A DNA stretch of 64,000 bases from an uncultured Enterobacteriaceae bacterium (lineage in GTDB: Bacteria > Myxococcota_A > UBA9042): NCBI GenBank assembly GCA_964447285.1, contig CAYURO010000001.1:1010-65009 (forward strand). The letters are read 5' to 3'. Positions 1 to 64,000 of the stretch are shown here, one piece after another. The notes beneath the pieces were generated by a model that was given only the letters and a program-made list of their open reading frames with translations, was not told the DNA's origin and ran no database searches. Both the position numbers and the translations under genes were made by a program. Numbering within the stretch: position 1 is the stretch's first letter; every line of letters starts with the position of its first letter.

Positions 1-1114
1 CCGAGTCGGCCGCCTTCCACGTCCACTTGGCCGGGTCGCTCGGGTCGCAGAACGCGCAATCCTCGCCGTCGGCCTGGCCGCCCACGACGCACTTGCCGTC
101 GATCAGGCACCTATCCGCCACCAGCGTCCAAGCCTTGGGATCCTTGGCGGGATCACACACCTGGCACGCCAGCCCCGTGTCGTCCTTGTTCCTGCAGCCG
201 ACGTCGGGGATCAGGCAGGTATCGGCGGCCAGTCCGTCGGCCTCGCACTTCCCCGCCGCGCACTTCGACACGGTGCACGTCTTTCCATCACCATCCTCGC
301 AAGCCTCGCCATCGGCCTTGGGGCTCCACGCGGTCTGGCTCTGGTCGGGATCGCAGACTTCGCAGGGGCTCTTGTCCTTTACCGCACCCTTGCCGACGCA
401 CTGGTTGTCGATGTTGCAGAAGTCCTTCGCCACCTCGCCGCTAGGCTTGCACGCGCCCTTGCCGTCGCACGCGCCGGGGGTGCAGTCAAGCTTGTCGTTG
501 TCGGTCAAGCACTTCTCGCCCTTGGCCTTCGCGCTCCAGGCGTTCTTGTCTTGGTTGGGGTCGCAGACCAGGCACTCGTTGGTGGGATGGGCTTCGGCCA
601 GCTGCTTGCACGACTTGGCGCCGTTTTCGTCAATCAGACAGTAGTTGTCCTTGACGGCGGCACTGCCTTCGACGTTGAACATCTGCTCGCAGATGCCGAC
701 CTTGCACTGAAACTCCTCGCACTCCAACGGCTTCACGTCCGAGTTCGGGGCGCACGTCATGCCGTCGGCCTTGGGCACCACCGCGCACAGCTTCAGCTCG
801 CAGCGCGCCTCCATGCACACGTCGTCGGGCTTGGTCGCCGGCTTCCACTCGCCGGCGGCGTACAGGTCCTTGCAGTACTGCGTCGCCTCGCACGGAAACT
901 TCGTCTTCTCGACGCACTGGCCTTGCACGCACTCGTAGCCCTTGTCGCACGAGTCTTGCTTGCAAAGGGTCGAGGCCGTGGGCGGCGTCGAGCACGCAAC
1001 CGCAAGCGCCAGAGGCAACAGCCAGCCCAGTCGGGCCACAGGGGCAAGGAATTCGGTGACAACGCGCACGACGACCTCCGGGGGGGCCGCGCGTCGGGGG
1101 GAAGCGGCGGCCAT
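1..1114 (-). CDS. Partial (3' end beyond window start) secreted or lipoprotein-like Cys-rich repeat protein. The N-terminus MAAASPRRAAPPEVVVRVVTEFLAPVARLGWLLPLALAVAC is followed by repeated ~45-aa units of the form C-x2-C-D-P-x3-5-W-x4-6-[GD]-x-C.
   Basis: Hand translation of the minus strand from ATG at 1114..1112. Codon usage is strongly GC3-biased, a signal peptide is present, and there are at least 4 tandem Cys-rich units (CLVCDPNQDKNAWSAKAKGEKC, CEVCDPDQSQTAWSPKADGEAC, CQVCDPAKDPKAWTLVADRC, CAFCDPSDPAKWTWKAADS). It is missing from the ORF track only because the stop codon lies outside the window. Confidence 0.55.
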   Translation of the reverse strand, partial: MAAASPRRAAPPEVVVRVVTEFLAPVARLGWLLPLALAVACSTPPTASTLCKQDSCDKGYECVQGQCVEKTKFPCEATQYCKDLYAAGEWKPATKPDDVCMEARCELKLCAVVPKADGMTCAPNSDVKPLECEEFQCKVGICEQMFNVEGSAAVKDNYCLIDENGAKSCKQLAEAHPTNECLVCDPNQDKNAWSAKAKGEKCLTDNDKLDCTPGACDGKGACKPSGEVAKDFCNIDNQCVGKGAVKDKSPCEVCDPDQSQTAWSPKADGEACEDGDGKTCTVSKCAAGKCEADGLAADTCLIPDVGCRNKDDTGLACQVCDPAKDPKAWTLVADRCLIDGKCVVGGQADGEDCAFCDPSDPAKWTWKAADS

Positions 1115-1331
1115 CGCCAGAGCCTACCAGCCGTCGGTGCGACTGCAACAAACACGTGCAATCGCCGCAGGGTCGGCGGCGGGGCGCAACCCGGCATTCC
1201 TCCGCAGAAACGCACCTTTTTCAAGCCGGACGCGTCAAAGTTTGAGCCGGGGGGACGGCCATGCTAACTTGGCCCGGTTTCCGCGGTTCTGCCGTGGAAC
1301 CACGCGGATCACCCGCAGCAGCATCGACACC

Positions 1332-2921
1332 ATGCGCGTTTGCCCTCGCTGTGCCCTCGAGACGATGGAAACCGTGTGCCCCACGGACGGCTCGACCACC
1401 ATTCAGGTGCAGGACGCCGTGTCGACTACGTACCCGAACGGCACCACGGTGGCCGGTCGCTACCGCATCGACGGCGTTATCGGCATCGGTGGTTTTGGCG
1501 CGGTCTATCGCTGCACCCAGCTGACGATGAACCAGACGGTGGCCGTCAAGGTCTTGCGCAACGAGCACCTGACGTCGGTCGAGCACGTCAAGCGCTTCAC
1601 CCGCGAGGCCCAGGCCGCTTCTCGCCTGCGCCACCCCAACACCGTCCACATCTTCGACTTCGGCACGCACACCGACGGCGCCTTGTACCTGGCGATGGAG
1701 TACATCGAGGGCGAGACGCTGGGCAGTCGCCTGGACGCGGTCAAGACGCTGCCGTGGGAGACACTGCTTCTGATCTTCATTCAGGTTTGCCACTCGCTGA
1801 CCGAAGCCCACGCCCTGCCGCTGATCCACCGGGACCTCAAGCCCGAGAACATCATGCTGCTGCCGGTGGCCGGCGACTCCAACTTCGTGAAGGTGCTGGA
1901 TTTTGGCATCGCCAAGATGCAGAAGGACCCGTCTGAGCCATCTGCCAACAGCCTGACCGAAAGCGGCATGATCATGGGGACTCCCACGTACATGTCGCCC
2001 GAGCAGGCGCGTGGCGAGCCCATCGATGCCCGCAGCGACATCTACTCCATCGGCGTCATCCTCTACGAAGCCCTGACCGGCAAGCCGCCGTTCGTGGGCG
2101 AGTCGCCGATGACGGTGCTGGTCGCCCACATCAAGGACCTGCCGAGGCCGATCGCCCGCGATGGCAGTATCCCGCATGTGCCCAAGGCGGTTGAGGAAGT
2201 GGTGTTCGCGTGTCTGGAGAAGGAGCCCGCGCGACGCCCGCAGTCGACCGCCGGATTGGTCGAGCGCCTGACGGAGGCGATGCGTGTCGCCCGCCTGCCG
2301 GTCACTCACGCGGCCATCGAGACCAACGACACGCTGGGCATGGACAGTCTGGACGACGACCTGCTGGCCGGCGCGATGACCACCGTGTCGCCGATTCCGC
2401 AGACCACGCCCGCCCAGACCCCCGTGCCTGAGCTGATCGCTCCCGCGCGTCCTGTCTCGGTGGCCCGCTCACCGCTGTGGATCGGCTTGGGCGCGTTTGC
2501 CATCGTCGGCCTGATCGCCGTTCTGGCGGCGCTGTTGGTGGACCGGCCGCCCAAGCCCGTTGCTGCTTCTGCCGCCGTCGCTCCCGCTGCGATGCCGGTC
2601 CTCGCTGCGCCCGTTGCGCCGGTTGCCGCGCCCACCGCCGTGCCGGTCCCGGTTCCGGAGCCCCTGCCTTCGGCCGAGCCTCCGCTGCCCCCGCCGCCGC
2701 AACCGGTTGACCCGCCCCAGCCTTCGCCTGTGCCTGTTGCCGCCAAGCCCGGCACTGGCCGCCCCGCCCCTGCCGACGTTTCGCCGCGCCCGGCGGTGGT
2801 GACCCCGGACGCAGGTCCGACGGCTCCGGACGACCGGATGCGCCCCGACAATCGATTGCCCCGACCCGACGCGAACCCGACCAAGCCGAAGCCGACCCGC
2901 GACGACTTCCGCATCGACTGA
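1332..2921 (+). CDS. Eukaryotic-type Ser/Thr protein kinase with a C-terminal TM helix and Pro/Ala-rich tail.
   Basis: ORF 942..2921, trimmed to the in-frame ATG at 1332 (MRVCPRCAL...). Kinase motifs: GxGxxG (GIGGFGAVY), [19 protein letters not shown] (APE-like). A TM segment ([22 protein letters not shown]) is followed by a PxP-rich low-complexity tail. Confidence 0.85.
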
Positions 2922-2928
2922 GACCGCC

Positions 2929-4017
2929 ATGCCCAACTGCCGATTTTTCATCCCCTCGAGACTGATCGCGACGCTGCTGACCGGTTGTCTGGCGGCGGTC
3001 GTGGCCGTGCCGGCGCTTGCCCAGACGGCCCAACTCTCGCCTGACGAAGAGCACAACCGTCAGGAAGCCCTCGAGATCTTCAATCAGGGCAAGATGAGCT
3101 ACAAAGCCGGCGACTACAGCGCGGCGCAACAGCTCTTCCTTCGCGCTTGGGCCAAGTACGACAAGGAACCGTTGATCGCGCTTGCGCTGGGCAAGGCGTA
3201 CGACCGCGACGCGAACTACGAGAAAGCCATCATCTATTACAAGGCCTTCCTGCGTCTGGCGCCTGCCGACAAGGAGTTCGCCAAGGACCGCGAGACCACG
3301 GTCAAGCGTGTGGAAGAGGTCGAGCGGATTCTCTCCTCACGCCCTGGCATCCTGAAATTCAAGGGGTTGCCGACGGGGGCCAAGCTGTTGGTCGACGGCA
3401 AGCCAGCGGACCCCGACACGCAGGGCGAGCTGAAGGTCGACGCGGGCACCCACACGGTGGTCGTCACGATGGACGAGCGCATGCCGTTTGAGCGCGCGGC
3501 CGTCGCCGTGGGTCCCGGTGAGATCAAGGAGATCGAGGTCGTGCTGATGGCGCCCATCGACCCGCGCACGCTTCCAAGAGACCATACGTGGACCTGGGTG
3601 GCGGGCAGTGCCGCTGCGGCAAGCCTGATGACGGCGGCGGTGTTTGGGGTGCTGGCGCTGCAGGAAAACGACGACTACTACACGCGCTTCGACTCCGACG
3701 GCACCGCCAAGGCGGCCACGCTGGCCGACTACAAGCAGGCCGACGGGGTCACCGCGTGCAAGCTGGGGGACCCGCTGGGCAGCTGTCCCGGTGTCGACAA
3801 GGAGGGGCAGGACCGCATCGACGCGTTCAAGGCCCGCCGCAACGCCGCGTACATCGGTATAGGAGCCGGTGCGACGCTCGCGTTTGCCACCGCCGTGCTC
3901 TACTGGGTCGCCCCCGTGAAGCAGACCGCGCCGCAGCAGCCGCAGACGACGTGGCGGCTCGCTCCGCTGTTCGGCTCTGATCTGGGCACGGGCGCGGTCT
4001 TGACGCTGCAGTTCTAG
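2929..4017 (+). CDS. Secreted TPR-like / PEGA-like domain protein with a C-terminal TM anchor, encoded directly downstream of the kinase (8-nt gap).
   Basis: ORF 2929..4017. It has a signal peptide, a TPR-like helical N-terminus (AAQQLFLRAWAKY...AIIYYKAFLRLAP), a PEGA-like beta segment (GTHTVVVTMDERMPFERAAVAVGPGEIKEIEV) and two hydrophobic segments near the C-terminus. Confidence 0.55.
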   Translation: MPNCRFFIPSRLIATLLTGCLAAVVAVPALAQTAQLSPDEEHNRQEALEIFNQGKMSYKAGDYSAAQQLFLRAWAKYDKEPLIALALGKAYDRDANYEKAIIYYKAFLRLAPADKEFAKDRETTVKRVEEVERILSSRPGILKFKGLPTGAKLLVDGKPADPDTQGELKVDAGTHTVVVTMDERMPFERAAVAVGPGEIKEIEVVLMAPIDPRTLPRDHTWTWVAGSAAAASLMTAAVFGVLALQENDDYYTRFDSDGTAKAATLADYKQADGVTACKLGDPLGSCPGVDKEGQDRIDAFKARRNAAYIGIGAGATLAFATAVLYWVAPVKQTAPQQPQTTWRLAPLFGSDLGTGAVLTLQF

Positions 4018-4023
4018 CGGCGA

Positions 4024-4557
4024 CTAGCGAGCCATCCGCTCCAGCATCCGCAGCACTCCGGGATCCTTTTCGATCAACCGACGTTGCGCCACGCGCTTGG
4101 CTGCAGCTTGGGCGTCGCCGGTCAGGTCAAGGCCTCGCGCTGCCGCCGTACGGACATTCACCGCCGGGTCGGCCAGCAGACGGTCCAGCTCGATCCAGCC
4201 CTTGGGATGACCTCGACGCACCGGCCCCGCTGCCCAAGCCAGCGCCGCCGTCGCCCGCAAGTCATTGTCGCGAATGCGCAAGTGCACCCGCAGCCGCTCG
4301 GTCGCCGCCGGCGTGTTGGCAATCGCCAGGAACGACAGCGCCCGGTGCCGCGCATAGGCGGCCTCCTTGGCATCGCGCACCACACCATCCAGCGCGCGGT
4401 CGACCTGAGCGCCACCGGCCATGCGCAGCTGGTCGGTCGTCGGGACGGCCTCGACCGCCTGCAACCAGGAACGCAGTCCGGCGGGCGCAGGCGCGGCGTG
4501 CAGCGGTACTGCGGCCAGACAGGAAAGGATCAGGAGCGGCAGGAACTTGGCGGTCAT
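4024..4557 (-). CDS. Secreted HEAT/ARM-like repeat protein (hypothetical).
   Basis: ORF 4024..4557. It has a signal peptide (MTAKFLPLLILSCLAAVPLHA) and Ala/Arg-rich helical repeats. Its start overlaps the stop of the upstream metalloprotease gene by 4 nt (ATGA-type coupling). Confidence 0.5.
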   Translation of the reverse strand: MTAKFLPLLILSCLAAVPLHAAPAPAGLRSWLQAVEAVPTTDQLRMAGGAQVDRALDGVVRDAKEAAYARHRALSFLAIANTPAATERLRVHLRIRDNDLRATAALAWAAGPVRRGHPKGWIELDRLLADPAVNVRTAAARGLDLTGDAQAAAKRVAQRRLIEKDPGVLRMLERMAR

Positions 4558-5822
4558 GGCGTCTCCAGAACGGGGGTGACCCAGAGGTTGTGGTGCAGCA
4601 CGTCGGCCTGCTGCGTGGTCAGCTTGCCCATGCTGGTGTCATTGACCAGCCAGAACATCAGGTTGTCGGGGTCCAGTACAGGCGTGTCGGGCAGGTTGTC
4701 GTGGACGGCGGTCTGGCCCGACAGCGTCTCTTCCGTCGTATGGAACAGCCCCAGGTAGTGGCCGATCTCGTGCGCCATCGCCCGCCCCAGCAGCACGCCC
4801 TGCGGCGCCGCCTGCAGCGACAGCACCACGCCCGACCTCGGCCCGCCCACGTACAGTGGCCCGGGGATGCCTCCGGCCAGGCCCAGCACCAGCGTCGGGA
4901 TCCCTTGCTTGGCGGCGACTTGCACGGCGTCGACCAGAAACACATTCAGCCCCGGCGGCAGGCCCGCGCCTGTGCGGTACAGGGCGGACAGCTCGGCGTC
5001 GGCAGAGGCGTCGTGGGTGAAGATCAGCTGCTCGGCCGGCACGTCAAACGCCCGAACCTCGCCCAGCTCCAGATGGGCTTCGGCCAGCCGCTCCCGCACC
5101 TCGTCCAGTGCAGCTGACACCCGGGGATGCTCCAGCGCGACCGCCGCCGTGATCCCCGCGGCACCGGTCAGGCACAAATTGACGTCCAGTCGCCCCAGCT
5201 TGCCCAGCTCCGCCGGCTTGCCCACGAAGTCGACCGCCAACTCGACCTTCGCCACTTGGGGTGACCGCTGGCCGAACACGCTCCCCTGCGGGGGCACGTA
5301 GTCAAACGCGTACACCTGCACCGTGTGCTCGCCCGTCTGCACCTGAACCAAGGGCGTGTTGGGCACGAGAAACTGCGCCTCGGCTGGCGAGGAAGCGATG
5401 CGATTCACGCAGTTGTCCAAGCACAGCCACGGTGCGCCGGGACCGCCGTCCAGCCAGAACTTCGGCACGATCGACAGGTTGCTGGGACCCGCCAGCGCCG
5501 CCAGCGTGTACTGCCAGGCGTCGGGTCCGCGCACGGAAAGCACGAAAGACGTCGTGCCCGGCGGCACCACGAAGGTCACCGGGGGCGTTTTGCCGTCAAA
5601 GCCGGTCTGGGCCGTGCCCAGCTCGACCCGCGTGTGCCAGACGTCGGGGCCAAACGGCGAGGTCGTGTCGGTGGTCGTGGCATCCTGGGGCAGCAAGGTG
5701 TCGCCGGCGTCGTCGGATGCGTCTGCCGCGAAAGTGTCCGCTGGGTCCGGAGTTGCACCGCACGCGCTAGCAGCCAGCAGGGCGACCATCAGGATGGCGG
5801 TCAGGGAGATTCGGGTGGTCAC
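4554..5822 (-). CDS. Metzincin-type zinc metalloprotease lipoprotein.
   Basis: ORF 4554..5870. The start is moved to the GTG at 5822, which is preceded by a GGAGAGG Shine-Dalgarno at an 8-nt spacing. The N-terminus (V)TTRISLTAILMVALLAASAC is a lipoprotein signal. The extended zinc-binding motif AMAHEIGHYLGLFHT (HExxHxxGxxH) is present. Confidence 0.7.
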   Translation of the reverse strand: MTTRISLTAILMVALLAASACGATPDPADTFAADASDDAGDTLLPQDATTTDTTSPFGPDVWHTRVELGTAQTGFDGKTPPVTFVVPPGTTSFVLSVRGPDAWQYTLAALAGPSNLSIVPKFWLDGGPGAPWLCLDNCVNRIASSPAEAQFLVPNTPLVQVQTGEHTVQVYAFDYVPPQGSVFGQRSPQVAKVELAVDFVGKPAELGKLGRLDVNLCLTGAAGITAAVALEHPRVSAALDEVRERLAEAHLELGEVRAFDVPAEQLIFTHDASADAELSALYRTGAGLPPGLNVFLVDAVQVAAKQGIPTLVLGLAGGIPGPLYVGGPRSGVVLSLQAAPQGVLLGRAMAHEIGHYLGLFHTTEETLSGQTAVHDNLPDTPVLDPDNLMFWLVNDTSMGKLTTQQADVLHHNLWVTPVLETP

Positions 5823-6092
5823 GGCAGCGTTCCTCTCCCACAAGGTCTCAGATTCCAAACCGAAAGCCAAATCGTCGCGTCGCGGGCACGGACCTCGGAA
5901 TAGCTGTCCCGCAACGTGGGTTGCAGGAGGCGAGGTCCGAAAGGTCGATCCCTCCCACGTCGCTCTTTCAACCTCGTACCGCGCGGACGCCTGAGGCCTT
6001 GGTAGCGTGGCCTACCCTCCCCATCCGGCCCCTTCCAAGGCTTCAGGTGCCGCGCACCCAACCGACCTCGCCAAGCCCCGTAACCCCCTGAG

Positions 6093-8538
6093 CTACTTTC
6101 GCTTCTTGCCGCCCGCGGACTTGGCTGTGGGTTCGGGCTTGGGCTTGTCTGTCGGTGCGCTTTTGGCCGGTGCGCCCTTGATCGGTCGTCGTCGCCTCAG
6201 CCACGCCCAAGCCAGCAGCGCCAGCAGGGTCAACCCCGACGCCGCACCACCCGCCCGCAGCCCAGGAGCGCGAAACACCCACGTGATCTGGTGGGTTCCC
6301 GCCGGCACCGCGACCGCCCGGAACAGACCGTCTGCCCTCGCCGCCGTTGCCGCGCGCCCGTCGACCTGCACGGTCCAGCCGCTCTCCATCGCGTCTCGCA
6401 CCACCACCACGGCCGCCAGGGTCGTCGTCGCCTTCAGCACCAGCCGGTCCGGTGTCTCCTCCACCACCTCGACCGTCCCCGTCGCCCCCGGGGTGTGCGG
6501 CAGTACGCGGTCCAGCAGCACCGTGTCGGCCGGCAGGTCGGCCAGCTGCTCGACTGCGGCGCTGTTGTCCGGCACCACCCGCACCTGTCCCGCCACAAGA
6601 AACCTGGGCATGGGCGCGGGGTTACGCCGCAGCACGCGGCCGCTGTCGAACTTCTGGACCTCGGGCCACTCGGCGAATGCCAGCCGCGCCTGTCCGTCAT
6701 CTGCGTCCAGCAGCAGGTGGGACACCGCCAGCCGATCGAGCCATGGAGACGGCCGTCGCACCTGAAACATCACGCCGTACTCGGTCGCAGCCCGTCCGGA
6801 CAGGCGGTTGCCGTAAGCGTTGCTGAGCAGCGGCACCACCGGCTCGTACGCCCCGGCTCCGGCCAGTCCCGCCGTCGCTGGCCAGTTCGCCTGTCGCAGG
6901 GCCGCCGCCGTGGCCAGTCGATGGTCGCGGCCGACCGCTTGGGCCAGCGCCTGACGCTCCTGAACGCTCCACCGCACCCGGGCTTCCGCCTGTTGGTGGT
7001 CGGGCTGCACGTGCATCGCAGCGAACCGCACGACCTCAAAGCCCAGCACGCCGACAAGTCCCCAAGAGATCGCCTTGTGCCATCCGGGCTTGCCCCAGGC
7101 CAAGAGTGCCGCCGCCAGCGCACCCACTGCCGTGACGAGTCCCAACCTGGCGTCTGCAGCGAAACCATCCAACCCCGCACCAGCGCTGCGTTTCGCGTCC
7201 AGCCCCGCCGCCCACCAGCCGCCGTCCGGGCGCAGCGTCGCGCCCAGCCCCAGCAGCCCCAACGCCAGCCCGCCCAGCACGGCAAAGCCCAGCAAGGTCT
7301 TGGTCTTGGACCTTCCCGCGTCTTTTGGTGCGACCGTCAACGCCTCGGCCGCCAACAGGGCCAGCAGTGCCACGGCGGGCAGCAGCCAGCGCCCGGGCAC
7401 GCGGAAGCTGCCAAGGCCCGGGATCAAATCCACCAGCGTGGGCAGCAGCAGGCCGTCCTGACCGACCGACAGGAGCAGACACGCGACAGCCCCTGCCGTC
7501 AGAATCGCGCTACGCAGGCCGCCCCGCACCGCGCCCAGCGCCGCAAGTGCCAGCCCCGCTGCGCCGACAAATGCGACCGACTCGTGGTACGCAAAGCCCC
7601 CCAGCCGCGGTCCCGTGCCGCCCCAACCGGCAGGAGCCACGGCCGTCAGCAGCGTGCGTGCCGGCGTTCCGTAGGCCAGCGCGATCTGCAGCGGCGTCTC
7701 CAGCGACCGGTTGCTGTGCCCGGCGAATCGCCAGGTCGGCCACCACTGCACCGCCGACAGCGCCAAGCCCACCGCACCCAGCACGCCCAGCGCCAACAGC
7801 GCCACCACCGACGCGGGCCAATGCTTCAGACGCGACGGTGGGTTGCCCTTGTCCCCGGCGCCCGGGACGTCGCCCGGGTCCAGCACCAGAGCAAGCAGCA
7901 CGAAGGCCAAGCCACACAGGCCCAAAAAGGTCGCCTGCGGGTGGCCGGCCAGCACCTGAAGGCCCAGCGCTGCACCGCTCCACACCGCTGGCTGCAGTCG
8001 CCTCTGCCGCACGGCGTGCAGTGCAAGTCCCCAGATCCACGGCGTCCAAGCCCACGCTTCGACCAAGCTCACGTGACCCGCGAACACATGGCCCCACGTC
8101 GGCCCGCCGCCCACCAGCAGTGCCGCGACCGCCAGCCCTGCCGGCCACGACGCCCGCGATCCCGCCCACACCCCGGCCAAGTAGACCGCGCCGACGCCGA
8201 GCCACAACAGGTGCAGCGCCATCAGGATTTCCGACGCGTGCCACGGTGACAGGAACGTGGCGAGCAGGTTGGGCGGATAGGCCAGCCCCAGCTGCATTGT
8301 CGCGTGCAGGGGCAGGCCCCCCAGCTCTCCCGGATTCCAGGTTGACCAGCGGCCGTCGCGCAGCCAGTCGTGCAGCAGCTTGCGCAGCGGCTCTTGATAG
8401 CTGAAGAGATCCGTCCCGTTGCCGATGTAGACCAGCGCATCCCACGCCACCGCAAGCAGCGGCGCGGCCAAGGCCAACACCCACACCCCGGAGCCCAAGC
8501 GTGTCAGCCAGCGGTTCGTCTGGGTCACGGCGCTGCCT
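6093..8538 (-). CDS. Large polytopic membrane protein of YfhO-like architecture (putative glycosyl-transfer or envelope biogenesis protein).
   Basis: ORF 6093..8585. A probable GTG start at about 8538 gives VTQTNRWLTRLGS. There are at least 12 predicted TM helices, then a soluble domain, a final TM segment and a basic tail (RRRRPIKG...KKRK). The family assignment comes from architecture only. Confidence 0.45.
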
Positions 8539-9736
8539 CCACCTCTGGCTGCGTCTCGCCCTGCACGATCTGGGCAAGCGCACACAGCCTCGCCAGCGAG
8601 TCGGGCTCGTCTGCCGTACGCGGCACCGCCACCAGGGGCAGGCCAGGGCCCAGCCGGGTACGCAGCTGCTCGACATGTGCCTGGTCCTGCTCTGCCAGCC
8701 GCCCCATCTCTCTGGCCACTTGCCCCAGCCGCTGCGCCAGCCGATGCGCCGCCCGCTTGTCGCCCATCAGGACCTCAGACCCGAGTCGCTGCAACAGGGC
8801 CTCCAGACCCGCCTCCAGCTCCTCGCCAGCCTGACACGGTCCCGGGGCAAACGGCGCGACGCGATTGATGATCCAGCTGCCGACGCGCATGCCGCTCTCG
8901 TCCAGCCGGTCGCGAAGGTACAGCGCCTGCTGCGTGCTGGCGTCGTCGCAGCTACTGACCAGCACGAATGCGGTGTCGGGGCTCTGCAACAGCTGCTGGG
9001 CATCGCGCGCGCGCTGCACGAAGCCGTCAAAAGTCGATGACAGATAACCAAAGAACTCCAGAAGGTTGCCGAACATCTCGGCGCCGGTGAAGCGGGTCAG
9101 TCCGCGCATGACCACCGACCCCGTGCGGAACATCCCCCTCTGCAACCGCGACGTCGGACGCAGCAACAGCCGGAAGGCGTTCGAGTCGAACAGGTCGACC
9201 AGCCGCGAGGGCGCATCCAGAAAATCGAGGGCGTGGGCCGACGGCGGCGTGTCCAGCACCACCAGGTCGTGGTCGCCCGAGGTCGCCGCCTCGTACAACC
9301 TCTCAAGTGCCATGTACTCTTGCGATCCGGCCAGCGCCGTCGACGCTTGCCGATAGTAGGGGTGGTGCAGGATGCGGTCGCGGCTCTCTGCGTCGGGGGC
9401 GTAGCGGGTCACCACGCGGTCGAATGTGCTCTTCACGTCCAGCATTGCCGCGTCCAGCGGCTGGGAAACCCTGCAACCTTGCTCCGCAAATACTTGGACC
9501 GGGATCCGCTGCACCAACTCGTCGAACGCCTGAAGCCCCAGCGCGTTCGCCAGCCGGCGCGCCGGATCGACCGTCAACACCAGCGGTCGTCGTCCCATGC
9601 GCGCCGCCGCGACTCCCAGGGCCGCCGCCAGCGTCGTCTTGCCAACGCCACCGGCACCGACGCAGACCAGGACCTTGCGGGTCGCGATCAGGGACGCCAG
9701 CGGCTCGGGGGGCGAATTCGATGACGGAACGGGCAT
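8525..9736 (-). CDS. ArsA/GET3-family P-loop ATPase (anion-transporting ATPase-like).
   Basis: ORF 8525..9736. It has a deviant Walker A (VLVCVGAGGVGKTTLAAALG) and DTPP (Walker B-like). Its 3' end overlaps the start region of the YfhO-like gene. Confidence 0.7.
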   Translation of the reverse strand: MPVPSSNSPPEPLASLIATRKVLVCVGAGGVGKTTLAAALGVAAARMGRRPLVLTVDPARRLANALGLQAFDELVQRIPVQVFAEQGCRVSQPLDAAMLDVKSTFDRVVTRYAPDAESRDRILHHPYYRQASTALAGSQEYMALERLYEAATSGDHDLVVLDTPPSAHALDFLDAPSRLVDLFDSNAFRLLLRPTSRLQRGMFRTGSVVMRGLTRFTGAEMFGNLLEFFGYLSSTFDGFVQRARDAQQLLQSPDTAFVLVSSCDDASTQQALYLRDRLDESGMRVGSWIINRVAPFAPGPCQAGEELEAGLEALLQRLGSEVLMGDKRAAHRLAQRLGQVAREMGRLAEQDQAHVEQLRTRLGPGLPLVAVPRTADEPDSLARLCALAQIVQGETQPEVEAAP

Positions 9737-9865
9737 GTCAGGGGCCTCACGGTCGGGTACAGCGGCCCTCGATACACGGCGCGACGGCCGTCGTCAAACC
9801 GCACAGTGGACCGCAGGCGCGCATCGGGCTATAGACACACTCCTCACCGCCCAACTGGAGGACGC

Positions 9866-10444
9866 ATGGATGCTCGCAAGGACCGACTGATCGAGCTGTT
9901 GCTGCTGCACGCGTTCCAGGACCGGCCCGACCGCCCCTATCAGGCTTCGGGTGGGCAGCCTTCGCCCTATCACCTCGACGGCAAAGCGGTGGCGCTGACG
10001 ACGGAGGGGCAAACCCTCATTGGCGGGCTGGGTTACGAGTGCGCAAAGCGGCTGGGCGTCACCGTCGTGGGTGGCACGTCGGTCGCCGCGGACCCGTTTG
10101 CCCGCGCCGTGGCTACGCACAGCCTCACAAGATCGCGGCACGTGTCGGCGTTCGTGGTGCGACCGGGCGGTGCCATCGAGGGCGTGCCGGCCGCCGGAAC
10201 CCGCGTCCTCGTCGTGGACGACGTCTCGATGACCGGCGCGTCGCTGCAGACGGCGGTGGACCGCGCCCGTGAGGCTGGACTGGTGGTCGAGGATGCGCTG
10301 GTGGCCGTTGACCGTGAAGAGGGGGCTCGCGAAGCCCTGCGCGTTCACGGCGTCGAACTGCACGCGCTGGTCACGCTGCCTGAGATTCTGGCCCGCCGCG
10401 ACGTGGCGCGCGCCCATGGTGGCGAAACCGGTCCGGCCGTCTGA
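9866..10444 (+). CDS. pyrE: Orotate phosphoribosyltransferase.
   Basis: ORF 9806..10444, trimmed to the ATG at 9866 (MDARKDRLIELLL). It carries the PRTase PRPP-binding motif VLVVDDVSMTGASL. Confidence 0.8.
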   Translation: MDARKDRLIELLLLHAFQDRPDRPYQASGGQPSPYHLDGKAVALTTEGQTLIGGLGYECAKRLGVTVVGGTSVAADPFARAVATHSLTRSRHVSAFVVRPGGAIEGVPAAGTRVLVVDDVSMTGASLQTAVDRAREAGLVVEDALVAVDREEGAREALRVHGVELHALVTLPEILARRDVARAHGGETGPAV

Positions 10445-10471
10445 CGCTCAATTCCCGAAAGGCGGACCGCC

Positions 10472-11026
10472 TCAGTCGAACAGCCAGCTGACACCGAACT
10501 GCGCCGAAAAGCCGGTTCGTTGCAGGTTGTTGACAGCCCTCACGCCGATGCCCAGCTGCAAGTGCGGCCGCTCGTAAGTCCGGACTTGGTAGCGCATCCC
10601 GCCTTCCAGAAAGAAGCCGAGTGTGTCGAACACGCTGGTGCCTGCGTACATCAACTGGGTGCCGAACTCGCCATAGCCGCGCAGGGGAGCCCACGCATCC
10701 TGGGCCGACTCACCGCCCACCGTCGCCGCCACGGTGACCCACGGCCCTTGGCCCGTCGCGCCCAGCTGCGCCTCGCCGCCGAAGTACAAGGCGCGCGTGT
10801 GCCGTCTGGCGGTACCGCGCACAAACGGCCCCAGTGGATGGCCCTCGACAGGCAGGACGGCCACACCCAAGGCAAGTTCGCGCCCCAGCACATCGTTTCT
10901 GTCGTAATCCAGTGCCAGCACTTCACCCGCCGACGCCATCAGCAGCAACGCCGCGGTCAGGCTCAGCAAGTACGGCACCGGTCGTTGGTGGGGCAGCAGC
11001 ATGGGGCCGCGGTGTAGCGCAGGCAC
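10472..11026 (-). CDS. Small secreted protein, probably an outer-membrane beta-barrel (hypothetical).
   Basis: ORF 10472..11026. It has a signal peptide (LLSLTAALLLMASA) and alternating hydrophobic beta-strand patterning through the C-terminus (QFGVSWLFD). Confidence 0.4.
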   Translation of the reverse strand: MPALHRGPMLLPHQRPVPYLLSLTAALLLMASAGEVLALDYDRNDVLGRELALGVAVLPVEGHPLGPFVRGTARRHTRALYFGGEAQLGATGQGPWVTVAATVGGESAQDAWAPLRGYGEFGTQLMYAGTSVFDTLGFFLEGGMRYQVRTYERPHLQLGIGVRAVNNLQRTGFSAQFGVSWLFD

Positions 11027-11044
11027 CGGGGGCTGGCAAGCCGA

Positions 11045-13579
11045 TCACCTTGGCGGGCGGGGCTGAGACGACCACGAGCGCCCCTCCTGTTGCGCGGTGA
11101 CGCCCTTGCGACCGACCACCACCTCGACCCAGCCCTCTGTCGTCGGCCAAAGCGGGATGCCATAGCGGGCGTAGCGGTCGCTCACTTCCCGATGCGGAAA
11201 GGGCAGTTGCCCCCATGGGCGGGCGCCGACCACCGCCAGTCCCGGACGCACACCCTCCAGCAGCGGCGGCGTGCTCGAGGTGCGGCTGCCGTGGTGGGGT
11301 ACCTTCAGCACATCGACCGGTCGCAGCACCCGCGCCTTGGCCAGCGCCGCCTCCGCCGGAGCCTCAATGTCGCCTGCCAGCAGCACCCGACCGCCTGCCG
11401 TCGAGACCTCCAGCACCAGCGAATTATCGTTGAAGTCATGCGCGGCCGAGTAGGGTGCGTCCATGGGAAACGGCCACAGAACGCGGACTTGCACCCCACC
11501 CCAGCTGAAGGTCCGTTGGGATCCCGGCCCCGCAAAGTCACGCCACCGTGTCCCCTGCCGTGTCAATTCCGCGACCAACGCTTGGTGTTCCGCGCCACCG
11601 GGGACCTGCCCGTTCCACCACAGCTCGCCCACCGGCAGGACCCGCGCCACCGCCAGCAGACCGTTCTCGTGGTCCGGATGCCCGTGGGTCAGCACCATGC
11701 GGTCGATTCGCCGGATGCCGTGGTGTTTCAGGAACGGCACCACCGCCTGCGCCCCGATGCGCCCGTCGTCTGCCACCTCACCGCCCCCATCGACCAGCAG
11801 GTTTGACCCGTCCGGCAGCTCGACCAGCGTGCAGTCGCCATGCCCCACGTCCAGGAACGACAGTCGCACCGTACCTTGCGGAACCCCCTGCAACCACGCA
11901 GATCCCGCCCACGTCGCTGCCGTCGCAACCAACGCCACCGCCGCCACAGCGCGCCACCGCCCCCCATGCCACCATGCCGCGACGACCGCCGGCACCGTCA
12001 ATCCGGCCACCAGCGCCAGAGTCCCACTCGCTGACCACACCGGCCACCACGCCTTGGGAGACGCCACCAGCTTCTCCAAAGGCCACAGCGCCGCCTCACA
12101 CGCTGGCGCAATCCACGCCCGCACCGGACCCAGCCACGACCCCAACGCGGACAGGACCATCGCGGCAAGCGCCACCGGCAGCAGAAACCCCGCGTAGGGC
12201 ACGGCAAACCCGTTCGCCAGCGGTCCAACCAGCGGCAGCGCGCCAAAGACGGTCAGGGTCGCAGGAGCCGTCGACGACGATGGCGCAACGCAAGTCTTCA
12301 GGAACACGACGGTGTGATGCTTCAGCCGCGTTCGCCAGCCACCGTCTTCGGGCTGGTCCTGCCCCCAACCCGCCCATGCAAGGCCCAGCACGCCCAAGAT
12401 CGACAGCAGCAGCCCCACATCCGCCACCGCCACCGGGTCGACCAGCATCAGCACGACCGCCGCCAACCCGAGTGACTCGCCCAGCCCCGGCTGCCGTCCG
12501 CTCGCCCGCCCCAACACCAGCGCCGTCGCCATCACGGCCGCCCGCAGCGTGCTCGGCGCCGCCCCGGTCAGCAGCGCGTAGCCCCAGGTCGCCATCAGGC
12601 TCGGCACCGCTAGCAGCCGTTCACGCGGAAACCGGCGAAACAGCCCTCGCGCAAATCGCGTCGCCAGGAACTTCAACAACTCCCGCACCATCCACACGAC
12701 CAGCGCCAGGTGGCTGCCCGACACCGCCATCACATGGGCCGTCCCCGTCGCCCGCAGCCACACTTGCAGCGGCTCGTCGACGGCCCCCTTGTCCCCCAGC
12801 GCAAGGGCGGCAAACGTCTGGCCAGCGCGCCCCGGCACCGTGGTCGTCAGCGCGTCGCTCAGGTGCCTGCGCCACCGTCCGATGACGTGCAGCACGCCCC
12901 CCAGAGGATTCCGTGCCCATCCAAACGGTTCCGTCAGGGGCCGGTCCTCGAAGCTGATCTCGCCGACCCGCCGCACGCGCACGCCGGCCACCAAGCCTGC
13001 GCGCGTCCACGACTCTCGCGCATCCCAAGCTCCGGGGTTGCGAAAAGCGGGGGGGGGTGTCGTAAACGCCCGCACCCTCAAGCGATCTCCCAACTGCACC
13101 CGGACGTCGCGCCCGACGACATCGACGCGCACAAGGCCGCTCCTCGCTTCGCACGCCAACCGCCGCCGCTCAGGCTCCGGCAGGCAGCGCGCCGTCCATT
13201 GTGCGGTGAAGCGATGACCGACCGGACTCCACTCCGGCTCAGACGCCACCTCCAGGAGCTGCAGCGGCGCTTCCAAACCCGGCCTTGGCAGGTCCAGGGG
13301 TGGCAGCGGCCCCGGGGTCACGGCCTGCTCGGCCCGCACAGCCGCCACCAGCCCCAACGCGATCCAGGCGGCCAGCAGCAGCGGCCCGCGCAACCGCCGT
13401 CGCACCCCCCAAGTCCCCATAAGTACGCACGTTGATGCCAGCACCACGGTCGTCGCCGTCGGCAGGCCGCCGTGCAGCCCCACGCCTGCACCTGCCGTCA
13501 CCGCGACCGCTGCCGGCGCCCACACCCGCCCTTGCCAGCTCCACGCCATGCCCACCCGCCCCGGGGCGAAGAGGGCCAC
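11045..13579 (-). CDS. comEC: ComEC/Rec2-family DNA internalization channel protein (DUF4131 + competence domain + C-terminal metallo-beta-lactamase fold).
   Basis: ORF 11045..13579, 844 aa, polytopic. The C-terminal MBL domain carries the HxHxDH motif (RMVLTHGHPDHENG) and FLDVGHGDCTLVELPDGSNLLVDGG. The N-terminal start is uncertain. Confidence 0.8.
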   Translation of the reverse strand: MALFAPGRVGMAWSWQGRVWAPAAVAVTAGAGVGLHGGLPTATTVVLASTCVLMGTWGVRRRLRGPLLLAAWIALGLVAAVRAEQAVTPGPLPPLDLPRPGLEAPLQLLEVASEPEWSPVGHRFTAQWTARCLPEPERRRLACEARSGLVRVDVVGRDVRVQLGDRLRVRAFTTPPPAFRNPGAWDARESWTRAGLVAGVRVRRVGEISFEDRPLTEPFGWARNPLGGVLHVIGRWRRHLSDALTTTVPGRAGQTFAALALGDKGAVDEPLQVWLRATGTAHVMAVSGSHLALVVWMVRELLKFLATRFARGLFRRFPRERLLAVPSLMATWGYALLTGAAPSTLRAAVMATALVLGRASGRQPGLGESLGLAAVVLMLVDPVAVADVGLLLSILGVLGLAWAGWGQDQPEDGGWRTRLKHHTVVFLKTCVAPSSSTAPATLTVFGALPLVGPLANGFAVPYAGFLLPVALAAMVLSALGSWLGPVRAWIAPACEAALWPLEKLVASPKAWWPVWSASGTLALVAGLTVPAVVAAWWHGGRWRAVAAVALVATAATWAGSAWLQGVPQGTVRLSFLDVGHGDCTLVELPDGSNLLVDGGGEVADDGRIGAQAVVPFLKHHGIRRIDRMVLTHGHPDHENGLLAVARVLPVGELWWNGQVPGGAEHQALVAELTRQGTRWRDFAGPGSQRTFSWGGVQVRVLWPFPMDAPYSAAHDFNDNSLVLEVSTAGGRVLLAGDIEAPAEAALAKARVLRPVDVLKVPHHGSRTSSTPPLLEGVRPGLAVVGARPWGQLPFPHREVSDRYARYGIPLWPTTEGWVEVVVGRKGVTAQQEGRSWSSQPRPPR

Positions 13580-13610
13580 CGGTACGGGATGATCGCTACC
13601 ACGAGCAAAA

Positions 13611-13649
13611 CGCCGCGCGGCGCCGTGACGAATTCGTCAGGCGCCGCGC
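13611..13649. terminator. GC-rich imperfect inverted repeat (CGCCGCGCGGCGCC gtgACGAATTCGTcag GCGCCGCGC) with T-rich flanks, lying between the OMP stop and the comEC start.
   Basis: Read directly from the sequence. The central ACGAATTCGT is a perfect palindrome. A TTTTGG tract follows on the plus strand and TTTTG follows on the minus strand. Confidence 0.3.
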
Positions 13650-13687
13650 AAGCTTTCGTATTCTATTCGGTTTTGGCTAGGCTGGAG

Positions 13688-15388
13688 CTAGAATCGGTAC
13701 TGCGTCGACACGAGCACTTCCTGCTCATTGGTCTTCGGACCCACCGTCTCGCCCGAGCTGTTCAGGGCGCCAGCCACCTCGCGGAAGCGGTACAGCAGCG
13801 ACACGACGCCGATGTTGCGCCAGACGTACACGTGGGCGGCGGCGCGATACTGGTACTCGTCCAGCTGCTTGCGCAAATCGGTCTCGAGCTTGTCCGGACC
13901 GGCCAGTCGCTTTCCGGCCACATACGCGCCGTAGTCGGCCGCCAGCAGCAGCACCTTGGGGATCGCCAGCACGCCGACCTGAACGTTGTAGGCAAGCTGG
14001 TTGGCTCCGGGGATGATCGACTCCTGCTCGAAGTCGAGCGCGTACTTGCCGTACACCTCAGCCGTCGCAACAACCCGCTTGTAGCGGAAGACATTGTTCA
14101 CGTTGAAGGCGGGATAGCGCTCCTGCGCCCGCTGGTCGTACTTGGCGCCCAGCGTCAGGCCCCACGTCAGCGGCACGCTGGTGTAGAGGAACGGCGAGTC
14201 GAAGCGGCTGACGGTGCCGAACACATTCAGGCCGACCTGACCGCCGACGCCGTAGGTGTAATTCTCGTTGCCGTAAGTGAAGTAGCGACCGCCGACGTTG
14301 CCGGTCGACCGACCTGAGCCGCCCGCAGCAAACGCCCGGTACACCAGCTTGCCGGAGTGGCCAAGCGGACCCGACACTTCGACCGCGGCGCCGTTGCCCT
14401 GCTCGAATGCGTTGTAGAGGTAGTACGCGGGTTCGACCAGCAGTTGCTTCGACGTCGACACGATCAAGCCGCTGGAGAGGCCGCCGCCGCCGCTGTTCAG
14501 GTTCAGGAAGTGGCCGCTGGTGCCCAAGGGAACTTGGAACATCGCAAACGTCAGGCGCGGGGTGCGCTCTGCCCGCATGCTGACGAGGTAGAACGAGTTG
14601 GGGATCTGCAGGATCGGGCCAAACGACCGCAACTGCAGCTTGGTGAAGCGGGTGTCGGCCTGCTTCTTCTCCATGTCGTATGCGCCTTCGATGCCGGCGA
14701 CGACCGAGAACCGCATGCCGGGGTTGCCGCGGCAGACGGTCACTTCCGGGTCGAAACGGCAGCCAAAGTCGGCACAGTCGACCTTGCCGTCGTTGTCGTT
14801 GTCGACGCCGTCGGAGCACACTTCGTCGTTGCGCTCGCCGTCCTTGTCGCTGCCCTTGCCGATCAGGTCCTCCACGGACATGCCGTCGCGCAGCTCAGGC
14901 ACGTCGTCCGGCACGCTGTTCGCACCACCCGCGCCACCGCCGCTCTCAAGTGGCCCTTGCCACGAGCCACGGCAAGGTTTGGCCTGGTCGCAGTCGCTGT
15001 CGTCGCAGTCGACGAAGCCGTCGCCGTCGTTGTCGAACCAGTCGCCGCACTTCGCGTCGTCGTTCTCGGGGCCCGATCCGACCTTGCACAGGACGTCGCC
15101 TCTGCAGTCGGCGTCCGCGCAGTCGACCATGCCGTCGCCGTCGTCGTCCTTGCGATCGCCGCAATTCGTCTCTTTGGCACCGGAATTCGCCGCCGGAGCG
15201 GTCGCCGCCGGCGTCTCGGCCGCCGCCGCAGGAGCAACAACCGCCGCAGGAGCAACAGCCGCCGCAGGAGCAACAGCCGCCGCGGGCGCAGGAGCACCCG
15301 GCGCCGCGGGCTGACCCCACGCCGTCGTCACGAACGAACTTCCCGCCACCAGGGCTGCCATCGAAAACAGGGCTGCCAATCTCATCAT
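13688..15388 (-). CDS. Outer-membrane beta-barrel protein with an N-terminal region carrying 3 Cys-bracketed DxDxDG (EF-hand / thrombospondin-type-3-like) calcium-binding-type repeats.
   Basis: ORF 13688..15388. It has a signal peptide and an Ala/Pro-rich linker. The repeats are CGDRKDDDGDGMVDCADADC, CGDWFDNDGDGFVDCDDSDC and CSDGVDNDNDGKVDCADFGC. The C-terminal ~380 aa show amphipathic beta-strand alternation and end in the OMP-type terminal motif ...VSTQYRF. Confidence 0.6.
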   Translation of the reverse strand: MMRLAALFSMAALVAGSSFVTTAWGQPAAPGAPAPAAAVAPAAAVAPAAVVAPAAAAETPAATAPAANSGAKETNCGDRKDDDGDGMVDCADADCRGDVLCKVGSGPENDDAKCGDWFDNDGDGFVDCDDSDCDQAKPCRGSWQGPLESGGGAGGANSVPDDVPELRDGMSVEDLIGKGSDKDGERNDEVCSDGVDNDNDGKVDCADFGCRFDPEVTVCRGNPGMRFSVVAGIEGAYDMEKKQADTRFTKLQLRSFGPILQIPNSFYLVSMRAERTPRLTFAMFQVPLGTSGHFLNLNSGGGGLSSGLIVSTSKQLLVEPAYYLYNAFEQGNGAAVEVSGPLGHSGKLVYRAFAAGGSGRSTGNVGGRYFTYGNENYTYGVGGQVGLNVFGTVSRFDSPFLYTSVPLTWGLTLGAKYDQRAQERYPAFNVNNVFRYKRVVATAEVYGKYALDFEQESIIPGANQLAYNVQVGVLAIPKVLLLAADYGAYVAGKRLAGPDKLETDLRKQLDEYQYRAAAHVYVWRNIGVVSLLYRFREVAGALNSSGETVGPKTNEQEVLVSTQYRF

Positions 15389-15410
15389 GACCTCGTTGGC
15401 CCGGGTGGGG

Positions 15411-16686
15411 CTAGAACTCGCAGATGCGCTTGCGGGGTTTGCCGTTCTTGTCCTTCAGGCAGACGTCCACGGCGGGGTTCCAGTTGCAATCCCAGTCGTC
15501 GCAGTCGGCATACCCGTCCTTGTCGTTGTCGGCGCCGTCGCTGCACTTGGCGTTGCCGTCGCCGAGGCTCTCCTGACAAGCCTGCTTGACCGAGATGTCG
15601 GTCGAGTTGCGGCAGGAGTAGTCCTCGCAGTCCGTATAGCCGTTGCCGTCGTTGTCGATGTCGTCGCTGCAGCGGTCGAACGTGACCTCGAGGACCGACG
15701 CGCAGTACTTGACCACCGCCGAGTCGTCGGCCTGCGAGCACGAGTAGTCGCCGCAGTCCATGAAGCCGTTGCCATCGTTGTCGACGCCGTCCGAGCACTT
15801 CACGATCGTGTTCTCGCCGATGGAGATGCAGTACTCGATCGCCTCTTGGGTGCCCTTGGAACTACAGGAGAAGTCGTTGCAGTCGATGTAGCCGTTCTTG
15901 TCGTTGTCCAGGCCGTCGCTGCACAGGGCCACGGTGTCTTCGGCCAGAGCGGGCGCGTTGGCGCAGTACTCGGCGATGGCGGAGTCCTTGGACTTGCTGC
16001 ACGAGAAGTCCAAGCAATCGATGTACTTGTTGCCGTCGTTGTCGATGCCGTCCTGGCACTTGGGCAGCGTGTCTTCAGCTTCGGCGACCGGCAGGCACGC
16101 AGCGACCGTGTCGCACCCGGAGTCGGTGCAGTCGGTTTTGCCGTCGCCGTCGTTGTCCTTGCCGTCCGTGCACGCGGCCGAGTCGACGTCCGAATCCTCG
16201 GTGCACACCGTCACGAACATGCCCTTGCTACAGCCGTAGTCCTTGCAGTCCGTGTAGCCGTTGCCGTCGTTGTCCTTGCCGTCACCGCACAATTCGTTCG
16301 TGAACTCGCGCAGGCAGCAGGCCTCGGCAAGGTTCTGGCACTTGCGGTCACCGCAATCGAACTGACCGTCGTCGTCGTTGTCCTGAAAGTCGGCGCACAG
16401 CTCGACGGTATTCTCGACCTCGAAGGAAGGCACGGCCGGCACGTACTCGCCGCAGAACGTCGACAGCAGCAGGCAATCGACGTCATCGCAGTCGATCATG
16501 CCGTCCTGATCGTTGTCGATGCCGTCGGCACAGGTCTGGTTGTCGGCCTCGTAGCCGAGCACGGGCAAGACGCCGTTCTTGGTCACAGGCACGTCGTAGC
16601 AGCCGGACATCGCGACCGCGAGCAGGCCAGCAACGCAGGCCACACCGACGGTCGGGCGAGTAGGCAGGGTTCGAGAGGACTGCATG
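15411..16686 (-). CDS. Lipoprotein built from 9 tandem Cys-bracketed DxDxDG repeats (putative Ca-binding extracellular scaffold).
   Basis: ORF 15411..16850, trimmed to the ATG at 16686 (MQSSRTLPTRPTVGVACVAGLLAVAMSGC). The nine repeats match the consensus C-x-D-G-x-D-N-D-x-[DN]-G-[YF]-x-D-C-x-D-[YF]-[SG]-C, for example CADGIDNDQDGMIDCDDVDC and CSDGVDNDGNGFMDCGDYSC. Confidence 0.65.
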
Positions 16687-16726
16687 CGCTCCTCAGATGG
16701 GCGGAAGGTCCGCTCGGCGCGACGAA

Positions 16727-17506
16727 TCAATCGTGCAAGCACGTCGCCGCTCCCTGGCCGTAGCGGCGGGAGAACGGCACGTACAGGTGACAGGCCCCTG
16801 CTTCGTGGCAGACCCACTGGCACGTCTTGTAGATGTCCAGATGGATCCACTTCTCGGAGTGGCCATCCTCGGTCGAGACCGTGCGGTTGTAGGTCGTGCC
16901 GTCGTAGCCCTCGTCATTCGAGTGCGCGGACGTCAGCACAAACTTCGGCACACCCTTGGCCCACATGCCGCGCCTCTCGGCGATCGCGGCCTTCTGCGCG
17001 ACGATGTACCGATCGGGCGAAGGCAGCTTGGTCACCGTCATCGCGTGCGCCAAGCCCTTGCGGATCTGGTCCACGGCGAGGTCCGGGCAGTCCCACAGGA
17101 TGCGGCCGTAGCCGTCGCGGTTCAGGTCTGAGGTGCAACGCCAAGAGCCTCGTCGGGCGTTCAGCGTCGCCATCTTGGCGTTGACGTACAGTTCGGACGC
17201 CTTCCAGTCGCCCCACTTGTGCACGTTGCCGAAGCTTTCCAGTGTGTTGTAGCCGGAAAGCCGGGCCTTGGTACCGGCGTACGGGCCCGCCAGAACCGTA
17301 AAGCTGTCGCCGTCGTTGAACCAGACGGGCGACAGCACACCGTTCAGCAGCACGCGAGAAGCAGGCCTGGCCCAGCCTTCGGAGGCGGCCGCCAGCAGCG
17401 CAACGATGCCGACCAGCAGGCCCACAGCAACGCGCACGCTGATCGGCGACCGAAGGCGAATTGTGTGGAGCGAAGGATCAGCCGAGTGGGCCAGGAAGCC
17501 GGGCAT
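16727..17506 (-). CDS. Membrane-anchored staphylococcal-nuclease (SNase / thermonuclease)-like secreted nuclease.
   Basis: ORF 16727..17506. It has an N-terminal TM/signal anchor (VAVGLLVGIVALLAAA) and SNase-like motifs: FNDGDSFTV (DGDT-like), ARLSGYNTLE (RLxGIDxPE-like), DGYGRILWDC (YGR), ERRGMW. Confidence 0.65.
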   Translation of the reverse strand: MPGFLAHSADPSLHTIRLRSPISVRVAVGLLVGIVALLAAASEGWARPASRVLLNGVLSPVWFNDGDSFTVLAGPYAGTKARLSGYNTLESFGNVHKWGDWKASELYVNAKMATLNARRGSWRCTSDLNRDGYGRILWDCPDLAVDQIRKGLAHAMTVTKLPSPDRYIVAQKAAIAERRGMWAKGVPKFVLTSAHSNDEGYDGTTYNRTVSTEDGHSEKWIHLDIYKTCQWVCHEAGACHLYVPFSRRYGQGAATCLHD

Positions 17507-17576
17507 GGGAAAGCCCCTTGGTCACGTGCAGCGGAGGTGGCGGGGGGAGCCGAGCGCGCGTGCGAGCGGACTCAGA

Positions 17577-18173
17577 CTACGGAGCAGCCGAAGGAGCAAG
17601 ACCCTCGTCGCCACGACCGTCGACCATGATCGCGAAGTTCGGCTCGCGATACTCGTTCCGACCGCAAGTGGCCATCACCATCTTGATGACCTGGAAGGGA
17701 ACGGTGCGGTCCGACTGAATGATGACCTTCCGGCTCTCCCGAACCTTCTGGGGGTTCCTGGGGTTCTGCTGGAATTTCCAAGACGTCTTCAGCACCTCAG
17801 CCAGCGGCTTGATGTCCCAGCTGGGGTACTTGACCTCGTTGACGTCGCCCAGGCTCATGATGCGCTTGTTCTCAAACAGCATCTCGCCGAGGGTGCTGCC
17901 ATCGCCGCGGGTCAAGGCGACCATGGGCGCGCGCTCGAGTTCGGCCTTCGACGAGGCCTTGGGCATGGCGACGTTCGGATTGACCAGCATCAGCTCGCCG
18001 GCCGCGCTGAACGACTGGATCAGAAAGATGACGAGCATGATGAACAAGTCGATCATCGGCACGACATTCAACGTCGCGAAGATCGCCTTGGATCCGCCGG
18101 TCCTGACCGTCTTTTGGATGGTCTTGAGGGCAATGCCGTGACCGGCTCGTGATCCGGGGTGGTGGACAGCCAT
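17577..18173 (-). CDS. ExbD/TolR-family protein (H+-channel stator partner), paralog 2.
   Basis: ORF 17577..18173. It has a single TM segment with the conserved Asp (ATLNVVPMIDLFIMLVIFLI) and a periplasmic ExbD-like domain (KVIIQSDRTVPFQVIKMVMATCGRNEY). Confidence 0.75.
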   Translation of the reverse strand: MAVHHPGSRAGHGIALKTIQKTVRTGGSKAIFATLNVVPMIDLFIMLVIFLIQSFSAAGELMLVNPNVAMPKASSKAELERAPMVALTRGDGSTLGEMLFENKRIMSLGDVNEVKYPSWDIKPLAEVLKTSWKFQQNPRNPQKVRESRKVIIQSDRTVPFQVIKMVMATCGRNEYREPNFAIMVDGRGDEGLAPSAAP

Positions 18174-18244
18174 CTCGTTCCTCTGTCTAGGGCCCGCCGT
18201 TGGAGGCGGATCGGTTCGTCAGCGCCAGAAAGGGCCGCCAAGGG

Positions 18245-18853
18245 CTAGTTGAAGTCTGTGAACCCTTCGGCCTTCAGAAGGTTCTGATCGCCGACGGCAG
18301 GGTTTCTCAGGCAATTCTTCTTGGCCGCATCATCGATGCAGGAGCTGAGGATCGCGTCGAGGGTGCCGATCAAGTGCAGGTACTGCACCTTGTCTGACGC
18401 CACGACCATCACCTTGACCTTGTCGCCCAAGCCGGCCTCTTTCATGAAGCCTGCCAGAGTCTTCCGCAGTTCAGGGCGGTTGTACTTCTTGAATACTTCG
18501 ATCTGGCCCTGACAATTCGACGCCGTACCCTTGCCGCGGCAGAGCCGGAACTCACCGTCGGTCGGGATGCGCTTGGGCTGGGCCAGCTCAGGCTTGGTCT
18601 CGAGATTGAACAGGTTGACCAGATAGCCGGAGGGCGTGATGGCCACGTTGATCTTCGGTTCCTTCTTGGGCTGCTCCTTCGGAGGAGTCTTGCTTGCCTT
18701 GGGAAGGGCCTGGTCGACGTCGACGCGGGACATCTGCGTCCACACCGCCGAGATCAGCAGGAAGCAGATCGTGCACGCCAGCAGATCGATGAAGGGCACG
18801 ACGTTCAGTGTCGCGTCGGCTACGCCGCCTTTTCCTGAAGAACCACCACCCAT
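18245..18853 (-). CDS. ExbD/TolR-family protein, paralog 1.
   Basis: ORF 18245..18889; the probable start is the in-frame Met of MGGGSSGKGG (about 18853). It has a TM segment with the conserved Asp (TLNVVPFIDLLACTICFLLI) and the C-terminal motif KVMVVASDKVQYLHLIGTLD. Confidence 0.75.
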   Translation of the reverse strand: MGGGSSGKGGVADATLNVVPFIDLLACTICFLLISAVWTQMSRVDVDQALPKASKTPPKEQPKKEPKINVAITPSGYLVNLFNLETKPELAQPKRIPTDGEFRLCRGKGTASNCQGQIEVFKKYNRPELRKTLAGFMKEAGLGDKVKVMVVASDKVQYLHLIGTLDAILSSCIDDAAKKNCLRNPAVGDQNLLKAEGFTDFN

Positions 18854-18974
18854 CGTCTCTCTCCTGTCCGTTCGTCGAGCGTTGATCACCGCCCCGCGGA
18901 AGCCGGGACGGTCTCACGGAGCGCGCCGGCCGCTGCCGGTCAGCCCCAACCGGGCGAGTACTGCTGCTCTGCCT

Positions 18975-19022
18975 GCGGCCCCGGAGCCATCCCGTATCTC
19001 AGGGATGACTCCGGGCCGCGGG
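18975..19022. other. Long imperfect hairpin (GCGGCCCCGGAGCCATCCC gtatctca GGGATGACTCCGGGCCGC) in the exbB-exbD intercistronic region.
   Basis: Read directly from the sequence. The stem is about 18 bp with one bulge. No U-run follows it on the coding (minus) strand, so it is more likely an mRNA processing or stability element than a terminator. Confidence 0.3.
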
Positions 19023-19098
19023 GCACGTCGAGCAGACGAGTCGGTCAGACACCCGCTCCCTCGTCAGGCCGTAACCCGCCGTGGAGCTACGCACCGCA

Positions 19099-19764
19099 TC
19101 ACGCGGCGGCGTCATCCTTGATGTCGCCCATCTTGTTGCGGTTGGCGACGATCAGGTTGAGCACGCGAACCGTGCCCTCGTCGATGTCCGCCTTGATTTC
19201 CTTGGCCTTGGAGGTCAGGACCGCAAACGCGAGCACGCCGATGATACCGGTCGCAAGACCGAACGCCGTGCAGTTCATGGCCTCCGAGATGCCCTGCGAG
19301 AGCAGGGTGGAGCGCTGCGACGGATCGACGTCCGGACGGCCGATGGCCGCGAACGTATTGATCAGACCCGAGATCGTGCCGAGCAGACCAGCCAGGGTGG
19401 CCGTGTTGCCGAGCAAGTTCAGGTAGTCGACGCGCTTCTCGATCTGCGGGATCTCGCGCAGATAGGCCTCGTCCATGGCCGCTTGGACTTCTTCGTCCGA
19501 GCGCTTCACCTTGAGGACGCCAGCGTGAACGATGCGAGCCAGCGGGTACTGGTAGGTCGAGCAGACCTTCAGCACGCGGTTCAGGTCGCCCTTGAGGATG
19601 GGCACTTGCAGGAGCTTGATGAACTCCTCCTTCTTCACGCTCGACCGGATGTAGAGCACGAAGATGCGCTCGAACATGATGGCCAGAATGAAGACGAGGT
19701 GCCCGAGGATGGGCCACATTCCCCAGCCGCCTTCTTCAAAAATCTCTGCGATGGAGTGAAACAT
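19099..19764 (-). CDS. MotA/TolQ/ExbB-family proton channel.
   Basis: ORF 19099..19764. It has three TM helices (WGMWPILGHLVFILAIMFERIFVL; LLGNTATLAGLLGTISGLINTFAAI; AFGLATGIIGVLAFAVL) and a cytoplasmic loop typical of TolQ/ExbB. Confidence 0.85.
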   Translation of the reverse strand: MFHSIAEIFEEGGWGMWPILGHLVFILAIMFERIFVLYIRSSVKKEEFIKLLQVPILKGDLNRVLKVCSTYQYPLARIVHAGVLKVKRSDEEVQAAMDEAYLREIPQIEKRVDYLNLLGNTATLAGLLGTISGLINTFAAIGRPDVDPSQRSTLLSQGISEAMNCTAFGLATGIIGVLAFAVLTSKAKEIKADIDEGTVRVLNLIVANRNKMGDIKDDAAA

Positions 19765-19802
19765 CGGTCGTCTGCTCCGTGAAGATGCTGTCTGCTCGAT
19801 AC

Positions 19803-19818
19803 CCGCACAGGTGTGCGG
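19803..19818. promoter_or_regulatory. Perfect 16-bp palindrome CCGCACAGGTGTGCGG (7-bp arms, 2-bp spacer) 39-54 bp upstream of the exbB start; candidate operator.
   Basis: Read directly from the sequence. It lies in the 573-bp divergent intergenic region between exbB (minus) and the gene at 20338 (plus). Confidence 0.25.
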
Positions 19819-20337
19819 CTGACTATGGACACCGCCCTGCTGCCCCCAGCTCTGGGGCCCCTACTTTCTGTCCGCCGACTTGTTGTCCGCCTCGCTTGGG
19901 TCCCGCTGCCATCGGTGTGAACCGGGTGCCGTGGGATTCTGTCGGGGAGGACTTCAGGGTACGAAACGAACGGAAGATAGGAGAATGCCCTTCGGTGTGT
20001 TCGGGGACCCTCCCCGTGTCGGCGTCGGATGCATGCTGTCATGCCGACAAGCGTTGCTGCGCGCCCTGACGGACGAGCCGAACGCCGCCGTATTTAGCAC
20101 CCCGCTTTCGGAGGGGTCAAGTCTCCGCGTCGTCATGACCGTGAAAGTTTGGGACGGACGTTCGGTTGGGCGGGGTTGAGGGACGTAGCGACTGAAAACG
20201 GAAGCGAAAACAAGAAGGTGGTCGGGGGCGCTGGTGAGGGCGCCAAAGGCCTGACGGGTGGGGCGAATTGACGCAGGGTCCCGGCGTGGTGTAGGCGACA
20301 CCCCAACCGCAGCCCCACGGGCCGCACAGGACGTGTC

Positions 20338-21036
20338 ATGCGCAGAAGCGACATCGAAGAAATTGAGGCCATGTTGGACGACGACCCGCGTGAGGCGCTG
20401 AGCTTGGCGAGTCGCATCGTTGATGAGTCGCCTGACGACCCGGACGGGTGGGCCTGGCGTGCAGAGGCGCAGATCGCCCTGGGTCAGGCTGAGAACGCCC
20501 TGAAGTCGCTGGCGGAGTACGTGCAGCGCGACCCGGAGTGGATCGAGGCGTATACGATGCGTGCGGTGCTGCTGACAGAGCTCGCGCGGTTCAGCGACGC
20601 CCACGTCGAAGTCGAGGTGGCTCGCGCGATCGATAGCGAGGACCCTCGGTTGCAGCGCGCCGAAGCCGTGTGGCACGAGCTGCAGGGGCACTTCCCCGAG
20701 GCCGACAAGCTGTACGCGCTTGCGGCGGAGGGCGACCCGGGGCTGTATCCGGCGCCTCCCCGGTTCGACCGTCCGCGGGCCCAGGCGGCGATTCTGAAGG
20801 TGCTGCGCGAGATCGCCAAGGACGGCCTGAAGTTGCAGCCCGTGTTTGAGGAAGTACCCGTGCCCGCACCGACCAAGGGTGGCAAGCTGCTGACGCGGGC
20901 GCTGGACCTGCGGGACAAGAGCACCGTCGTGGTCTATCTGCGCAACCTGGAACGCGAACTGGACGATGAGTCGCAGATCGAGGACTTGGCCGAGGTGTTC
21001 GAGGACTGTCTGGCGGAGCTGGTCGAGGCGAACTGA
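20338..21036 (+). CDS. Acidic cytoplasmic hypothetical protein with a TPR-like N-terminal half.
   Basis: ORF 20338..21036. Its amino-acid composition is realistic and acidic. The overlapping 383-aa minus-strand ORF (19954..21105) has an R/L/Q-rich shadow composition and was rejected. Confidence 0.5.
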   Translation: MRRSDIEEIEAMLDDDPREALSLASRIVDESPDDPDGWAWRAEAQIALGQAENALKSLAEYVQRDPEWIEAYTMRAVLLTELARFSDAHVEVEVARAIDSEDPRLQRAEAVWHELQGHFPEADKLYALAAEGDPGLYPAPPRFDRPRAQAAILKVLREIAKDGLKLQPVFEEVPVPAPTKGGKLLTRALDLRDKSTVVVYLRNLERELDDESQIEDLAEVFEDCLAELVEAN

Positions 21037-21058
21037 CCCAGAGCGATCGCAGTCCGAT

Positions 21059-22231
21059 TCAGGCGGCCGGGTCGCTTGCCGGTGGTGCAGCCCGGCGGCG
21101 CTCATAGGCCAGCAGGCGCTCCACAGGGGCCACCCGCTCCATCGCCGCCGTGACGTAGGCCAGTGATTCGACGGGGCGCTGCAGGTCGCGTAGGCCCCTT
21201 GCTGTGGCCACGGCGAGGATGGCCTGATCGCGTCGATGTGCGTTGACCAGCAGCCAAGCTGTCAGCTCAAACCGCTCTGCCAGCCGCACCCGGCGCTCAG
21301 CGTCGAACCAGCCCCGTACAACGTCGGCACGGCGGTCTACGAGCACGCGGCTCGCCTCAGCGTCGTCTGGAGGCAGCGGCGTCGCCAGCGGGAGGACCAG
21401 TCCGTCGTCCAGCCGTCGCAGGAGCGTCGGGTCAGCGGCCAGCCAGTTCTCGCACCAGGGATCGCGAGCCAGCGACTCGCCTTGCGCGATGCGTTCGTCC
21501 AAGTGCGCCTCGTCCTCCGCGTCCAGGGCAACCTCGATCGCGTGGATCGGCTGAGCCTCTGATACGGCGCGGCGGACCTCGGGAAGATCGCCCTCGACGG
21601 TCTTGCCGAGCGCGAGTCGGCGGTCGAGACCCCAGCGCAGCCGCCCTGCAGCGAAAGCAGCCGGAACTTCTACCGGAATCACGCTGAACTGAACCTTCAG
21701 CCGGTCCATCATCTCACGCTCATGGGTGCGCGAGGTGTCGGGCAGGTAGAGCGCCGACAGCAGGCCCTCTTCGTCGGAGACCACGCCAACCGCGCACCAC
21801 GGGCCGTCGATTGTCGACCAACCGCCCAAGAACAGCACCTGAGTGCCGATCTTGTCGAACGAGGTCGCGAAGCTGGGCAAGGGGTCGGGATGGGCGGCCA
21901 TGTCAACGGGGGGGCGGGCGGAGGTCCGATCGGGGACGATCACGCCGCGTTGCCGGGCGCGAAACAGCAGCTTTTTCGTGTGCTTGGCGGTCTCCTTGTG
22001 GACCGTGAGCTCGCCGAGGGTCGCGACCAGGGCTAGCAGGCCGCGGGCATCGGCCTCGACCAGCAGCGCAAGCTCGACGTCCGGACTCATGCCTCGCAGC
22101 GCAGCTTGGGTCACGGGGACCTCGCCGCTGAGGAGGGCCAGCGCCCGGACGACCTCGCCGACGCGCTGCGCTGGGGCCTGGCCCGTGCGGAGCCAGCCCA
22201 GAGCGGTGTTGGTGGCAGGGGAGTTGGGCAT
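21059..22231 (-). CDS. Hypothetical protein with no recognisable domain, encoded 7 nt downstream of gltX.
   Basis: ORF 21059..22480, trimmed to the ATG at 22231 (MPNSPATNTALGWL). The first 83 codons of the ORF would overlap gltX. Confidence 0.45.
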   Translation of the reverse strand: MPNSPATNTALGWLRTGQAPAQRVGEVVRALALLSGEVPVTQAALRGMSPDVELALLVEADARGLLALVATLGELTVHKETAKHTKKLLFRARQRGVIVPDRTSARPPVDMAAHPDPLPSFATSFDKIGTQVLFLGGWSTIDGPWCAVGVVSDEEGLLSALYLPDTSRTHEREMMDRLKVQFSVIPVEVPAAFAAGRLRWGLDRRLALGKTVEGDLPEVRRAVSEAQPIHAIEVALDAEDEAHLDERIAQGESLARDPWCENWLAADPTLLRRLDDGLVLPLATPLPPDDAEASRVLVDRRADVVRGWFDAERRVRLAERFELTAWLLVNAHRRDQAILAVATARGLRDLQRPVESLAYVTAAMERVAPVERLLAYERRRAAPPASDPAA

Positions 22232-22238
22232 GGGAAGA

Positions 22239-23845
<1,607 letters not shown>

Positions 23846-23889
23846 TGGGCGTTGGTCTCTTGGCTCGGCGAATGCCGAGTGAAGGGGGG

Positions 23890-24576
23890 TCAGGTTGGGG
23901 GCGGCTCGTCGGCCGCGAGGGGGTCCAACCGCGCGTCGCGCAAGAACTCCTGCACGCACTCGTGGTGGCGCAGGTCCGTGGGCAACGGCGCTTGAGTTGC
24001 AAACAGCGATTCCATTGCCGCGACGGTGGGGTCCAGTGCATCGTTGATGAAGACGTGCCATGGCATAGACGAAGCGACCAGCCCCTCCAACTCGCGACGA
24101 GCCGTCCGCAGGCGACGGCGCACGGTCGCGTCCGTCTCGGTTCCGCGTTTCAGCAGTCGCTCGACCAGCACGGGCCAGCTGGGCGGCAAAAGGAAGGCGA
24201 GCCGGGTGCGATCGGGCAACTGAAGGTACAGGTTCAGCGCGCCGACGATGTCGATGTCGAACAGGGCGTCGCGGCCTTGTTCGCGCATCCGGTCGATCTC
24301 GTGCAGCGACGTGCCGTAGAAATGGCCGTGGACCTCCGCCCACTCCGCAAAGCCACCGGCGTCACGCAGCTGTTCGAAGGCCGACCGGTCAACGAACCAG
24401 TAGTCAACTCCAGTGGTTTCGGTCGTCCGGATGGGACGAGTGGTGTGGCTGACGCTGAAGCCGCGCCGCGCGGGCTGCCGGTCGATCAGCCGGTGCGCGA
24501 TCGTGGTCTTGCCCGCGCCTGCGGGGCCGACAAGCACGATGAGGCGGCCGCCCTCTTCCCTATCCGGAGCCGTCAT
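23890..24576 (-). CDS. gmk: Guanylate kinase.
   Basis: ORF 23890..24576. It has a P-loop GPAGAGKTT, SVSHTTRPIR (guanylate kinase signature) and the C-terminal lid region typical of Gmk. Confidence 0.8.
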   Translation of the reverse strand: MTAPDREEGGRLIVLVGPAGAGKTTIAHRLIDRQPARRGFSVSHTTRPIRTTETTGVDYWFVDRSAFEQLRDAGGFAEWAEVHGHFYGTSLHEIDRMREQGRDALFDIDIVGALNLYLQLPDRTRLAFLLPPSWPVLVERLLKRGTETDATVRRRLRTARRELEGLVASSMPWHVFINDALDPTVAAMESLFATQAPLPTDLRHHECVQEFLRDARLDPLAADEPPPT

Positions 24577-25592
24577 GGAGCCCCCAGGATGCCGGCCGCC
24601 TCGAGCGCGTCTGAAGACAGCGCCTCTGGCACCGGGCGCCCTGCGTCCGTCAGCGCCTCGCGGATCGCCTCCTGCAGCTTGTCCAGCCCGTCGGTCAGTC
24701 GACCGTTCACAAAGAACGTCGGCGTGCCCTGCACACCGGCGGCGCTGCCCTCGGCGATGTCGGCGTCGATGGCGGCAAGCGCCTCTGGACTCGCGTAGTC
24801 GGCTTGGAACCGCTTGGCGTCCAGGCCGATCTTGGCTGCGAACCGCTTGAAGTCGGCATCCTCGAGTCGCTTGGCCGTGAAGAGCGCGTCATGCATCTGC
24901 CAGAACTTGCCTTGCCGATGCGCGGCCCAAGCGGCGCGGGCAGCGGGTTCCGCGCGCACGTGGTTCTGGCGAAGCGGAAAGCTCTTGAAATAGACGGTGC
25001 AACCGTAGTGCTTCTGCAACATCTCAATCGGTGCGGCGACCTTGCGGCAATACGGACACTCGAAGTCGGAGAACAGCACCACGGGCACGACCGCCGGTTC
25101 TGGTCCCAGCAAGGGGGCGCCAGCGTACTGGAAGGTTGCGACCGTGTTGAGGCGCTCTACCTCTTCCAGCAGGCTGCGGATCACTTCCTTCTTGGTTTGG
25201 CCCTCCCGCAGCAGGCGCACGATCAGCGCCGCCAGCTTGGGGGCGATCGTGCAGTCTCCGGCCTGAAGGGCGTCGGCCATCGTCCGCGGCTTGCCACAGG
25301 GGTCGAACTGCTCCGTCAGGATGTCGAAGAGGGTCTGACGATCACGCTCCGGCAGGTCCTTGGCGTCCACGCCCCGTGGCAGCGTGGCAGGCGCGGGCGC
25401 AGCGGCGGAGGCTGCCGTCGCGGTGGCCGAATTGGGCTCTGCGACATACGGGACCTCGCGTCCCTGACCGGAAGTCTCTGCGGCAGCGCGAGTCGAGTCG
25501 GCGTGCTTGCAGCCCGTGATCAAGGCCAGCAAGGCGAGCGCGAGGCAGAGGACGGTGCGACTGCGGCGCTGAGGAACGAACCTGGACAGCAT
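24573..25592 (-). CDS. DsbA-family thiol:disulfide oxidoreductase lipoprotein (thioredoxin fold, CPYC active site).
   Basis: ORF 24573..25760, trimmed to the ATG at 25592 (MLSRFVPQRRSRTVLCLALALLALITGCKH). The lipobox is LITGC with +2 Lys. The active site is FECPYCRK. The gene overlaps the gmk start by 4 nt. Confidence 0.7.
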   Translation of the reverse strand: MLSRFVPQRRSRTVLCLALALLALITGCKHADSTRAAAETSGQGREVPYVAEPNSATATAASAAAPAPATLPRGVDAKDLPERDRQTLFDILTEQFDPCGKPRTMADALQAGDCTIAPKLAALIVRLLREGQTKKEVIRSLLEEVERLNTVATFQYAGAPLLGPEPAVVPVVLFSDFECPYCRKVAAPIEMLQKHYGCTVYFKSFPLRQNHVRAEPAARAAWAAHRQGKFWQMHDALFTAKRLEDADFKRFAAKIGLDAKRFQADYASPEALAAIDADIAEGSAAGVQGTPTFFVNGRLTDGLDKLQEAIREALTDAGRPVPEALSSDALEAAGILGAP

Positions 25593-25728
25593 CGGTCTCC
25601 TGATGCGGGCCGCTGGCCCGACGAAACGGTGCACGGTAGCATGCGGTTCGATCGCTTCCCGATCAAGGCGGCAGCACCGCGGAATCCACCGCGCCGACCT
25701 GATTCCCCACTGCAGCGGGTGTCCTTCC

Positions 25729-26199
25729 ATGCCCCGGATCCTCCTCGCGCTGGGCAGCAACGTTGCCGACTCCGCCGCCTCGGTGCGCTTGGGCTGGGCC
25801 GCTGCGTGTCAGGAACTCGGACTGCGCGACGCGAAGTTGAGCGAAGTCGTGCAATCGCCCCCCGCCGAGGGGGCGACAGGGGGGCCGTTTGCCAACGCGG
25901 TGGGGCAAGGGCGGACGGAACAATCTCCGCAGCTCGTGTTGGCGGCCTGTCAGCGGATTGAGCAAGCGTTTGGCCGAGATCGCACCCGCGAGGGCTACCA
26001 CGGTGCGCGGCCCTTGGACCTAGACCTGCTTGACTGGGACGGCCGGTGCATCGACCTGCCGCTCTTGCAGCTGCCACATCCTCGGCTTTCGCTGCGGCGT
26101 TTCGTGCTGGAACCCCTTGCGCAGGTCGCACCCGATTTCGTAGATGCCCGCTCCGGCCGCACGGTCGCTGAACTGCTCGCCACCCTGCCCGATGTCTGA
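25729..26199 (+). CDS. folK: 2-amino-4-hydroxy-6-hydroxymethyldihydropteridine pyrophosphokinase (HPPK).
   Basis: ORF 25603..26199, trimmed to the ATG at 25729 (MPRILLALGSNV). HPPK motifs present: ALGSN, RPLDLDLL, LPHPRL, RRFVLEPL. Confidence 0.8.
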   Translation: MPRILLALGSNVADSAASVRLGWAAACQELGLRDAKLSEVVQSPPAEGATGGPFANAVGQGRTEQSPQLVLAACQRIEQAFGRDRTREGYHGARPLDLDLLDWDGRCIDLPLLQLPHPRLSLRRFVLEPLAQVAPDFVDARSGRTVAELLATLPDV

Positions 26200-26211
26200 A
26201 AGAGGAACTGC

Positions 26212-26922
26212 ATGCCCGTTTGTCTGAGCGCCCGTTGCCTCCTGTTCCCCCTGCTGGGTGCCCTGACCGGCGTGCTTGCGGGTTGCGAACACGACTCGCC
26301 CCCAGCGACGTCCTTTGTTCCGGCCGGTAGCGGCGGCTTGGCGCCCATGATCGCGTTGGTCGAAGTTCCGATCGGTCAGGGGCCGCAGCTCGAAGCTCTC
26401 TTGAGTGCCATCGAACGTATCGGCGTCGCCGAGGACGTCACGGAGTCACTGGTGGGGGCCGCCAAACAACTGGGGCCAACGGAGCTGGCTGCAAACCCCG
26501 CGGCCCGGTTGTGGGTCCTGCAGGCGATCTATCGTCTGGTGCTGTCAAAGAACTTTCGTGAGCGATTTCAAGAGGTGCGCGACCTGACCGGGCAGTTGCA
26601 CTCGGCCGCCCCCGACACGGCCGAGACCCGGTTCGCCCGGGCCTACTTGCGATGGATCCTGCTGGCCGATGGCAAGGGAGGGCTGCAAGCCAACGGCGTC
26701 GAGCGCGGCATCGTCGTCGATCTGGAGCACGATCTCGCTCTGTTGGTCGCACAGCATCCCGACTTCGTAGGGCCGAGTGGTTTCGACCATCCGCGACTCG
26801 AGACGGAGCTGAAGTCGGTGCGTGCGTTGCTGGCGATCATGCCCTTGCACGCCGTGCCTGCAGCGGCCGACGCCACGGCAACCGCGGCTCCAGAAGCGGC
26901 GACCCCATCCACAGTCCCTTGA
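26212..26922 (+). CDS. Hypothetical lipoprotein.
   Basis: ORF 26212..26922. The lipobox is VLAGC. No recognisable domain. Confidence 0.45.
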   Translation: MPVCLSARCLLFPLLGALTGVLAGCEHDSPPATSFVPAGSGGLAPMIALVEVPIGQGPQLEALLSAIERIGVAEDVTESLVGAAKQLGPTELAANPAARLWVLQAIYRLVLSKNFRERFQEVRDLTGQLHSAAPDTAETRFARAYLRWILLADGKGGLQANGVERGIVVDLEHDLALLVAQHPDFVGPSGFDHPRLETELKSVRALLAIMPLHAVPAAADATATAAPEAATPSTVP

Positions 26923-26938
26923 TCATCGGCGACGGAAT

Positions 26939-28210
26939 TCAGCGAGTGGACGTCGCGTCGGGCGGCAGCGGCGCCGCGGTCCACGCAGGCATCGGCAGTT
27001 GATCCGGCACCACGGCCGTCGCGGGACGACCTAGGGCAAACCTGCGCAACGTATCGCGATCGAGCAAGCGCAACGCGTTGCCCCGATACAGCTTTTCCAG
27101 AACCTGTGGAGGCAGCCCTACCGCGTCCACCTTCCAGCGACCCTGGATGGGCGAAGGGTGATCGATCTGCCGCAGCGCGGTCTCCAGGTAGCGGAAGTGC
27201 GCTTGGAAGAACGGCGCGACGTCCTCGATGCCCGGCTCTATCGCTCCGTTCGACCCGAGCATCAGGAAATCGCCACCCACGCCCATGTCGGTGCCGAACA
27301 GCACGCGATCTTGGTGTTTCAGGAAGAACTGCCGGACCTTGCCAGCTGGATGGCGTCCGAACTCACCGACTCGTGCCGCGATGTCGATCACGAGGTTCGG
27401 GTTGCGGTCCAGAAGCCCATCCACGTAGTCCAGATCCTCAGCAGCGTTGCCGAAGTGGACCGCGACGAACGTGGTGCGAGGATTCGCGCGATACAGCCGC
27501 TCAGTTCGCTGCAGAAGCTCAGGCCACGGCAGGACTTCCGGGCGGTCGGCATAGGACCAGTACGGGTGCACCTTCAGCTCGTCCCACCGCTCGTTCTGCG
27601 GGGTGGTGGGCAGCCAAAACGCACGCGGGTCGGCCACGTGGATCGACACGGGGATGCCCAGCTCGGCGGCCTTGGCCCACAGCGGCTGCAGTCGCGGATC
27701 GTCCGGCGCCACCAACCGGTCGTCCTGATCGACCGCGCCCAACCCCAGCGCCTTGGTGATCTTCAGGCCCCGGAAGCCATAGCGGTCAACGGCCTCCTGA
27801 AGTCGCGCCGCCTCTCGCTCTGCCCAGCCGCGTACGCCGAACATCGACCAATCCGGGCTGGCGAAGTTGATCACGCGCCCGCCGAACTGGTCGGCCAGCT
27901 CCTTTGCCGCAACCCAGTCCGCAGGGCCCTGTCGATAGGATCCGCCACTCAAGTTCACGACCTTCTCGATGCCGTTTTCAGTCAAGATTCGGACCAACCG
28001 CTCAGCGCCGGAGGGGTCCAGGTGTCCGTGCATGTCGATGATCGGTGGGCGAACCCACGTAGAGGGCACGGCGTGCGGAAGGGCGGGGTTGACGATCGCA
28101 GCGCGCACAGCTTCGGGGCGTCGGCAGGATGCCAGCGCCAGACAAGCCAAGCCGGCCGCCAGAAGAAACAGGGCAGCCAAGCGCGTTGGCGAAGAAACCG
28201 CAGCGATCAT
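26939..28210 (-). CDS. Secreted metal-dependent amidohydrolase-family (TIM-barrel) hydrolase.
   Basis: ORF 26939..28210. It has a signal/lipoprotein-like N-terminus (LAAGLACLALASC). Metal-ligand motifs present: IIDMHGHL, VHFGN, FGTDMG. Confidence 0.65.
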   Translation of the reverse strand: MIAAVSSPTRLAALFLLAAGLACLALASCRRPEAVRAAIVNPALPHAVPSTWVRPPIIDMHGHLDPSGAERLVRILTENGIEKVVNLSGGSYRQGPADWVAAKELADQFGGRVINFASPDWSMFGVRGWAEREAARLQEAVDRYGFRGLKITKALGLGAVDQDDRLVAPDDPRLQPLWAKAAELGIPVSIHVADPRAFWLPTTPQNERWDELKVHPYWSYADRPEVLPWPELLQRTERLYRANPRTTFVAVHFGNAAEDLDYVDGLLDRNPNLVIDIAARVGEFGRHPAGKVRQFFLKHQDRVLFGTDMGVGGDFLMLGSNGAIEPGIEDVAPFFQAHFRYLETALRQIDHPSPIQGRWKVDAVGLPPQVLEKLYRGNALRLLDRDTLRRFALGRPATAVVPDQLPMPAWTAAPLPPDATSTR

Positions 28211-28908
28211 GTCGGGCGCGGTCGCGTTGTGCGCTGTTCGATGGGCTTGCGGTGGTCGCGCCCCTGGAAGATCCGCTGCACGTAGATACCGGGGGTGTGG
28301 ACCTGATCGGGTTCGATCTCGCCCACCTCGACCAGTTCCTCAACCTCGGCGATCGTGATCTTGCCGGCCGCCGCGACCATGGGAGCAAAGTTACGGGCGG
28401 TCTTGCGGAAGACGAGGTTGCCGTAGCGATCGCCCTTCCAAGCCTTCACGAACGCGAAGTCGCCGCGGATGCCGCGCTCCATCACGCACATGCGACCGTC
28501 GAACTCCTGCACCTGCTTGCCTTCCGCGACGACCGTGCCGTAGCCCGTGGGCGTGAAGAAGGCAGGGATCCCGGCGCCACCGGCCCGCAGCCGCTCTGCC
28601 AGCGTACCTTGGGGGTTGAGTTCGACCTCGAGCTCTCCGGTCAGGTACTGCCGTTCGAACTCCTTGTTTTCACCGACATAGCTCGAGACCATCTTGCGGA
28701 CCTGCCGACTCTGCAACAGCACGCCCAGACCGTCATTCGTGGTGCCGGCGTTGTTCGACACGATCTCCAAGTCCTTGGTCCCCTTGCGCGCGAGCGCGGC
28801 GATCAGGTTCTCGGGGTTGCCGCACAGGCCAAAGCCCGACACGAGCAGCGTGATGCCGTCGCGCAGGTCGAAGAGCGTGCTGTCGGCGTCGGGGAAGACC
28901 TTGTTCAT
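28207..28908 (-). CDS. 3-oxoacid CoA-transferase subunit A (ScoA/AtoD-like) with no adjacent B subunit.
   Basis: ORF 28207..28908. The N-terminus is MNKVFPDADSTLFDLRDGITLLVSGFGLCGNPENLI, followed by EIVSNNAG. It overlaps the amidohydrolase start by 4 nt. No ScoB-like ORF lies within 20 kb. Confidence 0.7.
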   Translation of the reverse strand: MNKVFPDADSTLFDLRDGITLLVSGFGLCGNPENLIAALARKGTKDLEIVSNNAGTTNDGLGVLLQSRQVRKMVSSYVGENKEFERQYLTGELEVELNPQGTLAERLRAGGAGIPAFFTPTGYGTVVAEGKQVQEFDGRMCVMERGIRGDFAFVKAWKGDRYGNLVFRKTARNFAPMVAAAGKITIAEVEELVEVGEIEPDQVHTPGIYVQRIFQGRDHRKPIEQRTTRPRPT

Positions 28909-29075
28909 CGGATGGACCTCCAGTCCGCAGGGTGCGCTTCAGCGGATAGCACGGGGCGGACGCGCCGGTCAACGCGTCGGGAGATGCGGACGGGCCGACA
29001 CCGACCTTGGCAAAAAGCACGACGGGGAAGACCCTTGCGGATCCTCCCCGTCGCACGATCACGAACGTGAACAGA

Positions 29076-29642
29076 CTACTTGGCGGCCGGAGCCGGAGCA
29101 GCCGGGGCTTCAGGAGCCGGAGCCGGAGCAGCTGCGGGCGCACCCTCGGGAGCGGGGGCCGCGCCGGGGGCAGGCATCGCGCCAGGAGCGCCGCCTTCAG
29201 GCTGCTTGGGCATGTTCTTCATCATGGCGGCCATCAGGCGACCCATGAGGGGGGTCATCTTCTCTCGGCCGTACGCCTCGACCTGCTTCTTCTCTTCCTC
29301 GTTCAGCTTCTTCGAGAGCTCTTCGCCCTCGACCTTCATCGAATCAGCCGAAGCCTTGAACTTCTCGCCGATCGCCTTGACCTTGGCTTCATCGCCGCCG
29401 GCCGCTTCGACTTCGACGATCATCTTCTCGAGCTCGACGGTCATCTTGTCGATGAGCGTCTTGGCCTTGGTCACGTTCTCGGTCGTGCCAGCAACGGCAG
29501 CCACACCAGCGTCGGCCGCGGGAGCGGTGACGGCGGCATCAGCAGCAGGCTTGGCTTCTTCCTTCTTGCAGCCCCAGGTCGCGAGGGCGGCACACATCAA
29601 CGAAACGGTCAGCAGACCGCGCAGGGTGAACATGGAAAACAC
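29076..29642 (-). CDS. Small lipoprotein with a coiled/charged middle and a Pro/Ala-rich tail.
   Basis: ORF 29076..29642. The lipobox is LATWGC followed by KKEEAKPA. Confidence 0.45.
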   Translation of the reverse strand: MFSMFTLRGLLTVSLMCAALATWGCKKEEAKPAADAAVTAPAADAGVAAVAGTTENVTKAKTLIDKMTVELEKMIVEVEAAGGDEAKVKAIGEKFKASADSMKVEGEELSKKLNEEEKKQVEAYGREKMTPLMGRLMAAMMKNMPKQPEGGAPGAMPAPGAAPAPEGAPAAAPAPAPEAPAAPAPAAK

Positions 29643-29798
29643 TCCTTGTCTTGCTGCATCGCAGCGGGCCGCGCGTTTCCGGAAGTCAGGGTGGCTTTAG
29701 GGGGACGCGCCGAGGGTCGGGGAGAGCAAAGATGCCACAAAAACACGAACGCGGAAAGGATCGTCAGATCCTTCCCGCGTTCGTTTGGTCACTTGACC

Positions 29799-30116
29799 TT
29801 ACGGGACCTTGGGGGCCTCGGGAGCGGGAGCAGCCGGAGCAGCCTCAGCCGGAGCGGCGGGGGCAGCGGGAGCGGCGGCAGCCGGATCGGCCGGAGCAGC
29901 GGGAGCAGCAGCCGGGTCAACAACCGGAGCCGGCGCGGGAGCGGCAGCTTCGGGAGCCGGGGTAGGAGCGGGAACTTCAGCAGTGGGCGCAACGGGAGCA
30001 GCCGGGGCTTCAGCGGCAGCCGGAGCAGCCTCTTCAGCCTTCGGCTCTTCCTTCTTGCAGGCCACGAAGACGAGACCCAGAGCGGCGATAGCAATCAACA
30101 AACGAAAAGCAGCCAT
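29799..30116 (-). CDS. Small Pro/Ala-rich lipoprotein, paralog of the preceding gene.
   Basis: ORF 29799..30452, trimmed to the ATG at 30116 (MAAFRLLIAIAALGLVFVACKKEEPKAEEA). It shares the CKKEE mature N-terminus with the gene at 29076..29642. Confidence 0.45.
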   Translation of the reverse strand: MAAFRLLIAIAALGLVFVACKKEEPKAEEAAPAAAEAPAAPVAPTAEVPAPTPAPEAAAPAPAPVVDPAAAPAAPADPAAAAPAAPAAPAEAAPAAPAPEAPKVP

Positions 30117-30352
30117 GTGCTTCAATCTCCTGAGATTGGGAACGCTCAACCCGCTCTCCTCCGAACCTTGGAGGCCAACGCAAGGCCGAGACTGACCTGC
30201 CGGAAACACCGATGTACCGGCAGGACGTACCCACCAAGCACGCACCATGGTAGTGGAGTGCGCCAGCGTGTCAACTCGCTTGTCGTCAAGAAGGCAAAAC
30301 CGGCATACGGTGACCTCAACGCGTGTTGTATCCGACCCTACGGAGGAGTCCC

Positions 30353-32335
30353 ATGCCGAAGTTCGAGCTCGTCTCGCCCCACCGTCCCGCCGGTGACCAA
30401 GGGGCGGCCATCGCTGGCCTTTCCCTTGGATTACAGCAAGGTGAGGCCGCACAGGTCCTGTTGGGGGTCACCGGGTCCGGCAAGACCTTCACGATGGCGT
30501 GCGTGATCGCCGAGCTGCAGCGGCCGGCGCTTGTGCTCGCCCCGAACAAGATTCTGGCGGCGCAGCTTCACGCGGAGTTGAAGGGGCTGTTTCCCCACAA
30601 CGCTGTTGAGTATTTCGTCAGTTATTACGACTACTACCAGCCCGAGGCTTACGTTCCGTCGACCGACACCTACATCGAGAAGGACTCGATGATCAACGAC
30701 GAGATCGACCGGATGAGGCACGCCGCGACCTATGCGTTGCTCGAGCGGCGCGACGTCGTGATCGTGGCGTCGGTGTCGTGCATCTACGGTATCGGCGCGG
30801 CAGAGTCGTATGTCGGGATGCGGGTTCCACTGGCGGTTGGTCAAGAGATTCGCAGGGATACGCTGCTGCGCAAGCTGGTCGACGTGCAGTACGAGCGCAA
30901 CGACTTCGAGCTTGCGCGCGGCGCCTTTCGGGTGCGCGGTGACGTGATCGAGATCCAACCGGCCTATGCCGACGACCGGGCCATCCGGATCACGCTGTGG
31001 GGCGACGAGATCGAGCGTCTGGAGACCATCGATCCGCTGCGGGGCACCGTGCTGGCGTCGCAGGAAAACACGAACATCTATCCGAATTCGCACTACGCAA
31101 CGCCCGCGGAGCAGTTGATCGCAGCGCGGGAGACCATCGCGGTCGAGCTGCGGACGCGACTGCAGGAGCTTCGCGATCAAGGCAAGTTGCTGGAGGCGCA
31201 GCGGCTTGAGCAGCGCACGATGTTCGACCTGGAGAATCTGGAGAGTCGGGGCTTCACCAACGGCATCGAGAACTACGCGCGCCACTTGTCGGGGCGACTG
31301 GCGGGCGAGCCGCCGCCTACGCTGGTAGACTATTTCCCCCGCAATTTCATCACATTCATCGATGAGTCGCATGTCACCGTCGGACAGGTCGGCGGCATGT
31401 TCCGGGCGGACCGGTCGCGCAAGGAGACGTTGGTCGATCATGGGTTCCGGCTGCCCAGCGCGCTGGACAACCGCCCGCTGCGGATCGAAGAGTTCATGCA
31501 GCGAACTCCCCAGATTGTCTATGTTTCCGCCACACCCGGCGACGAAGAGCTTCGCCAGACCCATGGCGTGATCGTCGAGCAGCTGGTTCGGCCGACGGGG
31601 CTAGTGGATCCTGAGGTCGAGGTGCGCCCCGTACGGAGCCAGGTCGATGATCTGTTGGGTGAAATACGGATTGTCGCGCAAGCTGGCGAGCGGGTGCTGG
31701 TGACCACGCTGACCAAGCGGATGGCCGAGCATCTGACGGAATACTACGAGGAGTTGGGGGTGCGGGTGCGCTACATGCACTCCGACGTCGAAACTTTGGA
31801 GCGCATCGAGCTGATCCGGGGCCTGCGCGCGGGCGACTTTGACGTGCTGGTCGGCATCAACCTGTTGAGAGAAGGCCTTGATCTTCCAGAGGTTTCACTG
31901 GTTGCCATTCTGGACGCCGACAAGGAGGGCTTCCTGCGCTCGCGTCGGTCGCTGATCCAGACGATCGGGCGCGCGGCGCGCAACGTGAACGGCAGGGTGA
32001 TCCTGTACGCCGACCGCATGACCGACTCGATGGCGCAGGCGATCGCCGAGACTGAGCGACGGCGCACGGCCCAGCAAGCGCACAACCTGGCCAACGGCAT
32101 CACGCCGCGCACGATCGTCAAGGCGCACGCGCAGTCCAAGGCCGCGATGGCAGCCGGCCCGTTGCATGATGCCGAGGTGCTGGCGCGTGGTCGCAGCAAG
32201 GCGGATCTGGAGAAGCAGATCGTCGAGGTGCGCAAGAAGATGAAGGCGGCGGCCGGCGAGCTCGCCTTCGAAGAGGCAGCGCGGCTGCGCGATGAAGCGA
32301 AGCACTTGGAGCAGGTGTTGATCGCGATTGCGTAG
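30353..32335 (+). CDS. uvrB: Excinuclease ABC subunit B.
   Basis: ORF 30323..32335, trimmed to the ATG at 30353 ([10 protein letters not shown]), which has a GGAGGAG Shine-Dalgarno 4 nt upstream. It has the helicase Walker A motif [18 protein letters not shown], the beta-hairpin region and a C-terminal UvrC-interaction helix. Confidence 0.9.
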
Positions 32336-32344
32336 GCGCAGCAG

Positions 32345-35152
32345 TTACTTGCGCCGCAAGGTATGCCACTTGATCGAGGGGGCACGGCCCAGGCGCACCC
32401 GACGCAACCCCACGTCCAGCAACAACAGCAGCAACCCCCAGCGCACCAGATCGGGCCACAGCCACTGCCAGCCTCGGTGGGTCGCGCCGTGGTCGTCGAC
32501 CCAATCGGTGGGCCCGCTGCCCAGTCGGCCACCGGTGCCCTTGACCAGTGCTTCAAGGCCGGACCCAGCGGGGTCGGGCAGCCGGTACTCATCAGGATAC
32601 GGGTGGATGGCGGTGGCGCGGCCGGTCGCCAGCACTGGCTGATCGGGACTTGCGCGCAGTTGCACCAGCACGTCGTAGGGACCCAACTCGGTCAGCGGAA
32701 TGGTGGTCTCGTAGCGGCCGGCGGCGACCTCGGGCAGCGGCAGGCGCTGGCGCGTTCCGTTGGGAAGCTGCACCTCAGCGACACCAAAAAGACCTTGCAA
32801 ATAGCGATCTTCTTCGTCGATGGCGTCTGCCGCGATGCGAAGTTGATCACGCTCGCGGGCCAGCCGCACGGTGGCCGTCAGCCCCAGGTCCTCTTGCAAC
32901 AGGTCGCGCACCAGCTGTCGCGCGAAGATCGGGTAGCCGGGCCAGTCGATCCAGGCGGCGGCCCAGCGGCCCTTGAGGTCACTTGTCCACACCGTGACCT
33001 TGCCCAACCCCAGACGCCACCTCACGAGCAGCGGCTGGCCGGTGGAGGCCCGCACCAGCTCTTCGGCACCCGGCTTGACCTTGGACGGCACCAGACCTGT
33101 CAGCACCGGCGCGTTGTCGATCGCCACGCCCCGCAGCAAGTCCACGCGTCCGCCGGCTAGCCGCCGCGCGCGGATGGCCGTCTCGACCAGCGGGTCGCCT
33201 GCGATGAGTTTGGTTTCCTTGACGAAGATGCGAGGCAGGGTCTCCGGTCGGTCAGTGAAGTATGCGCGGCCGCCGCCCCGGTCGGCGATCATTTCCAGCA
33301 GGCTGCGATCGACGTCGGCGCCGATGCCGACGCTGGAGACGGTGATGCCGCCGCGACGCATCTGGCGCACCAAGGGGTCGATGCCGGCACGCGGAGCCTG
33401 GCCGTCCGTCAGCACGATCACGTGCTTGATCTTGGCAGGCGTCGACTGCAGCGCCTGCCACGCGATCTCGAGCGCGGGATAGATGTGCGTGCCGCCGCTG
33501 GGTGTCAGCTTGGAAATGTCCGTTGCGATGCGGTAGCGGTTGCCGGCGCGCTGCAAGCGGACGGCGGTGCGGGCCTCGCTGTCGAACGCGACGACGCCGA
33601 TGCGATCTTCGTGGGCCATGGCCTCAGCCGTCGCGCGGGCGGCTTCCTTGGCCAACTCCATCTTGCTGCCCGACATCGAGCCCGACCGGTCGATCAGCAA
33701 CATGAGGGCTATCGTCGGGTTTTCGACCGAGCTCTCGATGTCCATCCGCACCGGCAGCACGTGCTTGTCCAGATACGTGTTCTGGTAACCGCCGGAGCCC
33801 AGACTGTTCTCGCCGCCGATCACCAGCAGTCCGCCCCCCTGCTGCGCGTAGGCGTGCAGGTTGCGCATGTCGCCATCGCTGAGCAGCTGCACGCCGGCCG
33901 GTGTCACGCGTGGCACGTCGGACAGAATGACGGCCTGAAATTGCTTCAGTCCGGGCAAGTTGTTGGGCAGGCCATCGCCGCCGCGAACGTCGACCTCGTA
34001 GTCGTCGCCCAAGGCCCGCGCCAGCTGCTGCGCCTGAGTGGCCACGCCCTCGACGTACAGAATCTTCGGGCGCGCGCGCACGATGACGCGTGCGCGCAGG
34101 TGGTTGTTGGCGGCGAAGCGGTCCGCACCGTCGACGAGACTGCAGCTCGCGTTCAGCTCCGCCGTGCCGCCGTCCTTCAGCCGCAACTGCCCCAGCTCGA
34201 CCCGCGTGGCTCCGGGTTGCACCTGCGCGGTGACGGGCGGTAGGTCCTGCCCCGGCGCCTTGACGCGGCAAGCCACCCGGGCAATCGCGCTCGACTGCAC
34301 CGAGATCGCTACTAGAAACGGAACGTTGGCTCGTACTACCGGGGGCAGATCGAATCGCTCGATCAAGAACTCTGCCTGAGTCGGCATAGGCGGCAGCGCG
34401 GGGGTGTGCACGCGCACGCCAGCAGCTTTCAGCGTCTGGACGAGCTCACTCGCGTCGCCGCGCGTCTCGATGCCGTCGCTCCAGATGACGACGTGCGGCA
34501 CGCTCTGGGCGTCCAGCAGGCCCAGCGCCACGTTCAGCGCACCAGCGAGATCGGTCTCGCGGCTGGCAGCGGGGTGGCGCGCGATCACGGGGGACGGAAC
34601 TGCATCGTCTGTCTCGGTATCGGTGTCGGTCGGTGGCCAAGGCAGGCGCTCAGCCTCTCCGTCAAAGGCGACCACGGTCACGGGGGGCAGACGCTCCTCA
34701 TCCGCCGCGTCTAGCGTCGGCTGATCCGCTTCGATCTTCAGGACCTGCAGGTTCGTGGCGCGGGCAGATGCAGCGGCGGCGGCCAGCAGCTCGTCCGGCA
34801 CGGACTCGGAGCGGTCGACCAGATGGAGGATCTGCACACGGCGGGGCACCTTCTGCAGCGACCGGGGCCCGGCAGCGGCGACGGCCAGCAGCACCACCAG
34901 CGCGGCCCGGACCAGAACCTGCAGAGCGCGCTGGGGCTTGGGCAGATCGGTCAGGCCGAAAGGAGCCAGCAACGGCAATCCAAGTGCCAGCGCGGCAAGC
35001 CAAAGCCAGCGTGGGTGGGCAAACGAGATGCCCAACGCTTCCAGGTGCGCGAGTTCTGGCGGCACCCAGTAACCGGCCGTGATCGCGGCGGCCAGCGATA
35101 CCAGCCCTCCGGCATACAACCCTGCGGAACGAGAGGAAAACCAGTGCTTCAC
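32345..35152 (-). CDS. TM-anchored protein with two von Willebrand factor type A (vWA) domains (BatB-like).
   Basis: ORF 32345..35221. The start is the GTG at 35152, forming a GTGTGAAG overlap with the upstream stop (V K H W F S S). The MIDAS motifs are LHLVDRSESV and LMLLIDRSGSMSGS, with N-terminal TM helices. Confidence 0.7.
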   Translation of the reverse strand: MKHWFSSRSAGLYAGGLVSLAAAITAGYWVPPELAHLEALGISFAHPRWLWLAALALGLPLLAPFGLTDLPKPQRALQVLVRAALVVLLAVAAAGPRSLQKVPRRVQILHLVDRSESVPDELLAAAAASARATNLQVLKIEADQPTLDAADEERLPPVTVVAFDGEAERLPWPPTDTDTETDDAVPSPVIARHPAASRETDLAGALNVALGLLDAQSVPHVVIWSDGIETRGDASELVQTLKAAGVRVHTPALPPMPTQAEFLIERFDLPPVVRANVPFLVAISVQSSAIARVACRVKAPGQDLPPVTAQVQPGATRVELGQLRLKDGGTAELNASCSLVDGADRFAANNHLRARVIVRARPKILYVEGVATQAQQLARALGDDYEVDVRGGDGLPNNLPGLKQFQAVILSDVPRVTPAGVQLLSDGDMRNLHAYAQQGGGLLVIGGENSLGSGGYQNTYLDKHVLPVRMDIESSVENPTIALMLLIDRSGSMSGSKMELAKEAARATAEAMAHEDRIGVVAFDSEARTAVRLQRAGNRYRIATDISKLTPSGGTHIYPALEIAWQALQSTPAKIKHVIVLTDGQAPRAGIDPLVRQMRRGGITVSSVGIGADVDRSLLEMIADRGGGRAYFTDRPETLPRIFVKETKLIAGDPLVETAIRARRLAGGRVDLLRGVAIDNAPVLTGLVPSKVKPGAEELVRASTGQPLLVRWRLGLGKVTVWTSDLKGRWAAAWIDWPGYPIFARQLVRDLLQEDLGLTATVRLARERDQLRIAADAIDEEDRYLQGLFGVAEVQLPNGTRQRLPLPEVAAGRYETTIPLTELGPYDVLVQLRASPDQPVLATGRATAIHPYPDEYRLPDPAGSGLEALVKGTGGRLGSGPTDWVDDHGATHRGWQWLWPDLVRWGLLLLLLDVGLRRVRLGRAPSIKWHTLRRK

Positions 35153-37164
35153 ACGGTCCTCCTGCGCAGGTAGAGGCCGAATTCGGCGGCAAGCACGACA
35201 GTGGCGGCGAGCAACAGCCACGTCCAGCGGGGCTTGGGGGGGCTCGGATCGGACCCTTCGGCCGCATCCGGGCTTGGCGGGGCGCGCCCCAGCACCTTGA
35301 TCTCAGCCGGACCTTCCGCGGGCGGCAGCACGGTCGCGCGTGCCACTTCTCGTCCGTCGGGCGAAAGCCACACCTGCACGCCGTGGGTCTCGCTGGCGGC
35401 CAGCAGCTGTCCACCGGAAGTTCGCGCGAGCTTGGCGTCTTTCTGCCCGGGTTCCAAGTGCTTCCAGCCGGGACCGGCGCCTGCAGCCTCGATCGCCCAC
35501 GGACGGCCCAACTCCAGCGGTGCGAGCAGCGGCTCCTCCTCGCCCGCCAGCCAGGCAACGGCGTCATCCATCAGGATCGGCATGGCGAATCGGCCGCCCA
35601 GATCGGTCTCGAGCAAGTCGAGGCCCCACTCGAGGGTCCGCACCGGCGTCGTCTGCGCGACCATGACGGGGGCGGAGGGCAGCGCAGCGGCCAGCACCAC
35701 ATCGCCGGGCTGTGCTGCAACGACCCGAATTTGGTCGAAGTTCGTGTCCTGGAAGCTGACGCCCCGCATCAGCGCGTGGTCGGCCGCGCGCACCACGACT
35801 TCGGGCGCCTGGGCATAGCGGGCCTTCGGGTCGTCGGAACGCAGCAGCAAGCGCAGGCCGGGCGTGCCCTCGGGCAGCGGTCGCGCCAACTGGTCCAGCA
35901 CCACGACGTCGATGCCGTGGCGGACGCGCTCCTTCCACGCATAGGTCTCAGGCTTGTAGGCCGACGGCAGAATCGCGTGCAGACGCACTCGATCAGAAGC
36001 CAGCAACGCCGCTTCCAGAAATAGGTTTCCTTCGGTGACCAACAGCACGTGCAGCTCGTGTCGCTCGGCCAGTACGGCGAAGCCCCAGTCGTCGTAGGGG
36101 GCCAGATCCACGAACTCTGGGGCCTTGCCGGGGGGAGGCGGCTCCGGAGCGATCCTGACCGCCAGTCGCGCGGCAGAGAGGTCGACGTCCTCGAGCACGT
36201 GGCGACTGGTCCCGGGCAGCACCGTCAGGGTCGTGACCCGGCGCAGGGCTGCATCTTTGCCGAATTGTGGGGCATCCTGGGCGCGGTCGGATGCCGCGAT
36301 CGACAGACGCGCCTGCACCGGGCGGCGCGCGTCGTTGCGCAAAGTGACGGTGACGGTCCCTCGTCCCGGGTCGCCGGCGGCGGGGCGGACGCGCACATCG
36401 GCGACCGCCAGATTGTCCAAGCCCTGAGGCAGCAGCGCGGGCTCGCTCTTGGCCCCGGTGCGGTCGCGGGCAGGACCCACGCGAAGAACCTGCAGTGCGG
36501 ACGGCCACTTGGCAGGGGCCACCAGCGCCGGTCCGCCGTCGGTGACCAGCACGGTGCGCACTCGCGGTCGTCCCGCCAACGCCTGATCGGCCGCCGCGAG
36601 CGCCCTCTGCAGATCCAACCCGCCCGACGAGGTTCGCACGTCATCGAGCGCTTGCAGCAGCGTAGGCCGCGGCGCGCCCCAGCCCGAACGCACCTGGACG
36701 TGGCCGGTTGCCGACAACAGCAGGAAGCGGTCGCTCGACGGTGCCTTGCCCACCAGCTCGGCCACGGCACCCAAGGCCTCGTCGAGTCGCGTGCCTGCAA
36801 CGCCGGGTCCCAGCCGGCCGCCGCGACCGTCGCGCGACCCCATGGAAGCGGAAGTATCCAGAATCAAGACGGTATAGGAAGAACCCGCCGTCACGGCCCC
36901 CACCGCCCGAGTCAGCAGCGGGTCGGCCAATGCGGTGACCAGCAGCCCTGCGATCGCCGCCATCAGCAGCAGCGACAACAGGCGACGCCAGTGCCTGCCC
37001 ACCGCGCGCGACTCGGACTGCGCGAGCACCCGCTGCCACAACGCGCCGAATGGCACTTCGACGCGCCGCCGCCGGGGACGCAGCAGGTACAGCAGGGCAA
37101 GCGCCAAGCCGATAAGCCCGGCGAGGATGACGGCCTCGCGCACGGTGGTCAGCAAGCCCGTCAC
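35149..37164 (-). CDS. TM-anchored vWA-domain protein (BatA-like).
   Basis: ORF 35149..37164. It has two N-terminal TM helices and a MIDAS motif (LILDTSASMGS). It overlaps the DUF58 gene by 4 nt. Confidence 0.7.
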   Translation of the reverse strand: MTGLLTTVREAVILAGLIGLALALLYLLRPRRRRVEVPFGALWQRVLAQSESRAVGRHWRRLLSLLLMAAIAGLLVTALADPLLTRAVGAVTAGSSYTVLILDTSASMGSRDGRGGRLGPGVAGTRLDEALGAVAELVGKAPSSDRFLLLSATGHVQVRSGWGAPRPTLLQALDDVRTSSGGLDLQRALAAADQALAGRPRVRTVLVTDGGPALVAPAKWPSALQVLRVGPARDRTGAKSEPALLPQGLDNLAVADVRVRPAAGDPGRGTVTVTLRNDARRPVQARLSIAASDRAQDAPQFGKDAALRRVTTLTVLPGTSRHVLEDVDLSAARLAVRIAPEPPPPGKAPEFVDLAPYDDWGFAVLAERHELHVLLVTEGNLFLEAALLASDRVRLHAILPSAYKPETYAWKERVRHGIDVVVLDQLARPLPEGTPGLRLLLRSDDPKARYAQAPEVVVRAADHALMRGVSFQDTNFDQIRVVAAQPGDVVLAAALPSAPVMVAQTTPVRTLEWGLDLLETDLGGRFAMPILMDDAVAWLAGEEEPLLAPLELGRPWAIEAAGAGPGWKHLEPGQKDAKLARTSGGQLLAASETHGVQVWLSPDGREVARATVLPPAEGPAEIKVLGRAPPSPDAAEGSDPSPPKPRWTWLLLAATVVLAAEFGLYLRRRTV

Positions 37165-38075
37165 GCCAGGAACCCTCCTGCGCGAAAGACCTTCATCACG
37201 ACCTCGTCGAACGGCAGCGCGAGATCGACCTGCAGGCAGCGGGCGCCGGCTTTGCGAGCCGCACGTTCGATCTCGCCAGTGAACCCATCAAAAGCCTTGC
37301 GGTAATTCTCCATCAACGCCGGTGTCAGGCACAGCTCGCGCACATCGCCCGTCTCGCAGTCGACCAGCGCCAGATCGCCGAGCACCGGCGCGTCGAGCAG
37401 AGTCCGATCGACCAGATGCAACACCATCGGTTCGTAGCCGCGAAAGGCGAGGTAGCGCAGGCTGTCGCCCAAGCCCGCCGGGTCATAGAAGTCACTGAGC
37501 AGCACCACCAAGCCGCGGCGGGGCTGGTGGCGGGCAAAGGCCTCGATCGAGCGATGGATTTCCGTGCGCCCCCCCTGCTTGACGTCAGACAGTACACGCA
37601 GGATGCGAAAGAACTGGCTGCGCCCGCGCAGGGGTCGCATCGGAGCCTCGATGCCCTCGCCAAACGGCACGACCGACACCCGATCCAGATTCGACAGCGA
37701 GATGTACGACAGCGCCGCGGTGACCTGCAGCGACCGGTCGAACAGGCTGTGCTGGCCGTCTGCCGCCATCGTCATCGAGTTCGAGCGGTCGAGCAGGAAG
37801 TAGACGCTCAGGTCTTCTTCCTCTTCGTAAAGGCGCAGTTGCAGGCGCTCGGTGCGCGCATACAGCAGCCAGTCGATGGCCCGAGGGTCGTCGCCGGGGG
37901 CGTACTCGCGGTGGTCGGCGAACTCGATGCCGCTGCCGATCTTGCGCGACCGTCGCATCGCCCGCTGGCCGGACGTGGCGATGCGACGAGACAACAACGC
38001 AAGCTGCTCGACGCGGCCGAGAAAGGCGGCGTCGAACAGGTCGTCGCGGATCTTGCGGGCGGAACCGTCGGCCAA
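37161..38075 (-). CDS. DUF58-family protein (MoxR-associated).
   Basis: ORF 37161..38075. It shows the typical DUF58 motifs GIEFADHREYAPGDDPRAIDW and FLLDRSNSM. Confidence 0.7.
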   Translation of the reverse strand: MADGSARKIRDDLFDAAFLGRVEQLALLSRRIATSGQRAMRRSRKIGSGIEFADHREYAPGDDPRAIDWLLYARTERLQLRLYEEEEDLSVYFLLDRSNSMTMAADGQHSLFDRSLQVTAALSYISLSNLDRVSVVPFGEGIEAPMRPLRGRSQFFRILRVLSDVKQGGRTEIHRSIEAFARHQPRRGLVVLLSDFYDPAGLGDSLRYLAFRGYEPMVLHLVDRTLLDAPVLGDLALVDCETGDVRELCLTPALMENYRKAFDGFTGEIERAARKAGARCLQVDLALPFDEVVMKVFRAGGFLA

Positions 38076-38088
38076 AGCGAACTCCCTG

Positions 38089-39102
38089 CTACTTCTTGTC
38101 CAATTCCTTCAGCATCTGGGCGATCACCTGGTCGGTGCGCACGCCGTCGGCCTCTGCGTCGAAATTCAGCAGCAACCGGTGGCGCAGCACGGGCAGGGCC
38201 AGCGCTCGCACGTCGTCAACCGAGGCGTTGTAGCGCCCCTGCGTCAGTGCCCGCAGCTTGGAGCCCAACACCAGCGCCTGCACCGCACGCGGACTTGCCC
38301 CGCCGCGGAGGTATTGCTTGGCAGGCCCCAGCGTGCCGTGCGAACCGGACACCAGCCGAACGGCGAAATCGATCACGTCCGGAGACACCGGGCACTCGAG
38401 GGCAAACCGGTGGATCTCCAAGATTTCTTCGGCCTTCATCACCGCGTGCAGCGTTACCTGCTCGGCCTTGACGGTGCGGGACACGATCTCGCGCAGCTGC
38501 GCTTCGGTCGGAAACGGCACCAGCAGCTTGAACATGAACCGGTCCAACTGCGCCTCAGGCAACGGGTATGTGCCCTCCATCTCCAACGGATTCTGCGTCG
38601 CCATCACGAAGAACGGCGGCGCCAGCTGCCAAGTCTGCCGGCCGACCGTGACCGAGCGCTCCTGCATCGCCTCCAGCAGCGCCGACTGCACCTTGGGAGT
38701 TGCGCGGTTGATCTCGTCGGCCAGCAAGATGTTCGTGAAGACCGGCCCCTTCTGGAAGGTGAAGGCCCGCCCGCCCTGCTTGTCGTCCATCAGCACCTGG
38801 GCACCCACGATGTCGCTGGGCATCAGGTCGGGGGTGAACTGCACGCGCGAGAATTCCAGACTCAGCGCAGAGGCAAGGGTTCGCACCAGCAGCGTTTTTC
38901 CGAGACCCGGCACGCCCTCGAGCAAGATGTGGCCGCCGCCCAGCAGGCCCAGCAGCACGCCTTCGATGACGTCCTCCTGTCCCACCATCACGCGGCCGAG
39001 CTCGAGTTTGAGCGCGTCCAAGCGTTCGGTGATCCAGGCGACGCCCTGATCGATGTCCTGGGCAGTCGGGTCCTTGGTGACGAGCGGGGTCATGGCGGTC
39101 AT
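38089..39102 (-). CDS. MoxR-family AAA+ ATPase.
   Basis: ORF 38089..39102. It has Walker A (EGVPGLGKT), Walker B (ILLADEINRA) and the MoxR signature (ATQNPLEMEGTYPLPEAQLDRF). Confidence 0.85.
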   Translation of the reverse strand: MTAMTPLVTKDPTAQDIDQGVAWITERLDALKLELGRVMVGQEDVIEGVLLGLLGGGHILLEGVPGLGKTLLVRTLASALSLEFSRVQFTPDLMPSDIVGAQVLMDDKQGGRAFTFQKGPVFTNILLADEINRATPKVQSALLEAMQERSVTVGRQTWQLAPPFFVMATQNPLEMEGTYPLPEAQLDRFMFKLLVPFPTEAQLREIVSRTVKAEQVTLHAVMKAEEILEIHRFALECPVSPDVIDFAVRLVSGSHGTLGPAKQYLRGGASPRAVQALVLGSKLRALTQGRYNASVDDVRALALPVLRHRLLLNFDAEADGVRTDQVIAQMLKELDKK

Positions 39103-39152
39103 GGCGTGGCCTCTGCGATGTGGCCGAAAAGCGGCCGGATTCCTGCGTCGTT

Positions 39153-41405
39153 TTAAGGGGCGGGGGCGGTGGTCCGCGGGCGGATCAACTCGAAGTAGCG
39201 GCGGACGGTGGCACGGCGACCCGGGGGCAGTTCCTCTGCGTCCAGCATCTGTTCGGCGACTTCGCTGTACTCGGCGTAAACGTCGCGCCAGCTCTGCTGC
39301 GAGAACCCCTTGCGCGCGGCGTCGACAAACGTCTGCTTGACGTCGGGGCCGTCGCCTTTCTGGCCGGTCAGCTTCTCGCGCTTGCCGCCCGCGATGCGAT
39401 CTTGCGACGGGTCCTCGCGATTGTCGCCGCGACCGGTGCCGGGACTGTCGGCAACCTTGGACGACTCCTCAGGTTCTCCGTCGTCGGCCTGGCCCTTCTG
39501 CTCGTAGCCCTCGCGCAGCAGCTCGATGCGGCTCTTGCCCTCGAGCTTGCCCTTGCCGAGCTGCATGCCCTTGTCCTTGCCGTCTTCGCCCTTGTCGCCA
39601 CCCGGGGGCTGCGGGGCGGCAGGCTTGCCGGGCTCGCGCTTGGTCAGACGGGACTTGTTGCCGCCTTCGCCCTTTTCGTCTTTGTCGCCTTCGCTTGGCT
39701 TCTCGGCGCGGGCCTTGCGTTCGAAGTCGCGTCGGGAATCATCTGATTCTCCAGCACGTTCAAGGGCTTCACGAATCTCTTTGAGTCGCGCCTCGCCGAT
39801 GCGCTGCGCCTGTCGGCCTTGCTGGTCTTGGCTCTCGCGACGCAGCTCTTCGGCCGCGACACGTGCCTGAGCCTTGGTCGCTGCCGCGCGGGCCTTGGCG
39901 TCTTCCGCCGCCTTCTTGTCGCGCTCGGCCTTGTCGCCGCCCTTCTGTCCCAGCCGACTCTGCTCTTGCTGGCGTCGCAGCTCGTCGGCCGCCGCCCGCG
40001 CGCCCCGCTCCAGCCGTTCGACCTCGTGTTCGGCTGCCAGTGCATCGCCGTTGTCGCGCTTGAGCTGCTCCAGATCGTGCCGTGCTTGCTTCAGTCGCTC
40101 CTGATCTGCCTTGCCGAGGCCGCCTTGGGCCGCCCGCTTCTTCTGCAGGCGGTCCACCTGATCCGCCAGCTTCTTCATCGACTCGGGGACCTTGCGGTCC
40201 TTCAGCTTGTCGGCGAATTTCTCCAGCGTCTTCATCCACTTCTCAACCTCGGCGTCCGACCAGTCGCGATCCGCCAGCTTTTCAGCCAGCTTCGCCAGGG
40301 CGTCCAGATCCTGCTCTTTCACGGCCTTCTCGACGGCCTTGCGGTCCTCCGCGTTCGGCAGTTCCTTGCCCGCTGCAGCCGCCGCTTCCAGCACCGCATT
40401 GCGTACCGCCTGATCCTTGCGCTGTTGCGCCGTGTCGGCTGTCTCGCCGGTCGGATTCTCCGGCGTCCGGGTTGGGTCGGTGGCTGCCGGGTCGACTGGC
40501 TTGTCCGGCCGATTCGCTTCCAGTTCTGCGAGCTTGTCGAGCGCCTGCCGCTTGTCCAATCGACCGTCGGCAACGCCCTCCGCCACCTCGCGCACTTGAC
40601 GCAGCCACTCCTTGGTGTCGGCGTCCTCGACCTGCGCCTCGACCTCGGCCAGTAGCTGGATGTCGGCCCCCAGCAGCGAGACCATGTCCTTGCCCAGCAG
40701 GTCCGCAGCTGTCGCAAACCCGACCGGCAGCGCGGGCAGTCGCACGTCCACGGCTTGAGCGGGCTGCGGTCCCAGCCACTGCGCACGCGCGTCCCACGGC
40801 AGCGGGGTCCACATGCCTGCGGCAAAGACCAGCAGTGCTGCCAGCGCCCATGGCCAAGCAGCCGGGCGTCGCCAGGGAAACAGCGCCGGGACGTCCACTT
40901 GCGCCGAAAAGCGAGTTGCGGCGGCGGCTTGTGCGAGTGCCCAGCCGTCAGAGCGGTGCTCGTGCGCGAGCCACAGCGCGGTCGTCAAGCGGTCCTGACC
41001 GTGGGCGGCGCGGTCGGTCGTACGCGCCGCCTGCAGCCACGTCGGACGTCCCAAGAGAGCGACGAACAGGATGATCAGGGTGAAGAGCGCGAACCCCGAC
41101 CATACCCAGATGTCGACGTCCGCCTGTACGGCTCCCAACCGCGCGGTCAGCGTCCAAGCACCCAATGCGGCCAGGGGCACGGCCATACCGGACATCAGCC
41201 GCGCGAATGTGCGTTGCAGCCACAAACGACGTCGGGCGCGGCCGACGACAGCCAGCACCGCTTCGACCTGGGCGCGCACTTGCGAGGGCAGGCGGCCAGG
41301 CCGGAACACCGGTGGTGTGGGGTTGGCAGCGGGAGTGGGGGTGCGAAGGGTCTTCACGCCTTGCGATCCTGCGCGGGCTTTGGGCGTCGACGTCCCGCAC
41401 GGCAC
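39153..41405 (-). CDS. Membrane-anchored protein with a very long charged (K/E/R/D/A-rich) coiled-coil region; the first gene of the MoxR operon.
   Basis: ORF 39153..41405. The true start is uncertain (possibly MSGMAVPLAALGAWTLTA at about 41195). It has 3-4 N-terminal TM helices followed by about 450 aa of low-complexity charged helix. Confidence 0.5.
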   Translation of the reverse strand: MPCGTSTPKARAGSQGVKTLRTPTPAANPTPPVFRPGRLPSQVRAQVEAVLAVVGRARRRLWLQRTFARLMSGMAVPLAALGAWTLTARLGAVQADVDIWVWSGFALFTLIILFVALLGRPTWLQAARTTDRAAHGQDRLTTALWLAHEHRSDGWALAQAAAATRFSAQVDVPALFPWRRPAAWPWALAALLVFAAGMWTPLPWDARAQWLGPQPAQAVDVRLPALPVGFATAADLLGKDMVSLLGADIQLLAEVEAQVEDADTKEWLRQVREVAEGVADGRLDKRQALDKLAELEANRPDKPVDPAATDPTRTPENPTGETADTAQQRKDQAVRNAVLEAAAAAGKELPNAEDRKAVEKAVKEQDLDALAKLAEKLADRDWSDAEVEKWMKTLEKFADKLKDRKVPESMKKLADQVDRLQKKRAAQGGLGKADQERLKQARHDLEQLKRDNGDALAAEHEVERLERGARAAADELRRQQEQSRLGQKGGDKAERDKKAAEDAKARAAATKAQARVAAEELRRESQDQQGRQAQRIGEARLKEIREALERAGESDDSRRDFERKARAEKPSEGDKDEKGEGGNKSRLTKREPGKPAAPQPPGGDKGEDGKDKGMQLGKGKLEGKSRIELLREGYEQKGQADDGEPEESSKVADSPGTGRGDNREDPSQDRIAGGKREKLTGQKGDGPDVKQTFVDAARKGFSQQSWRDVYAEYSEVAEQMLDAEELPPGRRATVRRYFELIRPRTTAPAP

Positions 41406-41544
41406 GGGACTTGAGGTCGCAGCGCCGGAGGCTGGCGACAGCGATTCCGACGCCCGAGGAGCGGAGAGGATTCAGCCCGAACCGGCGCGCTGCGTCAAAC
41501 CGTGGGCCGGATCCTCCGCGAGAAGACGCGGGTTCCGCTCGCGG

Positions 41545-44484
41545 TCACTTGGCCCGATGGTGTCGCTTGGTGGTCTTGGGGCGGGCCGCTTTGGCCTTGG
41601 CAGTCGGCCGGGCCTTGGCGACGGACTTGCCGCCCTTGGTCGCTGTACGGACGGTCGCGCCGGAAGATGAGGATGACTTCCCTTTCACAGTCGAGGACTT
41701 GCCCTTGACACTGACCTTGGGCTTTGCCGCCGCATTGGCCTTTGCGAGCGGCTTGGGTGCAGTGACGCCTTTCGACGGCGCGGCAGCCTTGGTCGTTGCC
41801 GCCGCGTTTTTCTTCCCGGCGGGTGGCGGGGCAGGTGACGCAGGGACAGTCAGCGCGCGATTGGCGGGAGCCGCACTTGCCGCTTCCGGAGTTGGACCGG
41901 CGGCCGGGACTTCCTCGACGGCGGACGATGCGGGCTCCGTCGGCGGCTCTTCGGACGTCGGCACCGGCTTCTGCGTCAGACCAAACATGTGCAGCGGCGT
42001 GCCGTCGTACAAGTTGCGATAGGCGGCGATGTTCGAGAGGACGCGCTTGGCGTAGTCGCGGGTTTCGCGGAAGGGAATCGCCTCGACGTACAGGTCCAAG
42101 GGCCACTGCCCGCGCACCTTGCGCCAGCGCCCCACCGCGCCACCGCCTGCGTTGTAGCCGGCCGCCATCTGCGCCTCGCGCTCAAAGCGGTCGAGCAGTC
42201 GCTTGAGGTAGCGCGCGCCCAAGCGCACGTTGACCGCAGGCTGGCGCAGTGTCTGGGCATCGGCCACAAGGCCCAACGGCTTGGCCATCTCCTTGGCGGT
42301 CGGCAGAATCAACTGCAGCAGGCCGATCGCCGCCGCGTTCGACTCGACGCGCGGGTTGAAGCCGCTCTCCGCCCGGGCGATCGCATAGATGATCGACGGG
42401 TGCAGGCCGAATTCGCGGGCGGCGCCATCCATCAGCGTGCGAAAAGCGCGTGGATACGAGGTCTTCCATGCCTGTCGGTTGCCGTCGTGCGGGTAGGTCA
42501 GCGAGTACCGCCGCAGCGTGTCGCGGCCCATCAGGTGCGACGAGACCCAGCGACCAGCCTCATCGTCCAGCGCCGCCCTGGTCCACAATCCACCTGGATC
42601 GCCCGCTGCCCAGCGCACTTCGGGTCCTGTGACACGACCCACCCCCAGCGCATCCAGCTCGTCGCCCGCCTCTTCGTTCCAGCCCAGCTGGCCCAGCAGC
42701 CGGGCCCGCTGCACGCCCTGCTTGGCGCGAAGCTGCGCGTCGAGCACCGGCCCCGTCGGTTCGCCTGACGTGGGCGCGATCACGGTTTGCAACGCGGCCT
42801 TCTCTATCGGCAAACCCACAGCGTCGAGCCATGCGTAGGACTGCGCGGCGAAGTACGTCAGCGGATGGCGTTGAACCACACGCAGCCAGCGCTTGCGGGC
42901 CTCGTCGCGCCGGCCCATCGCCTCCAGTGCGCGGGCGGCGAAGTAATCGGCGCGGCCTCGGGCCCAGTCCCGGTCATCGAAGCGCACGCTTGAGTCGCTG
43001 CGGGAGTCGGTCGGGGGCGGGTCGCTGTCGCGCACCTGTGCCAGGCGGTCCAACAACGTCAGCGCCTCCGTCCACCGCGAGCTGACCAGATGATCCATGG
43101 CGATCAGCCAGATCGTCACGTCGAAGATATCCTTCTCCGCATAGTCGCGCGCGGCGATCGGGCCGAACTTCGCCAGCAGTGCGCCTGCTTCGGGGTTCGT
43201 CTTCCATATGTCCAGCACGGTGTGGGCATCGTCGCCGTCCAGACCGGTCAGTCCTTGCTCCAGCGCCCGCTCGAGGTGGGCCTTGCCCTCCGGGTTGCCA
43301 GACAACAACAGCGCGCGGCCCACGCGGAAGGCCAGATCCCCCGCGTCCAGCCCGCCGTCCTCGACCTGCAGCGCGCGCACCTCAGGGTCGGTGTCGCAGG
43401 CGGGCGGCATGGTGTCGTACAGCGCAAGTGCCTTGTCGAATGCAGGTTTACGGTCCCACGTGCGCGCGGCCCACGAGCGCGCGTGGCACTGCACCGCCAG
43501 CGAGACCCCCGGCGTGTCGGCAAGCGCCGTAAGGGCAGGTGTCGCACGCGCATACCGTCGCCGCTGTGCGGTATAGACCAGGGCCTCGAGCACTGCAGGA
43601 CCATCCTGAGGGCGGCGCTTCAGCCGGTCCTTCCAGGTCTGGTCGGTCGAGCCGATCAGCAGGTCGACCGCCTCTTCGGCTTGAGACGTCTTGACGGACT
43701 GGGTCACGAGCGAACGGGCGATCGCGATGCCCTCGTCTTCACGTCCCCGCGAGATCAGCGTGCGCATCCGCTCGATCTGCGCCCGCCGCCATAGAGAACT
43801 GCCTGTTTCCGTCGGCAACGTCTCCAGCTCGGTCCATGCACCAGAGGGGTTGCCGGTGCGACGCAGAGCCCGAACACGCAACAGACGGATCCCCGGCTCG
43901 TCACGGCCGTTTGCGAGCGAAAGTACAAGCGAAGGCAGCCCCTGGTCGTCGGCGCGCGCGGCCAGCCACCGCACAGCGTTGGGACCCAGTGAGGGATGCG
44001 CGGTGGCGATACGCGCGGCCTCGATGGCCCCGGTCTTGTTGCCCTGGGTCTGACGGACTGCGGCGAGGAAGAACGCAAAAGTAACGCGTTCTTCTGCCTG
44101 TTCCGGGTCCGCGGATAGGGTCTTCCACGCCTGCTCGGCCAAGGGGGCCGCCTCGGACATGCGGCCCTCCCGCTGCAGTTCCCAAGCCTTCAGCGCATCG
44201 GCCTCGTGGAACGGCGCGGGCAGCTCGCCCAACGGCGCGTCGAGCGAGAGCGGAGCGGGCGACTGTGGCACGCGGTCGCGGTCAAACGTCCAGTCGGCAG
44301 GTAGATCCGGTACGCCGGGCACGAGACCCAACGCGGCCAGCAGCGGCTGCAGAGGCGAGAGGGGACCGTCTGGACGAGTGGCGCGCTGCAGTCCGTCGCA
44401 CGAGATCGCGGCGACGACGAGCACGCCCATCAGCGCGACGACAGCCAGAGAGCGACGGCGAGCGGGAATCGCAAAGCCGAGCAC
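41545..44484 (-). CDS. Slt70-like lytic murein transglycosylase lipoprotein with a C-terminal Lys/Ala-rich histone-H1-like tail.
   Basis: ORF 41545..44808, trimmed to the GTG at about 44484, which gives (M)LGFAIPARRRSLAVVALMGVLVVAAISC. It has a superhelical N-terminal domain and an SLT catalytic motif (AIARAESGFNPRVESNAAAIGLLQL...AGYNAGGGAV). The last ~110 aa are a KAAK/PKAK repeat tail. Confidence 0.7.
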   Translation of the reverse strand: MLGFAIPARRRSLAVVALMGVLVVAAISCDGLQRATRPDGPLSPLQPLLAALGLVPGVPDLPADWTFDRDRVPQSPAPLSLDAPLGELPAPFHEADALKAWELQREGRMSEAAPLAEQAWKTLSADPEQAEERVTFAFFLAAVRQTQGNKTGAIEAARIATAHPSLGPNAVRWLAARADDQGLPSLVLSLANGRDEPGIRLLRVRALRRTGNPSGAWTELETLPTETGSSLWRRAQIERMRTLISRGREDEGIAIARSLVTQSVKTSQAEEAVDLLIGSTDQTWKDRLKRRPQDGPAVLEALVYTAQRRRYARATPALTALADTPGVSLAVQCHARSWAARTWDRKPAFDKALALYDTMPPACDTDPEVRALQVEDGGLDAGDLAFRVGRALLLSGNPEGKAHLERALEQGLTGLDGDDAHTVLDIWKTNPEAGALLAKFGPIAARDYAEKDIFDVTIWLIAMDHLVSSRWTEALTLLDRLAQVRDSDPPPTDSRSDSSVRFDDRDWARGRADYFAARALEAMGRRDEARKRWLRVVQRHPLTYFAAQSYAWLDAVGLPIEKAALQTVIAPTSGEPTGPVLDAQLRAKQGVQRARLLGQLGWNEEAGDELDALGVGRVTGPEVRWAAGDPGGLWTRAALDDEAGRWVSSHLMGRDTLRRYSLTYPHDGNRQAWKTSYPRAFRTLMDGAAREFGLHPSIIYAIARAESGFNPRVESNAAAIGLLQLILPTAKEMAKPLGLVADAQTLRQPAVNVRLGARYLKRLLDRFEREAQMAAGYNAGGGAVGRWRKVRGQWPLDLYVEAIPFRETRDYAKRVLSNIAAYRNLYDGTPLHMFGLTQKPVPTSEEPPTEPASSAVEEVPAAGPTPEAASAAPANRALTVPASPAPPPAGKKNAAATTKAAAPSKGVTAPKPLAKANAAAKPKVSVKGKSSTVKGKSSSSSGATVRTATKGGKSVAKARPTAKAKAARPKTTKRHHRAK

Positions 44485-44506
44485 GTCCCGAACCTGGTCG
44501 GCAGAA

Positions 44507-44695
44507 TCAGCGGATCGTGGGCAGGCTGACCTTCTCACCCAGAGCAGCCTCGAGCTTCTTCTCGGACTGAATGCGCTGGGCGCGGGCCTGTTCACGCTTA
44601 CGGCCCTGACCGGCAGAGGTCTTCTTGGCCTTGCGGATGCGGTCGGTGCTGTGGGTAGGGGAAGACATGGGGAGCTCCACGGGTCGAACGGCCAA
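44507..44695 (-). CDS. Candidate small basic protein (53-62 aa, K/R/Q-rich, predicted helical).
   Basis: ORF 44507..44695 (an internal ATG gives MSSPTHSTDRIRKAKK...). Its GC3 codon usage is genome-typical (cgc/aag/gcc). No family was recognised. It lies in a different frame from, and upstream of, the SLT start. Confidence 0.3.
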   Translation of the reverse strand: MAVRPVELPMSSPTHSTDRIRKAKKTSAGQGRKREQARAQRIQSEKKLEAALGEKVSLPTIR

Positions 44696-44839
44696 ACGGG
44701 CGCGAAAGGATGCCCCTTCGACGGCCGGTAGTCAAGGATGGTCGTGGTGTCGTCCCGAGGGGGAAACCAGGGCCAGCAGGGAGAGGTGCGGATGGCGGCG
44801 AAAGTCAACCGAACCTCGCGGCCCCGAGGTCGGGGGCGG

Positions 44840-45178
44840 TCACATGCGGCGCAGTCGCTCGATGATCGCGTCGCGGCGGTCCGTGTCGACCTCAGCCTGG
44901 ACGGCGCCGAGCGCGCGACGGGTCATGGCCTCGAGTTGGATGCGGGCTTCGGCGTGATCGTCGCCGCGCATCTCGAGGGGAGCAGAGGCGTCGATGGCGA
45001 TGCCGTAACGCATCCGCAACACCTGTTCCTCCTGGGCGGTTAGATCCGCACGCCGCAGGGCCACATCGGCCTCTACCTTGGTGCGGACCTCGACCGTGGT
45101 CTTGGTCTTGCTCACGGGCAACTCCAACGCGTCGAAGGACGCAAGCCGGTCCAAGGGCCCCCGAGCAAAGGGAGCCAA
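44840..45178 (-). CDS. Standalone sigma-70 region-4-like mini-protein (112 aa).
   Basis: ORF 44840..45178 (TTG start). The segment VEADVALRRADLTAQEEQVLRMRYGI resembles RpoD region 4.1/4.2 (…LTAREAKVLRMRFGI). The downstream recognition helix is degenerate (HAEARIQLEAMTRRAL). Confidence 0.4.
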   Translation of the reverse strand: MAPFARGPLDRLASFDALELPVSKTKTTVEVRTKVEADVALRRADLTAQEEQVLRMRYGIAIDASAPLEMRGDDHAEARIQLEAMTRRALGAVQAEVDTDRRDAIIERLRRM

Positions 45179-45319
45179 CCGACAGGTTCAGACTAGCGGA
45201 TCTCGATCGCTTGGCAATTTTTTTTGTAGGCCGCACGCGATCTTGCGTCAGTTGGCCGGGGATTACAGGCCCCAAGCAGCCGACCTTACGGCGTTCCCGG
45301 ACCAGCGGTTGACGGAGCG

Positions 45320-46678
45320 CTACGCATCGCCCGGACGCTGCAGATCGAGCTTCTTGATCAGGTACTCGAGCGATTTGCGGTGCAACCCCGTCGCCCGCGC
45401 CGCCGCCGAGATGTTCCACTGGTGCGCGTCGAGCGCCCTTTGCCAGTATGCGCGCTCGAACGCATCCACCAGCCGCGCCTTGGCGTCCTTGAACGGCAGG
45501 TCGTAGTCCACGTCCAGACCCTGACCTCGGAATTCTCGGCCCGGCAGGTCCAGGCCCGCGTCCAGATGTACCTGCAGTTCCTTGCCATCCGACAGCACGG
45601 CCGCCCGTTCGATATGGTTGCGCAATTCGCGCACATTGCCGGGCCAGGGATAGGCCTGCAGCTGCCGCATCGTCTCAAACGACACGCTCAGTACGCCTGC
45701 ACGGGGGTTGCGGGACTGCAGCTCTGCCAGAAAGTGGTTGACCAGCAAGGGGATGTCGGCGTTGCGGCGTCGCAAGGGCGGCAGGTTCACGCGGATGACG
45801 GCCAGCCGGTAGTACAGGTCCTCGCGGAACGTACCCTCGCGCACCATCTGGGCCAGATCGCGGTTGGTAGCGGCCACGATGCGGACATCGACGGCTACGC
45901 GTTCGTTGGCCCCCACGGGCTTGATCTCACGTTTTTCCAGTGCTCTCAGGAGCTTGGGCTGCAGGTCCAGATCCAGTTCGCCGATTTCGTCCAGAAACAG
46001 CGTGCCACCGTGGGCTTCCGCCAGCGCGCCCTTGCGGGTGGCCACCGCTCCCGTAAAGGTACCGCGGACGTGGCCGAACAGCTCGCTCTCGACGAGGTCG
46101 CGCTGCACGGCGGAGCAGTCAAAGATGACGAACGGCCCTTGAGCGCGGCGCGAGTGCCCGTGGATGGCCTCGGCCACCAATTCCTTGCCCGTTCCGGACT
46201 CGCCCTCGACCAGCATGGTGCTGTCGGATGGTGCGGCGCGGGCGAGAAGAGCAAAGATCTCGCGCATCTCGGACGACTGACCCTGCAGTGCCCCGAACTG
46301 GGGATCGAGCGCGAGAGCGACCTCGTGCAGTTCCGGCAGCTGGTCGAACGAGAGCTCGGTCTGGCCCAAGCGCAACGTCGCGTGCGGCCCGAGGATCGCC
46401 TCGCACAGACGGGCGCCGGCGAACCAAGTCCCGTTCTTGGACTCGAGGTCGCGAATGCGATAGCCGGTGCGTTCTCCCTCGATCTTCAGGTGGTTGCGTG
46501 ACACCGAGGCGTCGTCGAGCACCAGATCGTTATCGGGAGCCGAGCCGATGTAGACCAGACGCCTATCGAACACACGCTCAAGCCCTGCATTCGGGCCACC
46601 GGTGACGCGCAGACGGTACTTCGGCAGCGTGTAGCGGTCGGCGAAGGCGGCAGAGGTAAGGGTGCGGGTCGCGTGCAT
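45320..46678 (-). CDS. Sigma54-dependent transcriptional activator with an N-terminal FHA domain (FHA-AAA+-HTH enhancer-binding protein).
   Basis: ORF 45320..46786, trimmed to the ATG at 46678 (MHATRTLT). It has an FHA domain (YIGSAPDNDLVLDDASVSRNHLKI), Walker A GESGTGKE, the GTFTGA (GAFTGA-like) loop, ESELFGH and a C-terminal Fis-type HTH. Confidence 0.85.
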   Translation of the reverse strand: MHATRTLTSAAFADRYTLPKYRLRVTGGPNAGLERVFDRRLVYIGSAPDNDLVLDDASVSRNHLKIEGERTGYRIRDLESKNGTWFAGARLCEAILGPHATLRLGQTELSFDQLPELHEVALALDPQFGALQGQSSEMREIFALLARAAPSDSTMLVEGESGTGKELVAEAIHGHSRRAQGPFVIFDCSAVQRDLVESELFGHVRGTFTGAVATRKGALAEAHGGTLFLDEIGELDLDLQPKLLRALEKREIKPVGANERVAVDVRIVAATNRDLAQMVREGTFREDLYYRLAVIRVNLPPLRRRNADIPLLVNHFLAELQSRNPRAGVLSVSFETMRQLQAYPWPGNVRELRNHIERAAVLSDGKELQVHLDAGLDLPGREFRGQGLDVDYDLPFKDAKARLVDAFERAYWQRALDAHQWNISAAARATGLHRKSLEYLIKKLDLQRPGDA

Positions 46679-46760
46679 GGCGGCGCACCTTACCTGCTCC
46701 GCTTCGGGCTGTGAACCCCGACCTGCGGCCGGCAGGTGCCGAACGGCGAAACCCGATGCG

Positions 46761-48449
46761 TCAGGGCTGGCGGAATTCCGGGCCAAACATGAAGGCCTGC
46801 AGGCTGCGCTCCGCCCCGCGCTCTAGCCCAGGGACGTCGACCTCCCGGACCTCATGGCTGGAGGGGTCCGTCACCCGCACGCGGTGAGGGACGCCCGCGC
46901 GCACCGGGATCTCGTAGCGGTTGTCGCGGCCGGGTTGGTAGCGCTCACCGTCGACCGTGACGATGCAATTCGCAGGCAGGACCCGGAACTTGATGGTCGC
47001 GTCGCCGACCTGTCGCTCGCGGCCCTTGCGCACCCCGGGTCGGTCGTCGGCGATGGCGACCGCAGCCGTGGCCTCGTCGGGCAGGTCGGCGGGTACACGC
47101 AAGTTGCTGTTGGGGCGGTTGTTTCCCGCCGAAGGCGCCTGGAACGGGCCGACTCGCGTCAGGGGGCCCACGGCTACTCGCGTGGCAGGACCTCCCGCGG
47201 CGACCGAGCCACGGCCGGCACTTTTGGCCCCCGGGACGGGTGCGGAAAGAGAGGCGGGCTCTGGGGTTCTGCGGGCGCCAAACCACCAGCCCAGTCCACC
47301 GGCGAGTGCGAGAGCGACCAGCGCGGCGGTGGCCAGCCGCTTGCGTCCGCGCCGGCGCAATCGGGGCGCTGCGGGCTCGTCTCTGGCACTCGAGGCGGCG
47401 ATGTTCACGACCTCCAAGCCGGGCAGGCTGACGGTCCCTTCCATTGGCGGCCGCATCGGCATGCCGTGAAAGCCAAGCGTCTGGGCCAGCAGCTGGTCGA
47501 AGCTCTGCGCGCGCGCCTCGAGCGTTCGGAAGGCGGGGTCGAGTTCTTGCGCCAGATTCCGTGCGGGAGAGGCTTCGTCCAGCGCGATCAAGCGGCGGTC
47601 CGCGCGTTCCGCCACCTCTTCGGCCTCCCGGCAGCGAAGCTCGACGTCGACCCGCGTCATGTCGGCGATCAGATCGACGGTCTCTGGACTCGCAAGCCCG
47701 CTTCCACGAAGCGTTTCTAGCTTGCCCTCCAGCTGCGCGTACGCCTGCTCCAGCGAGTCGGGATCGCCGACCTCGAGCACGCGCTCTCCCGTCAGCATCT
47801 CCCAGGCGACCAGACCCAGCGCGAAGAGGTCCGCTCGACCGTCGACGGGCAACTGGCGCGCGTGCTCAGGGCTGAGGTACGGCAGCTTGCCTCGCAGCGC
47901 ACCGGCAGACAGGCGATTGAGCAGGGCCGAGCGTGCCACTCCGAAGTCGACGAGCTTGACGTGGCCGTCGCGGCGCACCATCACGTTTGAAGGCGTTACG
48001 TCGTGGTGAACGATCGACAGCAGCTTGCCGTTCGGACTGCGTCGGCTGGCGGCGTGGTGCAGCGCCCGGCCCACACAGGCGATCAAATACAGCGTGGCAA
48101 TCTCGGACATGCGCGGGGGCACCCCGGGTTGCAGCTCGGGCAGGGCCTTCTGCAGCGCGCGCAGGTCAAACCCCTCGACCATCTCGATGGCAAGGAAGTA
48201 CGTGCCGTCTACCAAGCCAAGATCCAAGATCTGCGCGATGTTGGGATGGTCCAGTGCCTCGAGCAGCCGGCCCTCAGCGACGAACTGCCGTACGAGCTCC
48301 GGGTCGGCTGAGAGCTCAGACCGCACGGTTTTGATCACGACCTTCTTGGCGAATCCGGCGGCGCCCTTGGCTTCCGCCAGATAGACCTCGCCCATCCCGC
48401 CGGTAGCGAGGTGGCGGATCAGGCGGTAGCGGCCAAATTCGCTTTGCAA
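46761..48449 (-). CDS. Ser/Thr protein kinase with a TM segment and a C-terminal PEGA-like domain.
   Basis: ORF 46761..48590. The probable TTG start at about 48449 lies 10 nt after the hydrolase stop (MQSEFGRYRLIRHL). Kinase motifs: GGMGEVYLA, VVIK, HHDVTPSNVMV, DFGVA, SPEH. A TM segment (LATAALVALALAGGLGWWFG) is followed by a PEGA-like beta domain. Confidence 0.8.
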   Translation of the reverse strand: MQSEFGRYRLIRHLATGGMGEVYLAEAKGAAGFAKKVVIKTVRSELSADPELVRQFVAEGRLLEALDHPNIAQILDLGLVDGTYFLAIEMVEGFDLRALQKALPELQPGVPPRMSEIATLYLIACVGRALHHAASRRSPNGKLLSIVHHDVTPSNVMVRRDGHVKLVDFGVARSALLNRLSAGALRGKLPYLSPEHARQLPVDGRADLFALGLVAWEMLTGERVLEVGDPDSLEQAYAQLEGKLETLRGSGLASPETVDLIADMTRVDVELRCREAEEVAERADRRLIALDEASPARNLAQELDPAFRTLEARAQSFDQLLAQTLGFHGMPMRPPMEGTVSLPGLEVVNIAASSARDEPAAPRLRRRGRKRLATAALVALALAGGLGWWFGARRTPEPASLSAPVPGAKSAGRGSVAAGGPATRVAVGPLTRVGPFQAPSAGNNRPNSNLRVPADLPDEATAAVAIADDRPGVRKGRERQVGDATIKFRVLPANCIVTVDGERYQPGRDNRYEIPVRAGVPHRVRVTDPSSHEVREVDVPGLERGAERSLQAFMFGPEFRQP

Positions 48450-48459
48450 GTCAGTAGCC

Positions 48460-49332
48460 TCAGGCGGAGTGCGAGTCGAGCCACGCCAGAACGTCGGCGA
48501 ACACCCGCTCGCGGTCGGCGAGGGGCTCATGCAACAGTTCGTGCAGGAAATCCGGGTAGTTGCGAATCGTGTGATCGACGCCGCGGACACCGCCCAGCAG
48601 CGACCGCGTGAAGGCCGAGTCGATCACGCCGTCGCCCGTGCCCAGCAGCGCGAGCATCGGCACCTTGGCCACGTCGCCCACACGCTTCTCCAGTCGCTCC
48701 TGACACGCCAGATACTCGATGTACCAGCGGGCCGTGGCCTGTTTGATGTTCAGCGGGTCGGTGTCATAGGCCCTGGCCTCGTCGGGGTCGCGGCTGACCA
48801 TGGCTCCGGAGAGGCCGGTCGGCAGCGCGAGTGTCGGGTGCACCTTGGCGGCGACCTTGGCGGCGGCAGCCTTCCACGGCGGGATCTGCATCTTGTTGCG
48901 GGTCGAGGGGTTGGACACGACCAGGCCGCAGATTCCATCGGGCGCGTCGCCGGCTGCGTGCAGCGCGATCAAGCCGCCCATCGAGTGCCCGAACAGGAAC
49001 GGCTTGGTGCCCAGTCGAGATCTCGCAAAGGGCATCACGGTTGCCAGATCGGCCAGGTATTCGTCGAAGCGGTCGACATAGGCCCGCACACCCGCGCTGC
49101 GGCCATGCCCACGAGCGTCGTACGCGAACACCGACCAGCCCGAGCGGGCCAGAAACTCGGCAAATTCCGTATACCGCCCCAAGTGTTCGGCAAATCCATG
49201 GACGATCAGCACGCCGCCCTTGGCATTCTCTGCGATCCACTCGGCGTGGTGCAGCAGCAGCCCGTCGGGGGCCTGAATCTGACCCGTCGTTACCTGAAAG
49301 GCGTGTTGGGTCGCCTCGGGGGGCTGTGTCAC
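48460..49332 (-). CDS. Alpha/beta-fold hydrolase (lysophospholipase / monoglyceride-lipase-like).
   Basis: ORF 48460..49332. It has HGFAEH, the nucleophile elbow GHSMGG and a C-terminal His region. Confidence 0.7.
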   Translation of the reverse strand: MTQPPEATQHAFQVTTGQIQAPDGLLLHHAEWIAENAKGGVLIVHGFAEHLGRYTEFAEFLARSGWSVFAYDARGHGRSAGVRAYVDRFDEYLADLATVMPFARSRLGTKPFLFGHSMGGLIALHAAGDAPDGICGLVVSNPSTRNKMQIPPWKAAAAKVAAKVHPTLALPTGLSGAMVSRDPDEARAYDTDPLNIKQATARWYIEYLACQERLEKRVGDVAKVPMLALLGTGDGVIDSAFTRSLLGGVRGVDHTIRNYPDFLHELLHEPLADRERVFADVLAWLDSHSA

Positions 49333-50075
49333 GGAGACCTCCGGTCGGGCGTCGCGTTGGCAGGCGGCCGGGCTTTGGGGGCGCAGCGCGCGTTCTTGCG
49401 GGCGAACATCGCCTTCTGTGCGACGGGATAGCGCGCCAACACCAGACCGAGACGAGCAAATTCCGCTGCCGTAAAGCCGTTTTGCGCAAAGACGCGAGCG
49501 GCGGCATGGGCGTGGGCGATGGGGTCGGTCTTGCCGTCGGGCCCCAGGATCTCGCGCTGGAGGCAGGCGACCTCGGCAAATGTGAAGGCATAGCGGTCGA
49601 CCAGCTCGCGTGGCACGAGACCGGCTGCCGCATCATACACGCAGCCCGCGACCTCGGCGGCCAGCCAGCGGACGGTCGGCGGGTGGGCGTCGGCCAGCGG
49701 TTGCGCCTTGCGATAGCGGTCCAACAGGGCGGGGTCGGCTTCGGGCACGGTCGCCGTCGGGTCCAGAGCCGCACCCGTTGCGGTCGGGTCCCGCGCCAGC
49801 AGCGCGATCGCCATGGCCTCTGCCCGGACGTCGGTCACCTGAAATTTCTGCGCGCACAGTTGAAGGCGACGCGCATCCAGATAGCCTTCACGCGGTAGTC
49901 CCAGATCCGGCAGCGGGTCTTCGACCGGCGCCTCGGTCGCGACAGGCGGTGGCGGAACCTCACGGGACGGTGCAGGCGACTTGCCGCACGAGGCCAGCAC
50001 GAAGGCGAGCACCGACAACACGACGAGCGCGTGTGGCACAACGACACTTGGCGATGGAATTCGGGGTAGACGCAT
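49329..50075 (-). CDS. Hypothetical lipoprotein.
   Basis: ORF 49329..50174, trimmed to the ATG at 50075 (MRLPRIPSPSVVVPHALVVLSVLAFVLASCG). It overlaps the hydrolase start by 4 nt. Confidence 0.45.
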   Translation of the reverse strand: MRLPRIPSPSVVVPHALVVLSVLAFVLASCGKSPAPSREVPPPPVATEAPVEDPLPDLGLPREGYLDARRLQLCAQKFQVTDVRAEAMAIALLARDPTATGAALDPTATVPEADPALLDRYRKAQPLADAHPPTVRWLAAEVAGCVYDAAAGLVPRELVDRYAFTFAEVACLQREILGPDGKTDPIAHAHAAARVFAQNGFTAAEFARLGLVLARYPVAQKAMFARKNARCAPKARPPANATPDRRSP

Positions 50076-52677
50076 GGCTCGGCCGACGAAAGGGGGCGAA
50101 CGACTCGCCCGTGACGCAACGAGCGCAACAGTCTGCCACCACTGTGGGGATTCCTCTACCGTCCCATGGGCCACACGAAAGGAACGGCATGGATTTGCCG
50201 CCGGGGTCCTCGTCTCGCTGCTGTGGGTCTGTGGGCTGGCGGTGGCGTGCGGCGGGAGCCGTGGCGATTTTCGCCTCGCGCCGGTCGGCCATCACGCGGT
50301 GCATGTCGGCGAGACATGGACACATTCCCTGACGGTGGTGGGCGAGCCGTCTGCGCCGCTGACCTGGAAGTTGGTCGCTGGGCCGGCGGGGCTTGCGCTG
50401 CTGGAGACCTCTGCCGGGCCCCAACTGGTGTGGGTGCCGGACGCGTTGCGGTTGGGGCCCAGTCCGGCGGGGAAGCCACGGGTCGCAGGGCCGCTGCTGC
50501 AAGTGCGGGTGCAGGCGACGGATGCGGATGGCATCTCGCGGACCGCGGAAGGGACGTTGCAGGTCGTGCCGACGCCGCTGCCGCACGGGATCGACGCACC
50601 AACTTGGGCGCACCTGCCGCTGACCGACGGGCGCACGTTGCGCGTAGAAGTCCGCACAGACACGACGGATCTGGCGGGGATGCCGGTTGTGCTGGACCCC
50701 GCTTTCGCCGGGCAGGCAGAACTGATGCCGGTAGCCGTGGGCCGCTATCTCCTGCGGTTTCGTCCCGATGACGCCATGATTCGCAAGTCTACTCGGGTCG
50801 TTGTGCGGCTGGCGTCGCCCGACTGGCAGGCGCCGGTTGCTGTGCACGAACTCGAGGTCGAGTGGACCGGGGCGCGAGAGGCGGCGCCGTGCCTGCTGGA
50901 CTCGCCGGTCCTTCGGGTCGACCTGCCCGCGCAAGTCACATCTGTCGCTGCACTATCCGCGTCGGTGATGGTGCTGGACGGCAACGGTCCACCGGCTTTC
51001 GTGCAGGTGCGCACTGCCGCCGTCGAGGACAGGGCCGACCACATGGAAACCCTTGTGCCGACGCTGGACCCCTTGGACGGCAGCCGCGGCGTGGTCGTCC
51101 GTACGTTGTCCGTGCCGGGGGGGCCAGAAGGGGTTGGGGCAGGGTTGGTTTCCGTTGCGTTGTGGGCGCGAGACTTGGACGACCCGATGTTTGGCGTGTG
51201 CGGCGGGTCGGCGGCGTGGCCGGCACAGGGCGAGGCGCTGGTCGGCGTCGGGACCGGCTGCACCGACGACGCGACGCCAGCGACAACGGCATCACCTGTG
51301 GAACTATTGCCGAACCTGCCGATCGTGCGGCGCGGGTGTCCGCAACAGGCAGACGTAGCCCGGTTGCAGGTGCCGGCGGGTCGTGCGGCGTGGGTTCGCC
51401 TCGAGTCGCCGCAGGGCTGGCCCCAGGTGGACTTCGAAGTGCGCGGCGATAAAGCCGTGCTGTGCCAAGGACATAGCCTCGGTCGTCCGTGCGGTGTCGC
51501 CCCGTCTCCCGTGGACCGCACGCTGGACGTCGTCTCGACAGCGACCGCCCCTACTTCTGCATCGCTGTGGGCGATTCTTGGCGATGACGGCTGCGACCCT
51601 GCCTCCCAGAACGGCGCGGCGACCTTGACGGAATCGTGGACGGAAGGTCGGCTGTGCGCTGGAGAGTCGCGGTCGTTCCTGCTGCCGGCGGCGTCTGCTG
51701 GCCGTGCCTCGGTCGAGGTGGTGACCGATGCGGGTCCGCTGGAGTTGGTGGCGGTGGGGCCAGATGGCAAGCCGGTGCAGGTCTGGTCGGACCGAGGCGG
51801 CGGGCTGTTCGCAGACGTGGTGCCGGGTTCCGTGGCGTTGTCGGCGTTGCGGTTGGTACAGACGGGCGACCGCCCGGCGACCTTCCGTATGCGCGTGCTC
51901 GCCGCGAGCGAAGGACCCATGCCGCTGCAAGGGGACCCGTTTGCCCTTGCGACCGACGACTGGCTTTGGCTGCCGGGCGCCTTGGTCGTGATCGCGGACC
52001 TCTCGCACGTCCGCCGAATCGCGTGGAGTGCCGAACGCGAGGGTTCCGTCACTTGGACTCTCGTTGTGGGCACAGTCCAAGGGATGCTCTCGATCTGGAA
52101 CGGGATTCCGCCTGAGGACGTCGTGCCGACCGCTGCCATGCCGATGCTCGCCGCCGAGGTGACGCTGACCACGGCCGGGGTCTGGCAGCTGACCACCGCG
52201 CAGGGCCCCGGCCTGTTGGTCGCCGAATGGACGCCGATGCATGACAGGGGCGGGTTTGGTCGTTTCGGCACGTCGCTTCCAGCCTCCGACGCCGCCTGCG
52301 TGCCCGATCGGTTGGACCGCGTCGGCGATTCCGAGGCCGTCCCGGTGCTGCTGGCTGCACCTGGTCCACGCCCGCTGGTGGTAGCCGACCTGACGATGTG
52401 CAGTGCCGATCAGGATTGGGTCTCGTTCCCCACCGCGGCGGATGCGCTTGTCGAGGTCGCCACGCTGTCGCGGGAGGAAGCGGCGCCGCCGATCGAGGTC
52501 ACCGCGCCCGATGGCACCGTCTGCGTCTCGACCGAAGCGAACACGTCTGCCGCGCCGCCCGGGCTGCAACCGGTGAGTCGGCAGTTGGCGACGTGTTGGG
52601 TGCGGCAGGCCGGGCTCGTGCGAGTCAGGATTGGCCCAGGGGCTTGGCGTTACGATTTGGTGGTAAGGGCGCGCTGA
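50074..52677 (+). CDS. Large (about 870 aa) secreted/lipoprotein-like hypothetical protein, Cys-containing and beta-rich, with no recognisable domain.
   Basis: ORF 49981..52677. The only in-frame ATG before the hydrophobic segment (GFAAGVLVSLLWVCGLAVACGG) is at 50074, so the start is uncertain. Confidence 0.45.
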   Translation: MARPTKGGERLARDATSATVCHHCGDSSTVPWATRKERHGFAAGVLVSLLWVCGLAVACGGSRGDFRLAPVGHHAVHVGETWTHSLTVVGEPSAPLTWKLVAGPAGLALLETSAGPQLVWVPDALRLGPSPAGKPRVAGPLLQVRVQATDADGISRTAEGTLQVVPTPLPHGIDAPTWAHLPLTDGRTLRVEVRTDTTDLAGMPVVLDPAFAGQAELMPVAVGRYLLRFRPDDAMIRKSTRVVVRLASPDWQAPVAVHELEVEWTGAREAAPCLLDSPVLRVDLPAQVTSVAALSASVMVLDGNGPPAFVQVRTAAVEDRADHMETLVPTLDPLDGSRGVVVRTLSVPGGPEGVGAGLVSVALWARDLDDPMFGVCGGSAAWPAQGEALVGVGTGCTDDATPATTASPVELLPNLPIVRRGCPQQADVARLQVPAGRAAWVRLESPQGWPQVDFEVRGDKAVLCQGHSLGRPCGVAPSPVDRTLDVVSTATAPTSASLWAILGDDGCDPASQNGAATLTESWTEGRLCAGESRSFLLPAASAGRASVEVVTDAGPLELVAVGPDGKPVQVWSDRGGGLFADVVPGSVALSALRLVQTGDRPATFRMRVLAASEGPMPLQGDPFALATDDWLWLPGALVVIADLSHVRRIAWSAEREGSVTWTLVVGTVQGMLSIWNGIPPEDVVPTAAMPMLAAEVTLTTAGVWQLTTAQGPGLLVAEWTPMHDRGGFGRFGTSLPASDAACVPDRLDRVGDSEAVPVLLAAPGPRPLVVADLTMCSADQDWVSFPTAADALVEVATLSREEAAPPIEVTAPDGTVCVSTEANTSAAPPGLQPVSRQLATCWVRQAGLVRVRIGPGAWRYDLVVRAR

Positions 52678-52803
52678 ACGCGACCGAGGCCGTTGCGTCT
52701 GCGGATCCGGGGCGACCCTACAGTGGGTGAAACTCCCCAACTTGTTGTGATGCTGGTATCGTGCGCGCCGTTCGACCCGGCCGCACGCCTTGCAGGATCC
52801 CGG

Positions 52804-53613
52804 ATGCCGCTCGCTCGCTCGCTCATTCCCAAGCCTCTGTTGCTCGCCGCCGTGGCGCTGGGCCTGCTGTTGGCCGCGCCGTCGGTGCACGCGCAGGCAA
52901 TCGCCTTGAAGATCGCATGGTTGAAGGTCGGCGGGGGCGACCCAAGCTCTGAGCTGACGGCCTGGGCGCAAGAGATTCGCCTGCGCACCAGCATCGACAT
53001 CGCGCCAAACCCGGTCGGCGTGCGGCCAGAAGACCCGACGATCTTTCAGTATCCGCTGCTGTATTGGGGCGGGGACCGCAACCCGGGCAAGCTGACTCCC
53101 GAGGCTGTGGTGCATTTGCGCCAGCATCTGTCGACGGGCGGCACCCTCATCATCGACAACACGGGGAAGGCAGAAGCGTCACAGGCGTTCGACGCGGGCG
53201 TCCGACGAGAGTTGTTGCGGATCTTTCCCCAGCCTTTGCAGAGGGTTCCGCCCAATCATGTCGTGTTTCGCAGCTTCTATCGCCTGGACCGCCCCGTCGG
53301 CCGGCGCGCGGATTCCCACGATCTCGAAGGCTTGCGAGTGGGTGCGCATTTTGCCGTGCTGTACACCCGCAACGACCTGGCCGGCGCGTTTGCTCGGCTG
53401 CCGTTTGGGGGCTTTGCGCTCACCGTGGTGCCTGGGGGGGAGAACCAGCGAGAACAGGCGTTTCGGCTTGGCGTAAACCTGCTGATGTACGCGCTTTGCC
53501 TGGACTACAAGGATGACCACACCCACGTGATGCACCTGCTGCGCTATCGTCGGGGGACCCAGGTACCGTCCGCCCACGCCGCCCCTGACGAAGAGGAGCC
53601 CATGACGCCATGA
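52804..53613 (+). CDS. Secreted DUF4159-like (GATase1-like fold) protein.
   Basis: ORF 52693..53613, trimmed to the ATG at 52804 (MPLARSLIPKPLLLAAVALGLLLAAPSVHAQA). Motifs: LLYWGGD, GGTLIIDN, YALCLDYKDD. Assignment by resemblance; moderate confidence. Confidence 0.45.
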   Translation: MPLARSLIPKPLLLAAVALGLLLAAPSVHAQAIALKIAWLKVGGGDPSSELTAWAQEIRLRTSIDIAPNPVGVRPEDPTIFQYPLLYWGGDRNPGKLTPEAVVHLRQHLSTGGTLIIDNTGKAEASQAFDAGVRRELLRIFPQPLQRVPPNHVVFRSFYRLDRPVGRRADSHDLEGLRVGAHFAVLYTRNDLAGAFARLPFGGFALTVVPGGENQREQAFRLGVNLLMYALCLDYKDDHTHVMHLLRYRRGTQVPSAHAAPDEEEPMTP

Positions 53614-55916
53614 TCGCCTGGGCCGGCCTCTTTGCCGTAGGAAACCCAACGGGACGTTTGGAGTGGGCGCTGCGCTGGTCCTGGGCGCCACGACTCGCGG
53701 TGATCGTGCTCGCGTTGGGCATTCTGGGCCTTGCATGGCTGAATCTGCGCCAGCTGTCGGTGCCGCGCCGGCGCTACACCCTGCTGGGGTTGCGGGCGCT
53801 GCTGTTGGCCAGCTTGCTGCTTGTACTTCTGCAGCCCACTTGGGTGAGCCAGAGCCCCCGCACGGTCGCCCGGCGAGTGGCGGTCGTCGTGGACCGGTCG
53901 CTGTCGATGGCGCGCGGCGTGAACGGCGACCGGCGATGGGACCGCGCGCGCGCGGCGGCGAAGAAGCTGTCGGCGGGGCACTCGGTGTCGCTGTTCACCC
54001 TAGCCGATGACCTGCAGCCAGTCAGCGGTGTCGAGGCGTTGGCGCGGACCAACCCCGACGGCGCGGCGACCGATTTTCTCTCAGCTTTGGCAGAGTTGGG
54101 CGAGCGGCGGCGGCTGACCGACCTGGCAGCCGTGGTTCTGATCAGCGACGGTCTGGACACCGGACGGTTGCGGGCGCGCAACCCCGCGGTCGAGAGCCCG
54201 CTGGACGAGGAATCGAACGCGCTGGTCGAGCATTTGGGCGTGCCCATCCACAGCGTCTTCGTCGGCGACCCCAAGCCTGCGCGAGATCTGGCAGTTTCCG
54301 CGATCCGGGCCAGCTCGTTCGCCTTCACGCGCACCTTCATGCCTGTTGCGGTCGACGTCGAGATCAGCGGCTATGCCGAGCGGTCCGAGAGCCTTGCCCT
54401 CGTGCTGTCTGACAACGGCAAGCCGGTCGTGACACGTCAGGTACCGCTTGCAGGACCAGGAAGGCGGACGATTGACTTGGAATTCCAGCCGTTGCACGTG
54501 GGTCCGCACGTCCTGGAGGCGTCGATCGTGCCACTGCCGGACGAGCTGACCGAGACCAACAACCGCGCGTGGGCGGGCCTGCGGGTGGTGCGCGACCGGG
54601 TCCGCGTCCTGCACTTGGCCGGACACCCCTCGTGGGACAGCCGCTTCCTGCGCACCCACCTGCGCGGCAACCCCGCGGTCGACCTCGTGTCCTTCTACGT
54701 CATGGTGGGGCAGGGCTCGGGCGCGTATGTCTCAGCCGACGACACCACCCTGATTCCGTTTCCCACGCGCGAGATATTCGAAGAGTCGCTGAGCAGTTTT
54801 GACCTCTTGATCTTTCAGGACTTTCCGTTCGGACCCTTCCAGATCGACCAGTACCTGCCGCAGCTGCGGAACTACGTCACCGGCGGTGGCGCCTTTCTGG
54901 TCCTGGGCGGGCGGCAGGCCCTCAGCGGCGGCGGTTACTACGGGACGGGCTTGGCGGACTGGCTGCCTCTGCGCCTGCAGCCGCTGACGGGTGACGATGT
55001 CGGCTATCTGGACGGTCCACTGCCGTTGCGACTGACGCCGGCGGGAGAGACGCATCCGGTCGCTCGACTTGCCGGAGATCCTGAGGCGAATCGGGAGGCT
55101 TGGGGACGCAACTCCTTCCAGGGCCGCAACACAGCGCTGCTGCCAGGCGAGACCGGGCTGGTGCTTGTCACCGACGCCGCCGGGCATCCGCTGGTGGCGG
55201 TGGGCGAGGCGGGTTCTGGACGCAGCGCCGTGGTCGCGACGGACTCGCTGTGGACTTGGGCATTTCCCGCCACGGCAGCGGAGACGACCCGCGACCGCAG
55301 CCGCACCGAGTACCACCGACTGCTGGACCAGTTGACGGCGTGGCTGTTGCGCGACCCGGAAGTCGATGCGTTGCGGGTAGATGCGCCGGGTGACCCGGTT
55401 TCGTTCGGCACGCCAGTGCACCTGCAGGTCACGGCGGTCGGCGCAGCGGGCGAACCTCTGGCGGGTGTCACGGTGCAGTACGCCGTCGAGCCGATGGCGC
55501 AAGCACCAGCCCCGGCCTCGCCGAAGCAGTCTTGGCCAGAACCCACCGACGTCCGCGGTGCCGTGTCCTTGCAGATCGCCGACCTGACCCCGGGGCCGCA
55601 TCGCCTGGTCGTCGAGGCCCTGATCGGTGGCCGGGTTGAACAGGCGACGGCGCCGCTTGTCATCCTGCCGCCCAGCGGCGAGGGGTCGCTGATTCAGCCT
55701 TCCGACGCGTTGCTGCGCAGTCTCGCCAAGGCGTCGGGCGGGCAGGTCTGGCAGGGCCGTGCGCCGGCCGAGGGCGTGCCGATGGGCCTGCGCGACGGTC
55801 TGGATTTCGCCGACGGCGTGTACACGGACTTGTGGAGTCGGCCAGAGATTTTGCTGTGGCTGGTCGCGCTGTTGGGCCTCGAGTGGGCCCTGCGGCGTCG
55901 CTGGGGCCTTGCCTGA
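53610..55916 (+). CDS. BatA-like membrane protein with an N-terminal double-TM domain and a vWA-like domain (aerotolerance / MoxR-accessory family).
   Basis: ORF 53610..55916. It has two N-terminal TM helices and a MIDAS-like VVVDRSLSMA. It overlaps the DUF4159 gene by 4 nt. The C-terminal TM segment is ILLWLVALLGLEWAL. Confidence 0.55.
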   Translation: MIAWAGLFAVGNPTGRLEWALRWSWAPRLAVIVLALGILGLAWLNLRQLSVPRRRYTLLGLRALLLASLLLVLLQPTWVSQSPRTVARRVAVVVDRSLSMARGVNGDRRWDRARAAAKKLSAGHSVSLFTLADDLQPVSGVEALARTNPDGAATDFLSALAELGERRRLTDLAAVVLISDGLDTGRLRARNPAVESPLDEESNALVEHLGVPIHSVFVGDPKPARDLAVSAIRASSFAFTRTFMPVAVDVEISGYAERSESLALVLSDNGKPVVTRQVPLAGPGRRTIDLEFQPLHVGPHVLEASIVPLPDELTETNNRAWAGLRVVRDRVRVLHLAGHPSWDSRFLRTHLRGNPAVDLVSFYVMVGQGSGAYVSADDTTLIPFPTREIFEESLSSFDLLIFQDFPFGPFQIDQYLPQLRNYVTGGGAFLVLGGRQALSGGGYYGTGLADWLPLRLQPLTGDDVGYLDGPLPLRLTPAGETHPVARLAGDPEANREAWGRNSFQGRNTALLPGETGLVLVTDAAGHPLVAVGEAGSGRSAVVATDSLWTWAFPATAAETTRDRSRTEYHRLLDQLTAWLLRDPEVDALRVDAPGDPVSFGTPVHLQVTAVGAAGEPLAGVTVQYAVEPMAQAPAPASPKQSWPEPTDVRGAVSLQIADLTPGPHRLVVEALIGGRVEQATAPLVILPPSGEGSLIQPSDALLRSLAKASGGQVWQGRAPAEGVPMGLRDGLDFADGVYTDLWSRPEILLWLVALLGLEWALRRRWGLA

Positions 55917-56009
55917 TCCGGGACCTTTGCCTACCGTGGCCCGCATCGAACGTCCTGCCTTGATCTGCCGCCGTCCATCGTCGGCGCTTGTCCGCAACTT
56001 GAGGTATCC

Positions 56010-58577
56010 ATGCCCAGTGAATACGGTTTTCAAGGCGTCCGGGCCGTCGAACAGGCGTCGATGCGGGCATTGCGGCGCAACGAGTTCGTCCCCGCGGACA
56101 CGCCAGAGCAGTTTCCGCCCGACGTCCCGGTCGACTGGCAGGACCTGACGCTGACGGTCGAGGTGGACGTACCGGGCAGGCACGTGCGTGGCACGGCGAC
56201 TTATGAGGGTCTGGTGCGGCGCGACGAGCTGCGGCGCATTCGTCTGGACGCCGACGGCATCGATGTGCCGCGCGCCTTCGACGGCAACGGCCAGCGCCTG
56301 ACCTTGGAGCACGACGGCCGCACGCTGTGGATCGATCTGGGGCGCACGGCCAGGCGGGGAGAAGCGCTGCGGATCTCGGTGGATTACGACACCTGCGAGC
56401 CGCGCGCCGGCTTCTACTTCATCCTGCCCGACGCGGACCACCCCGACCGCATCGCCCATGCCTGGACACAAGGTCAGGACGAGGACTCGCGCTTCTGGTT
56501 CCCCTGCCACGACAGCCCCAACCACAAGATGCGCCTGCACGTCCTGGCGACCGTGTCCGAGGGCATGGTCGCGCTGTCCAACGGCGTACTGAAGGACATC
56601 TACCGCGGCGCGGATCCGGGAACGCGCATCTTCGACTGGCAGATCGAGCGTCCAATTCCCATGTACCTGCTGACGCTGGTGGTGGGGCCGTTCGTCGAGG
56701 TCGTGCAGCAGACTGAGCCGGTTCCCGTCAGTTTCCACGTGCTGCCGGGGCGCGAGGCGGACGGCCACCGGTCGTTTGACCGCACGCCGGAGATGATCGC
56801 GCTGTATGAGCGTCTGATCGGCGTGAAGTTCCCGTTCGAGAAGTACGGTCAGGTCGCGGTGGGCGAATTCGTGTTTGGCGGCATGGAGAACGCGAGTCTG
56901 ACCACCCAGACCGACCTCACGCTGCACGACGAGCGCGCGCACCTGGACTTCAGCTCGCAACCGCTGGTCAGCCACGAGCTGGCGCACCAGTGGTTCGGCG
57001 ACCTGGTGACCTGCCGCACGTGGGCGCACGGCTGGCTGAACGAGGGCTTTGCGACCTACTTCGAGCAGCTGTGGCGCGAGCACACCGAGACGGCGGACGA
57101 GTTCGATTACGCCCGCCTGCAGGCGATTCGCGGGTACTTGCGCGAGGATGCCAGTCGTTACCGGCGCACCATCGTCACAAACCGCTGGCGTGAGCCGATC
57201 GACGTGTTCGACGCCCACCTGTACGAGAAGGGCGGCGCCGTGCTGCATATGCTGCGCCAGCTGTTGGGCGACGCGGCGTTCTTCGGCGCAGTAGGGGCCT
57301 ACGTCAAGGCCTTTGCCGACGGCATGGTGGAGACGCCGGACCTGCGCCGGGCGCTGGAGGCCTTCGCGGGAGTGGACTTGGGGCGGTTCTTCTCGCAGTG
57401 GGTCGAAAACGGCAAGGGTCACCCGGAGTTGAAGATCGGCGGCTCTTGGGATGGCGAGACGCGCGAGTGGCAACTGACCGTCGAGCAGACGCAGGACGTC
57501 AAGGAGTCGCTGCTGTTCCAGTTCCCGCTGGAGGTGCTGTTCGTGCCCGAGTCCGGCGAGCCTGTGCGCCGCACTTTTGCCGTGGAGCGCAAGCACCACG
57601 CATTCCGCATCGACCTTCCTGCGGCGCCCGTCATGGTGCTGCCCGACCCTCGCGGCGACCTGCTGGGCACGGTCGAGTGGACGTTCGGCGAGCCGATGCT
57701 GCGGACCGCGCTCGCCCGCGCACCCCACGCGCACGCGCGTATTCAGGCGGCCAACGCCTTGGGCAAGCGGCCGTCCACCGCCAACAATGACGCGCTGGCC
57801 CGCGCGCTGCTGGAAGACCGGCTGTGGTGCGTGCAGGCCGAGGTTGCGCGCGTGCTCGGCCAGATCGGCAACGCCCGCGCCTTTCAGGGCCTTGCCGAAG
57901 CGGTCCAGCTGCCGCACCCCAAGGCGCGCCGGGCCGTCGTCGCTGCGTTGGGCCGCTTTCAGACCCCAGAGGCTGGCGAGCTGCTGGTGCGGTTGTTGGA
58001 GCAGGGCGATTCGTCCTATCTCGTCGAGGCGGAGGCTGCCGTTGCGCTCGGGCAGACGCGATTCTCGGGTGCTTTCGAATCGTTGCGAAAGGCTCTGGAC
58101 CGGCCCAGCTGGAACGAGACGATCCGCGTCGGCGTGCTCGACGGCCTTGCGGCACTGCAGGATCCCGCCGCGCTGGAGCTCGTGACGCCTTTGCTGCAAC
58201 CCCATCAACCGACGTTGCTGCGCTGCGGTGCCGCCCGTTGTCTCGCGGCTTTCGTCACTGAGCCCGCGCGGGTGGTGCAGGCGCTGCAGCCGTACACGAC
58301 GGACACCAGCTTTCGCTTCGTCTTCAACGTGGCGTCGTCGTTGGGCGGCTTGGGCGACGCCCGCGTGATTCCCCTGCTGCAAGATCTGTCGCAGCGTGCC
58401 ACGGACGGTCGGGTACAGCGGCGGGCCACAGAGTCGATCGCCCAGATCCGTGCGGGGCTGGGGGCCGGCAAGCAGGTCGATGAGCTGCGCAAGGACGTCG
58501 ACGCCCTGCGCAACCAGCAGCGAGACCTGCAGGATCGGCTGGAACGCGGCGAGAAGCTGCGCGGTGCGGTGGCGTGA
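56010..58577 (+). CDS. M1-family aminopeptidase (aminopeptidase N-like) with a C-terminal HEAT-repeat domain.
   Basis: ORF 56010..58577. It has GGMENASLTT (GAMEN), the zinc motif HELAHQWFGDLVT plus WLNEGFATY, and C-terminal HEAT-like repeats (RIQAANALGKR...ARVLGQIGNARAF...). Confidence 0.85.
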   Translation: MPSEYGFQGVRAVEQASMRALRRNEFVPADTPEQFPPDVPVDWQDLTLTVEVDVPGRHVRGTATYEGLVRRDELRRIRLDADGIDVPRAFDGNGQRLTLEHDGRTLWIDLGRTARRGEALRISVDYDTCEPRAGFYFILPDADHPDRIAHAWTQGQDEDSRFWFPCHDSPNHKMRLHVLATVSEGMVALSNGVLKDIYRGADPGTRIFDWQIERPIPMYLLTLVVGPFVEVVQQTEPVPVSFHVLPGREADGHRSFDRTPEMIALYERLIGVKFPFEKYGQVAVGEFVFGGMENASLTTQTDLTLHDERAHLDFSSQPLVSHELAHQWFGDLVTCRTWAHGWLNEGFATYFEQLWREHTETADEFDYARLQAIRGYLREDASRYRRTIVTNRWREPIDVFDAHLYEKGGAVLHMLRQLLGDAAFFGAVGAYVKAFADGMVETPDLRRALEAFAGVDLGRFFSQWVENGKGHPELKIGGSWDGETREWQLTVEQTQDVKESLLFQFPLEVLFVPESGEPVRRTFAVERKHHAFRIDLPAAPVMVLPDPRGDLLGTVEWTFGEPMLRTALARAPHAHARIQAANALGKRPSTANNDALARALLEDRLWCVQAEVARVLGQIGNARAFQGLAEAVQLPHPKARRAVVAALGRFQTPEAGELLVRLLEQGDSSYLVEAEAAVALGQTRFSGAFESLRKALDRPSWNETIRVGVLDGLAALQDPAALELVTPLLQPHQPTLLRCGAARCLAAFVTEPARVVQALQPYTTDTSFRFVFNVASSLGGLGDARVIPLLQDLSQRATDGRVQRRATESIAQIRAGLGAGKQVDELRKDVDALRNQQRDLQDRLERGEKLRGAVA

Positions 58578-59776
58578 GCACGCGGCGAATCCTGTTGCCT
58601 CGCGGTGTCTCCGGCGGGCCCGCGGTTCCCGCGTCAGCGCTTGGGGTCGTCGACCGCGCGCTGCGGGACGGAGTCGGCTCGGCCGTCGCCATTGCGGTCT
58701 GGGCGGGTGGCGAACGGTCCAGCGCTGCCGTCGGCAGGACCAGCTGCCTTCGGGTCGTGCCCCACGCGGCCGGCCAGCGTCTGGAAGCCTGTCCTGGCAC
58801 GCCGATGGACCTCGACGCCTTGTTCGACCTCGCGTCGCTGACCAAGCCCGTCGCCACACTGACACTGCTGGCGCAAGCGCTGTCCGCCCCGAACCCGCGA
58901 CTGAGTCTGGACGACCGTCTGGACCGTTGGCTGCCCGACGCCCGCGGTACCGGTCTGGGCCAAGCGACGCTTGGGCAGCTGGTCAGCCATACTTCGGGGG
59001 CACCGGCTTGGCTGGATTTCTGGGGCGCGACAGCGGGTGTGCACGACCCGGCTGAACGGACAAGCCTCGTGCGTGCGCGCGTCCTGCACACGCCATTGGA
59101 GCGACCGGCGGGGACGGCGGCTGTCTACAGCGATCTCGGCTACATGTCGCTGGGCTGGGTGCTCGAGGCCCTGCACGGCGAGCCGCTGGACCGCCGATTC
59201 TTGGGGTCGGTGGCCGCACCGCTGGGCCTGCAGGCTGCGTTCCGGCGAATTTCGCTGGGCATGGGGGGAGACGGGGCGTCGGTGGCCACCGAGGTGGTCG
59301 CGCGTCGCTGCCCGCAAGGTCTTGCACTGCAAGGCGAAGTGCATGACGACAACTGTGCGGCGCTGGACGGCGTGGCGGGCCATGCCGGCCTGTTTGCGAC
59401 GGCGGATGACGTGCTGACTTGGGCGCAGGCCTGGCTTCGGGCGCTGCGGTCTGAGAGCCACCGACGCGTGGGCCCCCTTAGCTTGGCTCCCCAGCTCGTG
59501 CGCCATCTGGTCGCCACCCCGGGCGTTGTCGGCACGACCTGGCGCCACGGCTTCGACACGCCGACCCGACCCGGCTCCAGCGCGGGCGACCAAGTGCCGT
59601 CGGATGCGTTTGGCCACCTGGGCTTCACCGGAACCAGTGTCTGGTGCTCGCCGGGCCGCGATCTGGCCGTCGTGATGCTGGCCAACCGCGTGCATCCGAC
59701 CAGCGCCGTCGTCGAGGGCATCCGCAAGCTGCGCCCGGCCCTGCATGACTCGCTGTGGGCGGTATTGACGCGTTGA
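58574..59776 (+). CDS. Beta-lactamase / penicillin-binding-fold serine hydrolase.
   Basis: ORF 58574..59776. It has the SxxK motif (DLASLTKPV), a YSD-like motif (AVYSDLGY) and HLGFTG (KTG-like). It overlaps the aminopeptidase stop by 4 nt. Confidence 0.65.
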   Translation: MSTRRILLPRGVSGGPAVPASALGVVDRALRDGVGSAVAIAVWAGGERSSAAVGRTSCLRVVPHAAGQRLEACPGTPMDLDALFDLASLTKPVATLTLLAQALSAPNPRLSLDDRLDRWLPDARGTGLGQATLGQLVSHTSGAPAWLDFWGATAGVHDPAERTSLVRARVLHTPLERPAGTAAVYSDLGYMSLGWVLEALHGEPLDRRFLGSVAAPLGLQAAFRRISLGMGGDGASVATEVVARRCPQGLALQGEVHDDNCAALDGVAGHAGLFATADDVLTWAQAWLRALRSESHRRVGPLSLAPQLVRHLVATPGVVGTTWRHGFDTPTRPGSSAGDQVPSDAFGHLGFTGTSVWCSPGRDLAVVMLANRVHPTSAVVEGIRKLRPALHDSLWAVLTR

Positions 59777-59851
59777 CCCCCGTCAAGCCGCGCTGTTATC
59801 GTGCCCGTGTCGTATCCAGCAAGCCTGCGTGTCCCTCAAGGGAGGCCGACC

Positions 59852-60619
59852 ATGTCCCATCCCCGGTCGCCCTTCCAAGTCACTGCGGTGTTCTGCGGTC
59901 ACTGCAATCAGGTGATCTCGGCGCGCGACGACAGCAAAGCTCCTGCGGGTGCCTCGGTCTGTCTCGAGTGCGGTCAGGTCCTGCCTGCCGACTTTGTGGT
60001 CATCGCCCCGCCCGCTCAGCCTCTTGCGCCTCCCATCGACGACGACCTCTTTCTGGCAGCGCCGATGCCGCCGCGCGAGTGGAAGCTGCGGTCGCTGGGT
60101 CTGACCTATAACTTCCATGGGCTCGAGGCGCTGCTGAATTGGGCGGCCAACCGGCCCGCGCAGACGCTGTGGATCTCGGCAGACGGCGATGACTGGCGCG
60201 ATTTTCCCAGCTTCTTCGCCGCAGTCCAGGCTGGCGTGGACGGCGACGCCGCGTTCGCAGCGGCCAAGACGGCCCGGACGGAGACGGTGACCGCGGTTTT
60301 GGCTGTCGATGGATCAGGCGACGCAGATGCCCCTGTCGCCGATGGCCCCGTCGCGCCCATGACCGACGTGGACTTCACAACTCGACTGGACGCCTCGGAG
60401 GCGACGGTCGCGTTGCCCGGTGCAGCGATGGCGGTCCCAGCAAGCGTTTCGACCGCGGTTCTGCCAACGGCTGAGCTCCCGACCCCGGAAGCCGCTCCCT
60501 GGCGCCTTCCCCCGCCCTCTACCAGGCGAGGACTGCAGACACCGGCGGCCATCGCCGCCGCGCTCGCCTTTTCGGCCGCGGTGGTGGTCGGTTTGTTATG
60601 GGTTCAGGGCGTGTTGTGA
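59852..60619 (+). CDS. Zinc-ribbon (CxxC...CxxC) protein with a C-terminal TM anchor; hypothetical.
   Basis: ORF 59801..60619, trimmed to the ATG at 59852 (MSHPRSPFQVTAVFCGHCNQVIS...CLECGQV). The C-terminal TM segment is AAIAAALAFSAAVVVGLLWV. Confidence 0.4.
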   Translation: MSHPRSPFQVTAVFCGHCNQVISARDDSKAPAGASVCLECGQVLPADFVVIAPPAQPLAPPIDDDLFLAAPMPPREWKLRSLGLTYNFHGLEALLNWAANRPAQTLWISADGDDWRDFPSFFAAVQAGVDGDAAFAAAKTARTETVTAVLAVDGSGDADAPVADGPVAPMTDVDFTTRLDASEATVALPGAAMAVPASVSTAVLPTAELPTPEAAPWRLPPPSTRRGLQTPAAIAAALAFSAAVVVGLLWVQGVL

Positions 60620-60647
60620 AGCGTCCGGGCAGCGGCTCGGCAAGGCT

Positions 60648-61241
60648 TCAGGGTGCACAGATGCCAGCACCGTCGGGCCAGCGCTTCTGCTGGTCGTCCG
60701 TCAGGCAATAGCACTGCTGGCCCGTCGGGCACTTCAACTGCTCTAACGCGGTGCATACGCAGGTTCGGTAGCACTTCTTGTCCACCTGATCGCAGCGCAG
60801 CGCTCGGCCGCCATCGGCCTCTCCCAGACGGCCACAGACAGCGGGCTGGGCAGGATCGCATGCCGAATTTTCACCAAGAGTTCCATGGGCTTGGCAAGAT
60901 GTTTGCTGGGTAGCATTCTCGAAGTAGCAACCGAATCCATCGGGACAGGGATCCCATGTCGACAGGTTGCAAGGAACGGCCGGCACATCCGGGCCAGCAT
61001 CGTCGGTGTCTTCGCTAGCGTCGGTTGCGACGTCCGCCGATACGTCCGTGTCGCACTCGGTCCCGGCCGGTCGGCAGAATCCGCACAGGCAGTCCCACCC
61101 TTGGACACAGTCGTCGGCCGTCTGGCAGGCGTACAGGGTTCCCGGATCAGTCGCGGTTCGGCCGTCGGAGCACGCGGTTGCCAGCAAGACCCACGCCACG
61201 GCGCATCCGGATTGCAGCAGAGCTTGTGACCGCGTGGCCAT
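60648..61241 (-). CDS. Cys-rich (about 20 Cys) lipoprotein; hypothetical.
   Basis: ORF 60648..61439, trimmed to the ATG at 61241 (MATRSQALLQSGCAVAWVLLATACSDG). Its start codon overlaps the stop of the upstream gene. Confidence 0.45.
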   Translation of the reverse strand: MATRSQALLQSGCAVAWVLLATACSDGRTATDPGTLYACQTADDCVQGWDCLCGFCRPAGTECDTDVSADVATDASEDTDDAGPDVPAVPCNLSTWDPCPDGFGCYFENATQQTSCQAHGTLGENSACDPAQPAVCGRLGEADGGRALRCDQVDKKCYRTCVCTALEQLKCPTGQQCYCLTDDQQKRWPDGAGICAP

Positions 61242-62275
61242 CAGAACCTCCCCTGCAGCAGCAGTCCGGCGAGCGACCCGTCTGCGGCCAGCGCAGGCTG
61301 CACGCGCCAAGAAGTCCTCGGGACGCCAAGAAAGGCGGCATCGGTCGGGGGCGCGGCGGTGTCGTCGTCGCCCAGCCACCACAGCGCAAGTCCGGTGCCT
61401 ACCGCGGCCACGCCAACGACCGCAAGCCCGGTCGCCCACGCCTGGCGCGCGTCGTGGGTCCGCAAGGCGTCGTCCACTTCCCTTTGCGTCACGCCGGTAT
61501 AGCGGGTGACTCCACCGACGGTGCTGCGGCCGGCCGCCAGTCGATCATCCCAATCCGCAAGACCGCTGCGCGCAACCAACGTCAGGACCGTCGCCGTCAC
61601 CAGCAGCGTTGCCCCCACCGCAGCCGTCGAGGCGCCGACCACTTCCTGCAAACTCCACCTCGATGCCTCCATGCGGGCGAACAGACCGGGGCGGCGGATC
61701 GGCGCGGGTTGATCTTCTTCCAATGGCTGGGCCGGCTTGGCTGTCGTCGGTGGTGTCACGATTGCCGGTTGCGCGGGGTCCGCGGGCTTGACGGCGGGCG
61801 TGACCGTTGGCGGCTTGGGGCGGGCGGCATCAGCGACCTTGGCGGCATCAGCGACCTTGGCGGCGTCACGAGCGGCGAGTTCCCTCTGGATCGTGGCCAG
61901 ATGCTGCTCCGCCTCGCGGCGGCCCTGCAGGCTGTCCGGGTCGTCAAACGCGTTGAGTGAAAGGTAGAGCTGAAACAGCGGCACAGCCTCAGCGAGCTGT
62001 CCCGCCCGCTGGTACGACCGCGCGGCGTTGAATACAAGCGTCGGCTCGGGGAACTGCGCGTATGCGTGCATGAACAGCTTGGCCGCTTCAGCGTAGGCTC
62101 CGGCCGCGAACTTGGCCTTGGCTTGCTCGGCCGTGGCGACCGCCTGCTTCTCCTGGTCGGCGGTCGGGGCGGGACGCGGCGCAGCGACAGCGGTGACCAC
62201 AGTGCCGGCCGCCAGTCCGCAGAGCACGGCAGCGAAGGAGGCAACGGCAAGCGAATGGCGCAGGGTCCACAACAT
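61241..62275 (-). CDS. Membrane protein with an N-terminal signal/TM segment, a TPR-like region, a Pro/Ala-rich linker and C-terminal TM helices; hypothetical.
   Basis: ORF 61241..62326 (TTG start), trimmed to the ATG at 62275 (MLWTLRHSLAVASFAAVLCGLAAG). Confidence 0.45.
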   Translation of the reverse strand: MLWTLRHSLAVASFAAVLCGLAAGTVVTAVAAPRPAPTADQEKQAVATAEQAKAKFAAGAYAEAAKLFMHAYAQFPEPTLVFNAARSYQRAGQLAEAVPLFQLYLSLNAFDDPDSLQGRREAEQHLATIQRELAARDAAKVADAAKVADAARPKPPTVTPAVKPADPAQPAIVTPPTTAKPAQPLEEDQPAPIRRPGLFARMEASRWSLQEVVGASTAAVGATLLVTATVLTLVARSGLADWDDRLAAGRSTVGGVTRYTGVTQREVDDALRTHDARQAWATGLAVVGVAAVGTGLALWWLGDDDTAAPPTDAAFLGVPRTSWRVQPALAADGSLAGLLLQGRF

Positions 62276-62300
62276 GCGGGGCAGCTTGGCTTCGGCGTTC

Positions 62301-62338
62301 CCCCAAGTCAAATCACTGCACCCCAAGTCAAATCATTG
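62301..62338. repeat. Tandem direct repeat CCCCAAGTCAAATCA[C/T]TG x2 with a 20-bp period; an AT-rich island 26-63 bp upstream of the 62275 start.
   Basis: Read directly from the sequence. The two copies are 17/18 identical and lie in the 84-bp gap between the hemW-like stop and the next minus-strand gene. Each minus-strand copy contains TTGACT. Confidence 0.5.
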
Positions 62339-62359
62339 GATGGGGGTAAGCGCACGCGG

Positions 62360-63550
62360 TCAGGCCAGCTCGGTCAGGATGGTGTCCAACAAGCGCACGC
62401 CCTCGGGCCGCAGTCGCAGCCAGTCCGCCTCCAGCTCCAGCGGCCGCCCGCGGCGTATCGCCCGCTGTGCCCGCCCCACCAGCGCGTCGCAAGGTACATC
62501 TCCCACGTCGAGCCGCAGCGCCGCCAAGTCGACCCCCGCCGCCAGACGCAGACCCGTCATCAAGCGCTCGGTCACGTGCGTCTCGGCATCGATATCCTCC
62601 CGCATCTCTTCACAAACCAAGCCCTTGCCGACCGCAGTGCTCCACGCTGCGTGCGACCGCGCGTTGCCGTAACGGTGGCCCAGCACGCCCGGTGCCGCGT
62701 CCGGTCGCGGCGGCAGGAAGCCGTGCGCCCCCACGCCCAGCGCCAGGTATCGGCCACCGGTCCAGTAGGTCAGATTGTGACGGCACTGGTGCCCTTCCAT
62801 CGCGAAATTCGACACTTCGTAGCGGTGCAAGCCGTGTCGTGCCGCCATCGTGGGCAGGGCATCGAGCATGTCGGTCTGCAGTTCGTCGTCTGGTGCCTTT
62901 CGCAGCCCACGAGCCACCAGTCCCGCCAGCGGCGTACCGGCCTCGACTGTCAGACTGTACGCGCTCAGGTGCGGCAGGCCGTAGCCCAGCACCGCGTCGA
63001 CGTCACGCCGCAGGTCCTGCATCGTCTGGCCGGGTGCTCCGAACAGCAGGTCCGCACTGGCACTGCGCAATTTCCCCGCCGCCAGCAGGTCGCCGATCTC
63101 TGCGAGCGTCCGCCGCGCTGCGCCCGCGTCATGGATGCGGTCCAGGGCGGCCAGCCGTCCGTCGTCCAGCGCCTGGATACCCACGGAAACACGGCGGATT
63201 CCGGCTGCCGCGTACTCGCCCAGGTCGCCCGACTCCAAGGCGCCCGGGTTGGCTTCCAGCGTGACTTCGGCGTCTGCCTGCAGTCCTCCCCACCGATTCA
63301 GCATCTCCAGCACATCCGAGATGTTGCGCGGTCCCCACAGCGACGGCGTCCCACCGCCCAAAAAGACTGACGCGATGGGCGCGGCGGGCAAATCGCGGGT
63401 GCGTGTGGCAAATTCCTGAACGACGGAAGTCAGATAGGCCTCGCGCGGCACATCCCGCACGGCAATGGTGGCGAAGTCGCAGTACGCGCAGCGGTGCAGG
63501 CAGTACGGAAAATGGACGTAGACCGCCCATGTCGCCGGAGCTTGGGTCAT
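62360..63550 (-). CDS. hemW: Radical-SAM HemW/HemN-like protein (oxygen-independent coproporphyrinogen-III oxidase-like / heme chaperone).
   Basis: ORF 62360..63637, trimmed to the Met of MTQAPATWAVYVHFPYCLHRCAYCDF (about 63550). It has the CxxxCxxC radical-SAM motif, GGGTPS and a C-terminal HemN_C-like region. Confidence 0.8.
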   Translation of the reverse strand: MTQAPATWAVYVHFPYCLHRCAYCDFATIAVRDVPREAYLTSVVQEFATRTRDLPAAPIASVFLGGGTPSLWGPRNISDVLEMLNRWGGLQADAEVTLEANPGALESGDLGEYAAAGIRRVSVGIQALDDGRLAALDRIHDAGAARRTLAEIGDLLAAGKLRSASADLLFGAPGQTMQDLRRDVDAVLGYGLPHLSAYSLTVEAGTPLAGLVARGLRKAPDDELQTDMLDALPTMAARHGLHRYEVSNFAMEGHQCRHNLTYWTGGRYLALGVGAHGFLPPRPDAAPGVLGHRYGNARSHAAWSTAVGKGLVCEEMREDIDAETHVTERLMTGLRLAAGVDLAALRLDVGDVPCDALVGRAQRAIRRGRPLELEADWLRLRPEGVRLLDTILTELA

Positions 63551-63578
63551 CGGGGCGGCGGGCATCGGACTCCAGCGC

Positions 63579-64000
63579 TCAGCGGCGCAGCTTGCCGACT
63601 TCGGCCGGAAGCTCACGGGTCGGGACGACACGCGCAAACCCGGGTCCCGTCAGCACATTCACCCGCAGTCGGCCACGGTGATTGGGGTCCACGACGGTCA
63701 GGGACCCCGGCTGGCAGCCCGAACCGCCGGTCGGACGCGAACAGCCCTCTGCCCGCACCAGACCCACCGCCACCGCCTGCAGCGCGCCAAAGCGTCCCTG
63801 ACAGAACACGCCCGAGGCCGCTGACACCACAGCCCCCATGCCCGTCCGCAGCGCGTGCTCGTAGATGCGGTACGCGCGGTCTGCGATCAACTCGCCGTCG
63901 CGCAGCAGCGTCAGGGGCCGCGCCGTCAGCAGCAGCGTCGACTTGTAGGCTCCCAGAATATCGAGGGTTTCACGCAGCCGCTTGAGCTCTGGCTCGCCCA
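63579..64000 (-). CDS. 3' part of a gene that continues beyond the window end; family not recognised.
   Basis: The minus-strand frame stays open from 64000 down to the stop at 63579 (…GEPELKRLRETLDILGAYKSTLLLTARPLTLLRDGELIADRAYRIYEHAL…). Codon usage is coding-like. Confidence 0.35.
   Translation of the reverse strand, partial: GEPELKRLRETLDILGAYKSTLLLTARPLTLLRDGELIADRAYRIYEHALRTGMGAVVSAASGVFCQGRFGALQAVAVGLVRAEGCSRPTGGSGCQPGSLTVVDPNHRGRLRVNVLTGPGFARVVPTRELPAEVGKLRR

Follow-up and report, generated by a model that had tools for sequence, protein, structure and literature searches.

A nuclease-fold, repeat-lipoprotein and porin-like gene trio and its exbB-exbD-exbD and comEC neighbours in a myxococcotal genome

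Genes and hairpins of the locus

Eight genes lie in a row on the minus strand of the window, which here means the whole analysed stretch of 64,000 nucleotides from contig CAYURO010000001.1. Their existence is confirmed, as a check of the open reading frames bore out the coordinates of a preliminary description with small corrections only, and a MAG contig of 94% identity carries matching NCBI gene models of 221, 202, 199, 259, 422, 554 and 834 aa. The row starts with an ExbB/TolQ-family proton channel of 221 aa (19099..19764, minus strand; PF01618, E 2.5e-24) that stays below all NCBIfam equivalog cutoffs for tolQ and exbB. It is followed by two ExbD/TolR paralogs, one of 202 aa counted from its ATG (18245..18853, minus; PF02472, E 2e-10), a model that agrees with the NCBI call in locus L174, and one of 198 aa (17577..18173, minus; PF02472, E 1.2e-12). 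Both were said to keep the transmembrane aspartate, which can be read directly in VPFIDLL of the first and VPMIDLF of the second paralog. The genes had been pictured as closely packed, but exbB and the first exbD are separated by a spacer of 245 nt with a strong stem-loop (18975..19019, minus; fold z -2.7). Divergently from exbB runs a gene for a TPR protein (20338..21036, plus; TPR_19, E 3.4e-11). As described earlier, genes for TonB, a TonB-dependent receptor, Glt proteins or a pilus are absent, none being found in a Pfam scan of 28 window ORFs.

The next gene encodes an exported staphylococcal-nuclease-fold protein of 259 aa (16727..17506, minus) in which a signal peptide and an SNase domain are followed by a C-terminal beta domain that is conserved and rich in Cys and His. 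It had been described as membrane-anchored; instead, the window protein and its homologues start with a Sec signal peptide that stops at an AxA-type site directly before the conserved RVFLNG, and judged by its sequence the protein is probably not anchored in the membrane. Taken alone, it reaches 14.4 bits and thus remains below the Pfam SNase threshold of 21, but relatives of the protein, its predicted fold and a profile search all bear out the assignment. The equivalents of SNase residues R35, E43, R87, Y85 and D21 are all invariant in the aligned homologues (n=18 and n=32), and the modelled SNase fold with its catalytic residues is supported. Since the position of the Ca-ligand D40 is invariantly Asn in the aligned homologues, nuclease activity is not assured. 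Six cysteines are also invariant in the homologues, which suggests an oxidising compartment.

The second gene of this trio encodes a lipoprotein of 424 aa (15411..16685, minus), the existence of which was described correctly and the start of which is shifted by one position, from 16686 to 16685. It contains nine acidic double-disulfide repeats of the pattern C-x-D-G-x-D-N-D-G-D/N-G-x-x-D-C-x-D-x-x-C. The earlier repeat counts, nine for the lipoprotein and three for the barrel protein, were reproduced with NF033662 (224 bits in nine stretches and 85 bits, respectively; cutoff 41) and a regex scan, which found no further copies in the window. Among 63 lipoprotein homologues nearly all have a signal peptide and Cys, and each has 6-17 repeats. 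The repeat matches the C-rich domain of teneurin-4 (PDB 7plp, E 0.004) over a short stretch of 24 residues, and the crystal structure of this domain contains three Ca2+ per domain (PMC9058538). Through this match the Ca binding that had been proposed from the DxDxDG motifs stands as a prediction.

The third gene encodes an outer-membrane porin-like protein of 566 aa (13688..15388, minus), in which a signal peptide, an Ala/Pro-rich stretch and three repeats of the lipoprotein type precede a barrel that starts at about residue 225. Structure prediction upheld the proposed outer-membrane barrel and refined it to a plug-less porin type with 16 strands, with moderate model confidence (mean pLDDT 62). 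In a structure search the top match of the model was OprP, pointing to a porin fold, with a similarity at the level of the fold only (10% identity). At the sequence level no porin family was detectable, as the barrel had no Pfam match and an exhaustive profile search returned only its own 73 representatives. N-terminal extensions of even-stranded barrels are as a rule periplasmic, and the repeat-bearing N-terminal end is presumably located there.

Between the barrel stop codon and the start of comEC a terminator-like GC hairpin is followed by UUUU (13607..13649, minus), and the fold of 13575-13695(-) has an MFE of -47.2 kcal/mol (z -2.26). ComEC/Rec2 (11045..13579, minus; 844 aa) comprises DUF4131, Competence and MBL (Lactamase_B) domains and scores 227.5 bits against TIGR00361 (cutoff 190). 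The last gene encodes a small secreted protein of 184 aa (10472..11026, minus) outside the conserved unit. Labelled earlier as like a small outer-membrane protein, it lacks a Pfam or NCBIfam match even at E 10; its relatives in L003 and L091 are encoded at a distance of about 7 kb, and the one in L003 has the opposite orientation.

Conservation of gene order

Which of these genes belong together? Related loci were collected via the barrel protein, and the denominators given here count loci with enough DNA on the relevant side. The lipoprotein gene is found upstream of the barrel gene in 61/61 loci and the SNase-like gene in 51/51, and wherever the flanking DNA of a related locus suffices, the three genes stand side by side in the same direction. 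In contrast, ExbB-ExbD-ExbD is found upstream in 4/37 loci, all in one lineage, and ComEC downstream in 4/46, only in this same ExbB-linked lineage; in the remaining loci, about 90%, neither an ExbB nor a ComEC homologue occurs within ±10 kb. The preliminary description had combined the genes to a single PMF-driven DNA uptake machine. What stands of it is the coherent module of nuclease, repeat lipoprotein and repeat-bearing barrel, whereas the membership of the motor and of ComEC does not hold, as only three of the eight genes travel together across Myxococcota. No other neighbour family exceeded 9 of 94 loci in the neighbourhood survey, which also revealed no linked secretion-system component, and the flanks of the trio in Haliangium sp. 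and in a genome of 9.3 Mb are unlike those in the window.

ExbB identity is 83-95% within the linked lineage and then drops to about 55%; none of the best 120 ExbB matches, all with at least 52% identity, is a protein of M. xanthus. The divergent TPR gene accompanies exbB throughout the lineage (L164-166, L169-171, L172, L174), and synteny extends to gltX and, in some members, to a YfhO-like gene. The linkage of motor and ComEC is for this reason read as neighbourhood conservation. In one member, L169, exbD2 is followed not by the nuclease gene but by a gene for a coiled-coil AMIN protein of 1538 aa. On the other hand, the block from exbB to comEC persists in the lineage despite rearranged downstream flanks (L001, L003), which could mean some selection for linkage. 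A rough NJ tree did not separate derived from ancestral linkage of the trio to exbBDD and comEC.

A long GC hairpin occurs in the exbB-exbD1 spacer of every lineage member examined, and its sequence is not conserved. Canonical intrinsic terminators lie between the exbD2 orthologue and the nuclease gene in L001, L084, L085, L091 and L164. They are absent in the window and L172, and in the sub-lineage of the window the motor and trio genes may therefore be co-transcribed. At the site matching the post-barrel hairpin, clean hairpin and T-run terminators are present in several lineages (L092, L120, L139, L142, L145 and L158), compared to which the terminator of the window is weaker.

Interpretation and alternatives

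On balance we regard the region as three adjacent, separable units and not as one machine. Unit A, the divergent TPR gene and exbB-exbD-exbD, would constitute a proton-driven stator, the TonB/TolA-like partner of which is not encoded in this region. Unit B would comprise, in this order, an exported SNase-fold phosphodiesterase, a lipoprotein with 6-17 repeats and a 16-strand barrel with three repeats at its N-terminus, and unit C would be comEC alone. With the same reserve, we take unit B to be a self-contained three-gene operon, widespread in Myxococcota, that in most lineages needs neither A nor C. Its most likely function would be breakdown and scavenging of nucleic acids at the outer membrane. 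Like the teneurin C-rich domain, the repeats could fold around Ca2+, and the resulting rigid rods could tie the lipoprotein to the N-terminal arm of the porin. At this complex the nuclease would cut nucleic acid to small 3'-phosphorylated products, and the dedicated porin would move the substrate or the products across the outer membrane, allowing saprophytic or predatory myxobacteria to scavenge DNA or RNA. We infer here the topology of the repeats, their docking to each other, the substrate of the nuclease and what the porin carries in which direction; no link of the trio operon to phosphate or nucleic-acid regulation was found. In the lineage of the window unit B would be situated between A and C by inherited gene order, and its sub-lineage would have lost the terminator after exbD2.

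Alternatively, barrel and lipoprotein could carry or anchor the SNase-like enzyme on the cell surface or on vesicles, and extracellular DNA would be degraded to remodel the matrix, to support predation or to escape DNA traps, without feeding an uptake channel. The strict linkage of the three genes, the six invariant cysteines of the exported nuclease and Ca-binding repeats of a kind met in extracellular proteins would fit such a display or export device, but a role of the 16-strand porin fold in protein export is not known, the barrel's extension would normally face the periplasm and no secretion-system component is linked, and we consider this reading unlikely. Ranking below it, and doubtful to us, is a structural role, in which repeat rod and porin anchor form a Ca2+-stabilised tether or spacer of the envelope and the SNase-fold protein is a binding module or a phosphodiesterase for substrates other than nucleic acids; the invariant R35, E43, R87, Y85 and D21 equivalents are the pattern expected of a working active site and not of a binding scaffold. 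We place last, as improbable, a lineage-restricted, pilus-independent and PMF-driven uptake machine, in which ExbB-ExbD-ExbD energises lipoprotein and porin, the nuclease processes DNA and ComEC imports one strand. The seven-gene block from exbB to comEC is intact in 8/8 linked loci examined even with differing flanks, the exbD2-nuclease terminator is missing in the window and L172, and effects of TonB systems on natural transformation are reported for Riemerella and Acinetobacter (PMC8383284, PMC8811193). Against it speak the many loci in which the trio occurs without either neighbour, the terminators flanking the trio on both sides in most lineage members, the different gene after exbD2 in L169, the absence of a TonB-like transducer and the nature of the barrel as a plug-less porin and not a TonB-dependent transporter. 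Moreover, ComEC is near-universal, and only one lineage has it beside the trio.

Comparison with known systems

The motor genes resemble AglRQS of M. xanthus and the ExbB-ExbD1-ExbD2 energisers of TonB systems in the succession of one TolQ/ExbB-like gene and two TolR/ExbD-like genes, the latter two each with the transmembrane Asp, and the sizes of AglR, AglQ and AglS (245, 162 and 194 aa; PMC3169522) are comparable with those of the window proteins. They differ from these systems in lacking a nearby gene for a Glt protein, TonB, TolA or a TonB-dependent receptor.

The closest known family of the exported enzyme is staphylococcal nuclease/thermonuclease (PF00565; E. coli YncB-type homologues). 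Extracellular or periplasmic nucleases that make DNA available as nutrient are ExeM/ExeS of Shewanella, Dns/Xds of Vibrio and EddB of Pseudomonas. The trio nuclease is like them in being exported, probably Ca-dependent and plausibly feeding nucleotide or phosphate uptake, but they belong to other nuclease families and are not known to share a fixed operon with genes for a dedicated porin and a Ca-repeat lipoprotein. For the barrel the nearest systems are the phosphate/anion porins OprP/OprO and the general 16-strand porins DcaP, Omp32 and OmpM1, from all of which it is distinguished by an N-terminal extension built of Cys repeats of the Ca-binding type.

These repeats and the teneurin C-rich domain, whose relatives in Ca coordination are thrombospondin type-3 repeats and LDL-receptor class A modules, are both acidic and disulfide-bracketed, and C-x-D-x-x-D-N-D-G-D-G-x-x-D-C-x-D-x-x-C aligns with the teneurin-4 Ca2+ ligands D840, D843, N844, D845, D847, D851 and D854. 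The position of D856 is variable in the bacterial repeats, the bacterial unit has four cysteines compared to six in teneurin and, unlike in teneurin, it is strung together in 3-17 tandem copies in envelope proteins.

Conservation of the cluster across loci

The preliminary description read eight co-directional minus-strand genes of the window (G+C ~68%) as a candidate machine for DNA processing or uptake driven by the proton motive force. The eight reading frames are borne out with small corrections, namely exbB (19099-19764), exbD1 (18245-18853), exbD2 (17577-18173), a gene for a staphylococcal nuclease (SNase)-like protein (16727-17506), a gene for a repeat lipoprotein (15411-16685, the start being corrected to the ATG at 16685), a barrel gene (13688-15388), comEC (11045-13579) and a frame proposed to encode a small outer membrane protein (10472-11026), and the NCBI gene calls of a MAG contig with a 94% identical barrel protein match these models in size and order. 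The gap of 70 nt between exbD2 and the nuclease gene also stands, but the exbB-exbD1 spacer is given as 245 nt. Pfam and NCBIfam searches agree with the assignments of ExbB, both ExbD proteins, ComEC and the nine- and three-repeat proteins, but the product of 10472-11026 has no match in either library even at E 10. The reading frame at 9794-10417 (-) has a gene-like GC content by codon position and is without a Pfam match.

The unity of the eight genes did not survive comparison with relatives. Window proteins were located by tblastn in 91 distinct barrel-carrying loci from genomes and metagenomes; scanning genomes with the full-length barrel alignment returned mostly matches to the repeats only and 11 full-length loci, and an alignment of the barrel alone was then used on metagenomes. 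Wherever enough flanking DNA was available, the lipoprotein gene (61 of 61 loci) and the SNase-like gene (51/51) lie upstream of the barrel gene. Among the loci found through the barrel, ExbB-ExbD-ExbD lies upstream in 4 of 37 and ComEC downstream in 4 of 46 with sufficient flanks, and in the remaining loci tblastn found no ExbB or ComEC homologue within ±10 kb. The search was sensitive enough for such an absence to count, since an ExbB of 35% identity was detected in another locus. The flanks of the trio are unrelated in a contig of Haliangium and in a genome of 9.3 Mb, where a guanylate cyclase or pyruvate kinase gene lies upstream of it and genes for cadherin-like giants or a deaminase lie downstream. 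Moreover, all-against-all clustering of the flanking reading frames yielded no further partner of the trio, any other family being limited to at most 9 of 94 loci. The trio of nuclease-like, lipoprotein and barrel genes is thus the conserved entity of the region, invariant in all loci examined, and motor and comEC are linked to it in one lineage only.

The three proteins of the core

The HMM of the acidic double-disulfide repeat (NF033662, cutoff 41) scores 224.1 bits over nine stretches in the lipoprotein and 85.2 bits over three in the barrel protein, and a six-frame motif scan of the window finds exactly 12 repeats (9 + 3) and none elsewhere. The lipoprotein has a lipobox, its signal peptide being followed by Cys (LLAVAMSG-C in the window); a hydrophobic leader with Cys recurs in nearly all of 63 homologues, which carry 6-17 repeats each. 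A G-Y-E motif is kept ~12 residues after this Cys in homologues, and position +2, next to the lipid-modified Cys, is frequently occupied by Asp (C-D-Y), Asn, Tyr or Glu (loci L090, L094, L096, L100, L148 and others). In E. coli an Asp at +2 keeps a lipoprotein in the inner membrane; these Myxococcota may follow another sorting rule.

In phmmer searches the repeat matches the C-rich domain of the animal protein teneurin-4 (7plp_A, E 0.004) and contains the acidic Ca-ligand motif of that domain, D-x-x-D-N-D-G-D-G-x-x-D-C-x-D. The 1.5 Å structure of the teneurin-4 domain (7PLP) holds three Ca2+ ions with a list of their ligands (PMC9058538), and the acidic residues of the repeat match those that hold Ca2+ there. 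By this analogy the prediction that the DxDxDG repeats bind calcium acquires a structural precedent, although the teneurin domain has six Cys in a 1-3, 2-5, 4-6 pattern and the bacterial repeat has four. The repeat is a module widespread beyond Myxococcota, occurring also in MAG proteins of Saprospiraceae, Candidatus Peribacteria, Woesearchaeota, Pacearchaeota and Nanoarchaeota (loci L011, L019, L035, L047, L055, L056, L061 and others), and its likeness to the teneurin domain may bear on the origin of the latter. A literature search on the name of the repeat found no paper using it.

The product of 16727-17506 has the OB-fold core of SNase and appears to be a divergent member of the thermonuclease family, and database labels of its relatives already name this family. 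The window protein reaches 14.4 bits against PF00565 (gathering threshold 21), and a phmmer search of the PDB with it alone gave no relevant match. All 18 relatives match PF00565 at E ≤ 1 (best E 1.5e-8), and the profile of relatives, which was needed for the PDB, retrieves 265 thermonuclease and SND1 sequences with E down to ~2e-3. The equivalents of the catalytic residues Arg35, Glu43 and Arg87 and of Tyr85 (R82, E90, R135 and Y133) are invariant in alignments of 18 and 32 sequences, the invariant positions corresponding to D19/D21, R35, T41, E43, Y85 and R87 of SNase. hhalign places D131-x-Y-G-R135 on D83-K-Y85-G-R87, and by inspection the spacing R-x4-N-T-x-E equals that of R35-x4-D40-T41-x-E43. 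The Ca2+ ligand pair of SNase is kept in part: D21 has its equivalent in D67, but the position of D40 is invariantly Asn87. Asn is still able to ligate Ca2+. Homologues begin with cleavable Sec signal peptides that end in an AxA-type site, so that the protein would be exported and probably soluble, and not membrane-anchored as had been proposed. The conserved C-terminal beta domain of ~70 residues, with invariant Cys and His, found no structural match.

For the barrel protein an AlphaFold model of moderate confidence (mean pLDDT 62, ~75 in the barrel) predicts the fold of 16-strand, OprP-like porins. In Pfam the protein has no match even at E 10, neither to Porin_O_P nor to another porin family, and the precomputed label PF27998 on one homologue was not reproduced by a Pfam search. 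Searched exhaustively against 1.84 billion representatives, a profile of the barrel brought up 73 proteins at E ≤ 0.001 and gave no detectable connection with any known porin family; the 73 are unnamed in the library, consistent with their being the barrel family itself. Homologues number in the hundreds, and all named ones belong to Myxococcota and are annotated "hypothetical protein". The barrel is a new sequence family with a predicted porin fold.

Gene order and transcription signals in the linked lineage

The loci in which exbB-exbD-exbD and comEC flank the trio include the window, whose ExbB falls into a tight group of 83-95% identity before a drop to ~55%. Shared in this lineage is the order DsbA-like, guanylate kinase, gltX, a hypothetical gene of ~390 aa, the divergently transcribed TPR gene, exbB-exbD-exbD, trio and comEC; some members also have a YfhO-like gene on the far side of comEC. 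Such sharing has the look of a gene order passed on by descent, not of one selected as a functional cluster. The reading frame directly after gltX (21059-22201, -, ~380 aa in the window) has gene-like codon-position GC and no Pfam match, and it keeps its position at 372-398 aa in four lineage loci (L164, L169, L172 and the MAG contig L174). The TPR gene (20338-21036, +) is divergent from exbB and holds its place in all members; in loci L169-171 its product is fused to a Zincin_1 domain. The assignment of ComEC is confirmed, with DUF4131, Competence and MBL domains and 227.5 bits against TIGR00361 (cutoff 190), and in L172 comEC lacks a gene call but is present by tblastn. Barrel domains arranged in a rough NJ tree put the linked loci on neighbouring basal branches, and the tree settles neither their monophyly nor the choice between an ancestral and a derived linkage. 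Farther off in the window, proteins with VWA, BatA N-terminal and DUF58 domains form a BatA/VWA/DUF58-type cluster (32345-38108, -) that adjoins uvrB (30314-32335, +) and is unrelated to the trio.

In L169, whose ExbB is 83% identical, the place of the nuclease gene directly after exbD2 is taken by a gene for a coiled-coil protein of at least 1538 aa (10195-14808, +) with AMIN domains at both ends; it recalls a spacer of the TolA-like or PilQ-associated kind and is a candidate for the output protein of the motor. Behind an ExbB-ExbD-ExbD set of 55% identity elsewhere lie unrelated genes.

A consensus scan of the window for promoters and terminators was uninformative (0 promoters, terminators at shuffle level), and what proved informative was folding of individual spacers together with the same spacers in relatives. 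Canonical intrinsic terminators, a GC hairpin with a T-run, lie directly 3' of exbD2 in L001, L084, L085, L091 and L164, and directly 3' of the barrel gene in L092, L120, L139, L142, L145 and L158; after the window's barrel gene (13607-13649) there is a hairpin followed by UUUU (fold z -2.26). The 70-nt exbD2-nuclease spacer of the window contains no terminator, nor does that of L172, so that in this sub-lineage transcription of the motor operon may read through into the trio. Furthermore, the exbB-exbD1 spacer (109-420 nt) forms a long GC-rich hairpin in every lineage member (L001, L003, L084, L085, L091, L164, L169, L172), differing in sequence and strong in the window copy (18975-19019, -). 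Acting as a partial terminator or by stabilising the mRNA, this hairpin may set the ExbB:ExbD ratio.

Comparison of loci and terminators thus split the cluster, and the data fit three units: the TPR gene with exbB-exbD-exbD, the nuclease-lipoprotein-porin operon, and comEC. As a lesson in method, tight co-directional clustering in one genome gave the look of an eight-part machine, which ~90 loci and their terminators resolved into three units.

Possible function and known systems

Support for the three-gene core is strong. It is uncharacterised, and nothing relevant came up when the literature was searched for Myxococcota operons that combine nuclease, porin and lipoprotein. How could such a core work? 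In the mechanism proposed here, Ca2+ would stiffen the repeats into rods that join the lipoprotein to the N-terminal arm of the porin, nucleic acid would be cut at this rod-porin complex by the exported SNase-type enzyme, and the porin would pass the substrate or its products, amounting to nucleic-acid scavenging. Such a device would bear on the harvest of nucleic acids by myxobacteria from prey and detritus and would assign a role to a repeat of bacteria that resembles the Ca-binding C-rich domain of teneurins in animals.

Other readings rank below scavenging. The trio might be a surface-display device for the exported nuclease, or a Ca-stabilised structural tether in which the SNase fold is non-catalytic, a proposal against which the invariance of the catalytic residues speaks. 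Also ranked lower is the motor-coupled uptake machine first proposed, now restricted to the linked lineage. A composite of these ideas strikes us as quite improbable: an undescribed outer membrane device for nucleic-acid acquisition, common to many Myxococcota, in which lipoprotein and porin arm supply a Ca2+-rigidified rod of repeats like the teneurin C-rich domain, and this rod holds an SNase-type nuclease on a dedicated anion porin or beneath it, and in which, in the sub-lineage of the window, loss of the exbD2 terminator fused the trio transcriptionally to an ExbB-ExbD-ExbD stator beside ComEC, allowing motor-assisted, pilus-independent DNA uptake. The components of the trio are of known kinds; it is their combination that is undescribed, and the function is inferred only.

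The motor belongs to broad families, ExbB to PF01618 (MotA_ExbB) and both ExbD paralogs to PF02472, the latter keeping the transmembrane Asp within their TM helices (VPFID and VPMID), as had been noted. All NCBIfam scores for exbB, exbD, tolQ and tolR lie far below the equivalog cutoffs, TolQ for instance at 61.9 bits vs 221. In L167 (7146-11947), from a Deltaproteobacteria MAG, two back-to-back divergent ExbB-ExbD-ExbD sets adjoin a FUR-family regulator, their ExbBs 52% and 35% identical to that of the window (tblastn); a 334-aa gene following ExbB-ExbD-ExbD there was considered as an SNase-like protein and rejected. A Tol-Pal system can be dismissed for the window, as nuclease, lipoprotein and barrel genes follow exbD2, with no tolA, tolB or pal. 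The same holds for a TonB-dependent uptake system, the barrel being a plug-less porin on the model; in agreement with the preliminary description, the 28 reading frames scanned contain no TonB, TonB-dependent receptor, Glt or pilus domain, and no ComEA, ComF or DprA domain was found among them either. An ExbB-ExbD-ExbD stator without TonB encoded nearby is an orphan motor whose output is worth finding. Its set of one TolQ-like and two TolR-like genes corresponds to that of the AglRQS gliding motor of M. xanthus (MXAN_6862-60; PMC3169522), and the likeness to AglRQS, as to ExbB-ExbD1-ExbD2, is one of composition only.

Follow-up and report, generated by a model that had tools for sequence, protein, structure and literature searches.

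Two adjacent genes encode proteins that share a short, acidic repeat bracketed by cysteines. They lie in a window, by which we mean the whole 64-kb stretch of DNA that was analysed. One of the proteins is a lipoprotein, and the other carries the repeat ahead of an outer-membrane beta-barrel. What is this repeat, does it bind calcium, and what might two such proteins be doing side by side?

The repeat unit and its relatives

The copy number is clear. A regular expression (C-x-D-x2-D-[ND]-D-x-[DN]-[GK]-x3-D-C-x-D-x2-C) finds exactly nine units in the lipoprotein and three on the N-terminus of the barrel protein. The NCBIfam model NF033662 independently marks nine and three stretches, so the counts given in the first-pass annotation of this DNA stand. 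That annotation was also right that the repeat is real, but its pattern had three cysteines where each unit has four. The fourth lies 5-11 residues past the third, giving a full pattern of C-x13-C-x4-C-x5-11-C in 12/12 units. Successive units start 36-45 aa apart in the lipoprotein, and 38 and 77 aa apart in the barrel protein. When the 12 units are aligned, C5, C19, C24 and C30 are invariant, and a Glu is found six residues ahead of the first Cys in nine of them (ten counting an Asp). Searching all six frames of the 64-kb window for C-x13-C-x4-C with five or more Asp/Asn returned these 12 units as the sole matches. The coordinates are collected in Table 1. Here the range had been taken one base too far, to 16686, and so translates with stop codons; the lipoprotein gene ends at 16685.

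Table 1. Features of the locus, from upstream to downstream
Feature	Position	Strand	Basis or remark
ExbB (19099-19764), ExbD (18245-18889), ExbD (17577-18173), context	17577..19764	-	Pfam, NCBIfam; upstream, same strand
Predicted secreted thermonuclease-fold protein, 259 aa, C-terminal four-Cys domain	16727..17506	-	Synteny, AF2, Foldseek
Lipoprotein gene, 424 aa, nine putative Ca-module units	15411..16685	-	ORF, NF033662, regex
Signal peptide and lipobox, aa 1-29, VAMSG/C29, Tyr at +2	16599..16685	-	Read from sequence
Lipoprotein unit 1, aa 52-78	16452..16532	-	
Lipoprotein unit 2, aa 97-123, then extra Cys124 (CC dipeptide)	16317..16397	-	
Lipoprotein unit 3, aa 133-161	16203..16289	-	
Lipoprotein unit 4, aa 172-197	16095..16172	-	
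Lipoprotein unit 5, aa 210-241	15963..16058	-	
Lipoprotein unit 6, aa 255-286	15828..15923	-	
Lipoprotein unit 7, aa 297-328	15702..15797	-	
Lipoprotein unit 8, aa 339-370	15576..15671	-	
Lipoprotein unit 9, aa 381-409	15459..15545	-	
Basic C-terminal tail of lipoprotein with conserved Cys422	15414..15458	-	
Outer-membrane barrel protein gene, 566 aa: signal peptide, Ala/Pro linker, three units, barrel	13688..15388	-	
Signal peptide, aa 1-25, ...TTAWG/QP	15314..15388	-	From sequence; AF2 helix 3-18
Ala/Pro-rich low-complexity linker, aa 26-70	15179..15313	-	Partly 18-nt tandem repeat (family D6)
Barrel protein unit 1, aa 76-101, CGDRKDDDGDGMVDCADADCRGDVLC	15086..15163	-	
Barrel protein unit 2, aa 114-139	14972..15049	-	
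Linker motif P-E-L...VEDLIGKGxDKDGERND, aa 164-190, between units 2 and 3	14819..14899	-	Conservation
Barrel protein unit 3, aa 191-219, six residues ahead of first strand	14732..14818	-	
Porin-like beta-barrel domain (modelled), aa 226-566	13691..14713	-	AF2, Foldseek
ComEC (DUF4131, Competence, metallo-beta-lactamase domains), context	11045..13579	-	Pfam; 108 nt downstream, same strand

The repeat has already been catalogued. NF033662, the "acidic double-disulfide repeat", matches the lipoprotein with 224.1 bits (E 6.8e-68) and the barrel protein with 85.2 bits (E 1.8e-24), against a curated cutoff of 41 bits. The name implies four Cys per acidic unit of ~32 aa, which is what all 12 units have. 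The model provides a name only, with no function or structure attached to the family, and it is not mentioned in the literature that we searched. Its definition includes neither a porin fusion nor a nuclease cassette, both of which are present here.

A structure is available from animals. A profile of the 12 units, compared with the PDB, matches the teneurin C-rich domain (7PLP, E 3.8e-8), as well as teneurin-2, teneurin-3 and fly Ten-m. In the reciprocal test NF033662 matches the teneurin-4 core (E 1.4e-10). Judged by these profiles, the 12 units are members of NF033662 and homologues of the teneurin C-rich domain. The units share with human teneurin-4 (residues 834-871) a C-x13-C-x4-C-x5-C skeleton and a common Asp/Asn ladder, which binds three Ca2+ in the 7PLP crystal. 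That said, teneurin, an animal receptor, carries the domain once, with six Cys paired in three disulfides and with the EGF repeats and the TTR domain on either side, whereas the units here have four Cys and form tandem arrays of three and nine in a bacterial porin-like protein and a lipoprotein. The bacterial units keep the equivalents of teneurin Cys 1, 2, 3 and 5, and the 4-6 pair is absent.

The bacterial module is abundant (9,828 clusters). In the wider family it is joined to many unrelated extracellular domains, e.g. the proprotein-convertase P domain, LTD, PPC, lectins and GH64, and one unrelated protein has 14 such units fused to an Endonuclease I domain. With so many unrelated partners the module must be generic, and by itself it is no pointer to nucleic acids.

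Several other modules look similar. The first-pass annotation had compared the repeat to thrombospondin type 3, Excalibur and LDL-receptor class A repeats, while noting that it matches none exactly, and indeed no Pfam model for these or for the EF-hand passes. The models for TSP_3 (PF02412), TSP3_bac (PF18884), Ldl_recept_a (PF00057) and Excalibur (PF05901) gave no match at E <= 1 with either protein, nor at E <= 10 with 10 single units. Thrombospondin type 3 and LDL-receptor class A repeats are likewise small disulfide-stapled units round Ca2+, with Asp-rich DxDxDG-like loops, but the number and spacing of their cysteines differ. The likeness lies in how the units work and not in family membership. 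LDL-receptor class A repeats have six Cys in place of the four found here, and the loop of our units is followed by Cys-x-Asp, not by the Cys-Glu of Excalibur.

Two further candidates were rejected. The units fit the EF-hand loop at positions 1, 3, 5, 6, 9 and 12 (D-x-D-x-[DN]-G-x-x-D-x-x-D); EF-hand scores stay below threshold, at 12-14 bits here, while two homologues reach 28-29 of the 30 required, and the flanking helices are absent from the AF2 model of the barrel protein. The MopE-type "putative metal-binding motif" (PF11617), which earlier literature tied to the teneurin motif as a bacterial and algal relative, shares the core C-x-D-G-x-D-N-D-x-D-G-x-x-D but has its cysteines placed differently. 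Its best score is 14.0 bits for one unit (E 0.062) and 14.9 bits in a homologue, below the cutoff of 27 (overall E 0.03-0.06).

The repeats in the DNA had also suggested that copy number might vary through recombination. Orthologous lipoproteins do differ, with 6-13 units and a mode of nine among 120 homologues, and the barrel protein has three units in 117/120. However, the DNA copies of the units are just 60-79% identical to one another, so nothing points to recent recombination.

Calcium ligands and disulfides

In 7PLP three Ca2+ are held by E835, D840, D843, N844, D845, D847, D851, D854 and D856, and the six cysteines are paired 1-3, 2-5 and 4-6 (PMC9058538). Ca I and II are bound in the thrombospondin-type-3 fashion and Ca III in the LDL-receptor-A fashion, and calcium stabilizes the teneurin architecture (PMC9058538). 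Both resemblances had been drawn for the repeat from its sequence, and the teneurin-4 domain bears them out.

How many of these ligands do the bacterial units retain? Conservation was scored in 1,485 units drawn from 240 orthologues. The equivalents of D843, D845, D851 and D854 are Asp in 96-100% of units. That of D840 is Asp in 83-93% and otherwise Asn, that of D847 is Asp or Asn in all, and that of N844 is kept in about 80%. Six acidic ligand positions and the Asn are thus 78-100% conserved. The remaining two ligands depart from the teneurin arrangement: the D856 equivalent is often lost, being Asp in just 31-57% of units, and the N-terminal Glu corresponding to E835 is displaced, with a Glu at -6 in 67-77%. 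Some units may for this reason hold two, not three, Ca2+.

Homology therefore strongly supports calcium binding by the units. The proposal of a Ca-binding-type module holds up on this basis, with a solved homologue that binds calcium and most of its ligands 83-100% conserved in the units. We also looked for a match to a characterized family with a function other than calcium binding, and the characterized relative turned out to be a calcium binder. We propose that each unit would fold round two to three Ca2+ through the Asp/Asn ladder (C1+2, +5, +6, +7, +9, +13 and +16), and that two predicted disulfides, C1-C3 and C2-C4, would lock the fold. If they do, the modules could fold only outside the cytoplasm.

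A porin-like barrel and a nuclease partner

The lipoprotein and barrel reading frames are both on the minus strand and have a high third-position GC (0.85-0.86). GAGGAG stands 4 nt ahead of the lipoprotein ATG, and a GAGG Shine-Dalgarno sequence 3 nt ahead of that of the barrel gene. The lipoprotein is probably anchored in the outer membrane. A lipobox-like motif is present in 76/120 homologues, and none of them has Lys at +2. Its mature part carries a net charge of -63. Beyond the units, the CC dipeptide follows unit 2 in 109/120 homologues and a Cys occurs within the last eight residues in 115/120.

The AF2 model of the barrel protein has 16 antiparallel strands, with a 35-residue, loop-3-like segment containing a helix (322-328) between strands 5 and 6, and the protein terminates in YRF. 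The best Foldseek matches are general porins (VhChiP, Omp32, OmpU, OmpF and OprP, E 1e-10 to 1e-8). The protein thus models as a 16-stranded general-porin fold, in keeping with the beta-barrel first assigned to it. The modelled strands, the helix-bearing strand 5-6 loop and the C-terminal Phe are those of OmpF, Omp32, VhChiP and OprP, with a TM-score of up to 0.64 on the target, yet sequence identity is just 8-14%, and no Pfam porin model (Porin_1, Porin_4 etc.) gave a family match at E <= 1.

The region ahead of the barrel is modelled with less confidence. Units 1-2 have a pLDDT of 67-78 and unit 3 one below 55. It is below 50 in the Ala/Pro linker, which differs in length by 12 aa from a 94%-identical homologue (P0019). 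The linker motif between units 2 and 3 also has a low pLDDT, and 40 homologues all keep its G177, D181, G184, E185 and R186. A 16-stranded porin-like barrel places an N-terminal extension in the periplasm, so on this model the three modules would be periplasmic. This argues against an extracellular scaffold, as the first-pass annotation had pictured it.

A third gene belongs to the locus. Of 17 related Polyangia loci whose upstream sequence reaches far enough, 16 have the order nuclease-lipoprotein-barrel. It recurs in loci L081 and L082, where the junctions between the genes are overlapping or tight. The barrel, lipoprotein and nuclease families are similar in size (679, 688 and 602 matches), and the first two are 50-65% identical across Polyangia. 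The three genes are an uncharacterized cassette of myxobacteria (Polyangia). The neighbouring ExbB/ExbD/ExbD and ComEC genes are linked to it only in the window, L001 and L003, which form one clade. The nuclease partner had been overlooked in the earlier annotation, as had NF033662 and 7PLP.

Source records name the nuclease homologues thermonuclease or YncB. The AF2 model (pLDDT 90.7) has SNase or SND1 structures as all of its top 10 Foldseek matches (E 4e-4 to 8.5e-3, probability 1.00). SNase D19, D21, R35 and D40 correspond to D65, D67, R82 and N87, and T41, E43, Y85 and R87 to T88, E90, Y133 and R135. In SNase, R35, E43 and R87 are catalytic, and D21, D40 and T41 are Ca ligands. All of the mapped residues except T88 are invariant in 35 homologues. 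The Pfam SNase model (PF00565) does not match the window protein at E <= 0.01, two homologues (P0312 and P0361) pass it with 30.0 and 26.1 bits (cutoff 21), and a profile of the family reaches a PDB thermonuclease at E 0.02. In comparison with staphylococcal nuclease, the protein keeps the fold, the two catalytic Arg, the catalytic Glu and the Asp residues that serve as Ca ligands, except that D40 is replaced by Asn. It has an additional C-terminal domain with four invariant Cys. Most homologues have in this domain an inserted segment of ~60-100 aa that is absent from the window protein. The partner thus appears to be an SNase-fold protein that keeps the catalytic set, and a Ca-dependent nuclease activity is predicted for it.

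Proposed role and competing explanations

What could hold these three proteins together? We consider it probable, by a modest lean, that disulfide-locked calcium modules scaffold an envelope nuclease-porin complex. Nine modules would make up the body of the lipoprotein, probably anchored in the outer membrane, while three would precede a porin-like channel of 16 strands, on its periplasmic side. Loaded with calcium, the modules may serve as rigid spacers and docking surfaces that unite the three proteins in a single complex of the envelope; it is gene order that suggests this association. The complex would degrade DNA or RNA at the outer membrane or beneath it, with the products passing through the porin and, in the clade of the window, maybe onward to ComEC.

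A surface role in line with the first-pass annotation is distinctly unlikely. The modules would then make up a matrix or adhesion layer outside the cell that depends on Ca, with the lipoprotein exposed at the surface, the barrel's modules exported in autotransporter fashion, and the nuclease a mere neighbour. The modules of teneurin, thrombospondin and the LDL receptor all serve interactions outside the cell, and other bacteria combine the repeat with adhesin-type and secreted domains (lectins, F5/8 type C, PPC and a type IX secretion signal). Type Va autotransporters, too, have a passenger at the N-terminus and a barrel at the C-terminus. However, the model is a 16-strand porin with a loop-3-like insert, whereas an autotransporter barrel has 12 strands and a helix inside its pore, and just six residues separate unit 3 from strand 1. 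Also against this role, the nuclease gene is linked to the pair in 16/17 loci, often with overlapping stop and start codons.

We give an equally small chance to an envelope tether, in which the porin modules and the long lipoprotein are structural spacers linking the outer membrane to some partner in the periplasm or cell wall and nucleic acids are uninvolved. The OmpM porin tethers the outer membrane through an SLH domain, and OmpM1 is among the Foldseek matches (8byt, 8bys). Like the barrel protein it has an extra N-terminal domain, in its case an SLH domain for periplasmic attachment and not a Ca-module array. A copy number fixed at three in the barrel, a length-tuned spacer of typically nine units in the lipoprotein and the stabilizing effect of calcium on teneurin would all suit a tether. 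But the 6-13 unit range of the lipoprotein is loose for a ruler, Pfam and NCBIfam detect no peptidoglycan-binding domain in either protein, and the obligate partnership with the nuclease is left unexplained.

Could the arrays store or sense some other cation at high capacity, such as copper (as the MopE name would have it), manganese or lanthanides? This is very doubtful. The density of carboxylates is very high (16.7% Asp, together with the charge of the mature lipoprotein), and the sub-threshold similarity to the MopE motif has a counterpart in the literature. Against this, the MopE model reaches 14-15 bits of the 27 required, the conserved ligands are all oxygen donors placed as in the Ca-occupied crystal, conserved His and Met are absent, and every Cys is in an even set consistent with disulfides. 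Finally, we give virtually no weight to an acidic low-complexity sequence that is motif-like by chance and has no specific function: the region is GC-rich and its Asp codons are repetitive, but the HMM E-values of both proteins, the four Cys and five Asp invariant in the 12 units and in >1,400 orthologous units, the lack of any further such unit in the 64-kb window and the conservation of both families across Polyangia refute it.

The scaffolded nuclease-porin complex can be joined to a wider claim, that the trio is an undescribed envelope machine of Polyangia and that the animal teneurin C-rich domain descended from the bacterial module. Taken whole, we regard this as rather unlikely. If it is true, teneurin-type arrays would act as a Ca-gated periplasmic scaffold that holds a Ca-dependent nuclease under a dedicated, anion-friendly porin. 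The machine would capture and process foreign nucleic acid, and in the clade of the window ComEC would take up the products while ExbB/ExbD provide the energy. The origin of the teneurin C-rich domain would then be this widespread bacterial module, as opposed to the diatom enzyme that was proposed in 2012.

The repeat unit and its teneurin relatives

Two adjoining minus-strand genes, both with high third-position GC in a window of 67% GC, encode a lipoprotein and a barrel protein that share an acidic repeat. The first-pass annotation had located this pair properly, except for its right end: the lipoprotein gene ends at 16685, and 16686 gives stop codons. Its count is borne out by a pattern search, with nine units in the lipoprotein and three in the barrel protein, spaced by 36-45 residues apart from a single 77-residue gap in the barrel protein. 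No further copies of the Cys-bracketed acidic motif occur in any frame of the 64 kb. The motif proposed for the unit is present but too short, as a fourth Cys follows 5-11 residues past the third. Four Cys and five Asp are invariant across the 12 aligned units. An exact-sequence database look-up returned neither repeat protein under these start codons.

The motif is already known, as a curated model exists. This is NCBIfam NF033662, 'acidic double-disulfide repeat-containing protein', which matches the lipoprotein over nine stretches (E 6.8e-68) and the barrel protein over three (E 1.8e-24). A literature search of an incomplete library, by the name or accession of this model, found no paper. 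When a profile of the 12 units is compared with all PDB sequences, the match is the C-rich domain of teneurins: 7PLP, the crystal structure of a 49-residue human teneurin-4 construct (E 3.8e-8), together with full-length teneurin-4, teneurin-3, teneurin-2 and fly Ten-m. Beyond the teneurins this profile finds weak EF-hand loops and otherwise nothing notable. The reverse test agrees, with NF033662 matching the teneurin-4 core (E 1.4e-10), the fly core (E 2.6e-8) and the motif of a diatom endo-1,3-beta-glucosidase (E 1.9e-9) with which Tucker et al. (2012) compared teneurins.

The teneurin C-rich domain has about 38 residues and is overall unlike any other known fold (PMC9058538). It holds three Ca2+ in octahedral geometry, the ligands being E835, D840, D843, N844, D845, D847, D851, D854, D856 and three backbone carbonyls; two of the sites are like those of thrombospondin type 3 repeats and the third is like that of LDL-receptor class A modules (PMC9058538). 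Its six Cys are paired 1-3, 2-5 and 4-6 (PMC9058538). The four Cys of the bacterial unit align with teneurin Cys 1, 2, 3 and 5, from which C1-C3 and C2-C4 are predicted as its bonds.

We compared the ligands with units from 120 orthologues of each protein, 363 of them in the barrel family and 1,122 in the lipoprotein family. The equivalents of D843, D845, D851 and D854 are Asp in 96-100% of these bacterial units, that of D840 is Asp in 83-93% and Asn in the rest, and that of D847 is Asp or Asn in every unit. The N844 equivalent is Asn in about 80%. The D856 position is Asp in just 31-57%, and in place of E835 there is a Glu at -6 in 67-77%. Thus nearly every unit has the full set of ligands for two of the predicted Ca2+ sites, while the third site varies. 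There is good support for a unit that would bind two to three Ca2+ and be stapled by two disulfides. Arrays of such units would therefore be rigid, Ca-dependent rods or surfaces for docking, and would fold only in an oxidising envelope.

The unit had earlier been described as resembling thrombospondin type 3, excalibur and LDL-receptor class A repeats while matching none, and this is correct: single units have no Pfam match to TSP_3, TSP3_bac, Ldl_recept_a or Excalibur at E <= 10. The likeness to these families is one of mechanism. At the same threshold single units score 12-14 bits with EF-hand models and 14 bits with the MopE motif, against a cutoff of 27, and both whole proteins lack any Pfam match at E <= 1. 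The sub-threshold EF-hand matches are explained by the invariant positions of the unit, which coincide in the alignment with EF-hand loop positions 1, 3, 5, 6, 9 and 12.

The repeat is widespread. Searched with a profile, 1.84 billion representative proteins yielded 9,828 clusters (50% identity) at E <= 1e-3, with 3,732 of these at E <= 1e-10, and some proteins have about 40 units or more. Genome matches come from Planctomycetota, Bdellovibrionota, Fibrobacterales, Bacteroidota, candidate phyla and archaeal MAGs. In a set of 43 larger proteins the arrays are fused to proprotein-convertase P, LTD, PPC, lectin and F5/8-C domains and to a type IX secretion signal; one alone, P0386, joins 14 units to Endonuclease I (PF04231). 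Lipoprotein-type N-termini are common among the larger proteins. Given these and the varied partners, the module is a generic building block of proteins exported from the cytoplasm. The YD-repeat signature is found in 0 of the 122 best repeat-array proteins, so a direct link to bacterial teneurin-like toxins is not supported. Another protein combines the repeat with a GH64 beta-1,3-glucanase, which echoes the diatom enzyme of Tucker et al. (2012).

Architecture of the two repeat proteins

The lipoprotein begins with a signal peptide and the lipobox VAMSG|C29, and the mature protein is nearly all made of its nine modules, with a net charge of -63. In Myxococcus a Lys at +2 is an inner-membrane retention signal; here the +2 residue is Tyr, and no orthologue has Lys. 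Two of its Cys lie outside the scheme of four per unit. Cys124 is part of a CC dipeptide that ends unit 2 (CC follows unit 2 in 109/120 orthologues), and Cys422 has a counterpart in 115/120 orthologues, which have a Cys within the last 8 residues. Both may form long-range or intermolecular disulfides.

The number of units is 6-13 in the 120 lipoprotein orthologues (mode nine), and three in 117/120 barrel orthologues. The internal DNA repeats had been proposed to promote recombination; the copies in the window are just 60-79% identical as DNA, and nothing suggests ongoing recombination here. The sole near-perfect tandem DNA repeat is an 18-nt unit (5 copies, 69-100% identical) that encodes the Ala/Pro linker AAVAPAAAVAPAAVVAP of the barrel protein. 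The homologue P0019, with 94% identity, is shorter by 12 aa and shows an alignment gap at this linker; length variation in the barrel protein therefore sits in the linker and not in the Ca modules.

The barrel protein consists of a signal peptide, the Ala/Pro linker, two modules, a conserved linker, the third module and, after just six residues, the barrel. In the linker between units 2 and 3, G177, D181, G184, E185 and R186 are invariant in 40 homologues. This segment, modelled at low confidence, could be a docking site for a partner.

Structural statements on the window proteins are throughout based on AF2 models. That of the barrel protein has a mean pLDDT of 70, with 80-94 for most of the barrel, about 67-78 for units 1-2 and <55 for unit 3. 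The barrel has 16 strands and ends in YRF; its strands 5 and 6 are joined by a 35-residue loop that contains a short helix. A Foldseek search of the PDB gives 219 matches at E <= 1e-3. The best are general porins (VhChiP, Omp32, OmpU, OmpF/OmpC, PorB and OprP), and the tethering porin OmpM1 is also among them. An autotransporter-like reading was set aside owing to this 16-strand porin model. Even-stranded outer-membrane barrels have both termini in the periplasm, which argues that the three modules should face the periplasm; the model thus speaks against the 'extracellular' scaffold suggested earlier.

A putative nuclease and a conserved trio of genes

The gene upstream of the lipoprotein gene encodes a putative nuclease. 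The protein itself has no match in Pfam or NCBIfam and a single-sequence PDB search found nothing; a 16-sequence profile gives weak thermonuclease matches (E 0.02; hhalign probability 46%). SNase-like motifs can be read in its sequence, close homologues are annotated by their sources as 'thermonuclease family protein' or 'endonuclease YncB', and the Pfam SNase cutoff is exceeded by two homologues. The AF2 model, built on 35 homologues, has a pLDDT of 90.7, and staphylococcal nuclease and SND1 account for all of its ten best PDB matches (E 4e-4 to 8.5e-3). In pairwise alignment, SNase D19, D21, R35, D40, T41, E43, Y85 and R87 correspond to D65, D67, R82, N87, T88, E90, Y133 and R135, all invariant in the family alignment with the exception of T88. 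These residues have established roles in SNase, an enzyme that depends on Ca2+.

The nuclease also carries a signal peptide and an extra C-terminal domain with four invariant Cys. The C-terminal 75 aa matched only designed Kelch proteins, a likeness judged spurious, as it consists of one short GYDG segment and no single stretch is significant by itself. In most homologues an insert of about 60-100 aa, whose composition looks helical, separates the second Cys of this domain from the third. The insert is missing from the window nuclease and the L002 copy, as judged against the homologues in loci L001, L003, L005-L017 and L025.

Using tblastn with the window's proteins, we examined 20 loci with a full-length barrel homologue, three of them truncated. 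Of the 17 loci whose upstream sequence is long enough, 16 have the order nuclease-lipoprotein-barrel; L013, the one that does not, has only about 50 nt upstream of the lipoprotein match. Among the lineages are Polyangiaceae, Sandaracinus, Nannocystaceae and unclassified Myxococcota, and homologues occur in Haliangium, Sandaracinus and Nannocystis lineages. The trio is also present in two further genomes, where its junctions overlap or are tight and its flanks are unrelated, and the families are of similar size (679 barrel, 688 lipoprotein and 602 nuclease matches). A search of an incomplete literature library found nothing relevant on a described myxobacterial nuclease/outer-membrane system.

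In one of the two further genomes (OW818691.1, 9.29 Mb; locus L081 1-2856) a gene whose 1,627-aa product has MopE-type motifs and PQQ-like beta-propellers lies about 3.6 kb upstream of the cassette, and two giant cadherin/Big_9 repeat proteins follow directly downstream, flanks unlike those of the window.

Features of the cassette and its neighbourhood in the window
Feature	Position	Strand	Remarks
Large membrane protein	6093-8585	-	Weak YfhO-like C-terminus; downstream of ComEC
ArsA/ParA-type ATPase	8525-9736	-	Downstream of ComEC
ComEC	11045-13579	-	Full-length: DUF4131, Competence and metallo-beta-lactamase domains; 108 nt downstream of barrel gene
Barrel gene	13688-15388	-	566 aa; ATG with GAGG ahead; downstream of lipoprotein gene
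Linker between units 2 and 3	14819-14899 (aa 164-190)	-	Motif VEDLIGKGxDKDGERND
Ala/Pro linker	15201-15310 (aa 27-63)	-	Follows signal peptide
Lipoprotein gene	15411-16685	-	424 aa; ATG with GAGGAG ahead
Nuclease gene	16727-17506	-	41 nt upstream of lipoprotein gene
One ExbB/TolQ-like and two ExbD/TolR-like genes	17577-19764	-	Directly upstream of cassette
Divergent TPR gene	20338-21036	+	Beyond ExbB/ExbD genes
Glutamate-tRNA ligase	22239-24041	-	
Thioredoxin-like lipoprotein	24573-25760	-	Rcas_1661 family; weak DsbC/DsbG-like matches

In the window the genes run ExbB, ExbD, ExbD, the trio and ComEC on one strand, with gaps of 22-209 nt. Of the other loci only the two closest, L001 and L003, share this arrangement; it is absent in other clades, and ExbBD and ComEC are therefore a clade-specific association outside the conserved unit. 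The ArsA-like gene is near the cassette in L001 and L003 too. The two ExbD/TolR-like products are unusually long (214 and 198 aa), and no TonB family match was found among the neighbour genes scanned. The myxobacterial Agl gliding motor likewise has one MotA-like and two TolR-like genes. A scan of 10900-20400 for promoter and terminator consensus sequences did no better than on shuffled sequence and gave nothing usable. The thioredoxin-like lipoprotein, 8 kb from the cassette, could be relevant to envelope disulfide formation.

A possible role for the cassette

We tentatively propose one nucleic-acid-digesting complex, a reading that is possible rather than probable. The lipoprotein array, the three modules of the porin and the putatively Ca-dependent nuclease would assemble at the inner face of the outer membrane. 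This complex would digest nucleic acid and the products would be moved through the porin, with ComEC downstream in the window's clade. An outer-membrane tether of the OmpM type, which the OmpM1 match brings to mind, is unlikely, as it leaves the nuclease unexplained. We are similarly doubtful of a surface adhesin layer, which shares that weakness and conflicts with the barrel model. Storage of another metal is very improbable.

How much of this is new? Work from 2012 and 2019 had already mentioned a similarity to the teneurin motif in passing, via MopE-like and diatom sequences. What appears to be undescribed is that the four-Cys tandem repeat of bacteria and the Ca-bound teneurin structure match each other directly and in both directions. 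The same holds for the fusion of the repeat to a porin and for the conserved trio with a nuclease; our search for papers on any of the three, in an incomplete library, found none.

A large, unnamed bacterial repeat family is now tied to a solved Ca-binding structure, which therefore serves as its template and yields a predicted disulfide map and a testable set of ligands. Conversely, the 'novel fold' of the teneurin C-rich domain has abundant prokaryotic relatives, and these bear on the origin of that piece of an animal neuronal receptor. Finally, the genes for a putative Ca-type nuclease, a lipoprotein of Ca modules and a porin with the same modules form a compact three-gene cassette that is widely conserved in Polyangia, and which could serve extracellular nucleic acid degradation or uptake in these predatory soil and sediment bacteria.
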